Source: Candidatus Acidiferrales bacterium (GTDB lineage: Bacteria > Chloroflexota > Limnocylindria > P2-11E). From it: a stretch of 64,000 bases of DNA. Each line of letters opens with the position of its first letter. Position 1 is the stretch's first letter. The translations under genes were made by a program, and so were the position numbers. This document shows, piece after piece, positions 1-64,000 of this stretch. The DNA lies in assembly GCA_035631715.1 (NCBI GenBank), contig DASQIF010000042.1, positions 1,582 through 65,581 of the forward strand. Direction: 5' to 3'. Under the pieces are notes generated by a model. The model saw only the letters and a program-made list of their open reading frames with translations. It ran no database searches and was not told the origin of the DNA.

Positions 1-1767
1 GGCGTGGACCCCGCGCCGTTCGATCCGCTGCAGACCCTCATCGACAAGGCGCACGCGAACGGCATCGAGGTCGAGGCCTGGGTCATCGCGACGGCGATCT
101 GGCGCGGCAGCACGCCGCCCCTGGCACCCGATCACGTGTTCAACACGCACGGTCCCAACGCGGGATCACAGTCGTGGCTGACCCGGCGCTCCGACGGCCT
201 GCAGCAGGTGAGCACCGACTGGATCCTCGACCCGGGCAACCCCGATGCCGCGCAGTGGATCGTCGACGACGCGCTCTCGATCGTGCGGAACTACAACGTC
301 GACGGCATCAACCTCGACCGCATCCGCTATCCCGACAACAATCTCGGCACGAACGTCCCGTCGTGGGGCTACAACGACGCCGCGGTCGCGCGGTTCGACG
401 CGATCTTCGGGCGCACCGGCGTGCCGGCGAACACCGACCCGGTGTGGACGCAGTGGCGCCGCGATCAGGTCACCGGGATCGTGCGCAAGATCTACGTCGA
501 GTCGTTCGCGATCCGGCCGAGCGTGCGCATCTCGGCGGACACGATCACCTACGGCTACGGCCCGCAGCACGGCAGCGGCTGGACCGGCACGCGCACCTAC
601 GCCGAGGTGCTGCAGGACTGGGACAGCTGGATGCGCGAGGGGATCCTCGACCTGAACATCCCGATGAACTACAAGCGCCAGGCCGACGCGAGCCAGGCGG
701 TGATGTTCCAGGAATGGAGCGACTTCGCGAAGGACGAGCAGTACTCGCGGCAGAGCGTGGTCGGCACCGCGCTCTATCTGAACGACATCCCCTCGAGCGC
801 GACGCAGGCGCAGCTCGCCGTGGCGCCGAGCAGCGCCGGCACGCCCTCCGCGGGCTGGGCCGGCTATTCGTACCGCACACCGAGCGCCGCGGTCGACGCG
901 GGTACGCAGACCGGAGCGGACGGCCGAGCCGCGTTCACGGCGGCGCTCGGATCGACGTTCGCGAACGACGTGCCGCCGCCGGCGATGACCTGGAAAACCC
1001 AGCCCACGACCGGCCACGTCCGCGGCACGACCGCGGCGAACGTGCCGGTCACGCTCACGTCGTATGCGGGCGCGAACCTCGTCGCGCGGACCGCGACCTC
1101 GGACGGCAAGGGCTGGTACGCATTCGTCGACGTCGCGCCCGGCACATACACGCTGAGCGCGGGTGGCGCGGTCATCGGATACGCGCAGGTGAGCGCGGGG
1201 ACGATCGCGCCCATCACGACGACACCGCCGGCGGCCACGCCGATGCCGCAGCCCACCTCGACGCCGCAACCAACACCGACGCCCACCCCCGCGGCGTGCA
1301 CCAGCACGGTCGGGCCGGGCATCGCGCCGCCTGCCTCGGTCCCGTCAGGGATCGGAGGGTTCCACGCGTCGTGGTACGGGCAGTCCGGTTACATGACGCT
1401 CTGCCCGGGCGACCGCGCGACCGCGACGGTCGCGTACTACAACTCCGGCGCGCGCGGCTGGGTCAGCGGCAAGCTCGGTGAGGTCGCGTATCTCGGCACG
1501 TGGTCGCCGGAGCCCGGTCAGGACATGGCCTCGTCCGTCGGCGGCGACGGCACCGCCGGATCGCCGAACACGGGGTGGCCGCGCTACAACCGCATCGCCG
1601 TGCAACCGGCCCCGTACGTCGGGCCGGGTCAGGTCTCGTGGTTCCAGTTCACGGTGCAGGCACCGATGACGCCGGGCATGTACCGCCTCTACCTGCGGCC
1701 GCTCGTGGAGGGCGCGCAGTGGATGGAGGACTACGGGGTCTACTGGGTGGTCACCGTCCGCAGCTAG
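1..1767 (+). CDS. Glycosyl hydrolase-like 10 (GHL10/DUF187) family protein, 5'-truncated at the window edge, with C-terminal beta-sandwich domains
   Basis: ORF 4..1767 runs to the window start with no start context. Motifs AHANGIEVEAWV and NVDGINLDRIRYP are typical of the GHL10 TIM-barrel. The C-terminus has a Pro/Thr-rich linker (PTSTPQPTPTPTP) followed by carboxypeptidase-regulatory-like and Ig/NBR1-like beta-sandwich regions. Confidence 0.65.
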   Translation, partial: GVDPAPFDPLQTLIDKAHANGIEVEAWVIATAIWRGSTPPLAPDHVFNTHGPNAGSQSWLTRRSDGLQQVSTDWILDPGNPDAAQWIVDDALSIVRNYNVDGINLDRIRYPDNNLGTNVPSWGYNDAAVARFDAIFGRTGVPANTDPVWTQWRRDQVTGIVRKIYVESFAIRPSVRISADTITYGYGPQHGSGWTGTRTYAEVLQDWDSWMREGILDLNIPMNYKRQADASQAVMFQEWSDFAKDEQYSRQSVVGTALYLNDIPSSATQAQLAVAPSSAGTPSAGWAGYSYRTPSAAVDAGTQTGADGRAAFTAALGSTFANDVPPPAMTWKTQPTTGHVRGTTAANVPVTLTSYAGANLVARTATSDGKGWYAFVDVAPGTYTLSAGGAVIGYAQVSAGTIAPITTTPPAATPMPQPTSTPQPTPTPTPAACTSTVGPGIAPPASVPSGIGGFHASWYGQSGYMTLCPGDRATATVAYYNSGARGWVSGKLGEVAYLGTWSPEPGQDMASSVGGDGTAGSPNTGWPRYNRIAVQPAPYVGPGQVSWFQFTVQAPMTPGMYRLYLRPLVEGAQWMEDYGVYWVVTVRS

Positions 1768-1911
1768 CGCCCATCTACATCGACTAGCGCCGTCTACGTC
1801 AAATGGATTAGACGTGTATGTAACAACCATCCGTAGGGCCACGTTTGCGGGGTCTGACTTAGGTCCTTCGCCCCTATAGCCGCCTTGCGCGCCAGTTGAG
1901 TCTCTCTATCC

Positions 1912-4900
1912 ATGGCAAACACCGGCGGGCGGGCGGTGCGGCCCATCGCGGCTCCAGAGCTGCTCTGGTACGCGGCCCTGATCGAGCTCGCCATCGGATC
2001 GCTCATGGTGATCTCGGGCGAGCTCTTCGCCGCCGATGTCTACCGCTTCGTCAACCAGCAGCTGGGGCTGGTCTCGGCTCTCTTCGTCGTCGGCGGTGGC
2101 GCTTCCGTGCTCGCGCTCAGCGGCTTCTGGCCGAAGCGCCTGCTCGCGCTCGTGCCGTTCATCGGCGCGGTGCCGCCGGCGATCCTCGCGGTGAACTTCC
2201 TGTTGTCCGGCGTCTCGAGCGGTGTGATCGCCTACGCCTACCTCACCCTGGCCCTGCTGATCTGCGGCGTATGGATGATCGCGCGACAGGACCGGCTCCC
2301 GATCCGTCTCTTCGTTCTCACCGCGGGCGCCGTGCTCGCCACCATCGGGGTCGCGATGGTCGTCGCGAGCGACAACTTCGCGAACCAGCTGACGTACGCC
2401 GACCTCGCGAGCTACCTGTGGCTCATCGCGCCGCTCTTCCTTCTCGGTGGCGTCGGGCTCTTCGTCACGGAGATACGCGTCGCGAGATCGCGCGCCACGT
2501 CGTCAAGGTTGCTGCTCGCCTTCGCGTGCATCGCGGCCCTGGACTTCGGTTTCCTCGTCGCGACCTTCACGACCACGCACACCTGGACGGGCGTTCTCTT
2601 CTACGGGTTCATGGCGGTGGTCCTGCTCGTGGCCGCACCGCGGCTCTCGGTCTGGAGCGAGACGCCGGTGCTATTCGCATGGATGGCGGCCGTCGCGTCG
2701 ATTGGGGATCTCGCGCTGGCGTCCCTGGACCGCTTCGACGGCCAGCGGCTGTTCCCGCCGTCCGCGCTGCTGCACCCCATCGGCGCAGCGGGGGTCGCCC
2801 TCGTCTCGATCGCGCTCGCCCTCGTGCTCTATCCCAAGCGCACGATCGTGCCGCGGCTGAGCGCGACCCTCGCGCTCTGTGGCGCGGGCATCGCGGTGCT
2901 CGGCCTCGTCGCGCAGCTGGGCGCGCCGACCGCCGCTCCCGAGGAACTGCTCGGCTATGCCGGTGCGGGCGAGGTCAGCCCGTCGCTCACCGGAATGCTG
3001 GTCATCCTCGCGTGCGCCGCGATCGTGCTGCTGCAGATCGCACGGCCCGCCACGCGCGCGCTCCCGCAGCTCTACGTCGGGCTCGCTGCGCTTCTCATCG
3101 GCTATCTGGCGCTCAACTCCCTTGCCTACATGGAGTCGTCGCCCGAAGCGCTTGCGGTGCTCGGCGTGAGCGCCATGCGCCAGCACGCGGTGCTCGCGGT
3201 CGGGAGCCTCGCCATCGCGCTGGCGTTCGCCGGCACAGCACGGCTCTTCTCCGCGCCGATCGGCGACCGGCTCTTCGGCGCGGTGATCGCGATCGGCGTG
3301 CTGGCCTGGATCCGCACGGCATTCTCTGATGAGTCGCTCGTCTACCTCGTGAACAACGGCTACAGCGCCACGTGGCTCTCGTCGCACGACACGATCCAGG
3401 ACGCGATGAGCGGCATGTCGATCCTCATCGTCGCGACGGCCTTCGGGGCCGCGCTGCTCTTCCTCCGTACGGTCACGTTCCCGCTGGACGAGATCATGCG
3501 GGCGATCGCCAGGGCGCGCGCGGGCGAGCCGCGTGCGCAGGCGTACGTCGACGGCGCGGACGAGATCGGGTCACTGGCGCGCGCCTTCAACCAGCTCACG
3601 CGCGAGCTCGCGGATCAATCGGACCTCAACGAGCGCACCGCGCTCCACGACCGGCTCACCGATCTCCCGAACCGCGCGCTCTTCGTGCAGCGGCTCGAGC
3701 GCGTCGTGCGCTCGGGGAGGCCGTTCACGATGCTCTACCTCGATCTCGACCGCTTCAAGGAGATCAACGACGCGTTCGGCCAGGACGCGGGCGACAGCGT
3801 CCTGCGCGAGTTCGCGCAGCGCCTCGGCGAAGGGCTCACAGGCGTGGACACGCTGGCGCGCTTCGGCGGTGACGAGTTCGGCATCCTGCTCCCCGACGCC
3901 GGCGAGCCGACCGGCGCGGTGAACGCCGCGGAGAGCGTGCGCGCGACGCTGGTGCGACCGTTCAAGCTGCGCGGCCACGACGTCTTCGTCGAGGCGAGCA
4001 TCGGCATCGTCCGCTTCCCGGCAGATGGCATCGATAGCGAGACGCTGCTGCGGCGCGCGGACATCGCGATGTACGACGCCAAGCGCAGCGGGAAGGGACT
4101 CGCCGCGTACACATCGGAGGCGGACCCGCAGAACGAGAAGCGCCTCGCGCTCATGAGCGACCTGCGTCACGCCATCGAACGTCACGAGCTGCTGCTGCAC
4201 TTCCAGCCACAGGTCCGGCTGCGGGGCGGCGGCGCGTGCGCGTCGGTCGAGGCGCTCGTGCGCTGGAAGCATCCGACGCGCGGCATGGTGTCGCCCGCCG
4301 ACTTCATCCCGCTGGCCGAGGAGTCGGGCTTCATCAACGAGCTCACGCTCTGGGTCGTGCGCGAAGCGACCGCGGCCGTGGCATCGCTCCACTCCACGGG
4401 CCAGGCGCTCCATCTCGCGGTGAACGTGTCCGCCCGCGACCTCCACTTCCCCGGTCTGGTCGACGCCGTCGACACCGCGCTACGGACGACGGGCATACAG
4501 CCGAACGCGCTCACTATCGAGATCACCGAGACCGCGGTCATGGCCGACACGGGTCGCTCGCTCGACACGCTCGCGCGGCTCTCCGCGCTCGGCGTGCGCC
4601 TCTCTATCGACGACTTCGGCGCCGGCTACTCGTCGCTCGCGTACCTGCGGCGCCTTCCCATGAACGAGCTCAAGATCGACCGCATGTTCGTGGCCGACAT
4701 GCTCGCGAACCCATCGAGCGACGCCATCGTCAGCTCGGTCATCCAGCTCGGTCACTCCCTCGGGCTGTCGCTCGTCGCCGAGGGCGTCGAGGACGCCGAC
4801 ACGCACGACGCGCTCAAGGCGCGGCACTGCGATCTCGCGCAGGGCTACCACATCGCGCGCCCGATGCCGCTCGTCGACCTTGCGGTCTGGCTCATGCGGC

Positions 4901-4938
4901 ACGAGGACAAGGTCGAGATCGAGACCGCGGCGGATTAG
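1912..4938 (+). CDS. Membrane-bound bifunctional diguanylate cyclase/phosphodiesterase: ~14-TM sensor domain, HAMP-like linker, GGDEF and EAL domains
   Basis: The N-terminal ~500 aa is highly hydrophobic with many predicted TM helices. A HAMP-like helix follows (DEIGSLARAFNQLTRELADQ). The GGDEF motif is intact (RFGGDEFGILL). The EAL motifs are intact (QPQV..EALVRW, DDFGAGYSSL, ELKIDRMFV). Confidence 0.9.
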   Translation: MANTGGRAVRPIAAPELLWYAALIELAIGSLMVISGELFAADVYRFVNQQLGLVSALFVVGGGASVLALSGFWPKRLLALVPFIGAVPPAILAVNFLLSGVSSGVIAYAYLTLALLICGVWMIARQDRLPIRLFVLTAGAVLATIGVAMVVASDNFANQLTYADLASYLWLIAPLFLLGGVGLFVTEIRVARSRATSSRLLLAFACIAALDFGFLVATFTTTHTWTGVLFYGFMAVVLLVAAPRLSVWSETPVLFAWMAAVASIGDLALASLDRFDGQRLFPPSALLHPIGAAGVALVSIALALVLYPKRTIVPRLSATLALCGAGIAVLGLVAQLGAPTAAPEELLGYAGAGEVSPSLTGMLVILACAAIVLLQIARPATRALPQLYVGLAALLIGYLALNSLAYMESSPEALAVLGVSAMRQHAVLAVGSLAIALAFAGTARLFSAPIGDRLFGAVIAIGVLAWIRTAFSDESLVYLVNNGYSATWLSSHDTIQDAMSGMSILIVATAFGAALLFLRTVTFPLDEIMRAIARARAGEPRAQAYVDGADEIGSLARAFNQLTRELADQSDLNERTALHDRLTDLPNRALFVQRLERVVRSGRPFTMLYLDLDRFKEINDAFGQDAGDSVLREFAQRLGEGLTGVDTLARFGGDEFGILLPDAGEPTGAVNAAESVRATLVRPFKLRGHDVFVEASIGIVRFPADGIDSETLLRRADIAMYDAKRSGKGLAAYTSEADPQNEKRLALMSDLRHAIERHELLLHFQPQVRLRGGGACASVEALVRWKHPTRGMVSPADFIPLAEESGFINELTLWVVREATAAVASLHSTGQALHLAVNVSARDLHFPGLVDAVDTALRTTGIQPNALTIEITETAVMADTGRSLDTLARLSALGVRLSIDDFGAGYSSLAYLRRLPMNELKIDRMFVADMLANPSSDAIVSSVIQLGHSLGLSLVAEGVEDADTHDALKARHCDLAQGYHIARPMPLVDLAVWLMRHEDKVEIETAAD

Positions 4939-5639
4939 CCGGCGGCGAGCTCTCGCACCACCGCGTCGATCCGCCTGGCCTGCTCCACGTTGGCGAGCTG
5001 CGCCTCCCGCAGGAGCGCGTCGGTCGTGACGCGCAGCGCGCGCGTCAGCGGCTCGGCGTCGACCCGGCCGACGAGCGCCTCCTCCAACGGCCCGGTCACG
5101 TCCATCGGCAGCTGATGCAGACCGCGTCCCTCGCGCGCGGGCAGGCCGAGGCGCAGGCACGCGAGCGAGAGCACGTGATCGCGCATCGCGCTCACCATGT
5201 ACTCGGCCTGCCAGTACCTGCCGCGCTTGATGCTGGAGCGCACGTGGAGCGCGTACAGCCAGGCGTATCCGATGAGCTCTCGTGGATCGGGTAGCGGCAC
5301 GTGCGGAAGCTCCGTCGACTCGCCGAAGACGAGCCGGAACGTTGGCTGACGCGCGCCGAAGTCGGGCGCCGGCGCGACCGCGACGTCCACCTGCAGCGTG
5401 CTGCGCAGAAGGAACACGCGGTAGATCCACGCGCGCGATGGGACGTCGAGGTGGTCGACGCATCCCTCGTCGTCGTACATCACGCGGGTGAAGCCGTCGA
5501 GCACCGGCAGCATGTCGCTCGGGCCGCGCACGCCGAACGCGAGATCGATGTCCGACCAGCGGTCCTCGCCGCCGATCGCTGCCGAGCCGGTGATCGCGCC
5601 TCCGGTGATGCGCGCGTCAGATCGTGAATGCGCGAGCAA
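4935..5639 (-). CDS. Nucleotidyltransferase-domain protein (Pol-beta superfamily, aminoglycoside nucleotidyltransferase-like)
   Basis: It carries a GS...D.D motif (ITGGAITGSAAIGGEDRWSDIDLAF). It is convergent with the GGDEF/EAL gene, and the stop codons overlap. Confidence 0.55.
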   Translation of the reverse strand: MLAHSRSDARITGGAITGSAAIGGEDRWSDIDLAFGVRGPSDMLPVLDGFTRVMYDDEGCVDHLDVPSRAWIYRVFLLRSTLQVDVAVAPAPDFGARQPTFRLVFGESTELPHVPLPDPRELIGYAWLYALHVRSSIKRGRYWQAEYMVSAMRDHVLSLACLRLGLPAREGRGLHQLPMDVTGPLEEALVGRVDAEPLTRALRVTTDALLREAQLANVEQARRIDAVVRELAAG

Positions 5640-5693
5640 TCGCTCACGCAGCCGTTCGCGGTCGTCTGGTGTGAAGATGCCTAGATGATGCCG

Positions 5694-6137
5694 CTAGTTC
5701 CGGTAGGAGATGTCCTCGACCGGTCGATGCACCATCGCGTTCACGAGGTCGAGCAGCTTCATCGCGTCGAAGGGCTTCTTCACGATCTGGATGCCACTCA
5801 CCTCGCCGCGCACGGAGCTGCGAAGGGTCCCCGACACGATGACGACCGGCGTGCGGCGTGACTCGGGTCGCGAGCGGAGGCACTCGAAGAACGTCGGCCC
5901 GTCCATGAACGGCATGCGCATGTCGAGGAGCACGAGGTCCGGCCAGCGCTCGCCTCGGTCGAGCGCGCCGAGCGCGGCCGCGCCGTCCTCCGCGGTCTGC
6001 ACGTCATACCCGGCGTCACCGAGGAGCTGACGGAGCGTGTCGCGGGTCACCGGATCGTCGTCGACCACCAGGACGCATGGGCGCTGATCGCTCGTCTGCA
6101 CGGTGCGCGGTCGATGCACCACCTGTGCCACGGCCAA
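5694..6137 (-). CDS. Single-domain response regulator receiver protein (CheY-like)
   Basis: It has the VLVVDDD acidic pocket, LDMRMP with the phospho-acceptor Asp, and the conserved T and K (VVIVSG...KKPF). It lies 9 nt downstream of the CoA-binding gene on the same strand. Confidence 0.85.
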   Translation of the reverse strand: MAVAQVVHRPRTVQTSDQRPCVLVVDDDPVTRDTLRQLLGDAGYDVQTAEDGAAALGALDRGERWPDLVLLDMRMPFMDGPTFFECLRSRPESRRTPVVIVSGTLRSSVRGEVSGIQIVKKPFDAMKLLDLVNAMVHRPVEDISYRN

Positions 6138-6146
6138 AAAGCAGGC

Positions 6147-6617
6147 TCACCGACGAGCGGTGATCTGCCCGGTATTGAATCCGAGCCAGTGCATACGGCC
6201 GAGGTGGCGGGCGTGCTCGACCTTCATGCAGCGGTCCATGACCACCTTGAGGCCGCCCTCCTCGGCGATCCGTCCGCCCTCGAGATTGATCACGCCGTAC
6301 TGACACCAGAGCGCCTTCGCGCCGACCCGCACGGCATCGCGCGCGATACCGGGAACGGCGTCGGGTGTTCGGAAGACGTCGACGACGTCGATGTCGAACG
6401 GTACCGACGCAAGATCGGGATAGCTGCTCTCGCCGAGGATGGTCCGCTCGCGCGGATTCACCGGCACGATGCGGTAGCCGTGCCGCTTCAGATAGAAGCC
6501 GACGAAGTGGCTCGCCCGGAGGTCGTTCGGCGACAGGCCGACGATCGCGATCGTCTCGGCGGTGTTGAGGATGCCCAGGATCGTGAGCGGGTCCTGCCAC
6601 TGCGCGGGGATGTTCAT
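6147..6617 (-). CDS. CoA-binding domain protein (YccU/YneT family)
   Basis: The C-terminal 156 codons of ORF 6147..7496 begin at MNIPAQWQ. They contain the IAIVGLSPNDLRASHFVGFYLKRHGYRIVPVNP motif typical of the CoA_binding_2 family. The start ATG overlaps the metY stop as ATGA. Confidence 0.8.
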   Translation of the reverse strand: MNIPAQWQDPLTILGILNTAETIAIVGLSPNDLRASHFVGFYLKRHGYRIVPVNPRERTILGESSYPDLASVPFDIDVVDVFRTPDAVPGIARDAVRVGAKALWCQYGVINLEGGRIAEEGGLKVVMDRCMKVEHARHLGRMHWLGFNTGQITARR

Positions 6618-7924
6618 GCGTGAACTCGCATCGCTTCGACCGCCTTGAGCGCCGTCGCGAGGTCGTCGATGAGATCCGCCGCCGTCTCGAGGCCCACCGA
6701 GAGCCGGATCGTGCCGGAGCTGATGCCGGCCGCCGCGAGCTCGTCGTCGTTCAGCTGGCGGTGCGTCGTCGTCGCGGGGTGGATGATCAGGCTCTTGGCG
6801 TCGCCGACGTTCGCGAGGTGGCTCCAGAGCTTCACGGTCTCGATGAACGCGCGGCCGGCGTCGCGGCCACCCGGCAGGTCGAAGGAGAAGATCGCACCCG
6901 CGCCCTGCGGCAGGTACTTCTTCACGAGCCGCGCGTATCTGCTCGACGCGAGGCCGGGGTATCGGACGTTCGTGATGCCGGGCTGTGCCTCCAGCCACTC
7001 CGCCACCGCGGTCGCGTTCTCCACATGCTTCGCCATGCGCAGCGGCAGCGTCTCGAGCCCGAGCAGGAAAAGGAACGCGTTGAAGGGGCTCATCGCCGCG
7101 CCGAGGTCGCGCAGGGATTCGGCGCGCAGCTTCATGAGGTAGCCGTACACGCCGAATGTCTCGTGGAAGGCGAGCCCGTGGTACGCGGGTGACGGGTCGG
7201 CCACCACCGGGAACCGCCCGTTGGACCAATCGAACGCGCCCGACTCGACGGTCACACCGCCGATGCTCGTGCCGTGGCCGCCGATGAACTTCGTCGCGGA
7301 GTGCGTGACGATGTCCGCGCCCCACTCGATCGGACGGCACAGGTACGGGGTCGCGAAGGTGGAGTCGATCATCAGCGGCGCGCCGTGCTCGTGCGCGATC
7401 GCGGCGACGGCCTCGATGTCCAGCACGTTCCCGCCGGGGTTGCCGATGGTCTCGCCGTACAGCAGCTTGGTGTTCGGCCGCAGCGCGGAGCGCCACTGGT
7501 CCAGATCGTCCGGGTCGATGAAGGTGAGCTCGAAGCCGAGCTTGCGCTGCAGGTGCTTGAGCTGCGTGACCGAGCCGCCGTAGAGCGCGGCGGACGAGAC
7601 GATGTGGTCGCCCGGCGTGAGCATCGTGAAGAACGCCGCGGCCTGTGCCGCGAGGCCGCTGGCGAACGCGACGCCGCCCGCGGCGCGCTCGAGCGAGGCG
7701 ACGCGCTCCTCGAATACCGCGGTCGTCGGATTCATGATCCGCGAGTAGGTGTTGCCGTACTCCTGCAGGTTGAAGTAGGCCGCGGCGGAGTCAGGGTCCT
7801 CGAACACGTAGGACGTCGTCTGGAAGATCGGCACCGCGCGCGCGCCGGTGTACGGATCGGGGCGCTGGCCCGCGTGGATCGCGCGCGTGTCGAAGCCGTA
7901 ATCCTTTGACGGCCGCTCCCTCAT
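6614..7924 (-). CDS. metY: O-acetylhomoserine aminocarboxypropyltransferase / sulfhydrylase (PLP-dependent, Cys/Met metabolism family)
   Basis: It shows full-length similarity to MetY/MetZ. The PLP-lysine region is HSATKFIGGHG, and the N-terminal motif is FDTRAIHAGQ. Its start overlaps the metX stop. Confidence 0.9.
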   Translation of the reverse strand: MRERPSKDYGFDTRAIHAGQRPDPYTGARAVPIFQTTSYVFEDPDSAAAYFNLQEYGNTYSRIMNPTTAVFEERVASLERAAGGVAFASGLAAQAAAFFTMLTPGDHIVSSAALYGGSVTQLKHLQRKLGFELTFIDPDDLDQWRSALRPNTKLLYGETIGNPGGNVLDIEAVAAIAHEHGAPLMIDSTFATPYLCRPIEWGADIVTHSATKFIGGHGTSIGGVTVESGAFDWSNGRFPVVADPSPAYHGLAFHETFGVYGYLMKLRAESLRDLGAAMSPFNAFLFLLGLETLPLRMAKHVENATAVAEWLEAQPGITNVRYPGLASSRYARLVKKYLPQGAGAIFSFDLPGGRDAGRAFIETVKLWSHLANVGDAKSLIIHPATTTHRQLNDDELAAAGISSGTIRLSVGLETAADLIDDLATALKAVEAMRVHA

Positions 7925-9099
7925 GCGAGGAACTCACGGATCAGCTCGATCATGCGCGCCTCCTCCAGCAGGAAGGAATCATGCCCGTACAGCGCCTCGA
8001 TCACCTCGTGGCGCGCGCGCTTGCCGTTCACCCGCAGCGCGCGCTCGATCTCCGCCGAGTCGCGCGACGGGTAGAGCCAGTCGGACGAGAACGAGATGAG
8101 CAGCGTCTTCGCCTTGACGCGCTCGAGCGCGCGCTCGAGCGAGCCCGAGCCGTACGTGCGGGCGAGGTCGAAGTACGTGAGCGCGCGCGAGATGTAGAGG
8201 TACGCGTTCGCGTCGAAACGCTTCGCGAACGCGTCCGCCTGGTAGCGCAGATAGGACTCGACCTGGAAGTCCGGCTCGGAGAGCGTGTACGAGTACGCGT
8301 CCCGTTCCTGCAGCTCGCGGCCGAACTTCTCGCGCATCGCCGCGTCGGAGAGGTAGGTCACGTGCCCGACCATTCGCGCGACCTTGATGCCGCGATCCGG
8401 TCGGCGTCCGGTCCCCTCGTAATGACCGTCCTGCCAGTCGGGGTCGGACATGATCGCGTTGCGCGCGATCGCGTTCCAGGCGACGCCCTGCGCACCGAGG
8501 CGCGCCGTCGCGGCGATCGGGATGATGTGCGCGATGGCGTCGGGGAACTGCACGGCCCACTCGAGCGCCTGCATCCCGCCGAGCGAGCCGCCCGACGCCG
8601 CGTAGATGCGATCGATGCCCAGCTGCCGGAAGAACATTCGCTGCGCGCGGACCATGTCGCCGACGGTGACCACCGGAAAGTCCGTGCCATAGACGCGACC
8701 GCTGCGCGGGTCGATCGATCCCGGCCCGGTCGAGCCGCGACACGACCCGATGAGGTTCGTGCAGACGACGTGGAAACGGTCCGTGTCGAAGGCCTTGCCC
8801 GGCCCGATCATGCCGTCCCACCACCCGAGGCCGCTGCGTCCACGCTCGGCCGCGCCCACGCCATCGACCGTGGTCGGCGCGTTCGGGTCGTCGCTCCAAC
8901 CGGCGGCGTGCGCGTCGCCGGACAGCGCGTGGCACACGAGGATCACGTTGTCCCGGGCCGGGGACAGCTTGCCGTAGTGCTCATACGCGATGCGCACCGG
9001 GGCGAGCGTGCGGCCCGAGTCGAGCGGGACCGGAGCGTCGAGGTCGAGGAAGCGTGTGTGAGCGGTGCCGACGCTCCCTCGTCCAGTCGCGATCGTCAC
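7921..9099 (-). CDS. metX: Homoserine O-acetyltransferase (alpha/beta hydrolase)
   Basis: It matches the MetX consensus (LAYEHYG, CHALSGDAH, catalytic GGSLGGMQALEW and RHEVIEALYGHDSFLLE). It starts with GTG and forms a metX-metY operon. Confidence 0.9.
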   Translation of the reverse strand: MTIATGRGSVGTAHTRFLDLDAPVPLDSGRTLAPVRIAYEHYGKLSPARDNVILVCHALSGDAHAAGWSDDPNAPTTVDGVGAAERGRSGLGWWDGMIGPGKAFDTDRFHVVCTNLIGSCRGSTGPGSIDPRSGRVYGTDFPVVTVGDMVRAQRMFFRQLGIDRIYAASGGSLGGMQALEWAVQFPDAIAHIIPIAATARLGAQGVAWNAIARNAIMSDPDWQDGHYEGTGRRPDRGIKVARMVGHVTYLSDAAMREKFGRELQERDAYSYTLSEPDFQVESYLRYQADAFAKRFDANAYLYISRALTYFDLARTYGSGSLERALERVKAKTLLISFSSDWLYPSRDSAEIERALRVNGKRARHEVIEALYGHDSFLLEEARMIELIREFLA

Positions 9100-9166
9100 C
9101 CGCGAAAGCGTACGGGTTGCGCCTCAGTCGGGTCGACCCGTTGGGCCGGGCGCATAGCATCGGCCC

Positions 9167-9466
9167 GTGTCCGCGTACGTCGTCGTCGAAACGGTGATCA
9201 CCGATCCCGAGCGCGCCGCCAGATACCGGCCCCTGTCGGGCGCGAGCGTCGAACGCCACGGCGGACGGTTCCTCGCCCGCGGCGGCGCGATCAGCGTGCT
9301 CGAGGGGTCATGGGATCCCAAGCGCGTCGTGATCATCGAGTTCCCGTCCGTCGAAAAGGCGCGTGAGTGGTACGAGTCGGAGGACTATGCGGTCGCGCGG
9401 GCCGTCCGCCAGGGCGCCGGGGAGTGGCGGATCGTGCTCGTCGAAGGGGTCCCGCAGAGCCGCTAG
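9167..9466 (+). CDS. DUF1330 domain protein
   Basis: This 99-aa ORF with a GTG start matches the DUF1330 family pattern (VVVETVITDPERAARY...EFPSVEKAREWYESEDY). It is divergent from metX. Confidence 0.7.
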   Translation: MSAYVVVETVITDPERAARYRPLSGASVERHGGRFLARGGAISVLEGSWDPKRVVIIEFPSVEKAREWYESEDYAVARAVRQGAGEWRIVLVEGVPQSR

Positions 9467-9607
9467 GGTGCCGAACGGCCCATCCAACTCGGGCCGCGCT
9501 CCCCTTCACCGCCCCGCCCGAGAGAGCAGCCTACTTAGCGAGTTCTCAGGTCCGCCCGAAGACGCGAGGAAAATGGGCCGAGGACCGACTTTCGAAGGAG
9601 AGTGGGC

Positions 9608-10912
9608 ATGACGAATACACGCATCGCCGCAACGGCGCTCGCGGTCGTCGGCATCGTTGCCCCGGCGTGCGGCGGCACGACGGCACCGACACCGACCGCA
9701 TCGAGCGCGGGCTCCGCGGCCGCGTCGCAGCAGACGGTCACGAAGACGCTGAACCTCGGATTCACCAACTCGCAGACCGGGGCGCAGCAGGTCGCGTCGA
9801 CCAAGCAGACCGAGGGCATCAAGCTCTGGGTCGATCAGGTCACGAAGGCGGGTGGCATCAAGCTCAAGGACGGAACCGTCCTGATGCCGAAGCTCACCTT
9901 CTACGACGACGGATCGGCCACCGATCGCGTGCAGCAGCTGTACACGAAGCTCATCAACGACGACAAGGTGGACTTCCTGCTGTCGCCGTACTCCTCGGGT
10001 CTCGTGAAGGCCGCGGCCGTCGTCTCGGAGCAGAACGGCAAGGTCATGATCACCGCGGGCGGCGCGGATGACGCGACCATGGAGCAGGGTTTCCAGAACA
10101 CGTACCAGGTCTACTCGCCGGGCTCGAAGTACCTCACCGGCGCGATCGACGCGATGCTCAAGCTCGACCCGACGATCAAGAAGGTCGCGATCATCAACGA
10201 GAAGGACAGCTTCTCGGTCTCCGTGGTCACGGCCGCGAAGCCGTACGCCGTGAGCAAGGGCCTCCAGGTCGTCCTCGAGCAGTCATACGACACTGGCACG
10301 ACCGACTTCGGCCCGTTCATCAACCAGATCATCGCCGCGGCGCCCGACGCCGTCATCGGCGGCGGCCACCTCGTCGACGGCAGCGCGCTCGCGAAGACAC
10401 TCTTCGAGAAGAAGGTCGGCGCGCGCTTCGTCTCGCTGCTCGTCGCTCCGCCCGAGCCGACGTTCAAGGACATCGGCGACGGCGCGCAGTTCATCGTGGG
10501 TCCCTCGCAGTGGGAGATCCCGGTGAAATACAACAGCGACACGGCGAAGGCGCTCGGCATCCCGTACTACGGGATCGCCAGCGACCAGTTCACCAGCGCG
10601 TACCAGGCGATGTTCAATGCGCCGCCCTCGTACCACTCGGCGGGTGGCTACGCCGCGGGCCTCGTGCTCCAGCGGGCGCTCGAGGACGCGGGCTCGACCG
10701 ACCCGGCGAAGGTGAAGGCGTCGCTCGACAAGACCGACGTCATGACGTTCTTCGGCCACATCAAGTTCTCGACGGACGCGAAGACGCACGGCAAGCAGAT
10801 CGCGCACGACATGGTCTACATCCAGTGGCAGAAGGGTTCGGACGGCAAGCTCGCCACGCAGGTCGTATGGCCGGCGGAGGCGAAGACCGCGGACCTGCAG
10901 CTCAAGAAGTAA
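9608..10912 (+). CDS. livJ: Branched-chain amino acid ABC transporter substrate-binding lipoprotein (LivJ/LivK-like, PBP type I)
   Basis: An ATG at 9608 is preceded by a GAAGGAG SD. It has a signal peptide and lipobox (VAPAC) and matches the Leu/Ile/Val-binding protein family. It is the first gene of the liv operon. Confidence 0.85.
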   Translation: MTNTRIAATALAVVGIVAPACGGTTAPTPTASSAGSAAASQQTVTKTLNLGFTNSQTGAQQVASTKQTEGIKLWVDQVTKAGGIKLKDGTVLMPKLTFYDDGSATDRVQQLYTKLINDDKVDFLLSPYSSGLVKAAAVVSEQNGKVMITAGGADDATMEQGFQNTYQVYSPGSKYLTGAIDAMLKLDPTIKKVAIINEKDSFSVSVVTAAKPYAVSKGLQVVLEQSYDTGTTDFGPFINQIIAAAPDAVIGGGHLVDGSALAKTLFEKKVGARFVSLLVAPPEPTFKDIGDGAQFIVGPSQWEIPVKYNSDTAKALGIPYYGIASDQFTSAYQAMFNAPPSYHSAGGYAAGLVLQRALEDAGSTDPAKVKASLDKTDVMTFFGHIKFSTDAKTHGKQIAHDMVYIQWQKGSDGKLATQVVWPAEAKTADLQLKK

Positions 10913-10938
10913 GCCCTCCAACTGAATAAGAGCCGAGC

Positions 10939-11805
10939 ATGAACCTCGAGGCGCTGATCCCATCGGCGATCGACGGTCTCATGCTCGGCTTCGTTTACGG
11001 GCTCGCCGCGATGGGCCTCACGCTCATCTTCGGCGTGATGCGCGTCATCAACCTCTCGCACGGGCCGGTCATCGCCGTCGGCATGTTCGTCGTCTACACG
11101 CTTTTCACCGGTCCGCTCGCCGTGAATCCGTATATCGGCATCCTTGCCGCGCTCGTGTTCGGGCTCGTGTTCGGCGTCGTCGAGTACTTCATCGCCGTCG
11201 ACCGCGTCATCAACGAGCCGGAGCTGACCACGCTCCTCGCGACGTTCTCGGTCAACCTCATGGTGGTCGGCATCGCGACGATCCTCTTCACCACGACACC
11301 GCGCGCGGTCGACGTCTCGCTCGGGTCGCTCGATGCGGGGAACGTGACGATCCTCGGGACGCACGTCGTGTCGGTCATCGTCGCAATCGTCGTCGCCGTC
11401 GCGCTGTATGGCTTCCTCTTCCGGACAAGGCTCGGCAAGTCGATCCGCGCGGTCGCGAACAATCGCGCGGCGGCGGAGCTCATGGGCATCGACTCGCGCC
11501 GCATGCTCGCGCTCGCCTTCGGGATCGGGACGTCGCTCGCGATGGTGAGCGGCGCGCTGCTCGCGACGCTCTTCCCGTTCAACCCGCTCTCGGGCGCGAG
11601 CTACGAGGTCAAGTCCTTCGTCATCGTCGTGCTCGGCGGGCTCGGGAACCCGACCGGCGCGCTCGTCGGTGGCATCGTGATCGGGCTGCTCGAGGGCGTG
11701 ACCACCGTCATCATCCCGGTCTCGTGGGTCCCGGTCCTCGAGTACGTCATCTTCATCGGGATTCTGCTGTTGCGGCCGCAGGGCATTCTCGGAGCCAGGG
11801 CGTGA
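10939..11805 (+). CDS. livH: Branched-chain amino acid ABC transporter permease
   Basis: It is a multi-TM protein with the BPD_transp_2 consensus (GLAAMGLTLIFGVMRVINLSHG). Confidence 0.9.
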   Translation: MNLEALIPSAIDGLMLGFVYGLAAMGLTLIFGVMRVINLSHGPVIAVGMFVVYTLFTGPLAVNPYIGILAALVFGLVFGVVEYFIAVDRVINEPELTTLLATFSVNLMVVGIATILFTTTPRAVDVSLGSLDAGNVTILGTHVVSVIVAIVVAVALYGFLFRTRLGKSIRAVANNRAAAELMGIDSRRMLALAFGIGTSLAMVSGALLATLFPFNPLSGASYEVKSFVIVVLGGLGNPTGALVGGIVIGLLEGVTTVIIPVSWVPVLEYVIFIGILLLRPQGILGARA

Positions 11806-12770
11806 TCCGCTACCGCATCCCGTTCCTGCCACTGGCGGTCGCGATCATCGCGCTCATCGCCGCGGTGCCGATCCTCACGAGCAACCCGTCGCTGCGCGAG
11901 GAGCTGTTCCTCGTCTTCATGCTCGTGACGCTCGCCTCGAGCATCAACATCATCATGGGATACACGGGCTACGTGTCCTTCGGGCACATCGTGTTCTTCG
12001 GCCTCGGCGGGTACTTCTCCTTCTATCTCATGCAGGTGCAGGGCTGGCACTTCCTTGCGGCGCTCCTCGTCGGCGCCGTCCCCGCGGCGCTCATCGCGCT
12101 GCTCATCGGCATGGCGATCCTTCGCCTGCGCGGCGCGTACTTCGCGCTCGCGACCGTCGGGATCAACGAGGCGACGCGCGTCTTCTTCAACAACTTCGAG
12201 CCGACCGGCGGCGCGGTGGGAATGTTCTTCAACTTCTCGGTCTATCTGCAGTACGGCGGCGCGAAGGGCGCCGGCGAGCTCGCGTACTACGTGATGACGG
12301 TCGTGGCGCTCGCGACGATCGCGACGTCGTACGCGATCAAGCGCTCGAAGTTCGGTCTCGCGCTCATGACGATCCGCGAGGACCAGGATGTCGCCATGGT
12401 CGTGGGGATCGACCCCGCGCGGGCGAAGGTCGCCGCCTACGTGATCTCGGCGGTCTTCCCGGCTATGGCCGGCGCGACGTTCTTCTTCAAGAACGGGATC
12501 ATCGAGCCGAACGTCGCCTTCGAGCTCCTTCGCTCGATCGAGTCGCTCGTGATGGTCGTGCTCGGCGGCATCGGCACCGTCGCCGGTCCGATCGTCGGCG
12601 CCGCGGTGTACGAATGGCTCCGCGGCTTCCTCATCACGAACCCGACGCTCGCGAACTTCCAGCTCTTCCTAGCGGGCCTGCTGCTGCTCATCGTGGTGCT
12701 CTTCATCACCGCCGGTCTGGTGGGCTATCTCCGCAACCGTTTCCCGGTGCTGCGGAGCTACATCCCGTGA
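11802..12770 (+). CDS. livM: Branched-chain amino acid ABC transporter permease
   Basis: A GTG start overlaps the livH stop as GTGA. It belongs to the LivM-type permease family (GYTGYVSFGHIVFFGLGGY). Confidence 0.85.
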   Translation: MIRYRIPFLPLAVAIIALIAAVPILTSNPSLREELFLVFMLVTLASSINIIMGYTGYVSFGHIVFFGLGGYFSFYLMQVQGWHFLAALLVGAVPAALIALLIGMAILRLRGAYFALATVGINEATRVFFNNFEPTGGAVGMFFNFSVYLQYGGAKGAGELAYYVMTVVALATIATSYAIKRSKFGLALMTIREDQDVAMVVGIDPARAKVAAYVISAVFPAMAGATFFFKNGIIEPNVAFELLRSIESLVMVVLGGIGTVAGPIVGAAVYEWLRGFLITNPTLANFQLFLAGLLLLIVVLFITAGLVGYLRNRFPVLRSYIP

Positions 12771-13522
12771 CCGCGATCCTCGAGTGCCGCGACGTCACGG
12801 TGCGGTTCGGCGGTCTCGTCGCGTGCGATGCCGCGACGTTCGACGTCGAGGAGGGCACGATCCTGGGCCTCATCGGCCCGAACGGCGCGGGGAAGACGAC
12901 GCTCTTCAACGCCATCAACGGCGTCTACCGCCGGCACGGTGGTCGCATCGTCTTCGGCGGCGAGACGATCAGCGGGCTGCGGCCGTTCCAGGTCGCGAAA
13001 CGAGGGATCGCACGCGCGCATCAGGTCGTGCGCCCGCTGAACGACCTGTCGGTCATCGCGAACGTCACCGTTGGTGCCGCGTTCGGGCGCGAGAACCTGG
13101 GGCTGCCCGCGGCACGTGCGGTCGCGGAGCAGACGCTCGCGCGCCTCGGTCTCGGCGACCGCGCCGAGACGATCGCGGGAAAGCTCAACGTCGCCCAGAA
13201 GAAGCGCCTCGAGCTGGCGCGCGCGCTCGCCGCGAAGCCGCGTCTGCTCCTCGCGGATGAGGTCCTCGCGGGCCTCAACCCGCAGGAGGTCGGCGAGATG
13301 CTCGTGATCTTCCGCGACATCAAGGCGCAGGGCGTGACCGTGATCATGATCGAGCACCTTATGCACGCGGTCATGAACGTGTGCGACCGGATCGTCGTGC
13401 TGGACTACGGGAAGAAGATCGCCGAGGGCACGCCCGGGCAGATCCAGAACGACCCCAAGGTCATCGAGGCGTATCTCGGCGATCCGAAGCTCGCCGAGCG
13501 CTTCGCGGCGGAGCAGACATGA
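12767..13522 (+). CDS. livG: Branched-chain amino acid ABC transporter ATP-binding protein
   Basis: A GTG start overlaps the livM stop. It has Walker A (GPNGAGKTT), the ABC signature and Walker B (LLLADEVLAGL). Confidence 0.9.
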   Translation: MTAILECRDVTVRFGGLVACDAATFDVEEGTILGLIGPNGAGKTTLFNAINGVYRRHGGRIVFGGETISGLRPFQVAKRGIARAHQVVRPLNDLSVIANVTVGAAFGRENLGLPAARAVAEQTLARLGLGDRAETIAGKLNVAQKKRLELARALAAKPRLLLADEVLAGLNPQEVGEMLVIFRDIKAQGVTVIMIEHLMHAVMNVCDRIVVLDYGKKIAEGTPGQIQNDPKVIEAYLGDPKLAERFAAEQT

Positions 13523-14229
13523 GCCGGCTCGCCATCGAGAACGTCGAGTCTGGATACGGCGAGGTGCAGATCCTGTGGGGCGCGTCGCTGAAGCTCGCCG
13601 AGGGCAAGCTCACGACGCTCGTCGGAAGCAACGGCGCCGGTAAGACGACGCTCCTGCGCGCCGTGATGGGCCTGCTCCCGGCGTGGGCGGGGACCGTCAC
13701 CCTGGATGACCGCGACGTCACGAAGCTGTCGGCCCACGACAAGGCCGGGCTCGGCCTCGTGCTCGTTCCCGAGGGCCGTCAGCTCTTCTCGACCATGACC
13801 ATCGTCGAGAACCTCGAGATGGGCGCGACTGTCAGTCACGCCCGCGGCGTCATGAAGGAGTCGTACGAGCGCGTCTTCTCGCTGTTCCCGCGTCTGGCCG
13901 AGCGGCGGACGCAGATGGCCGGCACGCTCTCAGGCGGCGAGCAGCAGATGCTGGCGATCGCACGCGGTCTCATGGCGAAGCCGAGGATCCTGATGTTCGA
14001 CGAGCCGAGCCTTGGGCTCTCGCCGCTGTTCACCCAAAGCCTGTTCGAGATCATCCGCGCGCTGAAGCGCGAGGGCCTCACGATGCTCCTCGTAGAGCAG
14101 AACGTGCAGCTGTCGCTCGCGATCTCGGACTTCGCGTACGTGCTGGACCACGGCAAGGTCGCGATCGAGGGGGAGGCGCGGAAGGTCCGCGAGATGCCCG
14201 AGGTGCGGAAGGCGTACCTCGGGCTCTAA
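13519..14229 (+). CDS. livF: Branched-chain amino acid ABC transporter ATP-binding protein
   Basis: An ATG overlaps the livG stop as ATGA. It has Walker A (GSNGAGKTT), the signature LSGGEQQML and Walker B (ILMFDEPSLGL). Confidence 0.9.
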   Translation: MSRLAIENVESGYGEVQILWGASLKLAEGKLTTLVGSNGAGKTTLLRAVMGLLPAWAGTVTLDDRDVTKLSAHDKAGLGLVLVPEGRQLFSTMTIVENLEMGATVSHARGVMKESYERVFSLFPRLAERRTQMAGTLSGGEQQMLAIARGLMAKPRILMFDEPSLGLSPLFTQSLFEIIRALKREGLTMLLVEQNVQLSLAISDFAYVLDHGKVAIEGEARKVREMPEVRKAYLGL

Positions 14230-14240
14230 TCTCAGCGGCG

Positions 14241-14756
14241 ATGCCCGCACCGAAGCGCGACCGCCCGCAGCTTCCGAAGGGCTACATCAAGACGACGGCG
14301 AAGGGGATGCTCACCTGGCCCGCGGCGAAGAAGATCCTCACGACGTTCCCCTACCTCTGGATCGCGACGACGGACGACGACGGCGCGCCGCACATGGTCC
14401 AGCAGTGGGGCGTGTGGGTGGACGACATCCTGTACTTCGAGGGAAGCGACAAGACGCGCTGGGCGCGCATCCTCGCACGCGACCCGCGTCTTGCCTTCGG
14501 CGTCAACGTCGCCGACCAGGCGGTGTACGGGACGGCCGAGGTCGAGATCGTGCGCGGCGTATCACGCGCGGTCGCGGTGAAGATCGCGCGTCAGTACGCG
14601 GCGAAGTACGGCAAGGGATTCAAGTACCGGCCGAAGCCGGAGCAGTACGAGAAGGGCCACGTGTTCCGCGCGCGTCCGATCAAGCTGATCGCGTTCGACG
14701 TGAAGCGATTCAACACGTCGGCGGCGCGGTTCACGTTCGAGACCGCGGCGCGTTAG
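14241..14756 (+). CDS. Pyridoxamine 5'-phosphate oxidase family protein (split-barrel FMN/F420-binding)
   Basis: It matches the PPOX-class pattern (FPYLWIATTDDDGAPHMVQQWGVWVDD). It is adjacent to an LLM oxidoreductase. Confidence 0.65.
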   Translation: MPAPKRDRPQLPKGYIKTTAKGMLTWPAAKKILTTFPYLWIATTDDDGAPHMVQQWGVWVDDILYFEGSDKTRWARILARDPRLAFGVNVADQAVYGTAEVEIVRGVSRAVAVKIARQYAAKYGKGFKYRPKPEQYEKGHVFRARPIKLIAFDVKRFNTSAARFTFETAAR

Positions 14757-15006
14757 GCGGCGATCTTCTTCGCTTCTTCGGTGTCGAAGCGAGGATCGCT
14801 GATGAGATGAGCGTACGGGATGAGAGCTTCGTCGCGAACGCGGTCAGCCTGCTGGCCACGGGCTTCGTTGCGGTGCTCGATGGAGCGGTAGAGGAGGATG
14901 CCTTGAAGGTCCCACATAGGAGCGCACTCCTTTCTTCTGTTCTCTCATTCACTGGAACGAACGAGCGAGTGCATTCCTTCCGGACTGTGACGAACGACAC
15001 AGAGTC

Positions 15007-16020
15007 ATGAGGCTCGACGGGTTCCTTCAGGGGACGCACATCACCGAATCGGGTGAGATCGCGTCCGCACTCGAGTCGTCCGGCTTCCACGGGCTGTGGC
15101 TCACCGAGACGCAGGTCGACCCGTTCCTCCCGCTCGCGGTCGCGGCGACGCGCACGACGACCATCCGCCTCGGCACCGGCATCGCGATCGCGCTCTCGCG
15201 CAGCCCGATGCTCCTCGCGATGGACGCGTGGGCGCTCCAGCGCGCGAGCCGCGGCCGGCTCGACCTCGGGCTCGGCACGCAGGTGCGCGCGCACATCGAG
15301 CGCCGTTTCGCGATGCCGTACGAGCGACCGGCCGCGCGCATCCGCGAATACGTCGCGGCGCTCCGTCACATCTGGGGCGCGTTCCAGCACGAGCACCGGC
15401 TTTCGTTCAAGGGCGACTTCTGGTCGTTCAGCCTCATGTCGCCGTTCTTCGATCCCGGGCCGATCGAGTGGCCGCGGATCGCGGTGTATCTCGCCGCCGT
15501 CAACGCGCGCATGTTCCGCGTCGCGGGCGAGGTCGCCGACGGCATCGTCGCGCACCCGTTCTCGACCCCGTCGTACCTCCGCGAGATCGGCGCGCCCGCG
15601 CTCGCGCGCGGGCTCGCGAAAGCGGGACGGGAACGCGCCTCGTTCGTCGTCTCGTGCCCGGTCTTCACGCTGGTCGAGGAATCAAGCTCATTCGCCGCGG
15701 ACGAGCGCTACGCGCGCGAGCAGATCGCCTTCTACGCATCGACGCCGTCGTATCGCGCCGTGCTCGAGCACCACGACTGGAGCGCTGTCGGCGAGGAGCT
15801 GTCGGACCTCGCACGCGCCGGGAAGTTCGACGACATGGCGCGCCTTGTCACGCCAGCGATGTTCGACGCCTTCGTCACGCGCGCGCCGACGTACACAGCC
15901 CTCGGCGCCCGGCTCCGCGAGCGCTACGACGGAGTCCTCGACCGCGTCGCGCTGTATCGCGACGCCACGCGGATCGCGAAGGACAAGATTGGCGCTCTGG
16001 CCGCGGCGCTGCGCCGCTGA
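15007..16020 (+). CDS. LLM-class (luciferase-like) F420-dependent oxidoreductase
   Basis: It has luciferase-like TIM-barrel motifs (FHGLWLTETQ, RLGTGIAIA, GRLDLGLGTQV). It has no SD and may be leaderless. Confidence 0.8.
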   Translation: MRLDGFLQGTHITESGEIASALESSGFHGLWLTETQVDPFLPLAVAATRTTTIRLGTGIAIALSRSPMLLAMDAWALQRASRGRLDLGLGTQVRAHIERRFAMPYERPAARIREYVAALRHIWGAFQHEHRLSFKGDFWSFSLMSPFFDPGPIEWPRIAVYLAAVNARMFRVAGEVADGIVAHPFSTPSYLREIGAPALARGLAKAGRERASFVVSCPVFTLVEESSSFAADERYAREQIAFYASTPSYRAVLEHHDWSAVGEELSDLARAGKFDDMARLVTPAMFDAFVTRAPTYTALGARLRERYDGVLDRVALYRDATRIAKDKIGALAAALRR

Positions 16021-16023
16021 AAT

Positions 16024-16052
16024 GGGACGACCCCGCCTTGCAGCGGGGCCGT
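16024..16052 (+). terminator. GC-rich hairpin (CCCCGC cttgca GCGGGG) directly after the LLM stop codon, without a T-tract
   Basis: It is seen directly in the sequence. It is the first of several hairpins in a 200-nt convergent intergenic region. Confidence 0.3.
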
Positions 16053-16221
16053 CGGGAGGGGGCGAAAATGTCGTCTTCGAACACGAACGATGGGCGAACG
16101 ATCAGGCGCTTGCTCTCCCCCGTTCGTTCGATAGGGGGCTCCTACCCCGTTCGGGGGAAAGAGGACGGCCCCGCGGCGTCCTTCGCCTCGAAGACGTGTC
16201 CGACGCCCGCGTTCGGGGCTA

Positions 16222-17673
16222 TCAGCCGTTCGGCGGTTTCATCACGACGCGACTCGTTGCTTGGACAGTCGTCGGGCTAGCAACGCGCACGAGCGCCGGA
16301 GTCCGCGCCGTAACACGCGAGCTGACGCCGAGCGCGGTGATGGCGCCGAGCAGCGAGAGGCCGGCTGAAAGACTGAGTGCGGGGCCAAAGCCGGCGACGA
16401 ACGTCGTCGGGGTCGCGAGGCTGCCGCTCGCCGAGAACACGGCGATTACGGCGGCGATCGCGAACGCGCTGCCGACGCGCTGGACCGTGCTATTCACGCC
16501 CGCGGCCTTGCCCATGTCGCTCGGCGCGACCGCGGACAGCATCGCGGTGGACGAGGTGGGGATCGCCATCGATACGCCGACGCCGGCCACAATGAACGGG
16601 ATGATCAGCGACGTGTAGCTCACGTCCAGCGTCCCGAGCGCGGCGATGGATGCGAGCCCGATGCCCTGCAGCGCCATGCCGGTCGCCAGGACACGCCGGC
16701 GTCCGATCCGGTCCGAGAGCGCGCCGGCGACGGGAGCCACGAGCATCGGCGTCATCGTCCATGGAAGGAACCGCAGACCGCTCTCGAGCGGCGAGTAATG
16801 CAGTCCGATCTGGAAGTACTGCGCTGCGAGGAAGGCGGCTGATGTCAGCGCGCCGGCCTGCAGGAACGCGGTCGCGGCACCCGCGGAGAAGCTCGTACTG
16901 CGGAAGAGCCGCAGCGGCAGCATCGGCGCGCGAGCACGCGCCTCCCACGCGACGAACAGCAGGAAGAGGACGAGGCCCAGACCGATGATGGCCAGGGACT
17001 CCAGGCTTGACCATCCGATCTCGCTCGCGCGCACGAGACCGTAGACGATCGCGGTCGCGCCGCCGGCGCTCAGCACGACACCGAGCGGATCGAGTGTCGT
17101 AGCCGGTCCGCGGCTCTCGGGCAGACGGAACATCGAGAACGCGGCGGCAAACAGTCCGAGAGGCACGTTCACCCAGAAGATCCAGTGCCAGTCGAGGCCC
17201 TGCGTGACGGCGCCTCCGACGACCGGCCCCAAGGCGACGGCAAGACCGCCGATGCCACCCCATAGCCCGACGATCGTGCCGCGCCGCTCCGGAGGGAACG
17301 CCGCGGTCAGGATGGTCAGGCTCACCGGCATGATGAGCGCCGCGCCGATGCCCTGGATCGCCCGCGCGGCGATCAGCAGCTCGGCGTTCGCTGCGAGCGC
17401 GCACGCGGCCGACGCGGCGCTGAAGAGAACGAGCCCGATGACGAACACCAGACGGCGTCCGAGGCGATCGCCCAGCGCCGCCGCGGTGATGATGCCCGCG
17501 GCGAAGGCGAGCGTGTATGCATTGATCGTCCACTCCAGGACGGCGAGGCTCGCGCCGAGCTCACGCTGCATCGTGGGGAGGGCGGTGACCACGATGGTCG
17601 TGTCGAGTGCGACCATGAAGAACGGGATGGAGGTCAGGCCGAGGATCCAGAGTAGTCGCCGGTCGCGAAGCAT
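16222..17673 (-). CDS. MFS transporter, DHA2 (EmrB/QacA) drug-efflux family
   Basis: It has 14 predicted TMs, the motif ALDTTIVVTALPTMQRELG and the motif GDRLGRRLVFVIG. It is divergent from the HxlR regulator. Confidence 0.85.
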   Translation of the reverse strand: MLRDRRLLWILGLTSIPFFMVALDTTIVVTALPTMQRELGASLAVLEWTINAYTLAFAAGIITAAALGDRLGRRLVFVIGLVLFSAASAACALAANAELLIAARAIQGIGAALIMPVSLTILTAAFPPERRGTIVGLWGGIGGLAVALGPVVGGAVTQGLDWHWIFWVNVPLGLFAAAFSMFRLPESRGPATTLDPLGVVLSAGGATAIVYGLVRASEIGWSSLESLAIIGLGLVLFLLFVAWEARARAPMLPLRLFRSTSFSAGAATAFLQAGALTSAAFLAAQYFQIGLHYSPLESGLRFLPWTMTPMLVAPVAGALSDRIGRRRVLATGMALQGIGLASIAALGTLDVSYTSLIIPFIVAGVGVSMAIPTSSTAMLSAVAPSDMGKAAGVNSTVQRVGSAFAIAAVIAVFSASGSLATPTTFVAGFGPALSLSAGLSLLGAITALGVSSRVTARTPALVRVASPTTVQATSRVVMKPPNG

Positions 17674-17699
17674 TTGTCGAAATCTCCCTCGTGGGCTGG

Positions 17700-17717
17700 A
17701 CTTTAGATATCTATAGT
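17700..17717. promoter_or_regulatory. Near-palindromic operator candidate (ACTtTAGATATCTAtAGT; perfect 10-bp core TAGATATCTA) in the divergent MFS/HxlR intergenic region
   Basis: The repeat is seen directly in the sequence. It sits in an AT-rich island between the MFS start (17673, minus) and the HxlR start (17738, plus). A TATTAT -10-like hexamer lies downstream. Confidence 0.4.
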
Positions 17718-17737
17718 GCCTATTATGTGAAAGTCAA

Positions 17738-18442
17738 GTGGATAAGCGACGGTATGCACAGTTCTGTGGCATCGCGTTCGCCCTCGACCTCGTGGGCGAG
17801 CGCTGGACGATGCTCATCGTTCGTGACCTCGTGCTCGGGCCCAAGCGCTTCAAGGACCTGCTCGAGGGTCTGCCGGGGATCGCCACGAACCTGCTCGCGC
17901 AGCGCCTCAAGGAGATGGAGGCGAACGGCCTTATCGAGCACGTGACACTTCCCCCACCTGCATCAGCCGCCGTGTATCAGCTCACCGCAAAGGGCGAGGC
18001 ACTCGAGCCGGCGATCATGGCGCTCGGCCGCTGGGGCGCGCAGGTCGGCAGGTCCGAGCCCGGCGACTTCTTCATGCCGTCGTCGTTTTTCGTTTCCTGC
18101 CGCGCGTCCTTCACGTCCGAGCGCGCGAAGGACATGCGTCTCGAGTTCCATGTCGCGGGGCACACCTTCGAGGTGACCGTGGATCACGGGAAGTGCATCA
18201 CCAAAGAGCGCGCGCCCAAGGATCCGGAAGCGGTGATCGAGGTGGACCGAGTCGAGACGCTGGTGGAGCTCCGGCGGAGCACGTTCGACCCGGACGACGC
18301 GCTGCGGAGCGGCAAGGTCAAGATCGTCTCCGGCGACAAGCGCGCCCTCCACCGCTTCTTGGACGTGTTCTCGTGGCGCAACCTGCCGTCGCTCGTCGCG
18401 GCGCCGACGCCGCGGAAGTCGAAGACGGCGACGGCTCGCTAG
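17738..18442 (+). CDS. HxlR-family winged-helix transcriptional regulator with a C-terminal extension
   Basis: The N-terminus matches the HxlR consensus (CGIAFALDLVGERWTMLIVRDL...PKRFKDLLEGLPGIATNLLAQRLKEMEANGLI). It starts with GTG and is divergent from the MFS pump. Confidence 0.8.
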   Translation: MDKRRYAQFCGIAFALDLVGERWTMLIVRDLVLGPKRFKDLLEGLPGIATNLLAQRLKEMEANGLIEHVTLPPPASAAVYQLTAKGEALEPAIMALGRWGAQVGRSEPGDFFMPSSFFVSCRASFTSERAKDMRLEFHVAGHTFEVTVDHGKCITKERAPKDPEAVIEVDRVETLVELRRSTFDPDDALRSGKVKIVSGDKRALHRFLDVFSWRNLPSLVAAPTPRKSKTATAR

Positions 18443-18471
18443 ACTCGGCCCATCCTTCCGGGAGGTCTTAC

Positions 18472-18618
18472 ATGGACTGGATCGAGCAGCTCTTCGGCAT
18501 CGACCCCGACATGGGCTCCGGATCACTCGAGCTCCTCATCGCCGGCGCTGTCGCGATCGTCGTCGTCGGCCTTGTCGCGATGCGTATGCGCAAGACGCGC
18601 GATGAGAAGGTGAGCTGA
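18472..18618 (+). CDS. Small (48-aa) predicted membrane protein
   Basis: A GGGAGG SD lies 7 nt upstream of the ATG. It has one TM helix (LLIAGAVAIVVVGLVAM) followed by a basic tail, and its codon bias matches the genome. Confidence 0.4.
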   Translation: MDWIEQLFGIDPDMGSGSLELLIAGAVAIVVVGLVAMRMRKTRDEKVS

Positions 18619-18704
18619 CCGCCACAGTCGCGCCTCCGCGCGAGGCGTTCGCGGCCCTAAGGCACAGCGACTTCCGCGCATATTTCGGGACCGGGCTCGT
18701 CGCG

Positions 18705-19868
18705 ATGATGGCCGACAACATCGAGCACGTCATCACGTACTGGCTCATATACGAGCGCTTCCATTCGCCGGCGCTGGCGGGTTTCGCGGTCATCAGCCAC
18801 TGGGCGCCGTTCCTCCTGTTCGGCATCACCTTCGGCGCGCTCTCGGACAAATACGACTGCCGCCGCATCATCCAGGCGGGGCAGGTCCTCTTCATCCTCG
18901 CGTCATTCTCGTGGGCGGTGCTGTTCCTCACGGACACGCTGCAGCCCTGGCACGCGGCGGTCCTCCTCGTGGTGCACGGCCTCGCCGGCGCGCTGTGGTC
19001 GCCCGCGAGCCAGCTCTTCCTCTACGACGTCGTCGGGCGTGATGAGCTGCAGAGCGCGGTGCGGCTCAACGCCACCAGCCGCAACATCGGCATCCTCCTC
19101 GGGCCGGCCGTCGGCAACGGCCTCCTGATCGCGTTCGGTCCCGCGGGCGGTCTCCTCATCAACTGCCTGCTCTACCTGCCGCTCATCGGCTGGCTCTTCA
19201 CCACCCGCTTTACCGGCCACGTCAAACACGGCGCCTCGCGGATGATCGGCGCGATCTCGCTCGCCGACGCGTGGCGCACCCTCGGTGACGTCGCGCGCCA
19301 GCCGATCGTGCTCTCGATGGTCGCGCTCGCAGGCGCCACGAGCTTCCTCGTCGGCAATGCGTACCAGGCGCAGATGCCGCAGTTCTCGGCCGAGATCCCG
19401 GGGGCGCAGGGCGAGGTCGGCTACGGCGTGCTGCTGACGGCCAGCGCCGCGGGCGCGGTCATCGCCGCGTTCGTGCTCGAGTGGTCGTCCTGGCTCCGCC
19501 GCCCGTCGGTGCAACCCGCGCTCGCGATGGGCGTCGCGTGGGCGCTCGCGATCGCCGTGTTCGCGTTCACGCGCGACTTCGGCGTGGCCATCGTCGCGCT
19601 CTTCGCGGCCGGCTTCCTCAACCTCGCGTTCTCGTCGCTCGCGCAGACGATCGTGCAGCTCGAGGCGCCGCCGGACCGGCGCGGCCGTTACGTCGGTGTG
19701 TTCACGCTCGCGCAGAACGGCCTGCGGGTCGGGAGCGGAGTCATGGTCGGCGTCGTCGGCGCGGCGGTGGGCATCCACTGGTCGCTCGGGATCGCCGCGC
19801 TGGTCTCGCTCGTGATCTGCCTGGGTCTGTTCGCGCTCGCGCGCAGCCCGCGCGTTGCGTTCGGTTAG
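18705..19868 (+). CDS. MFS transporter (EntS/YbdA-like family); the true start is probably upstream at a non-canonical codon
   Basis: It has 12 TMs and typical MFS motifs. The in-frame upstream peptide (LRHSDFRAYFGTGLVAM) looks like a genuine MFS N-terminus, but no ATG/GTG/TTG occurs before 18705. Confidence 0.75.
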   Translation: MMADNIEHVITYWLIYERFHSPALAGFAVISHWAPFLLFGITFGALSDKYDCRRIIQAGQVLFILASFSWAVLFLTDTLQPWHAAVLLVVHGLAGALWSPASQLFLYDVVGRDELQSAVRLNATSRNIGILLGPAVGNGLLIAFGPAGGLLINCLLYLPLIGWLFTTRFTGHVKHGASRMIGAISLADAWRTLGDVARQPIVLSMVALAGATSFLVGNAYQAQMPQFSAEIPGAQGEVGYGVLLTASAAGAVIAAFVLEWSSWLRRPSVQPALAMGVAWALAIAVFAFTRDFGVAIVALFAAGFLNLAFSSLAQTIVQLEAPPDRRGRYVGVFTLAQNGLRVGSGVMVGVVGAAVGIHWSLGIAALVSLVICLGLFALARSPRVAFG

Positions 19869-20871
19869 ACACCGGCTCGCTTCCTCGGCCGCTTATCGTT
19901 CCGCCGTGCGCTTATCGCAACAGGCTGCGCGCGCCGCAGTTAGGCGAGACGTGACCCGCATCGCGTCAGCGCTCCTTGTCGTGCTTCTCGCGACCGCATG
20001 CACGACGTCGCAAGCGATCGCCGAGACCACCGCGAAGCCGACGGCGACGATCCACTACACGCCCGAGCCGACCGCCAGCCCGACGCCGGCGCCGTCGATC
20101 ACGCCCGCGCCGGCTCCGACGGCGAGCCCCGCGCCGGACTGGAATGCGCTCCCCGTCGCCGCGAACGACCCGGGCGCCCTCGCCGCGCAGATCAAGGTGG
20201 TCGAGGACGCGCTTCGCGACCCGAAGGTCCAGGGCGCGCAGCTCGCGTACATGGGCCACCTGCAACAACTGACGTACAGCCGCCTCGCCGACTACCCCGA
20301 GTGGCAACCGGCCGTGCTCGCGGCGCTGCCGCAGTACAGCAAGGCGCTCTCGGACGCGCTCGACGCCGGCAAGAACCTCCGCTCGATGTCGAGCGTCGTC
20401 CCGACCCGTCTGCCCGACTGGAAGATCGTCGCGCCGCGTCAGATCGACGACCTCCTCGCCTTCTACAAGGAGGCCGAGGCCACGTACGGCATCGAGTGGC
20501 AGTACCTCGCGGCCATCCACCTCGTCGAGACGCGCATGGGTCGCATCCGCGGGCTCTCGAGCGCCGGCGCGCAGGGCCCCATGCAGTTCATGCCCGCGAC
20601 CTGGTCGCAGTACGGCCGCGGCGACGTCAACGACGATCACGACGCGATCCTCGCCGCGGCGCGCTACCTCAAGGCGGCCGGCGCGCCGGCGAACATGGCC
20701 AAGGCCCTGTTCGCGTACAACCACGCGCAGGCGTACGTGAACGCGCTCCTCGACTACGCCGACGCGATGAAGGCCGACCCGAGCGAGTACCGCGGGTACT
20801 GGGGCTGGCAGGTCTACTACCCGACGAAAGACGGACCGATCCTGCTCCCCACCGGCTGGACGAACGAATAG
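19855..20871 (+). CDS. Lytic transglycosylase-domain lipoprotein (SLT/MltB-like)
   Basis: It carries the catalytic-region motif IHLVETRMGR...GAQGPMQFMPATW. It has a signal peptide and lipobox (LLATAC) and a Pro/Thr/Ala-rich linker. An alternative GTG start lies at 19951. Confidence 0.75.
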   Translation: MRSVRHRLASSAAYRSAVRLSQQAARAAVRRDVTRIASALLVVLLATACTTSQAIAETTAKPTATIHYTPEPTASPTPAPSITPAPAPTASPAPDWNALPVAANDPGALAAQIKVVEDALRDPKVQGAQLAYMGHLQQLTYSRLADYPEWQPAVLAALPQYSKALSDALDAGKNLRSMSSVVPTRLPDWKIVAPRQIDDLLAFYKEAEATYGIEWQYLAAIHLVETRMGRIRGLSSAGAQGPMQFMPATWSQYGRGDVNDDHDAILAAARYLKAAGAPANMAKALFAYNHAQAYVNALLDYADAMKADPSEYRGYWGWQVYYPTKDGPILLPTGWTNE

Positions 20872-20877
20872 CGCGCG

Positions 20878-21108
20878 CTAACCGCGCGGCAACGGGTTCA
20901 GCACGAAGTGCGCGAGCAGCACGAACAGGAACAGCACCAGCGCACGCGCGAGCCAGGGGTTCCGCTGGGTCCAGGCGTCGATGTTCTCCGTGACGTTCGG
21001 CCAGCCACGAAAGTCCGCGACCGTGTCGAGCAGCGCGATGAGCGTGACGATGACGCAGAGCGCCTCGATCACGATGGCCATGCCGACGCGATACGTGTCG
21101 GCGGTCAC
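20878..21108 (-). CDS. Small (76-aa) 2-TM membrane protein, fourth gene of the CpaF-like operon
   Basis: A GTG start overlaps the upstream stop as GTGA. It has two hydrophobic helices. Confidence 0.5.
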   Translation of the reverse strand: MTADTYRVGMAIVIEALCVIVTLIALLDTVADFRGWPNVTENIDAWTQRNPWLARALVLFLFVLLAHFVLNPLPRG

Positions 21109-21626
21109 CGCTTCACCGCCGGACGCGTGAGCGCGTCGCTCCAGAACCAGTGGCCGGCGATGAGGAAGATCCCGAAGATCGCGATGCGCGTGAACCAGCC
21201 GCCGGTGAAGTCGGCGTCGAAGTAGATCGCGCAGCGCGTGTAATAGGTGATCGGCTCGAGCTTCGCGCCCGAGGCGAGCGCGATCTGCGCGGTGCCGATC
21301 GCCTCAAAGATCCATACGAGCGTCGCGCCGAAGAAGACGAGGACCATCGCCGCGCGCCCGGCCTTCACCGAGGCGTCCGTGCTCTTCGGCGGCCGGTCGG
21401 GTAGGACGACGCCGACGTAGTGACCGATGACGAACGCGACGACACCGATGACGAAGAGCCACGGGTCGGGAAGCCGATCGATCGTGTACACGCACGACGG
21501 CGGCGTGGGCGCGCGCCAGACCAGGAACGCGATCGTCGAACCCGAGGCGAAGATGCCGACGGTGATGGCGATGTGGAAGATGTGCGAGCCGATCGCCTGC
21601 GCGCGATGCCGCCCGACGATGTTCAT
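21105..21626 (-). CDS. 4-TM membrane protein (173 aa), third gene of the CpaF-like operon
   Basis: An ATGA overlap joins it to the upstream gene. It has four predicted TM helices and no recognisable family motif. Confidence 0.55.
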   Translation of the reverse strand: MNIVGRHRAQAIGSHIFHIAITVGIFASGSTIAFLVWRAPTPPSCVYTIDRLPDPWLFVIGVVAFVIGHYVGVVLPDRPPKSTDASVKAGRAAMVLVFFGATLVWIFEAIGTAQIALASGAKLEPITYYTRCAIYFDADFTGGWFTRIAIFGIFLIAGHWFWSDALTRPAVKR

Positions 21627-21919
21627 CGGAACACCGTGGTCGCGATGAGCACAGCCGCCGCGATCGTGACCACCAGAGCGGCGAGCGGACTGAGAGCGCT
21701 CGGCATCGCGAGATCGATCGGCGGGAGACCGCGCAGCAAACGGACGAGCGTCGCGAGAAAGCCGAGGAAACAGCAGGCGGCGATACCGAGCGACAGGCGG
21801 ACGAACAGCGACGCGACGACATGCGTGAGCGTCTCGAAGACCGCGCCGCCCGCGACCGCGCCGATGACGAACGCGATCGCAAGCGCGATGACGAGCTGCA
21901 CCAACGGACTCCGGAGCAT
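21623..21919 (-). CDS. Small (98-aa) 3-TM membrane protein, second gene of the CpaF-like operon
   Basis: A TGATG overlap joins it to the upstream ATPase-like gene. It is hydrophobic, with a G-G-AVFET segment faintly reminiscent of a Flp-type pilin processing site. Confidence 0.5.
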   Translation of the reverse strand: MLRSPLVQLVIALAIAFVIGAVAGGAVFETLTHVVASLFVRLSLGIAACCFLGFLATLVRLLRGLPPIDLAMPSALSPLAALVVTIAAAVLIATTVFR

Positions 21920-22518
21920 CAGAACCGCGTCGGCTCCGCCACGTTCTCGAAGCGATCGCGTCGCTCGTCCCAGCGATGGAGCAGCCGCAGCTCGCCGCCG
22001 TACTCGTTCACGTCCGCGATCACGCGGCGCGTCGGATGCTGCCAGTCGTCGCCGAGCGAGCGGATGTGCACAATGAGGTCGAGGCGTGAGAGATCATCGG
22101 GCGCGACGCGATTGCGCCGCAGGATCACGAGCGCGTCCTCCGCGGAGTCGGCGTGGAGCGCGGTCGAGAGCGACGTGCCGTTCGCGATCTCCGCGAACGC
22201 GGCCCGCACCGGCGGACCCCAGACGTAGCCCGCGGTCACCGGGAATCGGCTGACCTCAGGGACGTAGAGATAGCCGCCGCGAGCGGCGCGCGCGAGCGTC
22301 GCGACGTCGGTGCCGTCCTCGCCGAGCTCGCGAACGGGTGCGCCAGCGTCACGCGCGACCGCGAGCATGGCCTTGCCGACCGTGCTCTTTCCGGCCAGTC
22401 GCGGGAGCGCGATAACGAGGTAGGACGCTCGCTTGAGCGCAGCGCGGCGGAGGGTCGCCGCGATCTCAGGCGACATCGTGCCGCTCCCGACCAGGTCCGC
22501 CAACCTAAGGACCGCCAT
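21919..22518 (-). CDS. Truncated, degenerate CpaF/TadA/VirB11-family secretion-ATPase-like protein (199 aa)
   Basis: It aligns by eye to the T2SSE core of CpaF. LADLVGSGTMSPEIAATLRRAALKRASYLVIALPRLAGKST corresponds to the pre-Walker-A region, with the Walker A sequence altered to AGKST. The His-box-like sequence GTSLSTALHADSAEDALVIL matches TGHdGslsTiHAnsa.da. It lacks the whole N-terminal domain and a clear Walker B. Confidence 0.55.
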   Translation of the reverse strand: MAVLRLADLVGSGTMSPEIAATLRRAALKRASYLVIALPRLAGKSTVGKAMLAVARDAGAPVRELGEDGTDVATLARAARGGYLYVPEVSRFPVTAGYVWGPPVRAAFAEIANGTSLSTALHADSAEDALVILRRNRVAPDDLSRLDLIVHIRSLGDDWQHPTRRVIADVNEYGGELRLLHRWDERRDRFENVAEPTRF

Positions 22519-22663
22519 GTGGAAAGGGACACTAGACGGGAAGGCGCCACCTAACCCACACTTGGGTGGCCGGACGAACAGGCGACGAACAGGGCGTTGA
22601 GAGGCAACTCCTCCACGAGACTGACGGAACCATCGAGCGGCAGAAATTTCGGAGGAGACCTAA

Positions 22664-22984
22664 GTGTCATTCCAGGACAAGACCCTTACCTGTCGCGACT
22701 GCGGACAAGAATTCGTCTGGACCGCAGGCGAGCAGGAGTTCTTTCAGAGCCGTGGCCTCATGAACCCGCCGAGCCGTTGCCCGGCGGACCGTGCGGCACG
22801 TCGCGCCGGTGCCGGTGGCGGCGGTGGCGGCGGTGGCTACTCGAGCGGACCCCGCGAGATGTTCACGGCGACATGCAGCAACTGCGGTCGTGAGGCTCGC
22901 GTTCCGTTCCAGCCGCGTGGCGACAAGCCGGTGTACTGCTCGGATTGCTTCGAGAAGATGCGTGGGAGCAGGAACCGCTACTAG
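22664..22984 (+). CDS. zf-trcl-type zinc-ribbon protein (two CxxC...CxxC ribbons) with a poly-Gly spacer
   Basis: It starts with GTG, with a GGAGGAG SD 8 nt upstream. The first ribbon is CRDCGQEF...CPADR and the second is CSNCGREARVPFQPRGDKPVYCSDCF. These are separated by G8, encoded by a (GGY)n triplet repeat. Confidence 0.75.
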   Translation: MSFQDKTLTCRDCGQEFVWTAGEQEFFQSRGLMNPPSRCPADRAARRAGAGGGGGGGGYSSGPREMFTATCSNCGREARVPFQPRGDKPVYCSDCFEKMRGSRNRY

Positions 22985-23055
22985 TGGCACGCTCCGCCAC
23001 GAGCGTCACATTGAGGCTTCGTGGCGGTCCTTTTGATGGGCAGTCGGCGGTGGCC

Positions 23056-23193
23056 ATGGGTGCCACCGTCGGCTCGCTCATCACAGTCAACTCACGCAAT
23101 TACCGCGTGACGAAGATCGAGAACGTCCCCGGCCGCCGCGAGCAGGCCGGCGTCGCGAACTTCGAGCGCCCCGTGGAGAAGCCCAAGCCCTGA
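23056..23193 (+). CDS. Hypothetical small protein (45 aa)
   Basis: GC3-rich codons begin only at this ATG. A GGTGG sequence lies upstream, and the stop overlaps the next gene's ATG as TGATG. A longer GTG-initiated version at 22984 has atypical codons. Confidence 0.25.
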   Translation: MGATVGSLITVNSRNYRVTKIENVPGRREQAGVANFERPVEKPKP

Positions 23194-23558
23194 TGTCGGC
23201 GAAGCTCGCCCTGCAGATCGGCGCGGTCCTCGCGACGATCTTCGGCCTCGCGCTCGCGCTCGCTCCCGTTCAGATGCTCGGCGGCTTCGGCATGGCCACG
23301 CCGCCTGAAGCGCTCGTCGTGTCGCGCGACATCGGCGTCACGCTCCTCGGTGTCGCGGTCATCAACTGGCTTGCTCGCGATCAGACCGGTCCCGCGGTCC
23401 GCGCGATCCTCATCGGCAACGTTGTGATCCAGGTCCTCGAGGCGCTCGTGAATGGCTGGGAGGTCGCAGCCGCGATCATCCCCGTGCAGGCGCTCGGCGG
23501 CGTCGTCCTTCACGTGATCCTCGCGGTGATCTTCATCCTTCCGCTGCGCCGCGCGTAG
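23193..23558 (+). CDS. Small 4-TM membrane protein (121 aa)
   Basis: It has four hydrophobic helices and is translationally coupled (TGATG) to the preceding small ORF. Confidence 0.55.
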   Translation: MSAKLALQIGAVLATIFGLALALAPVQMLGGFGMATPPEALVVSRDIGVTLLGVAVINWLARDQTGPAVRAILIGNVVIQVLEALVNGWEVAAAIIPVQALGGVVLHVILAVIFILPLRRA

Positions 23559-23574
23559 CCCATCGGTCGGGCGG

Positions 23575-24726
23575 ATGCGGCAGATCTACGACGTCATCGT
23601 CATCGGGCTCGGAGCGCACGGCTCCGCCGCGGCGGCGCATCTCGCAAAGCGCGGCCTGCGCGTCCTCGGCATCGAGCAGTTCGCGCGCGGCCACACCCTC
23701 GGGTCGTCGGGCGGCCTCTCGCGCATCATCCGCCTCTCGTACTTCGAGGACCCGGGCTACGTCCCGCTGCTCCGCCGCGCGTGGGACCTCTGGCGCGCGC
23801 TCGAAGAGGAGTCATCCGAGTCGCTCCTCACGCAGACCGGCGGCCTCTACCTCGGGCCGCCCGACGGCGAGCTCGTGGCCGGCGCGCGAGAGAGCGCAAC
23901 GGTCCACGACCTCGCGCACTGGTTGCTCGACGCGCCGGAGATCCGCTACCGCTATCCGATGTTCCCGATCGACGACGACTGGCGCGGCCTCTTCGACGTG
24001 CAGGCCGGTTGGCTCGCGCCCGAGCGCTGCATCCTCGCTCACCTCGCGGTCGCCGAGCGCCACGGCGCGACGCTCCGGTTCGACGAGCCGGTCGCGCGGT
24101 GGGAGCGCGACGGGGACGGCGTGAAGGTGACGACCGCGACCGGCTCGTACCGCGCGGCGCGTCTCGTCCTCACCGCCGGCGCGTGGATGTCGCGCCTCCT
24201 GCCCGAGCTCGCGGAGCGTCTCTGGGTCGAGCGCAACGTGCTGTTCTGGTTCGAGCCGACCGCTCGCCGCGAGGAGTTCTCGAAGATGCCGGTGTGGATC
24301 ATGGAGGACGTCACGCGGACGAACGGCTTTCCCGCGTACCGCGATTACTACGGCTTCCCGCTCGACCCCGCGCACGGGCTGAAGCTGGCGGGGCTGCACT
24401 TCGGCGATCGGGTGGACCCCGACACCGTCGAGCGCGAGCCACGTGCCATCGACGAGGAGCGCGTGCGCGCCTTCCTGCGCCGGCGGATGCCGGATGCCGA
24501 CGGCGAGCGCCGCCTCGCGAAGGTCTGCATGTACACGAACAGCCCCGACGGGGACTTCATGATCGATCGCCTCGCTGACGCGCCCGTGATCTACGCGTCG
24601 GCCTGCTCCGGCCACGGCTTCAAGTTCGCGAGTTGGATCGGTGAACTGCTCGCGGCGATGACGGTCGACGGCGCGGAGGTCCCAGCGTTCCTCCGCGCCG
24701 ATCGACTCACCACGCGCTACGGGTAG
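23575..24726 (+). CDS. solA: Monomeric sarcosine oxidase / N-methyl-L-tryptophan oxidase family FAD enzyme
   Basis: It has an FAD-binding GxGxxG (VIVIGLGAHGSAAA). The C-terminal covalent-flavin region ACSGHGFKF is typical of MSOX/MTOX. Confidence 0.85.
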   Translation: MRQIYDVIVIGLGAHGSAAAAHLAKRGLRVLGIEQFARGHTLGSSGGLSRIIRLSYFEDPGYVPLLRRAWDLWRALEEESSESLLTQTGGLYLGPPDGELVAGARESATVHDLAHWLLDAPEIRYRYPMFPIDDDWRGLFDVQAGWLAPERCILAHLAVAERHGATLRFDEPVARWERDGDGVKVTTATGSYRAARLVLTAGAWMSRLLPELAERLWVERNVLFWFEPTARREEFSKMPVWIMEDVTRTNGFPAYRDYYGFPLDPAHGLKLAGLHFGDRVDPDTVEREPRAIDEERVRAFLRRRMPDADGERRLAKVCMYTNSPDGDFMIDRLADAPVIYASACSGHGFKFASWIGELLAAMTVDGAEVPAFLRADRLTTRYG

Positions 24727-24944
24727 TTCGGTGCGCCAGGCGCCGTCGCCGGGGCGCCCGTGGCGGGCGCGCCGGTCGCCGGTGCGGCGGAGTTGTACGG
24801 GGTCGGCGAGGAGCCGCCGTAGTTGCCCGCGATCGCGAAGTACGCGATGACGCCGACGATGGCGATCGCGATGAGCACCGTGACCACGGTCATCCATGGG
24901 GTGCCCGAACCTACGCGGCGGGCGCCCATCTGAGTTCCTTGCAT
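24717..24944 (-). CDS. Small (75-aa) single-TM protein with a Pro/Ala/Thr/Gly-rich repeat tail
   Basis: A perfect AAAGGAGGTGA SD lies 5 nt upstream of the ATG. It has one TM helix and a tail of APATG repeats encoded by a ~15-nt tandem repeat. Confidence 0.55.
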   Translation of the reverse strand: MQGTQMGARRVGSGTPWMTVVTVLIAIAIVGVIAYFAIAGNYGGSSPTPYNSAAPATGAPATGAPATAPGAPNYP

Positions 24945-25081
24945 CGGGTCACCTCCTTTGACCGAGGGTGCCGCAGCCCGCGGGCCAGCGCGCCCGATAC
25001 GTGTGCACGTTTTTTCGGATCACCGCGGTGCGCAACGCCTTCGTAACAGCGCACGCGAATAGCAGGCAGAATGACGCGCCT

Positions 25082-26302
25082 ATGAGCACGGTCGTGCGCG
25101 CGGGGACGTTCATCGACGGCAATGGCGGCGCGCCGAAGCGCGACGTGAACATCCACCTCGAGGGCGACTCGATCGTGAAGATCGGCGGCGAGATCCCGCG
25201 CGGCGCGACGGTGATCGATCGCTCGAGCGAGACCGTGATGCCCGGGATGATCGACTGCCACGTGCATCTGTGGTCGACGCCGGGCTCGATCGAGGAACGG
25301 CTCCAGAAGCCCTACTCGCTCAACGTCGCCGAGGCGTTCCGCAACGCGAAGATCACGCTGGACGCAGGATTCACGACGGTGCGCGACGCGGCGGGGACAC
25401 CGCTCGGCGTGAAGCAGGCCATCGACCGCGGGATGGTGCCGGGCCCGCGCCTGCGGATCGCCGTGGGCGCGCTCTCGCAGACCTCCGGTCACGGTGACTC
25501 GCGTTTCGCGAGCGGCGTCACCGGACGCGTCGACGATCCCGAGCATCCGTGGACCGTCGTCGACGGCGTCGAGGCGGTGCGCAAAGCGACGCGCGAGCTC
25601 CTCCGCGCCGGCGCCGATCAGATCAAGGTCCACACCTCGGGCGGCGTGATGTCGCCGTCCGACGAGCCGACGTCCACCGGGTTCTCGCCCGACGAGATCG
25701 CGGCCATCGTCTACGAGGCGCACGCCGCCGGAAAGACGGTCATGACGCACTCGCAGGCCACGCAGGGCATCCGCAACGCGGTGGAGGCCGGCATCGAGTC
25801 GATCGAGCACGGCATCTATCTCGACGCCGATACGGCCGAGCTCATGAAGAAGAAGGGCATCTACCTCGTGGCGACGCTCATCGCGCCGCTCTGGGTGCAG
25901 CGCCGCGCCGAACGGAAACCCGGATCGGTGCCCGCGTACGCGGTGCGGAAGGCGAACGAGGTCGTCGACGCGCACCAGAAGATGTTCCAGATGGCCGTGA
26001 AGATGGGCGTGCCGATCGCGATGGGCACGGACACCGGCGTCGGCGAGCACGGCACGAACGCCGAGGAGCTCGAGCTCATGGTGAAGCTCGGCATGACGCC
26101 GATGCAGGCGATCGTGGCGACGACCAAGACCGCGGCCGCGTGCGCGCGCGTGGGCAAGATCACCGGCACGCTCGAGCCGGGAAAGCGCGCCGACCTCATC
26201 GCCGTCGCCGGCGACCCGATCGCGGACATCGCGATCCTGCAGCGCGCGGAGTGCATCACGCTCGTGATGCGCGACGGTCAGGTCTTCAAGCAGCTCGCCT
26301 GA
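25082..26302 (+). CDS. Amidohydrolase-family metal-dependent hydrolase (imidazolonepropionase/Xaa-Pro dipeptidase-like)
   Basis: It has the motifs PGMIDCHVHL, HSQATQGIRNAVEAG and GTDTGVGEHG. The chosen ATG at 25082 gives a typical N-terminus. The SD (AAGGGAG) of the following gene lies within the gap. Confidence 0.8.
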   Translation: MSTVVRAGTFIDGNGGAPKRDVNIHLEGDSIVKIGGEIPRGATVIDRSSETVMPGMIDCHVHLWSTPGSIEERLQKPYSLNVAEAFRNAKITLDAGFTTVRDAAGTPLGVKQAIDRGMVPGPRLRIAVGALSQTSGHGDSRFASGVTGRVDDPEHPWTVVDGVEAVRKATRELLRAGADQIKVHTSGGVMSPSDEPTSTGFSPDEIAAIVYEAHAAGKTVMTHSQATQGIRNAVEAGIESIEHGIYLDADTAELMKKKGIYLVATLIAPLWVQRRAERKPGSVPAYAVRKANEVVDAHQKMFQMAVKMGVPIAMGTDTGVGEHGTNAEELELMVKLGMTPMQAIVATTKTAAACARVGKITGTLEPGKRADLIAVAGDPIADIAILQRAECITLVMRDGQVFKQLA

Positions 26303-26347
26303 GCGCTAACGCCCGGCGTTCGTACACTCGGGCCAAGGGAGTCGCCC

Positions 26348-27541
26348 ATGGCGAAGACACCGCGGATCATCGTCTACACGGGAAAGGGCGGCGTCGGTAA
26401 GACGAGCGTCGCGGCGGCGACGGCCGCGCTCTCCGCGCAGCGCGGCTACAAGACCATCGTCCTCTCGACCGACATCGCGCACTCGCTGGCGGACTCCTTC
26501 GACCGTCCGCTCGGTGCCGAGCCCGTGGAGATCGCGCCGAATCTCTGGGGCCAGGAGTCCGACGTCTACTACAACGTCCGCAAGTACTGGGGCACGATCC
26601 AGAGCTACGTGTCCAGCGTGCTCCAGTGGCGCGGTCTCGACACGGTGGTCGCCGAGGAGATGACGATCATCCCCGGCATGGACGAGCTCTCCAGCCTCAT
26701 GTGGATCGCGGAGCACCACGACAAGGGCGAGTACGACGTCATCGTGGTCGATGCGGCGCCGACCGGTGAGACGCTGCGCCTTCTGTCGCTCCCCGAGGCG
26801 GGCGAGTGGTGGCTCGAGCACATCTTCCCGATCCAGCGACAGGTGGCGAAGATCGCGGGCCCGATCGTCGGTCGCTTCGTTGGTGCGCCGATGCCGCAGG
26901 ACGCCGTGTTCGAGGCCGGCGAGAAGCTCTTCAAACGGCTGCAGCATCTGCACGCGATCCTCACCGACCCGCTCCGCACCTCGGTGCGGCTCGTCCTGAA
27001 CCTTGAGAAGATGGTCATCAAAGAAGCGCAGCGCAGCTTCACGTACTTCCATCTCTTCGGGTACCCGACGGACCTCGTCGTCGTGAACCGCGTGCTGCCG
27101 GCTGGCATGACCGGCTTCCTCGAGCAGTGGCAGGAGATCCAGGCGAGATACCTGCCGATCGTCCAGGACAGCTTCGCGCCGGTGCCGCTGAAGACGGCGC
27201 CGTTCTTCGAGACCGAGGTCGTCGGCCTCGACATGCTCAACCGCATGGGCAACGAGCTGTTCGAGGGCGTGGACCCGACCACGTTCTTCTACCGCGGGCG
27301 ACCGTACCGCGTGGAACGCGAGAACGGCGAGCTCGTCCTGTTGCTGCAGCTGCCCTTCACGTCGAAGGAGCAGGTGACCCTCAACCGGCACGCCGACGAG
27401 CTCGTCGTGCAGGTCGGCTCGTGGCGGCGGAACCTCATCCTGCCGCGCGCGCTCGTCGCGGCGCCGACGCGGTCGGCGCAATTCGAAGGTGACACGCTCA
27501 AGATCCACTTCACGGCGCCGGCCGGCGCGGAAAGGAAATAG
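26348..27541 (+). CDS. ArsA/GET3-family ATPase with a C-terminal ArsA_HSP20-like domain
   Basis: It has the deviant Walker A GKGGVGKTS, the switch region DAAPTGETLRLL and a C-terminal HSP20-like beta-sandwich (YRVERENGELVLLLQLPFTSKEQVTLNRHADELVVQVGSWRRNLILP). Confidence 0.8.
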   Translation: MAKTPRIIVYTGKGGVGKTSVAAATAALSAQRGYKTIVLSTDIAHSLADSFDRPLGAEPVEIAPNLWGQESDVYYNVRKYWGTIQSYVSSVLQWRGLDTVVAEEMTIIPGMDELSSLMWIAEHHDKGEYDVIVVDAAPTGETLRLLSLPEAGEWWLEHIFPIQRQVAKIAGPIVGRFVGAPMPQDAVFEAGEKLFKRLQHLHAILTDPLRTSVRLVLNLEKMVIKEAQRSFTYFHLFGYPTDLVVVNRVLPAGMTGFLEQWQEIQARYLPIVQDSFAPVPLKTAPFFETEVVGLDMLNRMGNELFEGVDPTTFFYRGRPYRVERENGELVLLLQLPFTSKEQVTLNRHADELVVQVGSWRRNLILPRALVAAPTRSAQFEGDTLKIHFTAPAGAERK

Positions 27542-27543
27542 GC

Positions 27544-27795
27544 ATGGCGACACAGCAGGAGCTGGAGCAGCGCATCGCGGACCTCGAGAAACGGATCGCC
27601 GAGCTTCAGGCGGAGGCGACGCCGGGCGGCCTGTTCGCGCTCATGGATCAGCTCTTCCCGCCCGAGACGCGGGCGCACCTGCGTGCGGCGCGGAAGGAGC
27701 AGCTCCTCGCGTTCCGTTCGCTCCTCGACAAGTGGATCGCGCGGGTCGACGAGGAGAAGGCGCCTCCGAAGCGAGAGGCCATCCGGATCGAGTGA
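27544..27795 (+). CDS. Small coiled-coil protein coupled to the ArsA-like ATPase
   Basis: It starts 2 nt after the ArsA stop, with a purine-rich GGAAAGGAAA upstream. The protein is heptad-rich (QQELEQRIADLEKRIAELQAE). Confidence 0.5.
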   Translation: MATQQELEQRIADLEKRIAELQAEATPGGLFALMDQLFPPETRAHLRAARKEQLLAFRSLLDKWIARVDEEKAPPKREAIRIE

Positions 27796-27808
27796 GCGTT
27801 CGCGCCGT

Positions 27809-28465
27809 CTAACCCAGGTGCTGCAGCGCCTCCCGCCCGATGAGCGCGAGCTGCAGCGCGAGACGGTCGTTCGCATCTGACAGGTCCGCGCCGGTGAGCT
27901 GCGCGATGCGCCGAAGGCGCTGGCGCACCGTGTTGCGGTGCAGGAAGAGGTCGCGCGCGACCGCGTTCACGCTGCCGTGCAGCCGGATGAACGCGTCGAG
28001 CGTCTTGATGAGATCCGCGTAGCGCTCCTCGTCCTCGGCGAGCTCGCCGAGGGCGCGCGTCGACTGCGCCTCGATGTCGGTCTCGGGCTGACCCAGCACG
28101 AACCGGAACTTGCCGAGATCGTCGAAGTGCGTCGTCTTCCCGGACCCGCCGTTGCGGTGCTCGAGCGCGACGGCCTGCTCGGCCTGGAGGAGCGCGAGGT
28201 GGGCGCCGGTGGTGCCGCGCTTCGGCCCGCTCACGGCGACGGTGATGTCCGGATCCGAGGCCTCCTCGGACACGATGGCGCGCAGCCGCTCCCCCTCGCC
28301 GCGGGGATCGACGTCCTCGTCGACCTCGTAGACCGCGGCGACGACGTCGCCGCGCGTCCGGACGACCTTCGCGCCTTCCGGCGCGGCCTCGGTCACGGCC
28401 GGTTTCAGGTGCCCGTTCGCGCTCCGGCTTGCGAACGCCACCGCGAGGTATCTGGTCTCCGACAT
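27809..28465 (-). CDS. PucR/CdaR-family transcriptional regulator (C-terminal HTH_30)
   Basis: The ATG at 28465 is preceded by a GGGAGGTG SD. The C-terminus carries a PucR-type HTH (ERYADLIKTLDAFIRLHGSVNAVARDLFLHRNTVRQRLRRI). Confidence 0.7.
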   Translation of the reverse strand: MSETRYLAVAFASRSANGHLKPAVTEAAPEGAKVVRTRGDVVAAVYEVDEDVDPRGEGERLRAIVSEEASDPDITVAVSGPKRGTTGAHLALLQAEQAVALEHRNGGSGKTTHFDDLGKFRFVLGQPETDIEAQSTRALGELAEDEERYADLIKTLDAFIRLHGSVNAVARDLFLHRNTVRQRLRRIAQLTGADLSDANDRLALQLALIGREALQHLG

Positions 28466-28511
28466 TGCCACACCTCCCAGGTCTCCAGAACGCCAAGGCT
28501 CCAAGAACGAG

Positions 28512-28536
28512 AAAGGCCTCCCTGTTGGGAGGCCTT
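28512..28536. promoter_or_regulatory. Perfect 10-bp inverted repeat / hairpin (AAGGCCTCCCtgttGGGAGGCCTT) in the divergent PucR/IDH-like intergenic region
   Basis: It is seen directly in the sequence. It lies between the PucR start (28465, minus) and the IDH-like start (28723, plus) and has no trailing T-run. Confidence 0.35.
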
Positions 28537-28722
28537 CATTCCTGCGGTTTGTACGGACGAGTGCTGCTAGTGGATGAAGCCTCCCATGGAAGTGCCCGCC
28601 GCACAGACGCAGGTGCAGCGAGCGAGGGACATGGCCATCCGATACGAGCAGCGCGTCATCTGTCGCAAGCATACGAGCGAGCAGCACGCCGTCAACGCTT
28701 CTGCGAGGATTGCCCTAGTTCG

Positions 28723-29774
28723 ATGTCGCGCTCTCACACGATCGCCGTCATCAGCGGTGACGGCATCGGCCCCGAGGTCACCACCGCCGCGCTCCGCGTG
28801 CTCGACGCGGCCGAGCGGCGGTTCAACTTTTCCACATCGCGCGAGGAATACGCCTGGTCATCGGCGCGTTACGTGGAGTTCGGCGAGCGCATCGGGTCGA
28901 AAGAGATCGACGGCCTCCGCCGCTTCGACGCCATCCTCTTCGGCGCGATCGGCGATCCGCGCGCGCCGCGCGGTGTCGTGGAACGGGCGGTCATCCTCGG
29001 GATGCGCAGGCAGCTCGACCTCTTCGTGAACCTCAGACCGATCGTGGCGTACGACGACCGCCTGGTGCCGCTGAAGAACAAGCCCGCATCGAGCGTCGAC
29101 ATGATCGTGGTGCGCGAGAACACCGAGGACGTGTACACGCAGACCGGCGCGATCACCGGCACCGGCAAGGATCAGGTCGCGGAGGTGCCGATGCGCTTCA
29201 CGCGTCCGGGCATCGAGCGCGTGGTCAGGTACGCGTTCGACCTCGCGCGTTCGCGCAAGCGGAAGCGCCTCACCCTCGTCGACAAGTCCAACGCCATCCA
29301 GGTGCAGCAGCTGTGGCGCGACATCTTCGACGAGATCGGTCGCGACTACGCCGACGTCGAGAAGGACGCGATGTACGTCGACGCGGCGTGCATGTGGATG
29401 CTGCAGAAGCCCGAGCAGTTCGACACCATCGTCACCACGAACCTCTTCGGCGACATCATCACCGACCTCGGCGCGGCGCTCTGCGGCGGCCTCGGCGTCG
29501 CCGCCTCGGGGAACATCCACCCCGGCAAGACGTCGATGTTCGAGCCGATCCACGGCTCCGCGCCGAAGTACACCGGGCAGAACGTCGCGTCGCCCATCGG
29601 CGCGATCGGCGCGCTGGCCATGCTCTTGCGACACGTCGGAGAGCGCGAGGCCGGTGACGCGATCGAACGCGCCGTCGCGAGCGGCCTGCGCAGCGGGCGG
29701 GTCAAGGGCGTGGAGGCCGGCATGCAGAAGACCGACGAGGTCGCGCGGATCATCAGCGAGGCCGTCGCCGCCGC

Positions 29775-29778
<4 letters not shown>
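28723..29778 (+). CDS. Isocitrate/isopropylmalate dehydrogenase-family enzyme (tartrate dehydrogenase/decarboxylase or 3-IPM dehydrogenase-like)
   Basis: It has the motifs IAVISGDGIGPEV, NLFGDIITDLGAALCGGLG and HGSAPKYTGQN. Confidence 0.85.
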
Positions 29779-32746
<2,968 letters not shown>

Positions 32747-32757
32747 GTGGCGGCTCG

Positions 32758-33273
32758 GTGATCCTGCCCAAGAAGCGCGATCCGCGGTTCATCACCATCC
32801 GTCGCGGCGGCACGCTGACGGACTCCGATCATCGGCTCCTGGCGGAGTGGGCCGCGCAGTGCGCCGAGCATGTGCTGCCGCTCTTCGAAGCGGTGCGGCC
32901 TCGGGATCGGCGGCCCCGCCGCGCCCTGGACCTGCTCCGCGCGTGGACGCGGGGCGATGTCACGATGACCGAGTCGCGCGCAGCCGCCGGTCACGCCAAC
33001 GCCGCGGCGCGAGATCTGTCCGGAGCGGCAAGACACGCGGCGTACGCGGCCGGCCAGGCCGCCGCCGTCGCGCACGTCGCGGCGCACGAGCTCGGCGCCG
33101 CGGCCTACGCGATCAAAGCGGTGCGGGCTGCCGCGCCGGAGGGCGAGGCCGATCGCGCCGGTCGGCGCGAGTTCCGCTGGCAGCGGTCGCGGCTGCCGAA
33201 GGCCATTCGCGCGCTCGTACTGGATGACGAGCGCCTCCGCAACGAGATCTGCTGGTCGGTGTTCGTGGTCTAA
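32758..33273 (+). CDS. Imm-5-like putative immunity-protein-family protein (all-alpha)
   Basis: The pattern LLAEWAAQCAEHVLPLFE...RPRRALDLLRAWTRGD matches my recollection of the Imm-5-like family, which is often mis-annotated as 'exonuclease SbcC' in actinomycetes. The assignment is from memory. Confidence 0.45.
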   Translation: MILPKKRDPRFITIRRGGTLTDSDHRLLAEWAAQCAEHVLPLFEAVRPRDRRPRRALDLLRAWTRGDVTMTESRAAAGHANAAARDLSGAARHAAYAAGQAAAVAHVAAHELGAAAYAIKAVRAAAPEGEADRAGRREFRWQRSRLPKAIRALVLDDERLRNEICWSVFVV

Positions 33274-33275
33274 AG

Positions 33276-33887
33276 ATGGCGAGTGATCGCGGCGCCAACA
33301 TGAGGGTCAGGCGGGGCTCCTGGCTCGCGAGCATCATCCTGGTCGGCGGCACGGCCACGCTCCAGCATGAGGCGGGACACTGGCTCGGCTTCGAGCTCTC
33401 CGGCATCCCTGCACGTATCTCGTTCAACCACACGTATTACCTGGACCACTGGGCTCCGTCACTCGCCGGGGACATCGGTGGACCGCTCGCGACGCTCCTG
33501 CTGTCGTACTGCGGCCTCGTGCTGATCGGCGTTGCCGCCTTTCGTGAGTTCGGTGCGGCGCTGGCTATCGGTCACGCCACGTCACGGCTCCTCGCCTACA
33601 TCGTCATCGTTCTCACCGGATCGATCCGTTGGAACGACGAGGGCGTCGCGGCGCTCTATCTTGGCTGGCCAGACTGGACGTTCGTCCTGCTGCTCGCGCC
33701 GCTGTTCATCCTGGCGCTTGGGCTGAGCTGGCGACGTCTCTCAGGTTCGCGACTCCAGCGCGCCAAGACATTCGCCGCTGTGATTCTCGCCGTGGCCGTG
33801 CTCGGCGGCGTTGAGACGGAGATCCTCGATCCGCGTCTGTTCCCGGATGCCCCCCGGCGCGAACTCGTGCTGCCCGCGCCGCAATAG
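33276..33887 (+). CDS. Multi-TM membrane protein with an HExxH zinc-binding motif (S2P/M50-like or DUF3267-like putative metalloprotease)
   Basis: It starts 3 nt after the previous stop. HEAGHW lies within a TM helix, and a later GDIGGP may correspond to the LDG motif of site-2 proteases. Confidence 0.5.
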   Translation: MASDRGANMRVRRGSWLASIILVGGTATLQHEAGHWLGFELSGIPARISFNHTYYLDHWAPSLAGDIGGPLATLLLSYCGLVLIGVAAFREFGAALAIGHATSRLLAYIVIVLTGSIRWNDEGVAALYLGWPDWTFVLLLAPLFILALGLSWRRLSGSRLQRAKTFAAVILAVAVLGGVETEILDPRLFPDAPRRELVLPAPQ

Positions 33888-33939
33888 ACCCACGCCTGAT
33901 CGTCACACGCTCATCGGGCAGCCGAAGTCGTCAGGCGCA

Positions 33940-34473
33940 TCAAGGTGAGCCCGGCGGAGCCAGCGCGGTTCGATAGCGGACCTCGTGCAGCACGACGTCG
34001 CCGCGAGTCTCCGACTTCGTGCCACCGTCCGGCTGCCAGCCGGCGACCTCGTAGAACCTACGCGCACGAGCGTTTGTTTCGAGCACCCAGAGCACCGCCG
34101 TGGAGTAGCCCGCCTCACGGAGGACTTGCGCGGCGCGTTCGAATAACTGCCGTCCGATCCCTTGGCGCCAGCCGCGCGGATGCACGTAGATCGCATAGAC
34201 CTGTCCGACATACGGATCGGCGTCATCTCCTTCGCTTGGGCCGCAGGTCGCGAAACCAACGATGCCCTCGGCGTCCTCGGCGACGAACTGCGTCCACCGT
34301 CGATCAGCAGCGCTTGCGATCATTCGCTCCCACCATGCGGTGCGCTGCTCCAATTGGCTGCTCATGCCGTCGAGGAACTCGTCGGGGAGCTGTTGCTTAT
34401 AGGCCGCCTGCCACGTCTCGATGTGCACCCGCGCGAGGCCCGCACCGTCGCCGGGCCGAGCCGTCCGTATCAC
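33940..34473 (-). CDS. GNAT-family N-acetyltransferase
   Basis: The GTG at 34473 is preceded by a GAGGTGG SD. The acetyl-CoA-binding motif is RGWRQGIGRQLFE. Confidence 0.8.
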   Translation of the reverse strand: MIRTARPGDGAGLARVHIETWQAAYKQQLPDEFLDGMSSQLEQRTAWWERMIASAADRRWTQFVAEDAEGIVGFATCGPSEGDDADPYVGQVYAIYVHPRGWRQGIGRQLFERAAQVLREAGYSTAVLWVLETNARARRFYEVAGWQPDGGTKSETRGDVVLHEVRYRTALAPPGSP

Positions 34474-34532
34474 CGCCGCCACCTCGCGAGTATCGCCGTG
34501 GGAGGCGGCAAGCGGCCCGAGAGTGTCCGGGG

Positions 34533-34919
34533 TTACTCGGTCGGCTTCTTGACGACGGTCTTCGAACGCCAGGCGCACCACGAACGGACGATCTTCTCGA
34601 TCTCGGCCTCGGCCTTGTTGGCTTCAGCGATCGTCGCGATCTTCATCACCCGAGATGTCGCTCCGGTGCCCTCGAGCCGCGGGTACGTCCCGGGGATCTT
34701 CGCGCCGGTGTGGAACATGAGACTCGCGTGGTCCTTGCTTTTCGGATAGAAGCTCGCGAGGTTGCCGTTGTACGTGAAGGTCGGCGCTTGCCACTTGATC
34801 GACTCCTCGATACGCGGATCCGCCGCGAGCACGATCTCGCGGATGCGCATGACGACGTCCTTCTTCGGATTGTCGTAGCGCTTGAACCAGGCATCGACTT
34901 CCTTCGATCGTTTGCCCAT
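34533..34919 (-). CDS. DUF1801 (YdhG-like) domain protein
   Basis: It has the family-typical motifs WFKRYDNP and IKWQAPTFTY. Confidence 0.7.
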   Translation of the reverse strand: MGKRSKEVDAWFKRYDNPKKDVVMRIREIVLAADPRIEESIKWQAPTFTYNGNLASFYPKSKDHASLMFHTGAKIPGTYPRLEGTGATSRVMKIATIAEANKAEAEIEKIVRSWCAWRSKTVVKKPTE

Positions 34920-34970
34920 CTCCGGTAGCCACCCTACGCCTCGCCGCCGAACGACGCAGCCCGCGTCGAT

Positions 34971-35879
34971 CTAGAGGAGCTCGACGAACATCGCCCACTG
35001 GTCCTCAAGGTCGTCGATGCTCTCGGCCGGAAATGCAAGGGAGGCACACTCGTCGACGCCGAGGGCTTCGAGCCGCGCGATCTTCTCGCGGATCACGTCG
35101 GGCGAGCCCACCAGATTCGACGCGGTCATGAGCGATTGATCGCGACCGGTCGTGTCGCTGGTGAGACGATGACGAACGAAGCGACTCGATTCGTAGCGCC
35201 GCACCGCGTCCTCATGCCGTGGCGCGATCGTCGCGCTGAGCTCGGGCGCGATGGCGAAAGCGCGCGCGTCGCGCCCGTGTGCCGCCAGCTCACGCCGGAG
35301 CAAGTCGATGCGTTCGGTGAGCACATCGAAGGGCTGCCAGCCCGGCATCCAGCCGTCGCCCTCACGCGCGGCACGCGTCACCGCCGCGGTGCCGTGCCCG
35401 CCGACATAGATAGGAATACGCGCGTCGCCGAGGTGCGCGCGAAGCGCGGCGAGCGTCTCGGCGAAGAGCTCGGCGCGCGGCCGGCCGACGGCCTCGGGAC
35501 GGGTCTCGGCCAGCTCCTCGGGATACGCGCCCAGACCGAGGCCGAGCACGAAACGTCCGCCGGAGAGCGCCGCGAGGGTGGCGGCCTGGCGCGCGAGCAG
35601 GACCGGCTCGCGCAGCAGCAGCGCAAGCACGGCCGTCCCGAGGCGCACTCGCTGCGTGACGGACGCCACGGACGCGAGCGTGACCATCGCCTCGTAGAAG
35701 TGCGGCGACTCGCCGCGCAGAAACGCCGGCGTCACGAGGTGGTCGTTCGCCCAGAGGCCGTCGAACCCGAGGCGTTCAGCGGTGCGCGCGAGACGATGGA
35801 GCGACGACGGGTCGCGCACCATGCCGACCGGATAGCCCAGACCCTCATACGCGGTCGGCAGCGCGACGCTGAAGCGCAT
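34971..35879 (-). CDS. LLM-class F420-dependent oxidoreductase (Rv2161c-like subfamily)
   Basis: It has luciferase-like motifs (FDGLWANDH, RVRLGTAVLAL, GRFVLGLGLG). It is the last gene of the long minus-strand cluster. Confidence 0.8.
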   Translation of the reverse strand: MRFSVALPTAYEGLGYPVGMVRDPSSLHRLARTAERLGFDGLWANDHLVTPAFLRGESPHFYEAMVTLASVASVTQRVRLGTAVLALLLREPVLLARQAATLAALSGGRFVLGLGLGAYPEELAETRPEAVGRPRAELFAETLAALRAHLGDARIPIYVGGHGTAAVTRAAREGDGWMPGWQPFDVLTERIDLLRRELAAHGRDARAFAIAPELSATIAPRHEDAVRRYESSRFVRHRLTSDTTGRDQSLMTASNLVGSPDVIREKIARLEALGVDECASLAFPAESIDDLEDQWAMFVELL

Positions 35880-35883
35880 CGCG

Positions 35884-37338
35884 CTACGCGCCGCGAGTGA
35901 AACCGATGGGCAGCGCGCGCACCTTCGCCTCGAGACGCTCGAGCGTCGGCGCGAGCTCGGCGAAGCGCGCAGCGCGCGCCGGGAGCGTGGACCAGATGCC
36001 GTCGACCAGGCGCTGCGCGTCGGCGAGCAAAGCCGGAGCGTCGACGCTCTTCACCTTTCCGCCCGCGACCACGACGGCGCCGTCGATGATGACCGTGTCC
36101 ACCGAGCGGCCGACCTCGGCGTAGACGAGCTGATTCGCGATCTGCTCCTTCGGGCCGAGACGCAGCTCACCGGCGCGCAGCAGCGCCAGATCGGCGCGGT
36201 AGCCGGGCGCGATTCGGCCGATCTTCTGGCGCATCGCGCGCGCGCCGCCGTCCCACATCATGCGCAGCGCGTCCATCGCGGTCGGCCACTCCGACTGCGG
36301 GCGGTGCGGCCGCTGCAGGATCGCGGCTGACTTCAGCGTCTCGAACATGTTCTGGCTGTCGCTGCTCGAGGCGCCGTCCGTGCCCAGACCGACATGCACG
36401 CCGGTGCGCAGCATGTCGGGGATCGGCGCCACGCCGGCACCGAGCTTCTGGTTGCTCATCGGGTTGTGCACGACGTTGCCGCCGAGCTCGCCCAGACGCC
36501 GGACCTCGGCATCGTCGAGCCAGATCGCGTGCGCGAACGAGGTCCACTCGGCGATGCCGCCGATGCGCTCGAGGAACGCGACGGTCGATCCGCCGTAGCG
36601 CTCCTTTGCGAGCGGCACCTGCGACTTCGCGGACAGCAGATGCGTGTGCAAGGCCACACCGCGCCGCTTGGCGAGGTCGACGGACGCCTCGAACAGCTCG
36701 GTCGAGCAGCGTGGCAGCGACGACGGGCCGAGCAACGGGCGAAGCCGCGGGTGGCGTGTCGCCCATCGCTCGAGGAACGGCTCGAGCCGCGAGAGCAGCT
36801 CGGGGACCTTCGCCGTGCGTGGCCGTTCCGTGGCCTCGCCGATGAGCGACATCGGGAGCGAATCGAAGAACTCGAGATCGCTGTACTGCGCGGCGACGTT
36901 CGCGCGCATCCCCGAGTCGGCGTACGCGCCCATGATCTCGTCCATGCCCTCGTCGAACCAGCGCTGATCGCAGCGCGGGCAGTCGAGGACGCTGGTCGTC
37001 CCGGTGGCGATCATCTCGAGCGCGCCGACCATCGTCGAGAGATAGAGGTCCTTCGGCTTGAGGGTCGCTCCCGCGCCGCCGTACGAGGCGACGACCATCC
37101 ACGTGTCGAGCGGCAGCGCGTCGCACAGGCCCTTCTCGATGGACTGGTTCGAGTGCGTGTGCGCGTTGATGAGTCCGGGCATGACGATCGTCCCGGCGGC
37201 GTCGACGACCGCCGCGCCGCGCGCATCCAGATCCCGGCCGACCGCCACGATCGCGCCGTCGTCGACGAGCACGTCTGCAATCTCGAACGGCCGCTCCAGA
37301 TCGAAGACGTGACCGCCGCGGATCAGCGTCTTAGCCAT
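35884..37338 (-). CDS. Amidohydrolase (TRZ/ATZ, guanine/aminohydrolase, MtaD-like family)
   Basis: It has the motifs PGLINAHTHS, HTHL and GLGTDGASSSD. It is 4 nt from the next gene. Confidence 0.85.
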   Translation of the reverse strand: MAKTLIRGGHVFDLERPFEIADVLVDDGAIVAVGRDLDARGAAVVDAAGTIVMPGLINAHTHSNQSIEKGLCDALPLDTWMVVASYGGAGATLKPKDLYLSTMVGALEMIATGTTSVLDCPRCDQRWFDEGMDEIMGAYADSGMRANVAAQYSDLEFFDSLPMSLIGEATERPRTAKVPELLSRLEPFLERWATRHPRLRPLLGPSSLPRCSTELFEASVDLAKRRGVALHTHLLSAKSQVPLAKERYGGSTVAFLERIGGIAEWTSFAHAIWLDDAEVRRLGELGGNVVHNPMSNQKLGAGVAPIPDMLRTGVHVGLGTDGASSSDSQNMFETLKSAAILQRPHRPQSEWPTAMDALRMMWDGGARAMRQKIGRIAPGYRADLALLRAGELRLGPKEQIANQLVYAEVGRSVDTVIIDGAVVVAGGKVKSVDAPALLADAQRLVDGIWSTLPARAARFAELAPTLERLEAKVRALPIGFTRGA

Positions 37339-37912
37339 GCAGCCGCTTCTGGAACGCCGCGCGATCCTGGTACTGCGTCGTCGGGCCGGGATCTGCCGGA
37401 TACGGCGACGCCTCGGGATCGACGTGGAGCGCGAGAAGGCCGAGGGACGGCGGCTCGCCGTCGCGCTGGAGGAGCGCGGGGACGAGCTTGTCGAGCTGCG
37501 CCTCGTCGTGCGCTTCGCCGGTCCACGGGAACCCCGCCGCGCCGGCGATCTGCGTGTACGACACGCGGCCGGCGTTCGGGAGCGGCTGACCGCCGCCCGT
37601 CTCGTAGCGGTCGTTGATGAACACGGCGATGCGCAGGTTGGACGGCGCGGCGCCGGCCAGCGTCACGAGCGCGCCGAGGTTCATGGTGAGGTCGCCGTCG
37701 CCCTCGAGCAGGACGATGCGGCGACGCGGCTGCGCCAGCGCGAGTCCGAGCGCCAGCGCGGGCGCGGTGCCCATCGGGTCGGAGCCGTTGTACGTGAGCT
37801 GCGGCGCGCCCGCCTCGGCCCACGCGCGACGCGTCGAGCCGAGCCCGCAGACGACGATGTCGTCCGGCGCGAGGTGCTTCTTGAACGTGGCGGCTGCGGC
37901 GGCGCGGCGCAT
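37331..37912 (-). CDS. comE: Sulfopyruvate decarboxylase beta-subunit-like TPP enzyme (ComE-like, TPP-binding C-terminal half)
   Basis: It has the TPP motif LEGDGDLTMNLGAL. Its start is joined to the alpha subunit by a TGATG overlap. Confidence 0.75.
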   Translation of the reverse strand: MRRAAAAATFKKHLAPDDIVVCGLGSTRRAWAEAGAPQLTYNGSDPMGTAPALALGLALAQPRRRIVLLEGDGDLTMNLGALVTLAGAAPSNLRIAVFINDRYETGGGQPLPNAGRVSYTQIAGAAGFPWTGEAHDEAQLDKLVPALLQRDGEPPSLGLLALHVDPEASPYPADPGPTTQYQDRAAFQKRLHG

Positions 37913-38424
37913 CAGCCCGCCGCCGGGAAGAGCGCGGAGTGTCGCAGCAGCAGCACCATGGGCTTCTCGCGCGCTTCATCGACCGCGCTCGCGATCGTGT
38001 CGAGCTCGTCGGCGCGCGTGAGGACGCGATACGGGATGCGCAGACCCGCGAGCACGCCCTCGGTCACCAGACCCTTGTACTTCTGGTAGTGGAAGCGGTC
38101 GTCCTCGAGCCCGCGGTAGACGGCGAGGACGAGGAACCCGAGCTGATGGTTGTGCGCGTAGCCAGCCAGCGCGTTCGCCGACAGGAGCACGCCGGCGTTC
38201 TGGCACACCACCGCGGCGCGCTTGCCGCCCAGTGCGCAACCCGCGGCGATGCCGACGGCGTCGTCCTCTCGGCCGACGCGGATGTGGCGGATCTTCGGCT
38301 CGGCATCGATGCGCGCGAGCACCGGCGCGAGCCACGAGTCGGGCAGGCTCGCCGCGACCTCGACCTTCGCGGCGACGAGCGCCTTCACGACGCGCTCGGC
38401 GCTCGCGGCACCGGGCTCGCTCAC
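37912..38424 (-). CDS. comD: Sulfopyruvate decarboxylase alpha-subunit-like TPP enzyme (ComD-like, N-terminal pyrimidine-binding half)
   Basis: The GTG at 38424 is preceded by a GGGAGG SD. It matches the TPP_enzyme_N pattern (GREDDAVGIAAGCALGGKRAAVVCQNAG). Confidence 0.75.
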   Translation of the reverse strand: MSEPGAASAERVVKALVAAKVEVAASLPDSWLAPVLARIDAEPKIRHIRVGREDDAVGIAAGCALGGKRAAVVCQNAGVLLSANALAGYAHNHQLGFLVLAVYRGLEDDRFHYQKYKGLVTEGVLAGLRIPYRVLTRADELDTIASAVDEAREKPMVLLLRHSALFPAAG

Positions 38425-39656
38425 GCTGCCTCCCGGAAGAAACGGACCGCGGTGTCGGCGTACGCGCGCGCCGCCTGCACCAGATCGTCGAGCGACACGC
38501 TCTCGATGCGCGGGTCGTCGGCGCCCCGCGTGACCTGCGGACCCATGCGCGCGGTCGGGATGCCGCGCGCGAGCAGCAGCGCGCCGTCGGTGGCGCCGCT
38601 CCACGCGGTCACCGGCGCGAGGTCGCCGAACGCGTCGCGCCATGCGGCCGTCGCGTGGCGCACGATCGCGCTTTGGTCGTCAGTCGCGCCGCCGGGCCCG
38701 TACGCGTACACGTCGACGCTGACACGCGGTGAGCGGGGCAACGCGGCCGCGACCGGCGCGAGCGCGGAGGCGAGCTCGCGCGCGACCTGCTGCGCGTCGG
38801 CGTCGGGCAGCAGCACGGCGTAGAGGAACAGCTCGAGCGAGCCGGGGAGCAGATCGGGCTTCTCGGGGCTGCCCGAGCGGATCGCGCCGATCGCGATCTC
38901 GGGCGCGAGCTGCCCGCGTGCGGGATGCGCGGCGAGATACCGCGCGCGCCAGTCCTCGATCGCGCCGATGACCGTGTCGGCGTGGCGCGCGAGCCCGCCG
39001 TCGGGAGCGACGACACGGCGCGCGAGCGCGGCGTCCCACCGGTCGTGCAGGGCGACGCGCAGGTACGCCGCGGCCGGCTCCTCGCGCAGCACGCCTCGTG
39101 GCCCGGCCTTCACGTTCAGCACCGCGTCGGGCTTCCAACCGGCATCGAGCGCGTGCGCGACGCCGCGGCCGAACGCGCTCATCGCCGTGTCCGGATCGGC
39201 GCGGTGCGTACCCGTCGCCGCGAGCAGGAGCGTGAGGCGATGCGGGATCTTCGCGCCGCGCAGCGCGCGCGCGGCCGCGATGAACGCGGCGATGCCGGCG
39301 GCGGTCGGCGCCTTCGCCACACCGACGCCGAAGCCGCGCACGGCGCGGCCGCGTACCTCGAACGGCGCGGGCGGCGCGTCGGTGCCGGTGATGCCGCGGT
39401 CACGACGCGCGTCGCCGGTGAGGCTCGTGTCGAGGTGTCCGTAGATGGCGAGCTCGCGTGGCGCCTGGCCGGATGACGCGCGCGCGAACACGTTGGCGCT
39501 GCGCTCGTCGATCGCGTCGACGTCCCACGCCGCGTCGGGTGCGGCGACGCGGCCCCAGCGCACCACGGCCTCCGCGAGCTCGCGCTCCGCGCCGTGCGGG
39601 CTCGCGACGCTCAGCAGGACCTTGAGCGGCTCGAGGACATCGGCGTCGCCGATCAC
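38421..39656 (-). CDS. M20/M25/M40-family metallopeptidase/deacylase (ArgE/DapE-like)
   Basis: It has the motif IYGHLDT. The chosen GTG start at 39656 overlaps the upstream stop as GTGA, and its own stop overlaps the comD start. Confidence 0.65.
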   Translation of the reverse strand: MIGDADVLEPLKVLLSVASPHGAERELAEAVVRWGRVAAPDAAWDVDAIDERSANVFARASSGQAPRELAIYGHLDTSLTGDARRDRGITGTDAPPAPFEVRGRAVRGFGVGVAKAPTAAGIAAFIAAARALRGAKIPHRLTLLLAATGTHRADPDTAMSAFGRGVAHALDAGWKPDAVLNVKAGPRGVLREEPAAAYLRVALHDRWDAALARRVVAPDGGLARHADTVIGAIEDWRARYLAAHPARGQLAPEIAIGAIRSGSPEKPDLLPGSLELFLYAVLLPDADAQQVARELASALAPVAAALPRSPRVSVDVYAYGPGGATDDQSAIVRHATAAWRDAFGDLAPVTAWSGATDGALLLARGIPTARMGPQVTRGADDPRIESVSLDDLVQAARAYADTAVRFFREAA

Positions 39657-42600
39657 GCCGGGCCGACGATCCGTCCGGACACGCGCGTCGCGAGACCGAG
39701 CGCCGCGTCGAGCTTCCACGCGTTGCGCTCGAGTGGATGACCCTCGCGATCGAGCTCGGCGTCGAGGGCGCGGTGTAGGTCATCGGCCGTGGCCCGGCGT
39801 CCCTCGAGGGCGCGCTCGGTCGCGCGCGCGCGCCACGGTGTCGGCGCGATCGCGCCGAGCACGACGCGCACGTCACGCCACGTCCCGACCGGCTCGACGC
39901 GCGCCGACACCGCGGCCGACGCCAGCGCGAAGTCGCCCTGCCAGAGGCCGAGCTTCTCGAACGCGCCGCGGCGCGCGAGCGCGTCCGGTCCGATGCGGAT
40001 GCGCGTGACGAGCTCGCCGTCCTTCAGCACCGTCTCGCCAGGGCCGGTGTAGAAGTCCGACAGCGCGACGGTCCGCTCGCCGGCCGCGCCGCGGATCACC
40101 GCGTCGGCATCGAGGGCCACGAGCGCGGTCGCGAGGTCGGAGGGCGTGACGGCCTGGCAGCGATGCGCGCCGAGCGCGGCGTGATAGAAGCGGTGATCGC
40201 CCTGCACCGCGTAGCACGGACACGTCACGCCGCCCCGCTTGTAGCAATCGAAGCCGTTGCGGAAGAACCAGCAGCGCTTCCCCTGCACGAGGTTCCCGCC
40301 GACCGTCGCGACGGCGCGGATCTGGGTGGAGGCGATCGAGCGCGCCGCCTCCGCCAGCACGGGAACATGGGTCGCGAGCTCGCGCGCTACCTGGGCGAGC
40401 GTCACCCCCGCGCCGATCTCGAGCGCGCCGTCGTCGGCGGTGCGGATGCGCCCGAGCTCCTCGATCTCGGCGAGCGCGACGAGGCGCGTCGGGTTCGTGA
40501 GGCGCTGCCGCCGCTGCAGGAGGAGGTCGGTCCCGCCCGCGATCGCGGCGGCGTCCGGCCCGAGCGCGCGCACCGCATCGTCCAGCGTTGCCGGCGTGGC
40601 GATCTCGGCGATCGCGCGCCGCGGCCGGCGCTTCGCGAAGCGCGTGCCGATGTGGTCGAGGACCCAGTGCAGGCCGAGGGGATATGAGCGACGGATGAAT
40701 TCGATCTCCCATCGCTTCGGCCGCGCCCAGATGCGGAACGAGCGCCTTCGTCGATGCTCCTTCGCGGCAAGCGCCGCGAGGACCTTGTCCGGCGTGAACG
40801 GGAGGTCACGCAGGCGGATGCCGACGGCGTCGTAGATCGCGTTCGCGATCGCCGGCGCGGCCGGGATCACGGCGAGCTCGCCGATGCTCTTCGCGCCGTA
40901 CGGCCCGTTCGGGTCGGGATCCTCGACGAGGATCGGACGCACGCGCGGCACGTCGGCGGCACGCGGAAGCGCGTAATTGATGTAGGTCGGGTTCACCGGC
41001 CGGCCGTTCTCGTAGATGAGCTCCTCGCCGAGCACCGCGCCGAGGGCCATGACCACGCCACCGATGATCTGGCCCTCGACCATCATCGGGTTGATGGCCT
41101 TGCCGATGTCGTGGGCCGCGACGTAATCGAGGATCCGGATGCGCCCGGTCGCGCGGTCGACCTCGACCTCGGCGGCGTGCGCGGCGAAGGTGTACGCCGC
41201 GGAGAAGTTCGGCGACTTGCTCGACCCGGGCGGCTCCATGATCGTGTCGGTGTAGGCGTCCTCGTGCGTGAGCACGCCGCCCGCGGGCACGCGCTCCCCC
41301 GCCTTGAGACGCTCGGCCATGCCGCGCGCGGCCTTGCGCACCGCGTGACCGGTCATATAGGTGCCGCGCGATGACCACGCGCCCTGATCGATCGGGGTGC
41401 GCTCGCTGTCGATGGAGAGGACCTCGACGCGCTCGTACGCGAGGCCGAGCTCCTCGGCCGCGATCTGCGCGAGGATGCCGCGCTGTCCGGTGCCGGCATC
41501 GGCGCCGCCGAAGCGCACCCGCGCGCGGCCGTCCTCGTACAGATCGATCGCGGCCATGCTCGTGTTCGATCCGGGGATGGCGTACGAGCCGCTGCCGTGC
41601 ATGGCCGCTGCGACCCCGACGCCGCGCCCGGCGCGCTTGTTCCTGCGCTTCTCGGTCCAGCCGATCGCGTCGCGGACCGAGCGCAGGCAGTCGTCGAGCC
41701 GCGCCGAGGAGAGCTTCGCGCCGCAGAGGGCGACGGTGTTCGGCTGGTTCGCGTTCTGGATGCGCAGCTCGAGCGGGTCGCGGCCGAGCTGCTCGGCCAG
41801 CTCGTCGACCGCGCTCTCGAGCGCGAACGACGCCTGCGGGCTGCCATAGCCGCGGAACTGGCCCCCGGGCACGAGGGCCGTGTCGATGAGGCGTGCGTCC
41901 CAGACGACGCCGTCGGGCATGTAGATCGTGCCGAAGGTCTTGAGGCCGACGTGCATCACCGAAGGGCCGAAGTGGTTGTACGCGCCGTTGTCGACGTCGA
42001 TGCGCGAGTCGAAGAGCGTGATGCGGCCGTCGCGGTCGGCGCGAGCCTCGAGGTGGACGCGGAACGCGTGGCGCGGCTTCGTGTACGCGAACTCCTCCTC
42101 GCGGGAGAGCGCGATCTTCACCGTGCGACCGCTCTTGCGCGCGAGCGCGGCGGCGAGCGCCTCATGCTCGGAGACCTTGGACTTCGATCCGAAGCCGCCG
42201 CCCACCGCGACCTCGCGGCAGATGACCTGCTCGCGCTTGAGGCCGAAGACTTTGGCGAGCTCGCTCACCACGAAGTGCGGCGCCTGCGTCGACGTCCAGA
42301 GCTCGAAGCGCTCGGCCTCCGTGTCCCAGCGCGCGATGCAGATGTTCTGCTCCATGACCGCGTGTCCGACGCGCGGATACCAGTACGTGCCGCGCGAGAT
42401 CACCGAGCCGTTGCGCCGTCCGAGCTCGGCGTCGCCCCACATGCCGGCGCTCTTCAGCGACACGTTCCCTTCGCCGGTCTTGCGCTGGTGCAGACGGAGC
42501 GCGCCAGGGGCGAGCGCCTCGTCGATGGTGAGCGGCGCGCGATGCGGTCGGTACTTGACGACGATCGCGTCGAGCGCGTCGGCGGCCTGCTCCTCGGTGT

Positions 42601-42919
42601 CGGCCGCGACCGCGGCGACCTCCTCGCCGACGTAGCGGACCACGCTCACCGCGAGCGGACCGCGGTCCGACGTGTCGCCGCCGCTGTGGATGTAGCGCGC
42701 GCCGGGCGGGAAGTCTTTCGCGGTGATGACCGCGCGGACGCCGGGCATGGTCTCGGCACGCGTCGTGTCGATCGAGAGGATGTCCGCGTAAGGGTGCGGC
42801 GAGCGCAGGATGCGGCCGGCGATGACGCCCTCGATCGGCAGGTCCGCGGTGTACGCGTCGGTGCCCGCGGTGCGCTTGTCCCAGCCGATCGCGCGGACGC
42901 GCTGGCCGACGACGGTCAT
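39653..42919 (-). CDS. Xanthine dehydrogenase/CO dehydrogenase-family molybdopterin hydroxylase: natural fusion of large (CoxL-like) and FAD-binding medium (CoxM-like) subunits
   Basis: It is a 1088-aa continuous ORF. The first ~740 aa carry aldehyde-oxidase/xanthine-dehydrogenase Mo-binding motifs (GGGFGSK, IGELAVIPAAPAIANA). A basic linker follows, then a ~290-aa FAD_binding_5/CO-dehydrogenase flavoprotein domain (AIAGGTDLLL). Confidence 0.85.
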   Translation of the reverse strand: MTVVGQRVRAIGWDKRTAGTDAYTADLPIEGVIAGRILRSPHPYADILSIDTTRAETMPGVRAVITAKDFPPGARYIHSGGDTSDRGPLAVSVVRYVGEEVAAVAADTEEQAADALDAIVVKYRPHRAPLTIDEALAPGALRLHQRKTGEGNVSLKSAGMWGDAELGRRNGSVISRGTYWYPRVGHAVMEQNICIARWDTEAERFELWTSTQAPHFVVSELAKVFGLKREQVICREVAVGGGFGSKSKVSEHEALAAALARKSGRTVKIALSREEEFAYTKPRHAFRVHLEARADRDGRITLFDSRIDVDNGAYNHFGPSVMHVGLKTFGTIYMPDGVVWDARLIDTALVPGGQFRGYGSPQASFALESAVDELAEQLGRDPLELRIQNANQPNTVALCGAKLSSARLDDCLRSVRDAIGWTEKRRNKRAGRGVGVAAAMHGSGSYAIPGSNTSMAAIDLYEDGRARVRFGGADAGTGQRGILAQIAAEELGLAYERVEVLSIDSERTPIDQGAWSSRGTYMTGHAVRKAARGMAERLKAGERVPAGGVLTHEDAYTDTIMEPPGSSKSPNFSAAYTFAAHAAEVEVDRATGRIRILDYVAAHDIGKAINPMMVEGQIIGGVVMALGAVLGEELIYENGRPVNPTYINYALPRAADVPRVRPILVEDPDPNGPYGAKSIGELAVIPAAPAIANAIYDAVGIRLRDLPFTPDKVLAALAAKEHRRRRSFRIWARPKRWEIEFIRRSYPLGLHWVLDHIGTRFAKRRPRRAIAEIATPATLDDAVRALGPDAAAIAGGTDLLLQRRQRLTNPTRLVALAEIEELGRIRTADDGALEIGAGVTLAQVARELATHVPVLAEAARSIASTQIRAVATVGGNLVQGKRCWFFRNGFDCYKRGGVTCPCYAVQGDHRFYHAALGAHRCQAVTPSDLATALVALDADAVIRGAAGERTVALSDFYTGPGETVLKDGELVTRIRIGPDALARRGAFEKLGLWQGDFALASAAVSARVEPVGTWRDVRVVLGAIAPTPWRARATERALEGRRATADDLHRALDAELDREGHPLERNAWKLDAALGLATRVSGRIVGPA

Positions 42920-43785
42920 GCCGCGAGGCTCCGGAGACGCGGCAGCAGCGCAGCCGCGGTCTCGACCGCCGCCCGCACGTCGGCGCTCGTGTGCGCCTGC
43001 ACCGGGAACAGCATGAAGTCGGTGAAGCCGTGCTCGAGCGAGCGGCGCGCGATCTCGACCGGCGTGTCGCTGCCGTCCGCGAGCATCACGTGCGCGCGTC
43101 GGATCGTCTTCGGGTCACGGCCCACGGCACGACAGTGCTCGTCGAGGACCTTCGATAGCGCATACGTCGACTCCATGGCCGCACCGTTCGTCGGCCAGAC
43201 GTCGCAGCTCCACACGTCGGCGCGCTTGGCGGCGACGCGCAGCGTGCGCTTCGGTCCGTTGCCGCCGATCCAGAGCGGCGGGCCCGGGCGCTGCAGCGGC
43301 TTCGGCTCGCAGATCGCGTCGTGCAGCTGGTAATAGCGGCCGTCGAACGACGCGCGCGGCTCGGTCCAGAGGGCCTTCAGCACCTGACACGCCTCGTCGA
43401 GCCGCTCGATGCGCTCACGCGCGCTCGTCGGGAATGGCATGCCGTACGTCGCGAACTCGGATGCGTTCCACCCCGCGCCGATCCCCATCTCGAGACGGCC
43501 GCCCGAAAGGTGATCGACCGTGACCGCGATCTTCGCCAGCAGGCCCGGATGGCGGTAGAGGTTGCCGGTGACGTTGAGGCCGATGCGCACGCGCTTCGTG
43601 CGCTCGGCGACGGACGCGAGCGTCGTCCATCCGTCGAAGACCGGGCCCTCTTGATGAATCGCGACGAGATGGTCGAAGAGCCAGAGATGGTCGAAGCCCG
43701 CCTCGTCCACCATGCGCCACGCCTCGCGCTGTGACTCGAGCGAGAAGATCTGCTGCGACAGCTTGAGGCCGACACGCAGCTTCAC
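42916..43785 (-). CDS. LLM-class F420-dependent oxidoreductase (Rv1855c-like)
   Basis: A GTG start overlaps the coxS-like stop, and its stop overlaps the start of the Mo subunit. It has luciferase-like motifs (FDHLWLFDHL, GRLEMGIGAGW). Confidence 0.8.
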   Translation of the reverse strand: MKLRVGLKLSQQIFSLESQREAWRMVDEAGFDHLWLFDHLVAIHQEGPVFDGWTTLASVAERTKRVRIGLNVTGNLYRHPGLLAKIAVTVDHLSGGRLEMGIGAGWNASEFATYGMPFPTSARERIERLDEACQVLKALWTEPRASFDGRYYQLHDAICEPKPLQRPGPPLWIGGNGPKRTLRVAAKRADVWSCDVWPTNGAAMESTYALSKVLDEHCRAVGRDPKTIRRAHVMLADGSDTPVEIARRSLEHGFTDFMLFPVQAHTSADVRAAVETAAALLPRLRSLAA

Positions 43786-44273
43786 TCGCCGGCCGCGGCA
43801 GCGCCTGCCGCGCGCCGCGCGGCCCGCTTCCGCGCGGTCATGAGCACCGCGTCGACGATCTGCGCGTATCCGGTGCAGCGGCACACGTTTCCCGACATCT
43901 GCTCGCGCACGGTGCGCTCGTCAGGGACACCGCCGCCGGCGAGCAGCGCCTGCGCGCGCACGACCTGGCCGGGCGTGCAGAAGCCGCACTGGAAGGCGCC
44001 GGCGTCGGCGAAGGCCTCGCGCAGATCGCGCGCATCCTCGGCGATGCCCTCGATCGTCGTGACCTCGCCGCGCACGAGGGACGCGAGCTGGATGCACGAC
44101 ATCACCGGCTGTCCGTCGATGAGCACGGTGCAGGCGCCGCACTCTCCGCGCTCGCACGCCGCCTTCGCGCCGGTCAGGCGGAGACGTTCGCGCAAGACGT
44201 GCAGCAGCGTGTCGCCGGGCGCGAGCTCCACGTCGGCGTCGCGGCCGTTCACGCGCAGGCGGCGCGCGCTCAT
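43782..44273 (-). CDS. (2Fe-2S)-binding small subunit of molybdopterin hydroxylase (CoxS-like)
   Basis: It has two [2Fe-2S] motifs (CERGECGACTV and CGFCTPG...CRCTGY). Confidence 0.9.
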   Translation of the reverse strand: MSARRLRVNGRDADVELAPGDTLLHVLRERLRLTGAKAACERGECGACTVLIDGQPVMSCIQLASLVRGEVTTIEGIAEDARDLREAFADAGAFQCGFCTPGQVVRAQALLAGGGVPDERTVREQMSGNVCRCTGYAQIVDAVLMTARKRAARRAAGAAAAGE

Positions 44274-44277
44274 GGGG

Positions 44278-45153
44278 CTAGAGGTCGTGCCAGTCGTCGG
44301 CTGCGGGACGCCACACGTCGATGTTCCGCGCGTCGATCGACATGCGTCGCGGCTTGGCGGTCGCGTGCTCCTCTTCGGTGAGGCGGCGGTGGCCGTCGCA
44401 CAGCTCGATGCGCGGCCCGTGCCTGTCGTCCTCGATGTAGAAGGCGATCGACTTCGAGGCAGAGTGATTCGCCATGTCCGCGGCGATGCGGACCTTGTCG
44501 TATACGGCGAGCGCGCGGCCCCGCATCACGTGGTCGAGGCTCTTCATCGCGAAGCAGATGTGCGCGATCTCCTTCTCTTTGGAGCGGCGCATGGCGAAGG
44601 AGTGGTGGAGACGGTTCTCGCTCCGAAGGAACGCGGTCACGTTCGCGATGTAGTCGGACGCGCGGAAGCCGAGCACGTCGAGATAGAACTTCAGGGTCTC
44701 GTCGAACTTCGGCGTCCCGATGAACGGGTGGACGATGTAGGCCGGCGTGTAGAACAGCGACGGCATCTCCGCCCACTCCTGGTAGTCGGTGAAGAACTCG
44801 AGGGTGTTGCCCGCGGGGTCGACCGTCGCGAAGCCGCCGGCGCACCACTGCTTCTGCGCCTCGTCCAGCTCCTTGACCGGTGCGCCCGACGCCTTCACGC
44901 GCTGCTTGATCCCCTCGAGGACCTCCTCCGACTCCACGCTGAAGCCGAACGCGCGGACCTCGTGCTTCTTGAGCGCGCGGTCCTCGACCAGATCGAGCGA
45001 GTGGTGCGGCAGGCCCGCGCGCAGGTACGTGTGACCGTCGGTCTTGCCGGCGAGATCGACGCCGACGTACTTCATGTACCACGCCTTCGTCGCCTCGAGA
45101 TCGGGCACGGCGATGCGCGCGTACTCGAAGCTGTAGGGGCCCTTCATCGTCAT
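44278..45153 (-). CDS. Two-domain VOC-family extradiol ring-cleavage dioxygenase (catechol 2,3-dioxygenase-like)
   Basis: The ATG at 45153 is preceded by a GGGAGGTG SD. It has a duplicated glyoxalase/VOC fold and metal-binding His/Glu positions. Confidence 0.7.
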   Translation of the reverse strand: MTMKGPYSFEYARIAVPDLEATKAWYMKYVGVDLAGKTDGHTYLRAGLPHHSLDLVEDRALKKHEVRAFGFSVESEEVLEGIKQRVKASGAPVKELDEAQKQWCAGGFATVDPAGNTLEFFTDYQEWAEMPSLFYTPAYIVHPFIGTPKFDETLKFYLDVLGFRASDYIANVTAFLRSENRLHHSFAMRRSKEKEIAHICFAMKSLDHVMRGRALAVYDKVRIAADMANHSASKSIAFYIEDDRHGPRIELCDGHRRLTEEEHATAKPRRMSIDARNIDVWRPAADDWHDL

Positions 45154-45181
45154 CGCGACACCTCCCAGGTCCTCTTCGCCA

Positions 45182-45667
45182 TCACAGGATGAAACTAAGC
45201 CGTCCGCCGGGCCGGAGCACCTCGAGCTCGAGCACCGCCCGGCGCTTCCAGAATCGCAGGCGACCGCCCTCGGTCGAGAGCACATGCTCGTACCGGCCGA
45301 CGAACTGGTCGACGTTGCCGTCGCGGATCTTGTAGATGAGGAACGCCGCGTACACCGGCAGGAGCGTGCCGTCGGCCTTGCCCAGGCGCACGTTCGTCAC
45401 GAGACGGCGGGTGCGCGAGTGCGGGTTCTCCGCGTGCGCGTGTTTGCTCTTCAGCCGGCGCACGCGCGCGGAGAGGAGCTCGTAGTCGTCCCACACGTAG
45501 TACTGCGAGCGACGCGGATCCTCGTTCGGACGGTCGGTCGTCGGCACCTCGTACGTGGCGCCCGGCTCGAACGTCTGGAGCCACTCGTCCAGCCGCCACG
45601 CGTCGAGGAGCGCGGCGTCCTCGAAGAGGAAGTCCTCGACCTCCTGGCGCGTGACCGTGGCGATCAC
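45182..45667 (-). CDS. Aromatic ring-hydroxylating dioxygenase beta (small) subunit
   Basis: It has an NTF2-like fold and the motif FLFEDAALLDAWRLDEWL. It is joined to the alpha subunit by an ATGA overlap. Confidence 0.85.
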   Translation of the reverse strand: MIATVTRQEVEDFLFEDAALLDAWRLDEWLQTFEPGATYEVPTTDRPNEDPRRSQYYVWDDYELLSARVRRLKSKHAHAENPHSRTRRLVTNVRLGKADGTLLPVYAAFLIYKIRDGNVDQFVGRYEHVLSTEGGRLRFWKRRAVLELEVLRPGGRLSFIL

Positions 45668-46986
45668 CGCGGCGCCGACCCGCTCAGGACGTCGTCCCAG
45701 TGACGCCAGAAGCCGCGGATGCCGGCTTCGTCGACGTTGCGCGCCGGCTGACCCTCGGCCTCACGCGCCATGCCGCGGCTGATGTCGCTCCAGTCCACGG
45801 CGGGGCGCGGATCGCCCGCGGTCGCGACGATGCCGCGCTGCACGCACTCGTACGCCTCGACGTCGTCGGGGGTCGCGAGACCGCCGGGGCCGATGAACGA
45901 GCCGAGGATGCGGATGCGCAGCTCGCGCTCCTCCGGTGTCTCGGTCGCCGGCGCGAGCTCCCAGGCGCGGACGTCGGTGAAGTCGGGGCGGACCGGCTCG
46001 AGCTGCCGCGCCGCGAGCCCCTCGATGTCGAAGAGCAGCAGGTTCGGGAAGACGTAGAGGATGCGGCTCGTGCTCGCGATGCGCTTCGCGCGCTCCTCGC
46101 CGACGCGGCCCGCGAGACGCTTCACGTTCTGCTCGGTGAGCGACTTCTGCGCCTCCCCGAAGCGCGGCTCCCACTGCATGCCGACGCGGCCGCCGTGTCC
46201 TGAGAACACCAGCACGCTGTGCCCGTTCTCGAGCGTGATCGCGCGGCCGCCCTCGTCGCTCGTCACGTACCCCGTGGTCTTCAGGTACTCGACGAACGTC
46301 ACGTGCGTCGGCGAGAAGTGGTAACCGTCCATGGCGTTCTCGACCGCGAGCTTCCAGTTCCCGCGGATCGCGTACATGTGCGTGCCCGGGATGACCTCGA
46401 GGCCGCGCTCGGAATGGTCGACCATGAGGTCGAGGTAGTCGCGCGCGTCGGCGAGGTGCTCCTTCAGGCTCGGGCCGTCGGCGGCGAACGAGACGAAGAC
46501 GAAGCCCCGGTAGTTCTCGAAGCGCGGCGGCTGTCGCAGACCCATCTCCGCGGCGAACCCGCGCTCCGGCGGATACGCACCGGGATCGGGGATGCCGACG
46601 AGCTCACCGGTGTTGGCGAACGTCCACGCGTGATAGAAGCACTGATAGGTCTTCGTGTTGCCCTCGGTCTCGCGGCAGAGCACCGTGCCGCGATGCGGGC
46701 AGGAGTTCAGGTAGGCGCGGACACGGCCCATCGAGTCGCGCGCGAAGATGAGCGGCCGTCCCGCGAGCGTGCGCTGCTTGAAGTCACCGGTGTTCGGCAC
46801 CTCGGTCTCGTGGCCGAGATAGAGCCAGCTGCGGTCCCAGATGAGCCGCCGCTCGTCGTCGAGGACCTCCGGCGAGCGGAACGCCTCGCGGTTCACGCGG
46901 AAGATGCGCCGGCCCCAGTCCTCCTGTATGAACCGGGTGCTGCGGTCGGCGGTCCGCGGCCGAGCGTCGATCGTCGTCTGCGTCAT
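45664..46986 (-). CDS. Rieske non-heme iron aromatic ring-hydroxylating dioxygenase alpha subunit
   Basis: It has a Rieske motif (CPHRGTVLCR...CFYHAW) and a mononuclear iron site (DGYHFSPTH). The start is at MTQTTIDARP. Confidence 0.9.
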   Translation of the reverse strand: MTQTTIDARPRTADRSTRFIQEDWGRRIFRVNREAFRSPEVLDDERRLIWDRSWLYLGHETEVPNTGDFKQRTLAGRPLIFARDSMGRVRAYLNSCPHRGTVLCRETEGNTKTYQCFYHAWTFANTGELVGIPDPGAYPPERGFAAEMGLRQPPRFENYRGFVFVSFAADGPSLKEHLADARDYLDLMVDHSERGLEVIPGTHMYAIRGNWKLAVENAMDGYHFSPTHVTFVEYLKTTGYVTSDEGGRAITLENGHSVLVFSGHGGRVGMQWEPRFGEAQKSLTEQNVKRLAGRVGEERAKRIASTSRILYVFPNLLLFDIEGLAARQLEPVRPDFTDVRAWELAPATETPEERELRIRILGSFIGPGGLATPDDVEAYECVQRGIVATAGDPRPAVDWSDISRGMAREAEGQPARNVDEAGIRGFWRHWDDVLSGSAPR

Positions 46987-47048
46987 GCTCTTCGCGTTTC
47001 TCCCCTCGTCTCGCGATACGATACGACCTCTCGCATCGTGCGCGCGCG

Positions 47049-48050
47049 CTATCGGGGCGGCCTCAGCGCGTAGTCGGCGCCCATCGCGACGCCGACGAGC
47101 CCGGAGAGGTTCGCGAGCGAGAACACGATCCGCGTCTCCTCGCCGCCGGCGCGCACGCCAACGGTGATGCCGTTGCGGCGCGGCGGGAGACACACGATGT
47201 CGCCGCGCTCGGTCGCGAACGACTCGTCGTCGACGTCGATGATCGGCCTTCCGGCGAGGACGTAGGCGTAGCCGTTCCCGGGCATGGTGAGCAGCTCGCT
47301 CTCCTGTCGCGGCTCGAGGCGCTGCGTGAACACGAACATCGGCGCGGTCCCGGCGAACCCGGGCGCCGCCGGGTGCACGTACCACCGGAGCTCGCCGAAG
47401 CCGTTCTTGTCGACGGGCAGGTCCGCTCGGCGGATGAGGGCCGGCGGATGCAGCGTCTCGCGCTGCCGGTCGCGGAGCTCGATGAGGCCCGCGAGGGTCG
47501 GCGATGACGGCGCGCTCGCGACGCCGCGATCGACGGCCTTCCCGGCCTTGGCCGCCTCCCATTTCGACTCGCGCGTCTGCGGCTCGAGCTGCACCATCTC
47601 CGCCCCAAGCCCCACCACGAGCGGCTCGTAGATGATGCCCATGAATTTCGACGGCCGGTCGTCGCGCGCGCGGAAGTGCTGGTGGTCGAGACCGCCCGGG
47701 ACGATCGGGAGGAGCACGGCGTCCTCCGCGGTCCAGTCGAAGCGCTGTCCGTTCACGACGCTGTAACCGTCGCCCTCGACGCCGAAGATGGTGATGCCGC
47801 CCTGGTGGGTGTGACGGCCGCTCGGGACACCGGTGTGATCGCGAACGAAGACGACCCACTGCGTGAGAGCGAGCTCCTCGAACTGCGGCATCACGTAGAA
47901 CTGGCTCGTGCCCTGTCGACTGTCGACGACCGGCACGTCCGTCCTCTTGATGTGCAGCTTCCCGTAGTGCGCTCGCTTGTAGAGCTGCTCCCACCGGGTG
48001 AACAGGTCGTCGTAGTCGCGTCCGGTGGTCACGGTCACGGTGCGGCTCAC
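47049..48050 (-). CDS. Bicupin dioxygenase-like protein (gentisate/1-hydroxy-2-naphthoate 1,2-dioxygenase-like)
   Basis: It has two cupin barrels with His-rich motifs (HTHQGG in the first). A GTG start overlaps the IclR stop as GTGA. Confidence 0.65.
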   Translation of the reverse strand: MSRTVTVTTGRDYDDLFTRWEQLYKRAHYGKLHIKRTDVPVVDSRQGTSQFYVMPQFEELALTQWVVFVRDHTGVPSGRHTHQGGITIFGVEGDGYSVVNGQRFDWTAEDAVLLPIVPGGLDHQHFRARDDRPSKFMGIIYEPLVVGLGAEMVQLEPQTRESKWEAAKAGKAVDRGVASAPSSPTLAGLIELRDRQRETLHPPALIRRADLPVDKNGFGELRWYVHPAAPGFAGTAPMFVFTQRLEPRQESELLTMPGNGYAYVLAGRPIIDVDDESFATERGDIVCLPPRRNGITVGVRAGGEETRIVFSLANLSGLVGVAMGADYALRPPR

Positions 48051-48901
48051 GCGGATCTCCCGTTCATCGCTGTCTCGGGCAGCGCGCCGAAGTCGCGCGA
48101 CAGCTGCGACGCCGTCGCGAGGAGCGCGCGAGCCATGTGCGAGCTCGTGGACTCGGGCACCGACGCGCTCGTGCCGACGATGGCGACGGCGGCGATGCAG
48201 TGGTCGCCCTGGTACACCGGCGCCGCGAGGGCGCGGATCCCGGGTTCGACCTCGGATGCCTCGGCGATGCCCTCCTTGCGGATGCGACGCAGCTCGGCCG
48301 CGAGGCCGGTCTCGCGTCGCAGCGCGCGCCGTAGGCCGGAGATGTCCGACTCGGGCAGGAACGCGCAGAACACGCGGCCCTGGCTCGAACGGAACGGCGT
48401 GAGACGCGCCCCGGTGTGGATGCTGATGCGCACGAGCCGGTCGGGGTTGTCGTCGACGCGCACGACGATCGGCGCCTCACCGTCCCAGATGGAGAGCACC
48501 ACCGTCTCGTTCACCTTGCGCACCAGGGCCTCCATGTGCGGGCCCGCGATCGCCACCACGGGCAGGCCCGCGCCGGCGGCCGCGGACAGCGTGAGGACCT
48601 GCGGGCCGAGGGTGTACTCGTTCGTCGCGGGATCGAATCGCAGCAGGTTCGCCTGTCGCAGCGCGACGGTGTAGCGGTGCGCGGTGGCGCGGCTCACGCC
48701 GAGGCGCGCGGTGATCTCCGACAGCGAGCGCCGCGGCCGGCCGACGGTGAAGAAGCCGAGGATGTGGGCCGCGCGGGCCACCGACTGGATCGCCGACTCG
48801 TGGCCATTGGCATCTTTCGTGGCCCGGAGAGCGGCGCGATCTCGCACGACGGCGAGTGGTGTAGCACGGGCCGCTGTGCGCGTCGAGGCGCGTCGCGTCA
48901 T
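48047..48901 (-). CDS. IclR-family transcriptional regulator
   Basis: It has an N-terminal HTH (IQSVARAAHILGFF...LSEITARLGVSRATAHRYTVAL) and a C-terminal IclR effector domain. It is embedded in the operon by overlaps on both sides. Confidence 0.85.
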   Translation of the reverse strand: MTRRASTRTAARATPLAVVRDRAALRATKDANGHESAIQSVARAAHILGFFTVGRPRRSLSEITARLGVSRATAHRYTVALRQANLLRFDPATNEYTLGPQVLTLSAAAGAGLPVVAIAGPHMEALVRKVNETVVLSIWDGEAPIVVRVDDNPDRLVRISIHTGARLTPFRSSQGRVFCAFLPESDISGLRRALRRETGLAAELRRIRKEGIAEASEVEPGIRALAAPVYQGDHCIAAVAIVGTSASVPESTSSHMARALLATASQLSRDFGALPETAMNGRSA

Positions 48902-49677
48902 GCGAGCACCTGCCGCGTCGCCGCGAGGACGCTCGCGAGACCCGCGCGCATGAACTGCACGTCCGAACCGATGAGGACGTAGCGGAGGCCCTGACCCGCG
49001 AAGGCCGCGAGCTGCTCCGCGTTCGCGACCCACGCGCCCATCGGCACCGACGCGCGGCTCGCCGCCGCCGCGATCTCGGCGACGCGCGCCTTGACGCGCT
49101 CATCGTCGAGCTTCCCCGGGCGGCCCATGTCGACGGACAGATCGGTCGTGCCGATGAAGGCGCAGTCCAGGCCGCGGAGGATGTCATCGAGGCCGTCGTC
49201 GGTCTTCGCCGTCTCGATCTGGCCGACGAGCAGCGGAAAGTCCCTGCTCTTCTGCAGATATGTCCCGAGCGGGATCCCGCTGTAGTCGGCCTGTGGATGC
49301 GCGAGGCTGACGCTTCGCGTGCCATCGGGTGCGTAGCGCGTGGCCGCGACGAGCGCGTCGCGATCCCGCCGCGAGCGCAGCGTCGACAGCTGGATGCCCG
49401 CGGCGCCCGCCTCGAGCATGCGGTTGATCTGGCCGGCGTCGCGCGTGGGCGTGCGCACGAGCATGGGCAGCCCAAGGGCCGCGCCGTGACGGAGCAGCGC
49501 GAGGATGGCGGCCTCGTCGAGCTGCGAGTGCTCCCCGTCGATGGTGGCGAGGTCGAAGCCGACCGATCGCACGAGGTCGACGCTCTCGAGCGCCGGAAGC
49601 TTCACGAAGGTCCCGACGAGCGGCGCGCCCGAGCCGAGCCGGTCGCGCAGCCGCGTCGCCGGGACGGCGTCGGTCAC
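48898..49677 (-). CDS. HpcH/HpaI aldolase-family protein (2-keto-3-deoxy acid aldolase)
   Basis: It starts with GTG 2 nt after the upstream stop. It matches the HpcH_HpaI consensus (LVGTFVKLP, IDGEHS, GQIETA). Confidence 0.8.
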   Translation of the reverse strand: MTDAVPATRLRDRLGSGAPLVGTFVKLPALESVDLVRSVGFDLATIDGEHSQLDEAAILALLRHGAALGLPMLVRTPTRDAGQINRMLEAGAAGIQLSTLRSRRDRDALVAATRYAPDGTRSVSLAHPQADYSGIPLGTYLQKSRDFPLLVGQIETAKTDDGLDDILRGLDCAFIGTTDLSVDMGRPGKLDDERVKARVAEIAAAASRASVPMGAWVANAEQLAAFAGQGLRYVLIGSDVQFMRAGLASVLAATRQVLA

Positions 49678-49679
49678 GT

Positions 49680-50570
49680 TCAGTTCAGGCCGAGGACGCG
49701 CGAGGGATTGTCGCGGACCATCTTTCGCAGATCGCGTTCGCTCACCCCGAGGTCGTTCAGCTCGCCGAGCAGCTTCTTGAACGACTCGACCGGGAGCGGG
49801 TTGTTCACCTGACCGAGATCGCTCCCGATGCTCGTGCGGTCCGCGCCGACGAGGTCGATCCAGCCCTTCAGCTTCGCCGCATCCCAGTGATAGAACTCCG
49901 ACGCCTCGTCGTACATGCAGCACTCGTGCTCGATGAGCGCGCCGGTGTCCGCGAACTTCACGACCTGCTCGCGCGTCGCCTCGATGACGTACTCGGGGTG
50001 GTTCACCACCATGCGCTTCACGCCGGTGTCGCGCGCCGCCTCGAGCAGGATCTGGATGCGGTCCGGCGCCTGGTGTCCCGCGGCCACGACCGCGTCGGCG
50101 TCGGCGATCATCTTGAGGATCACCGGGACCTCCGGCCGGAGCGATCCCTGCTCGTCGAGGATGTCGACGATGTCTGGCTTGCGCAGCGGGACGCTCGGCT
50201 TCGGGAACTTCAGATCGGGATGCGCGGCCTGGTGCTCCTGATGGCGGCGCGCGGAGATCGTCGGGAACCACACGATCTTTGCGCCCATCTTGAGCGCGAG
50301 GTCGACCGCCGAGGGATTCAGGCCGCCGACCATCGAGTTGAGCGCGATCGATCCGAACACCTTCGTCTTGATGCCGTCGAAGTACGGCGCCATCGCGCGC
50401 ACGTCCATCACCGTGGGGTGGTGGTGCGACTTCACGACGATCGCGCGCATCCCCTCCTTGTCCGCCATGCGCGCCGCCTCGACGTGGTCCATGCGGCGCG
50501 GGAACGGCGAGGGACCCGAATGACAGTGCAGGTCGACCGCGCCCTCGAGGATGCGATCGATCGTGCTCAT
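49680..50570 (-). CDS. Amidohydro_2 (PF04909-like) TIM-barrel metal-dependent hydrolase/decarboxylase-family protein
   Basis: It has the N-terminal motif VDLHCH and a C-terminal PSRVLGLN typical of amidohydrolase-2. An ATGA overlap joins it to the upstream gene. Confidence 0.7.
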   Translation of the reverse strand: MSTIDRILEGAVDLHCHSGPSPFPRRMDHVEAARMADKEGMRAIVVKSHHHPTVMDVRAMAPYFDGIKTKVFGSIALNSMVGGLNPSAVDLALKMGAKIVWFPTISARRHQEHQAAHPDLKFPKPSVPLRKPDIVDILDEQGSLRPEVPVILKMIADADAVVAAGHQAPDRIQILLEAARDTGVKRMVVNHPEYVIEATREQVVKFADTGALIEHECCMYDEASEFYHWDAAKLKGWIDLVGADRTSIGSDLGQVNNPLPVESFKKLLGELNDLGVSERDLRKMVRDNPSRVLGLN

Positions 50571-51241
50571 GCAGGCACGGCGGCACCGACGCCGAGCGCG
50601 CGCGCGACATCGGCGATGGATGTCACGAGACCGTGGAAGCGGTCGGTGCTCGCGAGGACGGCGTCGTGCGCGGCCTGGTCGGTATCGGACACGACCTCGG
50701 CCGGGACGAGCACGTCGTAATCGCGCATGTACGCGTCGCGGATGGTTGAGTCGATGCAGAACGAGGTCGTGGTCCCTGCGATGACCAGGACCTGGATGCC
50801 TTTCGCGCGCAGCTCCGTGTTCAGCGGGGTCTCGAAGAACGCGCTCGCGCGGTGCTTGATGATGACGTCGTCCTCGGGCCGCATCACGGCCTTGATCTCG
50901 TCGAGCAGCTCGGTGCCCCACGTGCCGCGGTAGCAGAGCTCGAGCTTCACGCCGCGGCGGTCGAGGTGCGAGGGGATGCGGCGGCGCTTACGCGCCTGAT
51001 CGTCCGGGTAATGGACCTGACGTGTATAGGTGACACGCGCGCCGGCCGCGCGTGCGATTCGGATCATCTCCACCACGGCGGGGATCGACGCTCGCGGCAT
51101 GGCGATGGCGTCGACGCCGAAGGCCTTCGCGCGCGCACCCTCCGGATGGCAAAAGTCGTTCTGCATGTCGACCACCAGGAGCATGACCTCCTTAGGGTCG
51201 AGCTTGGGCAATTCGAGCTTGCGCACCTTGTCCTCAGGCAT
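50567..51241 (-). CDS. Isochorismatase/cysteine-hydrolase-family protein (N-carbamoylsarcosine amidase / maleamate amidohydrolase-like)
   Basis: It has the family motif MLLVVDMQNDFC and a catalytic Cys (TTSFCIDST). Confidence 0.8.
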   Translation of the reverse strand: MPEDKVRKLELPKLDPKEVMLLVVDMQNDFCHPEGARAKAFGVDAIAMPRASIPAVVEMIRIARAAGARVTYTRQVHYPDDQARKRRRIPSHLDRRGVKLELCYRGTWGTELLDEIKAVMRPEDDVIIKHRASAFFETPLNTELRAKGIQVLVIAGTTTSFCIDSTIRDAYMRDYDVLVPAEVVSDTDQAAHDAVLASTDRFHGLVTSIADVARALGVGAAVPA

Positions 51242-51310
51242 CCCCGGCTCCTTCCGCCCGTTCGCTGCACGCTATTTTGCGTCCTGCTCGCGTAGCGAGA
51301 TAGATGTCCA

Positions 51311-53347
51311 TCATGCGGTATGCGGCGCGACACCGTGCGCGCGCGCGATCGCGTCCGCGGTGCGGTAGGCGAGCGCCCAGATCGTTCCGGTGGGGTTGAC
51401 CCCGGCCGACGTCACGAACGTTCCGCTGCCAGCGAGGTAGAGGTTCGGCACGTCGTGCGCCCGGCCGTCCGGGTCGGTCACGCTCTTCGCGGGATCGGTG
51501 CCCATGCGGACGGTCCCCATGTGGTGTCCGGCGTACATCCCGGCCGGCACGGCGGAGCGCTGCGTGAGCACCTCGCGCGCACCCGCTTCGCGAACGACCG
51601 CTGCGACGCGCTCGGCCATGAACGCTTCCATCTCGAGCGTGTTGCGGTGATAGCGGTAGTGGATGCGCAGCCCGGGTCCGCCGTCAGCGAGGCGCAGCGT
51701 GGGATCGAGCTCCACCCGGTTCTCCTCCATCGGGAGGTCCTCGCACAGGGCATACGCGCCGAGGTGGCGGGCATAGGCGCGCGCCAGGAAGTCACGGAAC
51801 TCCGCGCCCCACGGCGGCACCCCGCTCGGCAACGGCGCGGTGAGCCCGGCCGCGTTCGCGAACGCGAGCGGACCGCCGGCGAACACCAGCGGGATCCCGC
51901 CGAGGATCGCGGCGCCGCGCACGAACGAGGCGCCGTGGCGCTCGCGCGGGCGATCCTCGTCGAGGTCGTCGAAGGCGGCGGCGGTCTGCGGGCCGCGGTC
52001 GGCGTAGAGCAACTCCTCGAACGTGCCCCAGGCCATCACGTTGGTGTGGAACATGAGGTTGCGGCCCACCAGGCCGGACGAGTTGGCGAGCCCGCGCGGA
52101 TGCGCGCGCGACGTCGACAGGAGCAGCATGCGCGCCTGGTACGCCGCACCGTTCGCGAGGACGACCGTGCGTGCGGTGACGTCGCGGCGGCCGCGCGCGT
52201 CGCGATAGCGGACGCCGGTCGCCAGGCCGCTGCGCGGATCGGTAAGCACGCGCTCGACCCGCGCGCCGGCGCGGATGTCGATGCGACCGCTCCGTGCAGC
52301 GCGTGCGAGCACGCTGTCGCGGGTGTTCCCCTTCGCGAGGCGGAAGCACTCGTAGTGCGAGCAGTGACCGCACAGATCACAGGCGCGCCGGTCGCCGCGA
52401 TCCGCCGTCAGCACCGCGGCCGGTGTGGCGTACGGCGCGTATCCGAGGCGGCGCGCGGCGTCGGCAAATCGGGACGCCGCGCGCGTGAACGGCACGGCCG
52501 GAAGCGGGAACGGCGCGCTGCGGCGTCCCTCGAACGGATTCGCACCGGCGACGCCGGCGACGCCGATCGCGCGGTCCGCACGCGCGTAGTACGGCTCGAG
52601 GTCCTCATAGCCGATCGGCCAATCGGCGACGCTCGTGCCGGACACGTGACCCGACGTCGACCGCACGCGGAAGTCCGACGGGTGGAAGCGGTACGTGATC
52701 GTCGTCCAGTGCAGCGGGCCGCCGACGCCGATGTTGCGCGCGAGGTACGAGCCGCGCATGACCAGCCCGTCGTTGACCACGAGGTTCTCGGGCTCGTTCC
52801 AGAAGAGCGCGCGCCGCACCTGGAACTCGCGCTCGTCGGTGCTCGCGCGACCGGCGGCCGGTCCAGCCTCGACGGCGATGACGCGCAGCCCGGCCTCGGC
52901 GAGCTCGGCCGCGATGACGCCGCCAGCCGCGCCGAGACCGACGACGATCACGTCGGCGTCGTCGCCGCCGCGACGCGTCTTGATCTTGGGCGGCACCCAC
53001 GTATGCAGCGCACCGGCGGTGGCCGCGACCGGCCGCGCCTCGGCCGCCTCGCGCGTCGTGAAGCCGCGCGGCTGCGGATCACCGACCGCGCCGAGCAGCC
53101 GCCAGCCCCACATCCCGCGGTTGCCGCCGTAGCGCGGATGCGCGAACGCGGCCTCGAGCGCGACGAGACGGAGCGCGAAGAACGCCGACGGTGATTCCTG
53201 TCGAAGCGCGTCGAGCGAAATGGTGCGAAGGATGCCGACCGTGCGACGCAGCGCGGCGCGCTCTGCGGGCGTCGCGTCCGTGAGCCAGCGCGCGGCGTAC
53301 GACGCCGCGCCCGCATCGGCGACACCGGGGACGATCTGATCGAGCAC
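51311..53347 (-). CDS. GMC-family FAD oxidoreductase with an N-terminal gluconate-2-dehydrogenase subunit-3-like domain (fusion)
   Basis: The N-terminal ~90 aa end in HPRYGGNRGMWGW (gluconate 2-DH subunit-3-like). An FAD GxGxxG follows (IVVGLGAAGGVIAAELAEAG), with GMC C-terminal motifs (GTVRMG, TFVTSAGVNPT). It starts with GTG. Confidence 0.75.
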   Translation of the reverse strand: MLDQIVPGVADAGAASYAARWLTDATPAERAALRRTVGILRTISLDALRQESPSAFFALRLVALEAAFAHPRYGGNRGMWGWRLLGAVGDPQPRGFTTREAAEARPVAATAGALHTWVPPKIKTRRGGDDADVIVVGLGAAGGVIAAELAEAGLRVIAVEAGPAAGRASTDEREFQVRRALFWNEPENLVVNDGLVMRGSYLARNIGVGGPLHWTTITYRFHPSDFRVRSTSGHVSGTSVADWPIGYEDLEPYYARADRAIGVAGVAGANPFEGRRSAPFPLPAVPFTRAASRFADAARRLGYAPYATPAAVLTADRGDRRACDLCGHCSHYECFRLAKGNTRDSVLARAARSGRIDIRAGARVERVLTDPRSGLATGVRYRDARGRRDVTARTVVLANGAAYQARMLLLSTSRAHPRGLANSSGLVGRNLMFHTNVMAWGTFEELLYADRGPQTAAAFDDLDEDRPRERHGASFVRGAAILGGIPLVFAGGPLAFANAAGLTAPLPSGVPPWGAEFRDFLARAYARHLGAYALCEDLPMEENRVELDPTLRLADGGPGLRIHYRYHRNTLEMEAFMAERVAAVVREAGAREVLTQRSAVPAGMYAGHHMGTVRMGTDPAKSVTDPDGRAHDVPNLYLAGSGTFVTSAGVNPTGTIWALAYRTADAIARAHGVAPHTA

Positions 53348-53388
53348 CGCGACGAGACGGCGGACGAAGGGGTCCGCCGGGCGCGTGC

Positions 53389-54813
53389 TCAGCCGCGGTC
53401 CAGCAACAGCGACATGCCGTCCACCATGTTCGTCATCTTGCCGAGGAACAGGCTGCCCTTCGCGATAAACAGCGCGTTGCGGAGCGAGCCATCGCGGAGC
53501 TTCGGCAGCGCGTGCGCGAGGTATGGGAGCGCGGCGGGGATGTGCCCCTGCGTCGGGACGAAACCCGGCATGCCGTGCACGCGCTCGAAACCGTCGACCT
53601 CTTCGCGCTTCATCTCGCCGCGCTGCACGCCGAGCGCGGCGATGATGCGGTAGTTCGTGCGCGGGACATTGCCGCTCCCCGCGGGCACGGTGATCTCGGG
53701 GTTGTGCAGCTCGACCGCGTACTTGTCGACGTCGGGGATGCGCAGGCCGAGATGACCGAGAGGCTCAGACACGAGCGCCTCGTAGATGGCGCCAGCGGAA
53801 CCGCCCGACGCGACGGTGTGCTTTCCCACCGCGTCGAGGCGCATGCGGACGCCGCTGCCGTCCGCGGGGCCGACGAGGATCGCCACGGACGCGAGGCAGT
53901 CCTCGAGCAGCGGCATGTCCTTCTGCATGTGGCCCAGCATCTTCATGCCGAGCTTCGCGAGCGATCCACCGCCGACGACGATCACGTTCTTGTACACGCC
54001 GCCCTGCACCAGCGCGCCCGCGAGCACGAGCGCGTGCACCGGCGCGCAGCAGAACGCCTTCACGTCCGAGCCGGTCGCCTGCGTGCAGCCGGCCATCTCG
54101 GCCATGGCCTTCGAGATGCTCCCGCCGCCGCGCTGGTAGCGGTCGCCGACCGCCTCCTCGCCGCAGCCGAGCAGGTACTCGACCTCGCCCGGCTCCATCT
54201 TCATCTGCGCGAGCAGCTCCTTCAGCGCGAGCGCGCCGGAGGCCTTGCACGCGAGGTTCTCGATGAGGATGTCCGCGGTCTGGCTCGAGTCTCCGGGATA
54301 GCCGTTCGCGATGCGGCCGACCTCGGATCCGTCCGCGGCGTTCAGTGAGATCGATCCGTCACTCGAGGCCGGCGGCTTCGCCGCCTTCACCGCGCGCTCG
54401 AGCTCGGCGTCGGCGAACAGGCCGGTGGCGCGGAGCAGATCGCGCGAGCGTTCGAGGCGCGACTTGTCGATGTCGAGGATGCCGAAGTCGTCGGCCATCT
54501 GGAGCAGACCCCAGAAGTGGTCCTCACCCACGATGCGACCCGCGGGTCCGGTCGCGCGCGCCCCCTCGTCACCGTGGCGCCACCACGGCTCGGGCACGCT
54601 CCAGAGCCACTCCGGGCCGTGATTGCCGATGAAGACCTGGTTCGGACCGTACGCGACCGCGTCGTCGAACGAGCGCAGGTGCGGTCGCATCTTGTCGAAG
54701 AGGCCGGGCTCGCGCGCGAGCTCGCGCGTCGGCTTCGAGCCATAGCGAAGAAGACCCGGGGTGTGGGAGATCACGCATGCGATGCCGCGGATGGTGGGGA
54801 ACGTCTCAGTCAT
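53389..54813 (-). CDS. grdC: Glycine/sarcosine/betaine reductase complex component C beta-subunit-like protein (GrdC-like)
   Basis: The N-terminus (GIACVISHTPGLLRYG...LRSFDDAVAYGPNQVFIG) matches my recollection of GrdC. Its start overlaps the grdA stop as ATGA. The assignment is from memory. Confidence 0.6.
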   Translation of the reverse strand: MTETFPTIRGIACVISHTPGLLRYGSKPTRELAREPGLFDKMRPHLRSFDDAVAYGPNQVFIGNHGPEWLWSVPEPWWRHGDEGARATGPAGRIVGEDHFWGLLQMADDFGILDIDKSRLERSRDLLRATGLFADAELERAVKAAKPPASSDGSISLNAADGSEVGRIANGYPGDSSQTADILIENLACKASGALALKELLAQMKMEPGEVEYLLGCGEEAVGDRYQRGGGSISKAMAEMAGCTQATGSDVKAFCCAPVHALVLAGALVQGGVYKNVIVVGGGSLAKLGMKMLGHMQKDMPLLEDCLASVAILVGPADGSGVRMRLDAVGKHTVASGGSAGAIYEALVSEPLGHLGLRIPDVDKYAVELHNPEITVPAGSGNVPRTNYRIIAALGVQRGEMKREEVDGFERVHGMPGFVPTQGHIPAALPYLAHALPKLRDGSLRNALFIAKGSLFLGKMTNMVDGMSLLLDRG

Positions 54814-55277
54814 GACCCGAGGGTACGCTCGCGCACTTTGCGGATGCTCTGCCAGATGTCGTCGGTCTGCATGGCGACCTCAGAGAGACCGATCTGGTCC
54901 TGGTAAATGGACGCGTCGGCCTTCTCCCGAACCTCTGGTTCGGTCACGTGATAGACGGGGAGTCCCAACGAGACTCCGGCCAGCGGACCTGTGTATGTCG
55001 GATCGCCTGCGGTGACCGTCTCAGCCATCATCTCGACGTACGCGGGCTCGGCCGCTCCGAGGATCACTACCAGCCCGTCCTTGCCCTGCGTGTCGTAGAT
55101 GCGCTTGATCTCGGTCTGCTCATCCAGGTCCGAGGCACCGGCGCTCGTTCAGACGAAGCACTGATTCAGCTCGAGCAGCACTTCGGCGCCGGCGCTCCGC
55201 GCCACCGCCGCGATCGCTGTCGCCTGCACTCCGTCACGCTCGCCGATCGCGATGACCTTCTTGCCTTGAAGATCCAA
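54810..55277 (-). CDS. grdA: Glycine/sarcosine/betaine reductase selenoprotein A (GrdA) with in-frame UGA-selenocysteine at 55149..55151
   Basis: A TTG start is preceded by a strong GGAGGGAGGTGA SD. Reading through the in-frame TGA gives MDLQGKKVIAIGERDG...NQCFV-U-TSAGASDLDEQ...AETVTAGDPTYTGPLAGV, which is collinear with the GrdA consensus including the CFVUT motif. The ORF table lists only the 85-aa C-terminal part. Confidence 0.8.
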
Positions 55278-55355
55278 TCGTTCACCTCCCTCCGACTTTC
55301 TTCTCATCGAGTATCGCATTGCGAGGTGCCGTCACGCTAGACGAGACGGCGCATG

Positions 55356-56660
55356 TCAGGACTCGACCGACCCCGAACGGCCGAAGCCGATGGGATTCGC
55401 GGCGCCGGCGTAGAAGGTGCGCCGCTCGAGGGTGATGGCGGTGTCGATCGGGTACGGCACGCCCCCGATCTCCGGACGCACGCGGATGGCCTGATCCCCA
55501 GCCACGCGATCCATCTTCGGGAGCGCCAGCGGCTCGTCGAGGTTCCCCGTGCTCACGATGGCCACCGCCTCAGGCACCGCGAACGGCAACGGGTAGTCCG
55601 AGCCGTCCGGCCCGGCGTGCTCCCACGTGATGAGCACGGTCTTGATGCCACGTCGCTCGCATTCCTGTATCGCCAACATCACCTCGGTGACGTTATTCCC
55701 GGCACCGCCCAGTGTGAACACGACGCCGTTCGCGCCGAGCAGCGTCGCGCTCTCCGCGATGCGCAGGCCGACGCGCTGCTTGTCCTCGTAGAGATAGAAG
55801 TGACCGCGGTGCAGCACGATGCCCGCGAAGTCCCAGCGCTTCCCGTGGGCGGCGACGAGGTGCTCGACGACGGCGTTGTTCTGATGCATCCAGGTGTGGA
55901 GCTTCACGCCGTGGCCGCCCAGGCCGCCCGCGGTGAGCGCCCCGTCGGCGAGCTCGTTCGGATGCACGAGCGTGGGCTGGAGCTCGTCGAGCACGCGTCC
56001 GTACAGACGGCTGCGCATGAACACGCCCTGCGACTGCACCTGATACGCGTAGACGATGCGGGGCAGCGCGGCCGCGGGGCGCGAGAGGTCGCGGTGCTCG
56101 ACCGACGACGGCGCGGCGTCGCGCGCGGTGAGCGCGAGCGCGCGCGCGACCTTCTCGCCGGCGAGGAGCAGGCCGCGCTCGTACCCCTCGTGGTCGACGC
56201 CGTCCTTGAACGTGAACCGGAGCACGACGAGATGCAGGTTGGCGTACGGCTGCAGGTCCGCCCCCGGCCCGGCCATGTCGAGCACGCTGTCGTGCGGAAC
56301 GAAGAGACCTTTCGCGCCGAGCCAGGGAACAGGTCCCGACGTGACGACGGCGACGCCGCGGAGGCGATCGGTGCGGCCGGAGCCGACGGGCTCGACCGCC
56401 GAAAGCAGACCGGGGAACACACCGCCGGTGCCGCCGGACTTCGCGCGTGGCTCGATGACGTCGGTGATCTGCGGGATGCGCACGCTCTCGTGCGGGCGCA
56501 CGAGCATGACCTCGACGCCGGCGAACGCGGGATCCGAGGACGCGAGCGTCGCGATCTCGTCGCGCGCGATGGTCAGCTTGCCGCCGGCGAAGGCGGTGCG
56601 GTCGCCGAACGCGACGTCCGCGACGTCGAAGGTGCCTAGCTCGAGCGTCTTCGCGCTCAT
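55356..56660 (-). CDS. grdE: Glycine/sarcosine/betaine reductase component B alpha/beta proprotein-like (GrdE-family)
   Basis: Its motifs resemble GrdE/PrdA (VEVMLVRPHESVRIPQITDVIEPR, YAYQVQSQGV, WMHQNNAV, IKTVLITWEHAGPDGS). Its start overlaps the grdB stop as ATGA. The assignment is from memory. Confidence 0.6.
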   Translation of the reverse strand: MSAKTLELGTFDVADVAFGDRTAFAGGKLTIARDEIATLASSDPAFAGVEVMLVRPHESVRIPQITDVIEPRAKSGGTGGVFPGLLSAVEPVGSGRTDRLRGVAVVTSGPVPWLGAKGLFVPHDSVLDMAGPGADLQPYANLHLVVLRFTFKDGVDHEGYERGLLLAGEKVARALALTARDAAPSSVEHRDLSRPAAALPRIVYAYQVQSQGVFMRSRLYGRVLDELQPTLVHPNELADGALTAGGLGGHGVKLHTWMHQNNAVVEHLVAAHGKRWDFAGIVLHRGHFYLYEDKQRVGLRIAESATLLGANGVVFTLGGAGNNVTEVMLAIQECERRGIKTVLITWEHAGPDGSDYPLPFAVPEAVAIVSTGNLDEPLALPKMDRVAGDQAIRVRPEIGGVPYPIDTAITLERRTFYAGAANPIGFGRSGSVES

Positions 56661-57970
56661 GACGCACCGCGGAAGAGGGTGGCCTTGTCGATCTTCTCGC
56701 CGAGCGCGCCGAGGGCCGCGCGCACCAGACCGATACGCAGCGCGTGGTCGCCGGCCGGCTCGAGCGTCGGATCGCCGCAGGGGTGCGGGATCTTCACGCC
56801 TCGGATGACGCGGTTCGCGCCGAGGTCCGCCGCGACCGGGCCGAGCGCGGTGATCATCGCGGTGGGCAGCCCGGCACGCTCGAGTTCCGCACTGATCGCT
56901 GCACCGCAGCGATTGCAGGTCCCTCAGGTCGCGGTGAGGATGACCCCGTTCACGCCGCGTTCCTTCAGCTGCGCGGCGATCTCGCGGCCCATGCGGCGCG
57001 CCTCCACCACCGCGGTGCCGACACCGGTCGTGACGATGTAGCGCTCGTCCAGATCGCCGAACGCGTGCGCGTGCTGCAGCTCGCGCACCGCGTCGAGGGG
57101 CATGACGTAGTTCGGATTGCTGTTCGCCGCGCTCGCGTCGTAGCCAGAGTGGATCGACTCATACTTCCCCGGCTCGAGCTGTTCGAGGCCGGCGATCGGG
57201 TACGCGCGCCACTCCGTGGAGTTCGACTGCTTCAGTCCGTCGGGATTGCCCTTGGGGACGATGCCGCCGGTCGTGATGAGCGCGATCCGGGCCGACGCGA
57301 CGTCGGCCAGAGGCGCCGCCGGCGCGACGTGCTCGACCGCTGGGAGCGTGAGCTCGGTCGCGAACTTCTGCCCGGCCATCCGCGCCACGAGCATGTCGAG
57401 CGCGCGCTCCGCGGCCGGACGGTCGAGGATGGCGGTTCGGTGCACGCCCTTGCCGTAATAGCCCTCCACCGCGGCCGCGCCGATGACCTCATGGCGGCCG
57501 AGCCGGATCGCGAACCGCGCGAGCCGTCCAAGGGTCTCGTTCATGCCGAGCGCCGTCGGCGTGGTGGGAAGGACGTAGGTCTTCGCGCGATACAGGTCGA
57601 CCCCCGGGTTCTCCGCGTTCATCGCGGTCACAGCCGGGATCCCGAGCGCCGCGGCGCGCGCGCAGGCCTCGCCACACGCGAGCCCGTAGCGGCCGGCGTT
57701 GAACGCCGGTCCCGCGACGAGGACGTCGGCGCGCTGCTCGCGCAGCGCGGCCGTCACCGCGGCGCCGAACGCCTCGAGGTCGGTGGCCGCGCGGTTGTCG
57801 CCGCAGATGAACGTCGCGACCACCTGGCCGGCGTCGCCGAGCTCCTTCTGCAGACCGATGCCGGGGCCGATCGGACCGCCGCGTACGGTGAAGGGGTGAT
57901 CCCCGGCCTCCTCCGCGCCGATCCGGCCGAAGAACTGATTGACGTAGTGGACGACGCGCAGGCTCGCCAT
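56657..57970 (-). CDS. grdB: Glycine/sarcosine/betaine reductase selenoprotein B (GrdB-family) with in-frame UGA-selenocysteine at 56924..56926
   Basis: Two table ORFs (56924..57970 and 56657..56857) are in the same frame and separated only by TGA. Readthrough gives a 437-aa protein collinear with GrdB (VVHYVNQFFG, GPAFNAGRYG, IPAVTAMNAENPGVD, VILTAT-U-GTCNRCGA, ANRVIRGVKIPHPCGDP). An AGGAGA SD lies upstream of the ATG. Confidence 0.85.
56892..56918 (-). promoter_or_regulatory. SECIS-like stem-loop immediately 3' of the grdB UGA (8-bp perfect stem AUCGCUGC/GCAGCGAU, GGU apical loop, plus a 3-bp lower stem)
   Basis: It is seen directly in the sequence. The mRNA reads UGA GGGAC CUGca AUCGCUGC GGU GCAGCGAU CAG. 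An apical loop with GGU 15-25 nt after UGA is characteristic of bacterial SECIS elements bound by SelB. Confidence 0.55.
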
Positions 57971-58074
57971 CGGGGAAAGGCTCTCCTCTTCGCGCTCCGA
58001 GGTGCCGTCTCACGATACGGGATGCGACCCTTCGACGCTGGACCAAACGCGCGGCGTGAAGGACCATCGCGGCG

Positions 58075-58989
58075 GTGAGATACATCCTCCAGCGCCTCGC
58101 GCAGGGGTTGCTCGTGCTCCTCGGCGTCACGACCATCGTCTTCGCACTCACCTTCGTGGCAGGCGACCCGGTCTCGACGCTCGCGCCGCTCGAGGCGACG
58201 CCGGAGGAGCGCGCCGCGTTCGCGCACAACATGGGCCTCGATCGTCCGATCCCGGTGCAGTACGTCGACTTCCTCGCGCACGCGGTGCGCGGCGACTTCG
58301 GTCTGTCGTACAGCAGCCACGAACCGGCGATGGGCGAGGTGCTCGACCGCCTTCCGGCGACGATCCTCCTCACCGCGGCCGCGGTGCTCTTCGCGCTCGT
58401 CGTCTCCGTCCCGCTCGGCCTGCTGGCGGCGATGAACCACGACCGCTGGGTCGACGTCATCGCGCGGCTCTTCGCGTTCCTCGGCCAGTCGATACCGGTG
58501 TTCCTGCTCGGGATCGTCCTCATCATCGTGTTCGGGGTCGATCTCCACTGGCTGCCGTCCTCGGGCAGCGGCTCGTGGAAGAACCTCGTCATGCCCGCCG
58601 TGGCCGTCGGCTCGTTCTCGGCCGCCGTGCTGGCGCGGCTGCTCCGCTCGAGCCTGCTCGAGGTCCTCGGCCAGGAGTACATCCGCACCGCCTACGCGAA
58701 GGGCCTCCGCGGGCGCGTCGTGGTGGTGCGTCACGCGCTGCGTAATGCCGCGCTCCCGTTCGTCACGATGGTCGGCCTGCAGGTCGGCTTCCTGCTCTCC
58801 GGCGCGGTCGTCGCCGAGACGATCTTCGCGTACCCCGGCATGGGTCGGCTCGCGGTCACGGCCATCTCGCGCAAGGACGTCCCGGTCATCCAGTCGTTCG
58901 TCATCGTGGCCGCGGTGATCGTCATCCTGGCGAACCTGTTCGTCGACCTCGTCTACACGCGGATCGATCCCCGCATCCGTCTGCGGTGA
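58075..58989 (+). CDS. ABC transporter permease (DppB/OppB-like, peptide/nickel family)
   Basis: It starts with GTG, has 6 TMs and carries the EAA-loop region (YIRTAYAKGLRGRVVVVRHALRNA). Confidence 0.85.
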   Translation: MRYILQRLAQGLLVLLGVTTIVFALTFVAGDPVSTLAPLEATPEERAAFAHNMGLDRPIPVQYVDFLAHAVRGDFGLSYSSHEPAMGEVLDRLPATILLTAAAVLFALVVSVPLGLLAAMNHDRWVDVIARLFAFLGQSIPVFLLGIVLIIVFGVDLHWLPSSGSGSWKNLVMPAVAVGSFSAAVLARLLRSSLLEVLGQEYIRTAYAKGLRGRVVVVRHALRNAALPFVTMVGLQVGFLLSGAVVAETIFAYPGMGRLAVTAISRKDVPVIQSFVIVAAVIVILANLFVDLVYTRIDPRIRLR

Positions 58990-59831
58990 GGCGCCGCTGG
59001 ATCTCGCGCGCACGCACCATCCCCGGCTACGCCGGCCTGGCGGTGCTCCTGCTGCTGATCGCCGCGGCCTTGTTGGCGGACCAGATCGCGCCGACCGCGG
59101 ACACGCAGCTGCTCCTGCAGCGGCTCGACGCGCCGACGTGGGCCGGCGGGGCGCACGGATACCTCTTGGGCTCCGACAATCTCGGCCGGGACCTCTTCCT
59201 CCGGATGATCCAGGGCGCGCGGGTCTCGCTCACCGTCGGCTTCATCGGCGTGGTCGTATCCGGCGGCATCGGCATCACCCTCGGGCTCATCGCGGGATAT
59301 CTCGGTGGTAGCTGGGATCGCGTGATCATGCGCGTCGCTGATGTGCAGCAGGCGATCCCGGTCCTGGTCCTCGCCGTGGCGATCGCCGCGATCCTGCGGC
59401 CGAGCGTCGCGAACCTCATCGCGGTGCTGGCGTTGACGACGTGGTTCACGTTCGCGCGCGTCGTGCGCGCGGAGGTCCTCGGTATCCGCGAGATGCTCTA
59501 CGTCGAGTCCGCGCGGGTCGTGGGCGCGAACGCGCGCCGCATCATCGTGCGCCACGTCCTGCCGAACGCCGCGGCATCGATCATCGTCATCGCGACGCTC
59601 CAGGTCGGGAACCTCATCCTCTTCGAGGCGAGCCTGTCGTTCCTCGGTGTGGGCGTGCCGGTGACGACGCCCACCTGGGGCCGGATGGTGTTCGACGGCC
59701 TCGACTACGTTTCGACCGCCTGGTGGATCGCGCTCTTCCCGGGGATCGCGGTCATGACCACGGTCTTCGCGACGAACCTGGTCGGCGACTGGCTCCGCGA
59801 CGCGCTCGACCCGCGGCAGCGCGAGCCCTAG
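58986..59831 (+). CDS. ABC transporter permease (DppC/OppC-like)
   Basis: A GTGA overlap joins it to the previous permease. It has the EAA-loop (ARVVGANARRIIVRHVLPNA). Confidence 0.85.
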   Translation: MRRRWISRARTIPGYAGLAVLLLLIAAALLADQIAPTADTQLLLQRLDAPTWAGGAHGYLLGSDNLGRDLFLRMIQGARVSLTVGFIGVVVSGGIGITLGLIAGYLGGSWDRVIMRVADVQQAIPVLVLAVAIAAILRPSVANLIAVLALTTWFTFARVVRAEVLGIREMLYVESARVVGANARRIIVRHVLPNAAASIIVIATLQVGNLILFEASLSFLGVGVPVTTPTWGRMVFDGLDYVSTAWWIALFPGIAVMTTVFATNLVGDWLRDALDPRQREP

Positions 59832-59847
59832 CCGCGGCCGCCGCCCG

Positions 59848-60420
59848 TCACCAGTCGCTGTACGACGGCCAGTCGTCGTGCGCCGCGGGCGCCGATGCGA
59901 CCTTGTCGCTCGACCACGCCGAGTAACTGCGCCGGTAATACATGAGCGGCATCCGTTCGAACGAGTCGCCGCCCTCGACCGACGCGAGAAAGAGCAGGTG
60001 GTCTCCCGCGGCGATGCGCTGCGTGATGACGCACTCCGCGTACGCGACGCTGTCCTCGGCGAGCACCGGGCTCCCGCGAGCGATCTTCGACGGCCGCCAG
60101 TTCACGTGAGCGAACTTCTCCTCGTCCTTGGAGGCGAACGTGTTCGAGAGGCGCTCGCGGCCCGCGGCAAGGAAGTTCACGACGAAGGCACCGCGCGTTT
60201 CGACCGCGTCGAGCGTGCGGGAAGTGTGATCGAGGCTGATGAGCAGGAGCGGAGGTTCGGTGGATACCGCGAGGAATGCCTGAAGGGTGAGCCCCTTTGG
60301 CTGACCGTCAGCGCCGACGGTCGTCACGACGGTGACGCCGGTCGGGAACGCGCTCATGAGTCGACGGAACGTATCGCGATCGAGCGGCAACTCAACACCC
60401 TCTCTACAAGAGTGTCCCAC
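59848..60420 (-). CDS. Flavin reductase-family protein (HpaC-like NAD(P)H:flavin oxidoreductase)
   Basis: It has the motif FRRLMSAFPTGVTVVTT and flavin-reductase-like-fold features. It lies downstream of an LLM gene. Confidence 0.8.
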   Translation of the reverse strand: MGHSCREGVELPLDRDTFRRLMSAFPTGVTVVTTVGADGQPKGLTLQAFLAVSTEPPLLLISLDHTSRTLDAVETRGAFVVNFLAAGRERLSNTFASKDEEKFAHVNWRPSKIARGSPVLAEDSVAYAECVITQRIAAGDHLLFLASVEGGDSFERMPLMYYRRSYSAWSSDKVASAPAAHDDWPSYSDW

Positions 60421-60432
60421 GGCTTTCCGCCG

Positions 60433-61509
60433 TCAGGCGTTCACCAGCCCGATCATGCGCCGGAACGCGCGCGCCAACTCGACGTAGCCCTCCGACCAGC
60501 TCGCGGAGGGCGGCGGCAGCGCGTACAGGCGAACGCCGGTCACGGCGGGCAGCTCGCGGGTGATCGCGCGGATGCGCTGTGCACACTCCTCCGGGGTCCC
60601 CGCGACCGCGAACTGGTCGAGGATGTCGTCGGTGATGAGGTCGGCCAGCTCCTTCGGCAGATAGGGCGACGTCCAGAAGTCCCACTTCGCGAGCGCCGAT
60701 ACCACGTGATCGGGGACGCGGAACTCGTCCGGTCGCTTCCAGTCGGCGCGCTCGCGGGAGTACTTCTCCGCGCCGGCCATCCACAGGATCCCCTGCGCCG
60801 CGGGCCGCGTCGCGGCGCGTTTCGCGGCGCGTCCGTCCTCGCTCACCGAGCAGGGCATGGTGATGTCGATCTCGAAGGAGCCGGGCTTTCTCCCCGCCTT
60901 CGCCGCGCCGCGCGACACGTGCTCGAGCTCATCGCGGCGATGCCCGAGACCCATGAAGAACGCGGCGAGGTGAACGATGTCGGCGAGCTCACCGGCGAGT
61001 TCGATCATGCGTTTGCCGCGCGCGGCGATGAGGATGGGCAGGTCGGCGCGGTACGGCTTGAAGTCGAGCTTCGCGCCCTCGACGCTGATGACCTTGCCGC
61101 GATACGTCACCCTCTCGCCGCGGAACATGCCACGGCAGATGGCGATCGCGTCGCGCACCGCCTCCAACGGATGCGCGCGCTCGTGCGGCCAGAGCGCGGG
61201 CTGCTCGAGCCCGCCGCCGAGACCGAGCACGACGCGACCCTGCGACAGGTCGTCCATCGTCGCCATCGCGACCGCGGTGAGCGACGGATGGCGTACGAAC
61301 GGATCGGTCACCAGGCTCTCGAGCTCGAGACGTGTCGTGGCCTGCAGGCACGCGGTCATCTCGACAAAGAGGTCGGGATAGAAGCGCCAGTCCGCGACGC
61401 CGAAGCGCTGGAAACCCGCGGCCTCGTAGTGCGGCGCGAGCGCGACGAAGCGTTCGGCCGGCTCGCGCCACAGCGATGTCGGGAGGTCGAAGGTGAACTT
61501 CAGGCTCAT
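60433..61509 (-). CDS. LLM-class flavin/F420-dependent oxidoreductase
   Basis: It has a luciferase-like TIM barrel (GRVVLGLGGG). The last 230 aa are ~65% identical to the paralog at 63215..64000. Confidence 0.8.
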   Translation of the reverse strand: MSLKFTFDLPTSLWREPAERFVALAPHYEAAGFQRFGVADWRFYPDLFVEMTACLQATTRLELESLVTDPFVRHPSLTAVAMATMDDLSQGRVVLGLGGGLEQPALWPHERAHPLEAVRDAIAICRGMFRGERVTYRGKVISVEGAKLDFKPYRADLPILIAARGKRMIELAGELADIVHLAAFFMGLGHRRDELEHVSRGAAKAGRKPGSFEIDITMPCSVSEDGRAAKRAATRPAAQGILWMAGAEKYSRERADWKRPDEFRVPDHVVSALAKWDFWTSPYLPKELADLITDDILDQFAVAGTPEECAQRIRAITRELPAVTGVRLYALPPPSASWSEGYVELARAFRRMIGLVNA

Positions 61510-61551
61510 GGAACGAGGAGGGGCCTCCCGCGGGAGGCCCCTCTTAATGCC

Positions 61552-63144
61552 TTACTTGCTGACCGTCGTGTTGGTGGCGACGATCGGCGTGACGCCGTGG
61601 GCCTTCCAGCCCTGGACCTTGCTCGAGAGCCCGGTGATCGAGTTGTCGCCGCTGATGTAGATGCCGAACGGATCGGTCGCGAAGACCTTCTCGGCCCCCG
61701 TGTACGCCGAGGTCTGTGTGGCCGCGTCGAGCGTGCCGGCGCCCTGATCGAGGAACTTCTGCGCGTCGGCGTTGCAGAAGTTGGAGAGGAACTGCTTGCA
61801 ACCGGCGAGCAGGTTGAGCAGATCCGGGTGCGTGAAGGTGTTCCAGGTCACGAAGTACATCTGGTCGAACCCATGGGACACCCACTTGTTGTTGAACACG
61901 TCCGTGGGCATCACGTTGAGGTTGACCTTGATGCCGACCTGCGCGAGCTGCGCGACGATCGCCTGCGGCACGTCCTGCTTCGCGGTGTTGGAGACGTCCG
62001 CGTCGATGGTGAAGCCGTTCGGGTACCCGGCGTCAGCAAGGAGTTGCTTCGCCTTCGCCTGATCGAACGCGAATGGCTTGAGATCGCTCGTGAAGCCCAT
62101 GGTGAGGTCGGTGACGCCACCGGCCAGCTGCCGCGCGTGGCCGCCGAGGACGGTCTTGATGATCGTCGCGGTGTCGACCGCGTAGTTCATCGCCTGGCGG
62201 ACGCGGGTGTCGAGCAGTGGCTTCGCCGACGGAGATGTGCTGAGGGTGTTGTAGAAGGCCCAGTTGTAGACCGGACTCTTCGACTCCACCACGTTGAAGC
62301 CACCCGACTTCAGCGGGTCGACCTGGTCGGTCGGAAGGTCCTGGACCATGTCGACCGAGCCGGCCTTCAGCTCGGAGACGCGCGTCGCGGCGGTCGGGAT
62401 CGCGCGGAAGACGAGCGTCTTCACGAGCGGCTTGCCCTTCCAGCTTCCGGACCAGTAGTCGGCGTTCGCCTCCATGGTGATGCGGTCGTCCTTGGCCCAC
62501 GACACGAACTTGAACGGGCCGGTGCCGATCGGCTTCGAAATGAAGCCGGCCTGGCCGACCGACTGGTAGTACTTCGACGGGAGGATGGACAGGTTGTTCG
62601 CGAACGTGTCGAGGATGCGCGGGTCGACCTTGTTCAGGTTCACGGTGACGGTGTTGTCGTCGACGACCGTCGCGCCGTCCACGGCGCCGAAGTTCCCGGC
62701 CTGACCCGAGTTCAGGTCCTTGCTCTTCAGCGTGTCGATCGAGAACTTCACGTCGGCGGCCGTCAGCGGATCGCCGTTGTGGAACTTCACGCCCTTGCGC
62801 AGCGTGAAGGTGATGTTCTTTCCGTCCACCTTCCACGACTCCGCGAGCGCCGGCACGATCTTGCCGTCGTAGTCCCACTCGACGAGCGCGTCGAACACGT
62901 TGTAGCGGTACGAGATGCCGACGATGTCGTAGCTGAGGTACGGATGCGTGCTCTGGATGTCGCCGCGCATCGCGATGGTGAGCGTGCCCTGCGGGCCGGC
63001 CGGCGTCGGGGCCACCGTCGCCGCGGCCGTGCCGGGCGCGCCCGAGGCGCCCGGCGACGCCTGCTGCGTGCAGGCGACGACGAACGCGAGCGCGAGCGGA
63101 AGCGCGAGCATCCGCGCGAGCTTTGGGAACCGTCCGAACGTCAT
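61552..63144 (-). CDS. ABC transporter substrate-binding lipoprotein, family 5 (DppA/OppA-like)
   Basis: It has a signal peptide and lipobox (LAFVVAC). It matches the SBP_bac_5 pattern (ESWKVDGKNITFTLRKGVKFHNGDPLTAADVKFS). Confidence 0.85.
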   Translation of the reverse strand: MTFGRFPKLARMLALPLALAFVVACTQQASPGASGAPGTAAATVAPTPAGPQGTLTIAMRGDIQSTHPYLSYDIVGISYRYNVFDALVEWDYDGKIVPALAESWKVDGKNITFTLRKGVKFHNGDPLTAADVKFSIDTLKSKDLNSGQAGNFGAVDGATVVDDNTVTVNLNKVDPRILDTFANNLSILPSKYYQSVGQAGFISKPIGTGPFKFVSWAKDDRITMEANADYWSGSWKGKPLVKTLVFRAIPTAATRVSELKAGSVDMVQDLPTDQVDPLKSGGFNVVESKSPVYNWAFYNTLSTSPSAKPLLDTRVRQAMNYAVDTATIIKTVLGGHARQLAGGVTDLTMGFTSDLKPFAFDQAKAKQLLADAGYPNGFTIDADVSNTAKQDVPQAIVAQLAQVGIKVNLNVMPTDVFNNKWVSHGFDQMYFVTWNTFTHPDLLNLLAGCKQFLSNFCNADAQKFLDQGAGTLDAATQTSAYTGAEKVFATDPFGIYISGDNSITGLSSKVQGWKAHGVTPIVATNTTVSK

Positions 63145-63214
63145 GGTCTCCTCCTCATATCTCTGTTCTCTCTGTCACCGAATGATGTTCTCGTGTCTGC
63201 CTCCCCTTCCCGTT

Positions 63215-64000
63215 CTACGCCATCACCGGCCGCGCCCTGCTGTTGACCAGGCGGGCGACGCGACCAAATCCCTTCACCATGTCGACATATCCCTCGAAGA
63301 GCGGCTTTCCGGCGGGTGGCACGGCATAGATGCGTACCCCGGTCACCTCGGGAAGTTCACGCTCGAGCGCACGGAGGCGCTCGGCGCACTCCTCGGGCGT
63401 GCCGGCGAGCGCGAACTGGTCCAGCACGTCGTCGGTGATGAGGTCGGCGAGGCGGTCCGGGAATTCGGCCTGTGTCCAGAAATCCCATGAGGCCAGCGCC
63501 TCGACGACGTCTTCCGGCACCGAGAACTGCGGCGGCCGCACCCAGTCCTTGCGATCGCGCGAGTAACGCTCGGCGGCGGCCGTCCACAGGATGCCCTGCG
63601 CGGCCGGGCGCTTCGCGGCACGGCGGGCGGCCTTCCGATCCGCGGAGACCGAGCACGGCATCGAGATGTCGATCTCGAACGTGCCCATGCGCCGTCCGGC
63701 GCGCTCGGCTCCGCGGCGCACAATCTCGAGGTTGTCGCGATGATGCCCGGCGTTCACGAAGAAGGACGCGAGGTGGACGATGTCGCCGAGCTCGCCAGCG
63801 AGCTCGAGCATCGTCGCGCCACGGGCGGCGATGAGGATCGGAAGGTCCTTTCGGTACGGCGTGAAGTTGAGCCCGGCCTTCTCCACGCTGATGACGTTCC
63901 CCTGGTACGTCACCGTCTCGCCACGGAACATGCGGCGGCAGATCTCGACCGCGTCGCGGACGGCCTCACGGGGATGCGGCCGGTCGTAGCCCCAGAACGT
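63215..64000 (-). CDS. LLM-class oxidoreductase paralog, 5'-truncated by the window edge
   Basis: The ORF reaches the window end. It is collinear with the C-terminal 230 aa of the LLM at 60433..61509. Confidence 0.7.
   Translation of the reverse strand, partial: TFWGYDRPHPREAVRDAVEICRRMFRGETVTYQGNVISVEKAGLNFTPYRKDLPILIAARGATMLELAGELGDIVHLASFFVNAGHHRDNLEIVRRGAERAGRRMGTFEIDISMPCSVSADRKAARRAAKRPAAQGILWTAAAERYSRDRKDWVRPPQFSVPEDVVEALASWDFWTQAEFPDRLADLITDDVLDQFALAGTPEECAERLRALERELPEVTGVRIYAVPPAGKPLFEGYVDMVKGFGRVARLVNSRARPVMA

Follow-up and report, generated by a model that had tools for sequence, protein, structure and literature searches.

How could a selenium-dependent reductase come to head a cluster of oxygenase genes, and which reaction might it perform there? 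Grd enzymes are, to our knowledge, known only from anaerobes, and their selenol and thiol chemistry is generally held to be oxygen-sensitive. In the window, which denotes the whole 64 kb stretch of DNA analysed here, a module of grdB, grdE-like, grdA and grdC genes spans 57970..53389 on the minus strand. As the earlier note had claimed, this module stands at the head of a series of oxygenase and hydrolase genes that all run in its direction. The window, part of a soil Chloroflexota genome, resembles Ca. Limnocylindria. We propose, at roughly even odds (about 0.5), that the locus encodes a functional selenium-dependent Grd-type reductase with a new substrate specificity, which would serve an aerobic catabolic cluster. 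Its predicted activity probably represents a new substrate class of this family from anaerobes.

Organization of the Grd module

Family profile searches located the four genes exactly where they had first been described:

57970..56657, minus strand: grdB-like selenoprotein, 437 aa, selenocysteine (Sec) at codon 349, U-x-x-C-x-x-C motif
56660..55356, minus strand: subunit of the grdE/G/I family, 434 aa, without the pyruvoyl-forming Cys
55277..54810, minus strand: grdA, selenoprotein A, 155 aa, TTG start, C-x-x-U motif
54813..53389, minus strand: grdC, 474 aa, KAS III-like, invariant Cys in an AFCCAP motif

The ATGA overlaps reported for the grdB/grdE and grdA/grdC junctions are read directly in the sequence, while 78 nt lie between grdE and grdA and 41 nt between grdC and the following GMC gene. 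The TTG start of grdA is preceded by the Shine-Dalgarno sequence GGAGGGAGG, and the grdA homologue of a related locus (L002) has an equal length of 155 aa in its NCBI annotation.

The grdB-like protein scores 417 bits with Pfam GRDB and 438 bits with TIGR01918 (cut-off 65), and the grdE-like subunit scores 319 bits with Pfam Gly_reductase. GrdA (NF040748, 188 bits, cut-off 130) and GrdC (NF040746, 549 bits, cut-off 450) exceed the NCBIfam equivalog cut-offs, and GrdB exceeds the subfamily cut-off. Of the hallmarks of a Grd-type system in the broad sense, the module has a GrdB-family UxxCxxC Sec protein, a GrdA with CxxU and a GrdC with the invariant Cys.

Two of the earlier labels need correction. 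The KAS III/thiolase-like subunit of protein C is GrdC, and GrdD (NF040747), which had been called thiolase-like, is the PlsX-like phosphate acyltransferase subunit. The second gene had been named plainly grdE, and the Cys that defines the GrdE proprotein is missing from its product.

Gene context and its conservation

The module is flanked by the following genes:

51311..53347, minus strand: GMC-type FAD oxidoreductase, start possibly about 20 nt further upstream
50567..51241, minus strand: isochorismatase-family cysteine hydrolase, RutB/biuret-hydrolase-like
49680..50540, minus strand: DUF6282 protein, start approximate
48898..49680, minus strand: HpcH/HpaI-family aldolase, start approximate
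48047..48850, minus strand: IclR-family regulator, start approximate
47049..48050, minus strand: bicupin, weakly matching gentisate 1,2-dioxygenase
45664..~46980 (alpha) and 45182..45667 (beta), minus strand: Rieske ring-hydroxylating oxygenase
44278..45285, minus strand: extradiol dioxygenase, start approximate
58075..58989 and 58986..59831, plus strand: two ABC permease genes, divergent from grd, syntenic in all Limnocylindria loci
59848..60420, minus strand: flavin reductase, found in the window only and not in relatives
60433..61509, minus strand: luciferase-like oxidoreductase (LLM), syntenic in relatives
61552..63144, minus strand: family-5 solute-binding protein (SBP), syntenic in relatives

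The GMC oxidoreductase, whose homologues bear an N-terminal Gluconate_2-dh3 domain, is indeed the next gene downstream, and the Rieske and extradiol dioxygenases follow on the same strand. The neighbouring enzymes show family-level matches only and miss all specific cut-offs. For example, the Rieske alpha subunit matches BenA with 269 bits and anthranilate dioxygenase alpha with 232 bits, both under the cut-offs, and the DUF6282 protein has no match in NCBIfam or the PDB. The earlier note had also pointed to two sarcosine-related genes. The isochorismatase had been likened to N-carbamoylsarcosine amidase, which gives 36 bits against 77 for RutB and 76 for biuret hydrolase. The sarcosine-oxidase-family gene (DAO family, 23575..24726) lies 30 kb off on the other strand, and nothing seen here ties it to the module.

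The arrangement is conserved in relatives. The clade is carried by 11 GTDB species, all Chloroflexota/Ca. Limnocylindria. The full order, with ABC transporter/LLM on one side and grdB-E-A-C-GMC-isochorismatase-DUF6282-HpcH-IclR-cupin-Rieske on the other, is present in seven of the 11, that is, in every species with a long enough contig. In Pyrinomonadaceae/Blastocatellia, five loci encode a GGH-type GrdE (40–42% identical) with a Rieske oxygenase directly after; grdC-A-B-E is complete in three, and the flanks of the other two are short. One of these loci (L007) has a caprolactamase/hydantoinase and an amidase next to the Grd genes. This Grd-Rieske adjacency is an independent parallel.

Other loci carry the Grd genes in different combinations: a second B-type pair next to a single grdA-grdC (L021), grdA-grdB-grdE without grdC (L003 and L004), or grdA-grdC alone (L006). 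These layouts fit the statement that several protein B complexes supply one common reductase (PMC10838667).

GrdD, GrdX and thioredoxin are not encoded in cis

The module had been called non-canonical for its lack of grdD, grdX and thioredoxin genes in cis, and our searches agree. When all genes called across the 64 kb were scanned with Pfam, no GrdD, GrdX, thioredoxin or thioredoxin reductase came up, nor did tblastn reveal any with GrdD, TrxA and TrxB of Enterococcus gilvus, a GrdX of Bacillota, and Trx/TrxR of Dehalococcoidia. None of the four was found in the related Limnocylindria loci either. The earlier note had considered that grdD or trx might lie just outside the window in the same operon, but the flanks of syntenic relatives on long contigs hold neither within about 10 kb on either side. 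At E<1, GrdD had no match in the window, nor in 20 related loci (non-redundant) whose sequence extends 1.2 kb or more beyond grdC in both directions.

The absence of GrdD in cis is not special to this locus. It marks whole GrdC branches in Chloroflexota, Acidobacteriota and Proteobacteria MAGs, which makes it common to a large multi-phylum part of the family, and the GrdD-linked GrdCs all fall in one separate clade. In 5/5 PLSDB records grdD comes directly after grdC, and in L033 the two are fused. Meanwhile, a GrdB-motif-positive glycine reductase locus (L008) is likewise GrdD-less within 8 kb.

Expression of the Grd genes and the oxygenases

No promoter or terminator was called in the gene string, and an IclR-family gene lies within it, so that the limits of the transcription units are not defined. 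Conditions that switch on the Grd genes could differ from those that switch on the oxygenases. On this ground we weighed the idea that the functional reductase is an anaerobic or micro-oxic electron sink, energy-conserving in a Stickland-like manner and regulated apart from the oxygenases, with GrdD and TrxAB encoded elsewhere. The genes would then cluster because they handle one family of substrates or belong to a catabolic island, and not because they work together in the presence of oxygen. All characterised Grd systems are anaerobic (PMC13188914; PMC9908766), and Limnocylindria MAGs are reported from almost every category of habitat, anoxic ones perhaps among them (PMC10608941). The IclR gene separates the hydrolase and aldolase genes from those for the oxygenases, and L008 shows that a Grd locus may be able to do without grdD or may have it encoded elsewhere. 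Against such separate regulation stand the short distance from grdC to the GMC gene and the order fixed in seven species. No terminator-like site was seen between the Grd and oxygenase modules, and in Acidobacteriota Grd and Rieske genes again adjoin, independently and without a regulator to separate them. We regard the electron sink as possible but doubtful. In the reading that we prefer, a reductase serving the aerobic cluster would be co-expressed with the oxygenases and would work under oxic conditions.

The B-type pair and its missing cysteine

In the grdE-like subunit, AGG-L-GGHG is aligned to the canonical SGN-C-VSAC at the position of the pyruvoyl Cys. All members of the grdE-like clade, which forms one 50%-identity cluster with a closest outside relative at 47% identity, have GGLGGH in place of GN-C-VSAC. 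The pyruvoyl group of GrdE has been experimentally established to derive from Cys242 (PMC9908766), and GrdI and FarE, lacking the processing Cys, are not proproteins (PMC10838667). The GrdI of Enterococcus gilvus likewise has no pyruvoyl-forming Cys, which is absent in most of the wider GrdE family too, so the trait is not specific to betaine reductase. Since the window protein lacks this Cys, substrates of the glycine/sarcosine Schiff-base type are disfavoured. The missing Cys narrows the substrate class without identifying the substrate.

Judged from model scores and published motifs, the B-type pair is not a glycine, sarcosine or betaine reductase. Glycine reductase sensu stricto was rejected on a GrdB score of 394 bits (TIGR01917, cut-off 602), on the absent GrdE Cys and on the GrdB motif of Nobu et al. 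2022, which fails at GGE, AHGGxD, RV[IL]PxD and TxGNxTxV; the control locus L008, from a Bacillota MAG, passes this motif. Sarcosine reductase was rejected with 447 bits for GrdF (NF040794, cut-off 800) and 249.5 bits for GrdG (NF040793, cut-off 780), and the published GrdF motif fails as well, with IHSGYDA and TTGVGT where IHGGYDR and TTGTGT are expected. For betaine reductase, GrdH (NF040795) gives 420 bits against a cut-off of 775, and only the uncleaved large subunit matches. The B-type proteins thus fall outside the ordinary GrdB/GrdE clades, a placement on which the earlier note had made its claim depend.

These results bear on a simpler explanation, in which an ordinary glycine, sarcosine or betaine reductase has diverged in a distant phylum and its oxygenase neighbourhood is functionally meaningless. 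The best NCBIfam matches are in fact GrdF, GrdH and GrdB, and homologues are publicly annotated as glycine, sarcosine or betaine reductase. We nevertheless consider it unlikely, as the scores stay far under the curated cut-offs, both motifs fail, and the missing Cys excludes a glycine/sarcosine-type proprotein. Besides, the locus has no GrdX and no BCCT/OpuD-type betaine transporter but a family-5 SBP ABC system instead, and the synteny of catabolic genes is kept across GrdE identities from 84% down to 70%.

The pair might also be imagined as a Far-like reductive dehalogenase that detoxifies haloacetates such as fluoro- or chloroacetate, given that the grdE-like subunit has no more than four NCBIfam matches, FarE being one of them, and that FarE is also devoid of processing cysteines (PMC10838667). 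This is highly improbable. The FarE model (NF053623) yields 105 bits against a cut-off of 675, and FarB has no CxxC after Sec (PMC10838667), whereas the window GrdB has UxxCxxC. No far-type radical SAM or oxalate/formate antiporter gene is present at the locus, and the genes conserved around it encode amide hydrolases and aromatic oxygenases.

Selenocysteine codons and integrity of the genes

Both selenoprotein genes contain an in-frame UGA followed by a SECIS-like hairpin:

56926..56924, minus strand: UGA Sec codon of grdB-like gene, motif ILTAT-U-GTCNRCGA
56895..56913, minus strand: SECIS-like hairpin of grdB, 8-bp stem AUCGCUGC/GCAGCGAU, loop GGU, 13 nt after the UGA
55151..55149, minus strand: UGA Sec codon of grdA, motif CFV-U-TSAG
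55110..55134, minus strand: SECIS-like hairpin of grdA, CUCGG..CUG-GAUGAG-CAG.CCGAG

The UGA of grdB is kept within ILTAT-U-GTCNRCGA in all nine Limnocylindria-clade loci that cover the region (9/9). Its hairpin recurs across the GrdB family with compensatory changes in the stem, where a C-G pair is replaced by U-A in the GrdH of Enterococcus and by A-U in Synergistaceae. The hairpin sequence of grdA is kept in most Limnocylindria loci. The hairpins had no match in Rfam, and no tRNA-Sec or sel genes were found within the 64 kb window. All four grd genes show dN/dS of 0.16–0.39 and are under purifying selection. Although automatic gene callers break grdB and grdA at TGA in several metagenome records, a decaying remnant whose TGAs are true stops, so that full-length proteins are not made, is scarcely credible, because homology carries on past both codons until the family models end, the codons coincide exactly with known Sec positions, the hairpins are conserved with covariation, selection acts on 4/4 genes, and the NCBI annotation of L002 reads through both codons to give proteins of 437 aa and 155 aa.

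Proposed function and mechanism

We infer the chemistry of the reaction from what is known of homologous Grd enzymes. The GrdB-like/GrdE-like pair ("protein B") would bind X-CH2-COO-, and the selenol of the GrdB-like subunit would attack the alpha-carbon and expel X. With no pyruvoyl-forming Cys there would be no Schiff base to activate the bond, so a good leaving group is expected. X may be a quaternary or tertiary ammonium, an N-heteroaryl or an aryloxy group, and is unlikely to be NH2 (glycine) or NHCH3 (sarcosine). The module had been suggested to perform a reductive C-N cleavage of an N-substituted glycine or betaine-like intermediate; the betaine-like part of this suggestion fits, but the glycine/sarcosine type is disfavoured by the missing Cys.

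The carboxymethyl group would then move to the Sec of GrdA and be reduced to an acetyl thioester, leaving GrdA oxidised. A general cellular thioredoxin system encoded elsewhere may re-reduce GrdA. GrdC, a KAS III-like protein, would take over the acetyl group on its invariant Cys. Without GrdD, the acetyl group might be released by transfer to CoA, by hydrolysis or by a phosphotransacylase encoded elsewhere. Overall, the module may strip a carboxymethyl side chain from an intermediate of an aerobic catabolic pathway. The cluster so served would comprise the ABC importer, luciferase-like oxidoreductases, GMC oxidoreductase, carbamoyl/ureido-type cysteine hydrolase, aldolase, and Rieske, cupin and extradiol oxygenases.

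As a tentative extension, we speculate that a selenium Grd-type "de-carboxymethylase" acts in the oxygenase pathways of aerobic soil bacteria from two or more phyla (Ca. Limnocylindria and Pyrinomonadaceae), cleaves carboxymethyl-heteroatom bonds without a pyruvoyl group, and passes acetyl via GrdC alone (e.g. to CoA), not via GrdD and phosphate. If true, the Grd enzymes would gain a new functional class, one that works in the presence of O2. Aryloxy-, N-heteroaryl- and quaternary-ammonium-acetates are candidate substrates.

Comparison with known systems

Betaine reductase (Eubacterium acidaminophilum type), here represented by Enterococcus gilvus pCR1A (L009), shares with the window the UxxCxxC B subunit, the CxxU GrdA, the GrdC with the invariant Cys, the large subunit (GrdI) without pyruvoyl Cys and the position of the SECIS hairpin. 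However, the identity is 40% for GrdH and 31–32% for GrdI. The gene order in L009 is trxB-trxA-grdA-grdC-grdD-grdI-grdH-BCCT, whereas the window has B-E-A-C without trx, grdD and BCCT, and with oxygenase and hydrolase neighbours.

Glycine reductase (Clostridium sticklandii, C. difficile; L008) has the same four protein families and Sec positions, and L008 also resembles the window in its short GrdC (478 aa) with no grdD adjacent. In contrast, the window has no SGN-C-VSAC site and no GrdX, and fails the GrdB motif and TIGR01917. The sarcosine reductase models GrdF and GrdG are the top-scoring specific NCBIfam models for both B-type subunits of the window, but GrdG, unlike the window protein, is a proprotein processed at a Cys. 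D-proline reductase shows distant homology only (PrdB 88 bits, PrdA 34 bits), with another architecture, a pyruvoyl proprotein, no GrdA/GrdC and no acetyl-thioester chemistry.

The fluoroacetate reductase FarB/FarE of Cloacibacillus porcorum also has a protein B of the Grd type whose large subunit stays uncleaved. Its operon includes a radical SAM enzyme and an antiporter in a strictly anaerobic host, whereas the window has no radical SAM gene and its GrdB keeps the cysteines that FarB lacks. FarB/FarE act on a non-amine X-CH2-COO-, a precedent for a leaving group that is not an amine (PMC10838667).

The grd genes and their UGA codons

We read the four grd genes by direct translation of the minus strand, in a window whose G+C content is about 69% throughout; the mean for the class Limnocylindria is 68.9% (PMC10608941).

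Table. The four grd genes (window positions).
57970..56657, minus strand: grdB-like gene; one in-frame TGA (56926..56924) in the motif LTAT-U-GTCNRCG
56660..55356, minus strand: gene of the grdE/G/I family
55277..54810, minus strand: grdA; TTG start preceded by GGAGGGAGG; single in-frame TGA (55151..55149) in the motif CFV-U-TSAG
54813..53389, minus strand: grdC

Judged by profile scores, the family assignments of all four products are firm. The GrdB-like protein scores 417 bits against Pfam GRDB and 438 bits against TIGR01918 (cut-off 65), and the GrdE-like protein 319 bits against Pfam Gly_reductase. GrdA reaches 182 bits with Pfam GRDA and 188 bits with NCBIfam NF040748 (cut-off 130), and GrdC 549 bits with NF040746 (cut-off 450). 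An exact look-up of the window GrdC in public contigs returned no exact match. Both ATGA overlaps described in the earlier note (grdB/grdE and grdA/grdC) can be read in the sequence. Gaps of 78 nt and 41 nt separate grdE from grdA and grdC from the next gene, respectively.

Homology reaching the ends of the family models spans the TGA codon in both the grdB-like gene and grdA. In grdB, a perfect 8-bp hairpin with the loop GGU lies 13 nt past the UGA, and the UGA of grdA is followed by a 5+3-bp hairpin. No Rfam family matched within 53000..58500, so the SECIS elements were judged by folds and comparisons. The grdB hairpin occurs at the same position in every GrdB-family gene fetched, and its stem shows compensatory changes (CGCUGC/GCAGCG in the window, CGUUGC/GCAACG in Enterococcus GrdH, CGAUGC/GCAUCG in Synergistaceae). 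The UGA is kept in nine of nine related Limnocylindria loci covering the grdB site, and the NCBI annotation of L002, a homologous MAG locus, translates through both UGA codons. The window itself holds no tRNA and no sel gene.

Conservation in Limnocylindria

Nearly all homologues of the GrdE-like protein come from metagenomes, and those with a name belong to Ca. Limnocylindria or Chloroflexota MAGs. When one genome per GTDB species is counted, the clade of the window protein and its close relatives (59–84% identity) is present in 11 species, all Chloroflexota/Limnocylindria. The grdBEAC-GMC-hydrolase-dioxygenase arrangement noticed earlier in the window proves to be conserved in relatives. Gene order is identical on every long-enough contig (homologous loci L013, L014, L016, L017, L018, L019 and L021; metagenome contigs L001 and L005), running LLM-HpcH-LLM-SBP5-LLM-<permease-<permease, then grdB-grdE-grdA-grdC-GMC-isochorismatase-DUF6282-HpcH-IclR-cupin-Rieske. 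Purifying selection acts on all four grd genes (dN/dS 0.16–0.39 against three species). A distant member of the clade (L003/L004/L022, 59% identity) retains grdA, grdB, grdE, the permeases, SBP5 and the LLMs, with amidohydrolases and an isochorismatase nearby; an adjacent grdC is absent.

We also scanned 47000..59000 for promoters and terminators. The scan gave nothing promoter-like and a lone terminator-like site, within the cupin gene, fewer than in shuffled sequence; it is uninformative at such high G+C.

Classification of the protein B pair

Grd enzymes have four known substrates: glycine, sarcosine and betaine, to which fluoroacetate has recently been added. The GrdB-like/GrdE-like pair (protein B) fails the models of GrdF (447 bits, cut-off 800), GrdH (420 bits, cut-off 775), GrdB (394 bits, cut-off 602), GrdG (249.5 bits, cut-off 780) and FarE (105 bits, cut-off 675). 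The window GrdB-like protein also fails both motifs, GrdB and GrdF, published by Nobu et al. (PMC9751293), and the control, a Bacillota locus with GrdX (L008), carries the GrdB motif. In an exhaustive profile search of 1.84 billion representatives, all clade members fall into one cluster at 50% identity; the closest sequence outside it shares 47% identity, and no other exceeds 43%. With the GrdB motif failed and the clade so isolated, the B-type proteins do not fall within the ordinary GrdB/GrdE clades, a possibility raised in the earlier note. By these sequence criteria, the locus belongs to the broad Grd family and does not qualify for any of the four characterised specificities.

The pyruvoyl cofactor of GrdE derives from Cys242 by cleavage at the SGN-C-VSAC site (PMC9908766). 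In an alignment of about 140 representatives, the canonical SGN-C-VSAC-DK falls on AGG-L-GGHG in the window GrdE-like protein, and the substitution recurs in every clade member. The pyruvoyl-site Cys is likewise absent from Enterococcus gilvus GrdI. GrdI and FarE, being without this Cys, are not proproteins, and the Schiff base is required for glycine and sarcosine only (PMC10838667). A sequence search of the PDB yielded no Grd-family structure for the GrdE-like subunit.

In L021 (Ca. Limnocylindria MAG JBOGTE010000042.1), a second, inverted grdE/grdB pair (8398-11021) interrupts the stretch from grdE to grdA. Its proteins share 43% and 50% identity with those of the window pair, and the extra GrdE, with the motif DGNIAGPW, is also Cys-less. 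As this pair stands beside a single grdA-grdC, two B-type pairs share one grdA-grdC. The GMC gene is absent from this locus.

Absence of an adjacent grdD

Window genes were called by codon-position G+C. Pfam scans of every call identified neither GrdD nor GrdX, nor a thioredoxin or its reductase, in the 64-kb window. GrdD, TrxA and TrxB queries for tblastn were taken from E. gilvus pCR1A (L009), a canonical betaine reductase cluster in the order trxB-trxA-grdA-grdC-grdD-grdI-grdH-BCCT. They gave no match in the window even at E<1, nor did Bacillota GrdX and Dehalococcoidia Trx/TrxR queries. The Pfam scans and tblastn of the 64-kb window thus uphold the earlier claim that grdD, grdX and trx are missing in cis. 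The accompanying description of GrdD as thiolase-like is not borne out: GrdD corresponds to NF040747, whose weak PlsX similarity makes it phosphate-acyltransferase-like, and GrdC is the KAS III-like subunit.

Neighbourhoods of GrdC homologues were inspected in order of falling identity.

Table. GrdC neighbourhoods in which no GrdD was found.
L006, Chloroflexota: grdA-grdC alone
L007, L024-L027, Pyrinomonadaceae: grdC-grdA-grdB-grdE-Rieske
L008, Bacillota: grdC-grdA-grdX-grdE-grdB-Grx-gcvTHP
L010, Dehalococcoidia: grdC-grdA, Trx/TrxR 3 kb off
L035, L042, L044, L047, L048, L051, L056, Proteobacteria/Desulfobacterota MAGs: grdE-grdB / grdA-grdC

Of these GrdD-less loci, L006, L007, L008, L010, L024, L025 and the Proteobacteria/Desulfobacterota MAG loci were set against a GrdD-linked set (L009, L033, L059). 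Among PLSDB replicons with GrdC, GrdD lies directly downstream in five of five. In a small NJ tree of GrdC, the GrdD-linked proteins form one clade and the GrdD-less proteins two others; all GrdCs compared have one invariant Cys, within the sequence AFC[CA]AP. The grdD-less neighbourhoods across lineages, together with the clade split, indicate that the absence in cis is real and conserved. The missing adjacent grdD is a conserved trait of large uncharacterised Grd branches and is not peculiar to the window locus.

The motif-positive glycine reductase locus L008 has GrdX and the pyruvoyl Cys, yet no grdD within 8 kb. In the Dehalococcoidia MAG locus L010 (184-7894), a divergent GrdE-like gene, grdC and grdA adjoin a reductive dehalogenase homologue and a Trx/TrxR pair. 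A Peptococcaceae MAG locus (L033:3737-6289) contains an apparent GrdC-GrdD fusion in one 851-aa ORF.

Neighbouring genes and the putative pathway

The same-strand genes downstream of grdC are spaced by small gaps and are listed running away from it.

Table. Genes around the grd module.
Downstream of grdC, minus strand:
GMC-type FAD oxidoreductase
isochorismatase-family cysteine hydrolase (RutB 77 bits, biuret hydrolase 76 bits, N-carbamoylsarcosine amidase 36 bits)
DUF6282 protein (no PDB match)
HpcH aldolase
IclR regulator, inside the gene string
bicupin with weak gentisate dioxygenase similarity
Rieske alpha and beta (BenA 269 bits, anthranilate dioxygenase 232 bits, both sub-cut-off)
extradiol dioxygenase
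43782-44273: separate 2Fe-2S subunit of the molybdenum hydroxylase, then an F420-type luciferase-like oxidoreductase (LLM)
39653-42919: molybdenum hydroxylase with large and FAD-binding (CO dehydrogenase flavoprotein) subunits fused, 1088 aa, then an M20 hydrolase
37331-38643: TPP-dependent enzyme split into N-terminal and C-terminal domain genes, then a TRZ/ATZ-type amidohydrolase and another LLM
Upstream of grdB, divergent:
two ABC permease genes
Beyond the permeases, minus strand:
59848-60420: HsaB/StyB/RutF-like flavin reductase, between the permease genes and an LLM
LLM and family-5 solute-binding protein

At the corresponding position, tblastn found the flavin reductase in none of the syntenic Limnocylindria loci. 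The M20 hydrolase and TRZ/ATZ-type amidohydrolase adjoining the split TPP enzyme match the selenium-linked families YgeY and SsnA weakly and below threshold.

The importer, LLMs, carbamoyl/ureido-type hydrolase, aldolase, aromatic oxygenases and molybdenum hydroxylase suggest that the pathway breaks down a nitrogenous and/or aromatic compound bearing a carboxymethyl group. Since the neighbours match at family level only, we leave the substrate unnamed. From the O2-dependent enzymes of the cluster and general descriptions of the class, we infer an aerobic lifestyle for the host.

Other pathways were considered and rejected. For a Rut pathway, the isochorismatase and the flavin reductase are only weakly RutB-like and RutF-like, and the LLMs fit F420-type models rather than RutA. 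Against a creatinine-to-sarcosine route stand the weak match to N-carbamoylsarcosine amidase (36 bits) and the absent Cys, which counts against sarcosine. The earlier note had pointed to an N-carbamoylsarcosine-amidase-like isochorismatase and a sarcosine-oxidase-family gene. The former is closer to RutB and biuret hydrolase than to that amidase. The latter, of the DAO family, does lie in the window, on the other strand and some 30 kb away from the module; an unrelated ArsA ATPase, a PucR regulator, an isocitrate/isopropylmalate dehydrogenase-family gene and an MFS transporter intervene. A selenium-dependent molybdenum hydroxylase/purine fermentation context is dismissed, its SsnA-like and YgeY-like matches being far below cut-offs.

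Two plus-strand regions were noted. The region 23575-26302 contains this DAO-family FAD oxidoreductase and, after it, an Amidohydro_1 gene. A possible toxin-immunity pair lies at 31315-33887, where a 469-aa ORF lacking any Pfam match precedes an Imm5-like immunity protein (32758..33273), itself followed by an unmatched 203-aa ORF.

For the carboxymethyl compound favoured here, a series of steps can be put forward from homology to the established mechanism of Grd enzymes (PMC13188914, PMC9908766, PMC10838667). The B-type pair would bind X-CH2-COO-, and the selenol would displace X. As the pair has no pyruvoyl group, X is expected to be able to leave without iminium activation. The carboxymethyl group would pass to the Sec of GrdA and be reduced there to an acetyl thioester, GrdA being re-reduced by a thioredoxin encoded elsewhere. 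The Cys of GrdC would take up the acetyl group, whose destination without GrdD may be CoA, water or a remote phosphotransacylase.

A parallel in Acidobacteriota

Pyrinomonadaceae/Blastocatellia MAGs (L007:1-17440, L024-L028) carry an Acidobacteriota Grd cluster in the order grdC-grdA-grdB-grdE. The Pyrinomonadaceae GrdE has a GGH-type motif, no Cys and 41% identity to the window protein. Directly after grdE come a GbcA-like Rieske oxygenase (146 bits), a cupin, a SnoaL-like protein and an amidase; caprolactamase/hydantoinase A/B, Amidohydro_2, GGT and amine oxidase genes precede the cluster. This parallel adds weight to a catabolic role compatible with oxygenases.

Implications and comparison with known Grd systems

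Grd-type selenoenzymes are textbook anaerobic Stickland enzymes. A full-text literature search found no description of Grd genes from Limnocylindria, soil Chloroflexota or Acidobacteriota. The locus represents a conserved, selected version of Grd, pyruvoyl-less and GrdD-less, among oxygenase genes of abundant soil Chloroflexota, and Acidobacteriota carry a parallel to it. Should it function as proposed, the Grd family would gain new substrates and possibly a place in oxic metabolism, and selenium would be needed in the aerobic soil breakdown of some nitrogenous or aromatic compounds. The need for GrdD in the last Grd step would be put in question, and automatic names such as 'glycine/sarcosine/betaine reductase' would probably be wrong for such genes.

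The canonical Grd complex has GrdD and Trx, whereas the window locus is without both in cis. The absent Cys, common to the window GrdE-like protein, GrdI and FarE, makes it GrdI/FarE-like in that one respect alone; by sequence it falls in neither family.

Follow-up and report, generated by a model that had tools for sequence, protein, structure and literature searches.

Glycine and sarcosine reductases require a pyruvoyl group (PMC10838667, PMC9908766). In classical glycine reductase, known from Peptoclostridium and Clostridium, protein B consists of the selenocysteine (Sec)-containing GrdB and its partner GrdE, a proprotein whose self-cleavage at an Asn-Cys site gives rise to the pyruvoyl cofactor, and acts together with GrdA, GrdC and GrdD. 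Betaine reductase (GrdH/GrdI) likewise combines a Sec-containing B subunit, in this case with an uncleaved alpha subunit, and needs GrdA and protein C. Both GrdI and FarE, the E subunit of the fluoroacetate reductase FarB/FarE of Cloacibacillus porcorum, have been reported to lack the cleavage Cys; FarE is not a proprotein, and FarB was reported to be devoid of a CxxC (PMC10838667). Here we analysed a 64 kb stretch of DNA, referred to as the window, which harbours a grdB-like gene of this family. Taking the evidence jointly, we consider it highly probable that the gene encodes a selenoprotein B with a Sec-UGA codon, the decoding of which is directed by a SECIS_4-type hairpin downstream, and that it belongs to a grdB-grdE-grdA-grdC operon of a Limnocylindria host, the substrate most likely being neither glycine nor sarcosine.

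A selenoprotein B gene interrupted by an in-frame UGA

A preliminary description of the window had reported two minus-strand ORFs sharing one frame and separated only by the TGA at 56924..56926, and our analysis confirmed this layout. The upstream part (ORF 56924..57970, minus strand, 348 aa) begins with ATG and ends at that TGA, after which the frame remains open down to the stop at 56657..56659. The second ORF had been delimited as 56657..56857; it does lie in the same frame, but its 5' limit did not hold, since 56857 marks only the first ATG and the read-through segment spans 56657..56923. The features of this gene are the following:

56657..57970, minus strand: grdB-like selenoprotein B gene, read-through protein of 437 aa including Sec349 (PF07355, TIGR01918, dN/dS)
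56924..56926, minus strand: in-frame UGA, Sec349 (all 171 homologous genes have TGA here)
56895..56913, minus strand: grdB bSECIS hairpin, 8-bp stem (fold, family covariation, SECIS_4 core alignment)

The 437-aa protein had been regarded as collinear with selenoprotein B, and two family models matched it over its whole length: PF07355 aligned across the UGA from end to end (417 bits, cut-off 22) and TIGR01918 covered residues 5-433, also spanning the UGA (437.8 bits, cut-off 65.45). The sequence contexts given for it, VILTAT-U-GTCNRCGAAIS and ANRVIRGVKIPHPCGDP, proved exact. Sec349 forms part of a UxxCxxC redox motif (U349-GT-C-NR-C) whose CxxC half is encoded downstream of the TGA; no start codon is present over the 22 conserved codons past it, and the stop TGA of the gene overlaps the ATG of the adjoining grdE-like gene (ATGA). 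At the family level (TIGR01918) the name grdB is justified, but the models and motifs specific for glycine, sarcosine or betaine do not support it. No relative of the grdB-like protein was detectable by sequence in the PDB. These results support a single GrdB-family selenoprotein gene that naive ORF calling cuts in two at the Sec-UGA.

The UGA codon is recoded

The codon aligned with 56924..56926 was TGA in 84 of 84 homologous grdB genes and then in all 171 of a larger set, ruling out chance or a sequencing error. Homologues with TGA at the grdB or grdA Sec codon come from many phyla. A few rare full-length homologues have Cys at the grdB position. Values of dN/dS ranged from 0.05 to 0.35 downstream of the UGA versus 0.14 to 0.36 upstream of it, purifying selection thus being equal on both sides, and the 11 codons overlapping the SECIS showed no amino-acid change in 8 out of 9 comparisons. 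No selA, selB or selD was found among the about 49 annotated genes of the 64 kb window, nor any tRNA, including tRNA-Sec; the clade loci also yielded no tRNA-Sec, which was found only in an unrelated locus (L074). We infer that the organism of the window possesses the Sec-decoding trait.

Two other readings of the codon have to be weighed. The TGA could be a true stop, reflecting a pseudogene, a sequencing error or a 348-aa protein followed by a small C-terminal one, as might be suggested by the 348-aa products that public gene callers give for nearly all close relatives and by the lack of visible Sec machinery within the window. However, neither error nor decay can be reconciled with a TGA that all 171 genes have kept across phyla; the conserved start-less codons behind it are under purifying selection, the CxxC lies past it, the start of grdE is coupled to the stop downstream of it, and a second TGA occupies the Sec site of GrdA. 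A true stop is thus extremely improbable and effectively refuted. Even more remote is a genome-wide reassignment of UGA, for example to Trp or Gly, instead of context-specific Sec decoding. Some database homologues do show W at the Sec position, but translating TGA with code 4 would produce just this, only the residue itself being visible, and genuine full-length homologues have Cys. Moreover, no other codon serves as an ordinary stop in the window as often as TGA, which ends 28 of its 49 family-supported genes, grdB and grdA included, from which it follows that the code is standard; on this stop-codon usage, reassignment is refuted.

A SECIS hairpin follows the grdB-like UGA

The perfect 8-bp stem (AUCGCUGC/GCAGCGAU) and GGU loop of the preliminary description were both recovered, but the hairpin does not lie immediately 3' of the codon: it begins 10 nt past it and, taking the U of UGA as nt 1, occupies nt 14-32 (56913..56895 of the window), with G22-G23-U24 as the loop. 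Its folding energy equalled that of shuffled sequence (z = -0.02), single-sequence folding z-scores being uninformative at the 69% GC of the window. It is the comparison among homologues, not the folding energy, which argues that the hairpin is more than chance. Across 119 distinct homologous sequences the stem was 88.6% paired, doubly compensated cells amounted to 85 versus 22.5 ± 3.5 in shuffled alignments (none of 500 shuffles reached 85), and the covariation score was 0.268 versus at most 0.096 for slid controls. The covarying pairs, 15-31 (UA/GC), 18-28 (UA/CG) and 19-27 (UA/AU), couple synonymous third positions with amino-acid-changing first positions.

A bSECIS covariance search, as the preliminary description had advised, aligned the core of Rfam SECIS_4 (RF01990; model positions 7-29 of 38, E = 0.093 in 81 nt), but the 17.1 bits obtained fell short of the gathering score of 38, a threshold reached by none of the 8 clade loci; no Rfam family matched the window or the clade at its gathering threshold. 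On classical grdB, grdF and grdH the same model scored 49-66 bits, directly after their TGA. The window hairpin resembles SECIS_4 in its place after the UGA, its 6-bp core stem and its GGU loop, and differs from it by one compensatory change of a U-A to a C-G pair and by the alignment being restricted to the core. The comparison supports its identification as the family-wide grdB SECIS, with a SECIS_4 core.

Organization of the operon and its second selenoprotein gene

The grdB-like gene is the first of an operon with the order grdB-grdE-grdA-grdC, the remaining features of which are:

55356..56660, minus strand: grdE-like protein B partner subunit, 434 aa (PF09338, 318.7 bits)
54810..55277, minus strand: grdA, selenoprotein A, 155 aa, TTG start after GGAGGGAGG (NF040748)
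55149..55151, minus strand: second in-frame UGA, Sec43 of GrdA (TGA in 49 of 49 grdA homologues)
55110..55134, minus strand: predicted grdA SECIS-like hairpin (nt 18-22/38-42 and 25-27/34-36, loop GAUGAG)
53389..54813, minus strand: grdC, protein C beta subunit, 474 aa (NF040746, 549 bits, cut-off 450)

Successive genes overlap at an ATGA between grdB and grdE and again between grdA and grdC, the latter overlap being formed by the ATG of grdC and the stop of grdA, and the genes are predicted to be translationally coupled through these overlaps; a promoter and terminator scan found neither within the operon. The top NCBIfam match of the grdE-like protein was GrdG (249.5 bits, cut-off 780). Its cleavage region reads AGGL-GGHGVK where classical partners have SGNC-VSACDK, Leu replacing the cleavage Cys; no Cys, Ser or Thr is found at the self-cleavage position, and the protein has one Cys in total, at residue 334. 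It has no canonical pyruvoyl precursor, so it would be unable to form the pyruvoyl group.

The grdA gene, 1.5 kb downstream of the grdB-like gene, is a second Sec gene of the operon that had escaped the preliminary description. The read-through GrdA scored 188.3 bits against NF040748 (cut-off 130; model positions 1-149 of 151) and has the canonical CxxU motif (C40-FV-U43). The hairpin predicted for grdA of the window was also predicted in 6 close relatives, and grdA of other clades has one in a different register at about equal distance from the UGA; the grdA hairpin gave no informative covariation, and RNAalifold returned no consensus structure over all grdA sequences.

GrdD gave no tblastn match in either the window or the clade loci, the same was true of TrxA and TrxB, and GrdX was not found nearby in the window. 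As encoded at the locus, the complex is incomplete relative to the characterised enzyme in lacking GrdD, TrxA and TrxB. Thioredoxin and thioredoxin reductase are housekeeping genes and may lie elsewhere in the genome.

The window protein represents a distinct branch of the GrdB family

Identity within the clade of the window protein is at least 58%, versus at most 50% to proteins outside it, which sets it apart as a distinct, uncharacterised branch of the GrdB family. The specific NCBIfam cut-offs for GrdB, GrdF and GrdH were all missed: TIGR01917 (GrdB equivalog) gave 394 bits (cut-off 602.2), NF040794 (GrdF) 446.5 (cut-off 800) and NF040795 (GrdH) 419.9 (cut-off 775), a GrdH control (L070) scoring 847. 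The GrdB motif of PMC9751293 is not present, AHGGxD, RV[IL]PxD and TxGNxTxV all being missing. The GrdF motif of the same study is also not found in the window protein, but it misses an NCBIfam-confirmed GrdF control (L065) too, so that this failure carries little weight alone.

With classical glycine reductase protein B the window protein shares its Pfam/NCBIfam family, the Sec of UxxCxxC at the homologous codon, the position and core of the SECIS, and an adjoining GrdE-family partner, and in both systems GrdA (CxxU) and GrdC pass their equivalog cut-offs. In contrast, it is only ~42% identical to classical GrdB, its partner lacks the Asn-Cys pyruvoyl precursor site, and there is no GrdD, TrxA/B, GrdX or glycine riboswitch nearby; the riboswitch is missing from the whole window, while 5 out of 6 classical loci have one. 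The host also differs, in its high GC and in the oxygenase genes near the operon. GrdF and GrdG were the top-scoring specific NCBIfam models for the two subunits (446 and 249 bits), but GrdG-type partners have the SGNC cleavage site that the window partner lacks. A locus of classical type with an SGNC partner does occur in another Limnocylindria MAG (L059).

As to GrdH/GrdI, the likeness lies in a Sec-containing B subunit with an uncleaved partner and in the need for GrdA and protein C, which the window complex would share. The cleavage Cys is likewise missing from the subunit that accompanies an NCBIfam-confirmed GrdH. Nevertheless, mean identity to GrdH is 41%, its cluster being among the most distant, the transporter type differs, and the cleavage regions are unalike (GGL-GGHG in the window, GSF-MPCSSK in GrdI), the uncleaved state being a likeness in property only. 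FarB/FarE resembles the window pair as a Grd-family protein B variant with a non-proprotein E subunit and provides a precedent for non-amine X-CH2-COO- substrates; it differs in that the window partner reaches only 104.7 bits with the FarE model (cut-off 675), in the CxxC, which the window protein has kept, and in its anaerobic Synergistota host. We found nothing in the literature on Limnocylindria with selenocysteine, on GrdD-less clusters or on the clade of the window.

Genomic neighbourhood and lineage

The operon is surrounded by the following genes:

51311..53347, minus strand: GMC-family FAD oxidoreductase, extended by ~130 aa at its N-terminus (next gene after grdC, in a conserved position)
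50567..51241, minus strand: amidohydrolase of the isochorismatase family with weak likeness to RutB/BiuH (retained across the clade up to L163)
48898..50570, minus strand: two genes, one for a DUF6282 protein (about 49680..50570) and one for an HpcH-family aldolase (48898..about 49590)
48047..49033, minus strand: IclR-family regulator ORF, true start probably internal (synteny)
58075..59831, plus strand: pair of ABC permease genes of the Opp/Dpp/Nik type, transcribed divergently from grdB
60433..63931, minus strand: LLM (F420-type) oxidoreductase, SBP_bac_5 solute-binding protein and second LLM (synteny)

The DUF6282 and aldolase genes were merged by the mechanical ORF listing, and their separation follows the gene calls in the syntenic loci L161 and L162. 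The GMC gene is conserved after grdC in these two loci, in L001 and L002 and in one ENA contig, and its product matched BetA marginally (18.7-36.8 bits). The permease pair is present in all clade loci with flanking sequence, L163 included; the conserved transporter is of no known betaine transporter type. Rieske and extradiol dioxygenase genes lie within about 8 kb of the operon, in conserved synteny.

The closest genomes are soil MAGs of Candidatus Limnocylindria (loci L001-L003, 74-82% identity). Over ~20 kb each, L001 and L002 have the gene order of the window, a flavin reductase gene excepted, and Logan and ENA contigs agree with it. The host is likely to be an oxygen-using soil Chloroflexota bacterium. 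The non-clostridial, high-GC, oxygenase- and LLM-rich setting to which the preliminary description drew attention was confirmed, but it has precedents: the family occurs widely among Chloroflexota, Rokubacteria-type, Entotheonella and deltaproteobacterial MAGs, and NCBI already assigns a 64%-identical Chloroflexota protein to the same selenoprotein family.

Proposed mechanism and substrate

By analogy with the characterised reductases, a substrate of the X-CH2-COO- type, imported by the adjoining Opp/Dpp-type ABC transporter, would be held by the GrdB/GrdE-like pair while the selenolate of Sec349 (UxxCxxC) attacks its alpha-carbon and displaces X. The carboxymethyl group would then move to Sec43 of GrdA (CxxU) and be turned by GrdC into an acetyl thioester, the selenide-sulfide of GrdA presumably being re-reduced by a dithiol system encoded elsewhere. 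Since none of Cys, Ser and Thr occupies the cleavage site of the partner, which hence would not yield a pyruvoyl group, the substrate is most likely not glycine or sarcosine. On the basis of this one missing processing site and of the gene context, the window enzyme is unlikely to reduce glycine or sarcosine, and the more likely substrate appears to be one whose leaving group is intrinsically good, such as a betaine-like quaternary amine or similar. We tentatively propose, with somewhat less than even confidence, that the substrate differs from glycine, sarcosine, betaine, proline and fluoroacetate alike; the enzyme of the clade would then operate with an unprocessed, non-pyruvoyl B subunit and with no linked GrdD or thioredoxin system, within a conserved catabolic island of oxygen-using soil Chloroflexota. 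This island comprises an Opp-type ABC importer, F420-type LLMs, a GMC oxidoreductase, a ureido-type amidohydrolase, an aldolase and an IclR regulator.

An orthologue of betaine reductase (GrdH/GrdI), converting glycine betaine to trimethylamine and an acetyl unit and perhaps fed by the GMC enzyme, would account for an uncleaved partner like GrdI (PMC10838667) and for the conservation of a choline-dehydrogenase-like GMC oxidoreductase directly after grdC, and some members of the clade are indeed called 'betaine reductase' by JGI pipelines. We nonetheless regard it as unlikely, given that the GrdH model reached 420 of the 775 bits required, below the score of the GrdF model, that GrdH sequences are among the most distant, that the GMC enzyme is marginal to BetA and that the linked transporter is of the Opp/Dpp/Nik type (SBP_bac_5) and not OpuD/ProU-like. 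A classical glycine or sarcosine reductase, serving Stickland-type energy conservation or the reductive glycine pathway, is less probable still. GrdF and GrdG being the best NCBIfam matches, GrdA and GrdC exceeding their equivalog cut-offs and the classical-type cluster of the Limnocylindria MAG L059 would all fit such an enzyme; the partner, however, with Leu for the cleavage Cys and a single Cys overall, is without the canonical pyruvoyl precursor, the GrdB and GrdF motifs are not found, the scores (394 vs 602 and 446 vs 800) are far under the cut-offs, and the glycine riboswitch and nearby GrdD and Trx genes are missing.

Hydantoinase A/B and isochorismatase genes beside grdB/E in L163 had suggested a route from creatinine or N-methylhydantoin through N-carbamoylsarcosine to sarcosine. 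As the principal reading we discarded this route: in L163 the hydantoinase genes accompany an Acetone_carb_G subunit and so resemble acetone carboxylase, the isochorismatase is weakly RutB/BiuH-like, and sarcosine reduction needs the pyruvoyl group that the window partner appears unable to form.

Significance

The family is already known; what is new is a member in an uncharacterised branch of it. Nearly all public gene calls for the clade end the protein at 348 aa and the current SECIS_4 model misses the SECIS of the clade; as a consequence, annotations of an abundant soil lineage systematically get two selenoprotein genes wrong in each genome. A recent review noted that selenoproteins are rarely retained by aerobic bacteria (PMC13188914); the Sec-dependent reductase operon described here lies close to dioxygenase genes. 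Together with the many environmental GrdB clusters whose partners lack a pyruvoyl site, the clade suggests a Grd substrate range much wider than the three to four characterised activities, and its operon offers a concrete, testable starting point for exploring that range. If the substrate is indeed a novel one, the acetyl unit might leave by a route other than acetyl phosphate made by GrdD, and Sec-dependent reductive C-X cleavage would extend into aerobic soil heterotrophs.

Read-through of an in-frame UGA in the grdB-like gene

The preliminary description had read the grdB-like gene (56657..57970, minus strand) as one gene rather than two ORFs, and the frame bears this out: the ORF 56924..57970 (minus strand, 348 aa) ends at TGA 56924..56926, beyond which the frame is open to the stop at 56657..56659, so that read-through gives a product of 437 residues. 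The quoted contexts of the UGA, VILTAT-U-GTCNRCGAAIS and ANRVIRGVKIPHPCGDP, matched the window exactly; the second ORF had been listed from its first ATG (56857), the true read-through segment starting right after the TGA. When Cys was put in place of the stop for family HMM scoring, the proposed membership of the selenoprotein B family was recovered with TIGR01918 (glycine/betaine/sarcosine/D-proline family reductase selenoprotein B; 437.8 bits, cut-off 65), aligned over residues 5-433 and thus spanning the UGA, and with PF07355 (417 bits).

Close relatives (64-92 % identity) retrieved from 5.8 billion searched proteins were nearly all annotated as products of ~348 aa, indicating that the same codon ends them. 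The aligned codon was TGA in 84/84, and later in 171/171, homologous grdB genes taken from species-representative genomes and metagenomes, a set spanning Paraclostridium, Peptostreptococcus, Synergistota, Dehalococcoidia, Rokubacteria-type, Entotheonella and deltaproteobacterial sequences, and similarity extended beyond the codon. Such conservation excludes a pseudogene, a sequencing error or a split protein at this TGA. In comparisons with nine close relatives, dN/dS was 0.05-0.35 for codons 13-88 after the UGA, compared to 0.14-0.36 for 300 codons before it. Genome-wide reassignment of UGA is likewise excluded by stop-codon usage, since 28 of the 49 family-supported window genes, grdB and grdA themselves included, end in TGA as their ordinary stop. 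Moreover, grdB and the following gene share an ATGA stop-start overlap, so translation of the latter is coupled to ribosomes that have read through the Sec codon. Several independent lines of sequence evidence thus indicate that the grdB UGA is indeed a selenocysteine codon (Sec349).

At the Sec position, the few full-length homologues in databases have Cys, in agreement with the Cys or Sec expected there, with Ser in one and Trp in several (P0073, P0075, P0083, P0089, P0111, P0112 and P0117 in public calls). Trp is the residue that translation of TGA under genetic code 4 would give; presumably the gene caller chose that code, a further route to mis-annotation of the selenoprotein B family.

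A covarying hairpin follows the grdB UGA

The hairpin reported 3' of the UGA proved to be real, with a perfect 8-bp stem (AUCGCUGC/GCAGCGAU) and a GGU loop, located at nt 14-32, the U of UGA being nt 1 (window 56913..56895). Its stability was at the level of shuffled sequences (z = -0.02 in a 69 % GC window), so thermodynamics alone is no proof of it. The 32 nt after the UGA are nearly invariant in the clade of close relatives, synonymous sites included, and later codons vary freely. For the covariation analysis, 119 distinct sequences from across the family were aligned without gaps (alignment A1). The stem had three covarying pairs, 15-31 (UA 83, GC 21), 18-28 (UA 77, CG 41) and 19-27 (UA 94, AU 21), and in each case a synonymous third position compensated for an amino-acid-changing first position. 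Doubly changed cells numbered 85, against 22.5 ± 3.5 in shuffles (none of 500 attained 85), and the stem covariation score was 0.268, compared to at most 0.096 for slid controls. The loop residues G23-U24 would be as far from the UGA as G23/U24 are in the E. coli fdhF SECIS.

The Rfam model RF01990 (SECIS_4) matches classical grdB, grdF and grdH at 49-66 bits, directly after the TGA. In the window, the covariance search proposed in the preliminary description returned the core of the model (positions 7-29; E = 0.093 in 81 nt), with the stem and GGU loop in common and one compensatory U-A to C-G pair, but its 17.1 bits fell short of the gathering score of 38, which none of the 8 clade loci reached. 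Rfam-based pipelines would therefore miss the SECIS of this clade. Five classical loci (L080, L076, L061, L055 and L065) had both an upstream glycine riboswitch and an above-threshold SECIS_4; at Rfam gathering scores the window clade had neither.

A second selenoprotein gene, grdA, in the same operon

The preliminary finding did not mention grdA, the second selenoprotein gene of the operon, which comprises or adjoins the following features.

Features of the grd region
57970..56657, minus: grdB-like, Sec349
56660..55356, minus: grdE-like (PF09338, 319 bits)
55277..54810, minus: grdA, Sec43
54813..53389, minus: grdC (NF040746, 549 bits vs 450)
53347..51311, minus: GMC oxidoreductase
51241..50567, minus: isochorismatase-family hydrolase
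about 50570..49680, minus: DUF6282
about 49590..48898, minus: HpcH aldolase
ORF 49033..48047, minus: IclR regulator, start probably internal
48050..47049, minus: cupin
about 46983..45664, minus: Rieske dioxygenase alpha
45667..45182, minus: Rieske dioxygenase beta
61552..63144: SBP_bac_5 binding protein

Starting with TTG after GGAGGGAGG, grdA has an in-frame TGA (55149..55151) within the canonical C-FV-U motif (CFV-U-TSAGASDLDEQTEIK), and naive ORF calling splits it too, into pieces of 42 and 85 aa. Its read-through product scored 188 bits with NF040748 (cut-off 130) over model positions 1-149 of 151, and all 49 fetched homologues have TGA at the Sec codon. Downstream of this UGA, a hairpin (nt 18-42, loop GAUGAG) was predicted in the window and six close relatives, with no informative covariation; in other clades a hairpin follows at similar distance in a different register.

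Throughout the clade, the GMC oxidoreductase immediately follows grdC; its N-terminal extension of ~130 aa is conserved in the homologous loci L001 and L002, and a relative gave a weak Gluconate_2-dh3 match. Synteny with the gene calls of L161 and L162 resolved the mechanical 570-aa ORF 48898..50610 (minus strand) into the DUF6282 and HpcH-family aldolase genes. Divergently upstream of grdB lie two Opp/Dpp/Nik-type ABC permeases, a flavin reductase, an F420-type LLM, the SBP_bac_5 binding protein and another LLM.

Relationship to glycine, sarcosine and betaine reductases

The GrdB-like protein belongs to a clade of 12 members (identity at least 58 % within, at most 50 % to all others) roughly equidistant from the NCBIfam-labelled references GrdB (L080, 820 bits), GrdF (L065_12392, 827 bits) and GrdH (L070, 847 bits). 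A classical glycine or sarcosine reductase is disfavoured: the window protein scored below the cut-offs of the GrdB (394 bits vs 602) and GrdF (446 vs 800) models, as it did with GrdH (420 vs 775), and it lacked the GrdB- and GrdF-specific motifs of Nobu et al. (PMC9751293). The GrdE-like partner also lacks the processing site, reading AGGL-GGHGVK where classical GrdE/GrdG have SGN|C-VSACDK, with Leu in place of the pyruvoyl-forming Cys and its single Cys at residue 334. Glycine and sarcosine reductases depend on the carbonyl for polarisation of the C-N bond (PMC10838667, PMC9908766), which, judged from the partner sequence, would make reduction of either substrate by the clade unlikely. In line with this, the glycine riboswitch found upstream of 5 of 6 classical loci was absent (Rfam) from the window and clade loci, which have an IclR regulator instead.

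Uncleaved partners are known from betaine reductase (GrdI) and fluoroacetate reductase (FarE) (PMC10838667), and the partner of an NCBIfam-verified GrdH was also of the uncleaved type (SGSF-MPCSSK). Betaine reductase orthology is possible but weakly supported, as the GrdH cluster is among the most distant from the window, the transporter type differs and the BetA similarity of the GMC enzyme is marginal.

Two other loci were unusual. In L005 (Acidobacteria MAG), the GrdB copy at 3775 has a partner with Ser at the cleavage position (SGNS-AYQSLK), which may be a serine-derived pyruvoyl variant; the 8.6-kb contig L085 carries two GrdB paralogues of different clusters, at 7039 (plus) and 4900 (minus), both with TGA and with grdA between them.

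A tblastn search of the whole 64 kb found no match to GrdD (protein C alpha), TrxA, TrxB or GrdX. Linkage was compared in loci that had 6 kb or more of flanking sequence: GrdD and TrxB lay within 8 kb in 8/15 and 9/15 classical-cluster loci, respectively, and in none of ~29 loci of non-classical GrdB clusters, including 0/5 of the window clade; GrdA and GrdC are often near GrdB in the non-classical environmental clusters. The GrdD and Trx genes may simply be unlinked in these genomes; otherwise resolution of the acetyl thioester would not need GrdD, and the pattern may point to a GrdD-independent protein C variant.

Host and conserved neighbourhood

The nearest genomes were three Candidatus Limnocylindria (Chloroflexota) soil MAGs, with GrdB identities of 82, 80 and 74 %. 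From the outer LLM to the Rieske oxygenase, gene order was the same in L001, L002 and the Logan contigs L161 and L162 (protein identity 55-92 %); an ENA contig had the core (SBP/LLM genes through isochorismatase) in common and diverged beyond it. The flavin reductase gene was window-specific among the compared loci, and in the Limnocylindria MAG locus L003 (3861..5667) grdE and grdA are separated by an inserted MarR regulator and MFS transporter.

Five luciferase-like oxidoreductase genes were found in the 64 kb (15007..16020, 34971..35879, 42916..43884, 60433..61509 and 63215..63931). The suggested F420-using context drew weak support from the two LLMs by the grd transporter, which gave sub-threshold F420-dependent (Mer-like) NCBIfam matches; the other three matched Pfam Bac_luciferase only. 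Elsewhere, 39653..42919 (minus) is a single 1088-aa ORF in which xanthine-dehydrogenase-family molybdopterin-binding domains are fused to FAD-binding and CO_deh_flav_C (medium subunit) domains, and at 31315..33273 (plus) a 469-aa ORF without Pfam match, followed by an Imm5-like immunity protein, may form a toxin-immunity pair.

Sec use is documented in Chloroflexota, Dehalococcoidia being among the selenoprotein-richest bacteria (PMC13326102); our literature search on selenocysteine use in Limnocylindria found nothing. One tRNA-Sec was detected in 25 loci scanned, in a Solirubrobacteraceae MAG (L074, 4416..4506, minus), ~5 kb from the grd cluster.

Proposed mechanism and significance

Our analysis establishes the gene structure, the two Sec codons, the SECIS, the operon coupling and the conserved context. 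By analogy with the characterised family (PMC9908766, PMC13188914, PMC10838667), Sec349 would attack the alpha-carbon of an X-CH2-COO- type substrate and displace X, the carboxymethyl group would pass to Sec43 of GrdA, GrdC would form the acetyl thioester and a dithiol system would regenerate GrdA. With the carbonyl missing, X is expected to be a group that leaves readily by itself, e.g. a quaternary ammonium, sulfonium or halide. Uptake of the substrate is probably through the conserved Opp/Dpp-type transporter, and the conserved GMC oxidoreductase and ureido-type amidohydrolase may make or process it.

The selenoprotein B family, its Sec codon and SECIS, and operons that pair the grdA and grdB selenoprotein genes are well established (PMC13188914), and a Chloroflexota protein of 64 % identity already bears the family name at NCBI, though truncated at 346 aa; the grdB-like gene is therefore a correct call of a further member of a known family. 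It is moderately interesting for its distinct clade, non-pyruvoyl partner, conserved unusual neighbourhood and lack of linked GrdD/Trx genes, for the systematic mis-annotation of both grdB and grdA in public data, and for its probable aerobic soil host, given that selenoproteins are rarely retained by aerobic bacteria (PMC13188914).
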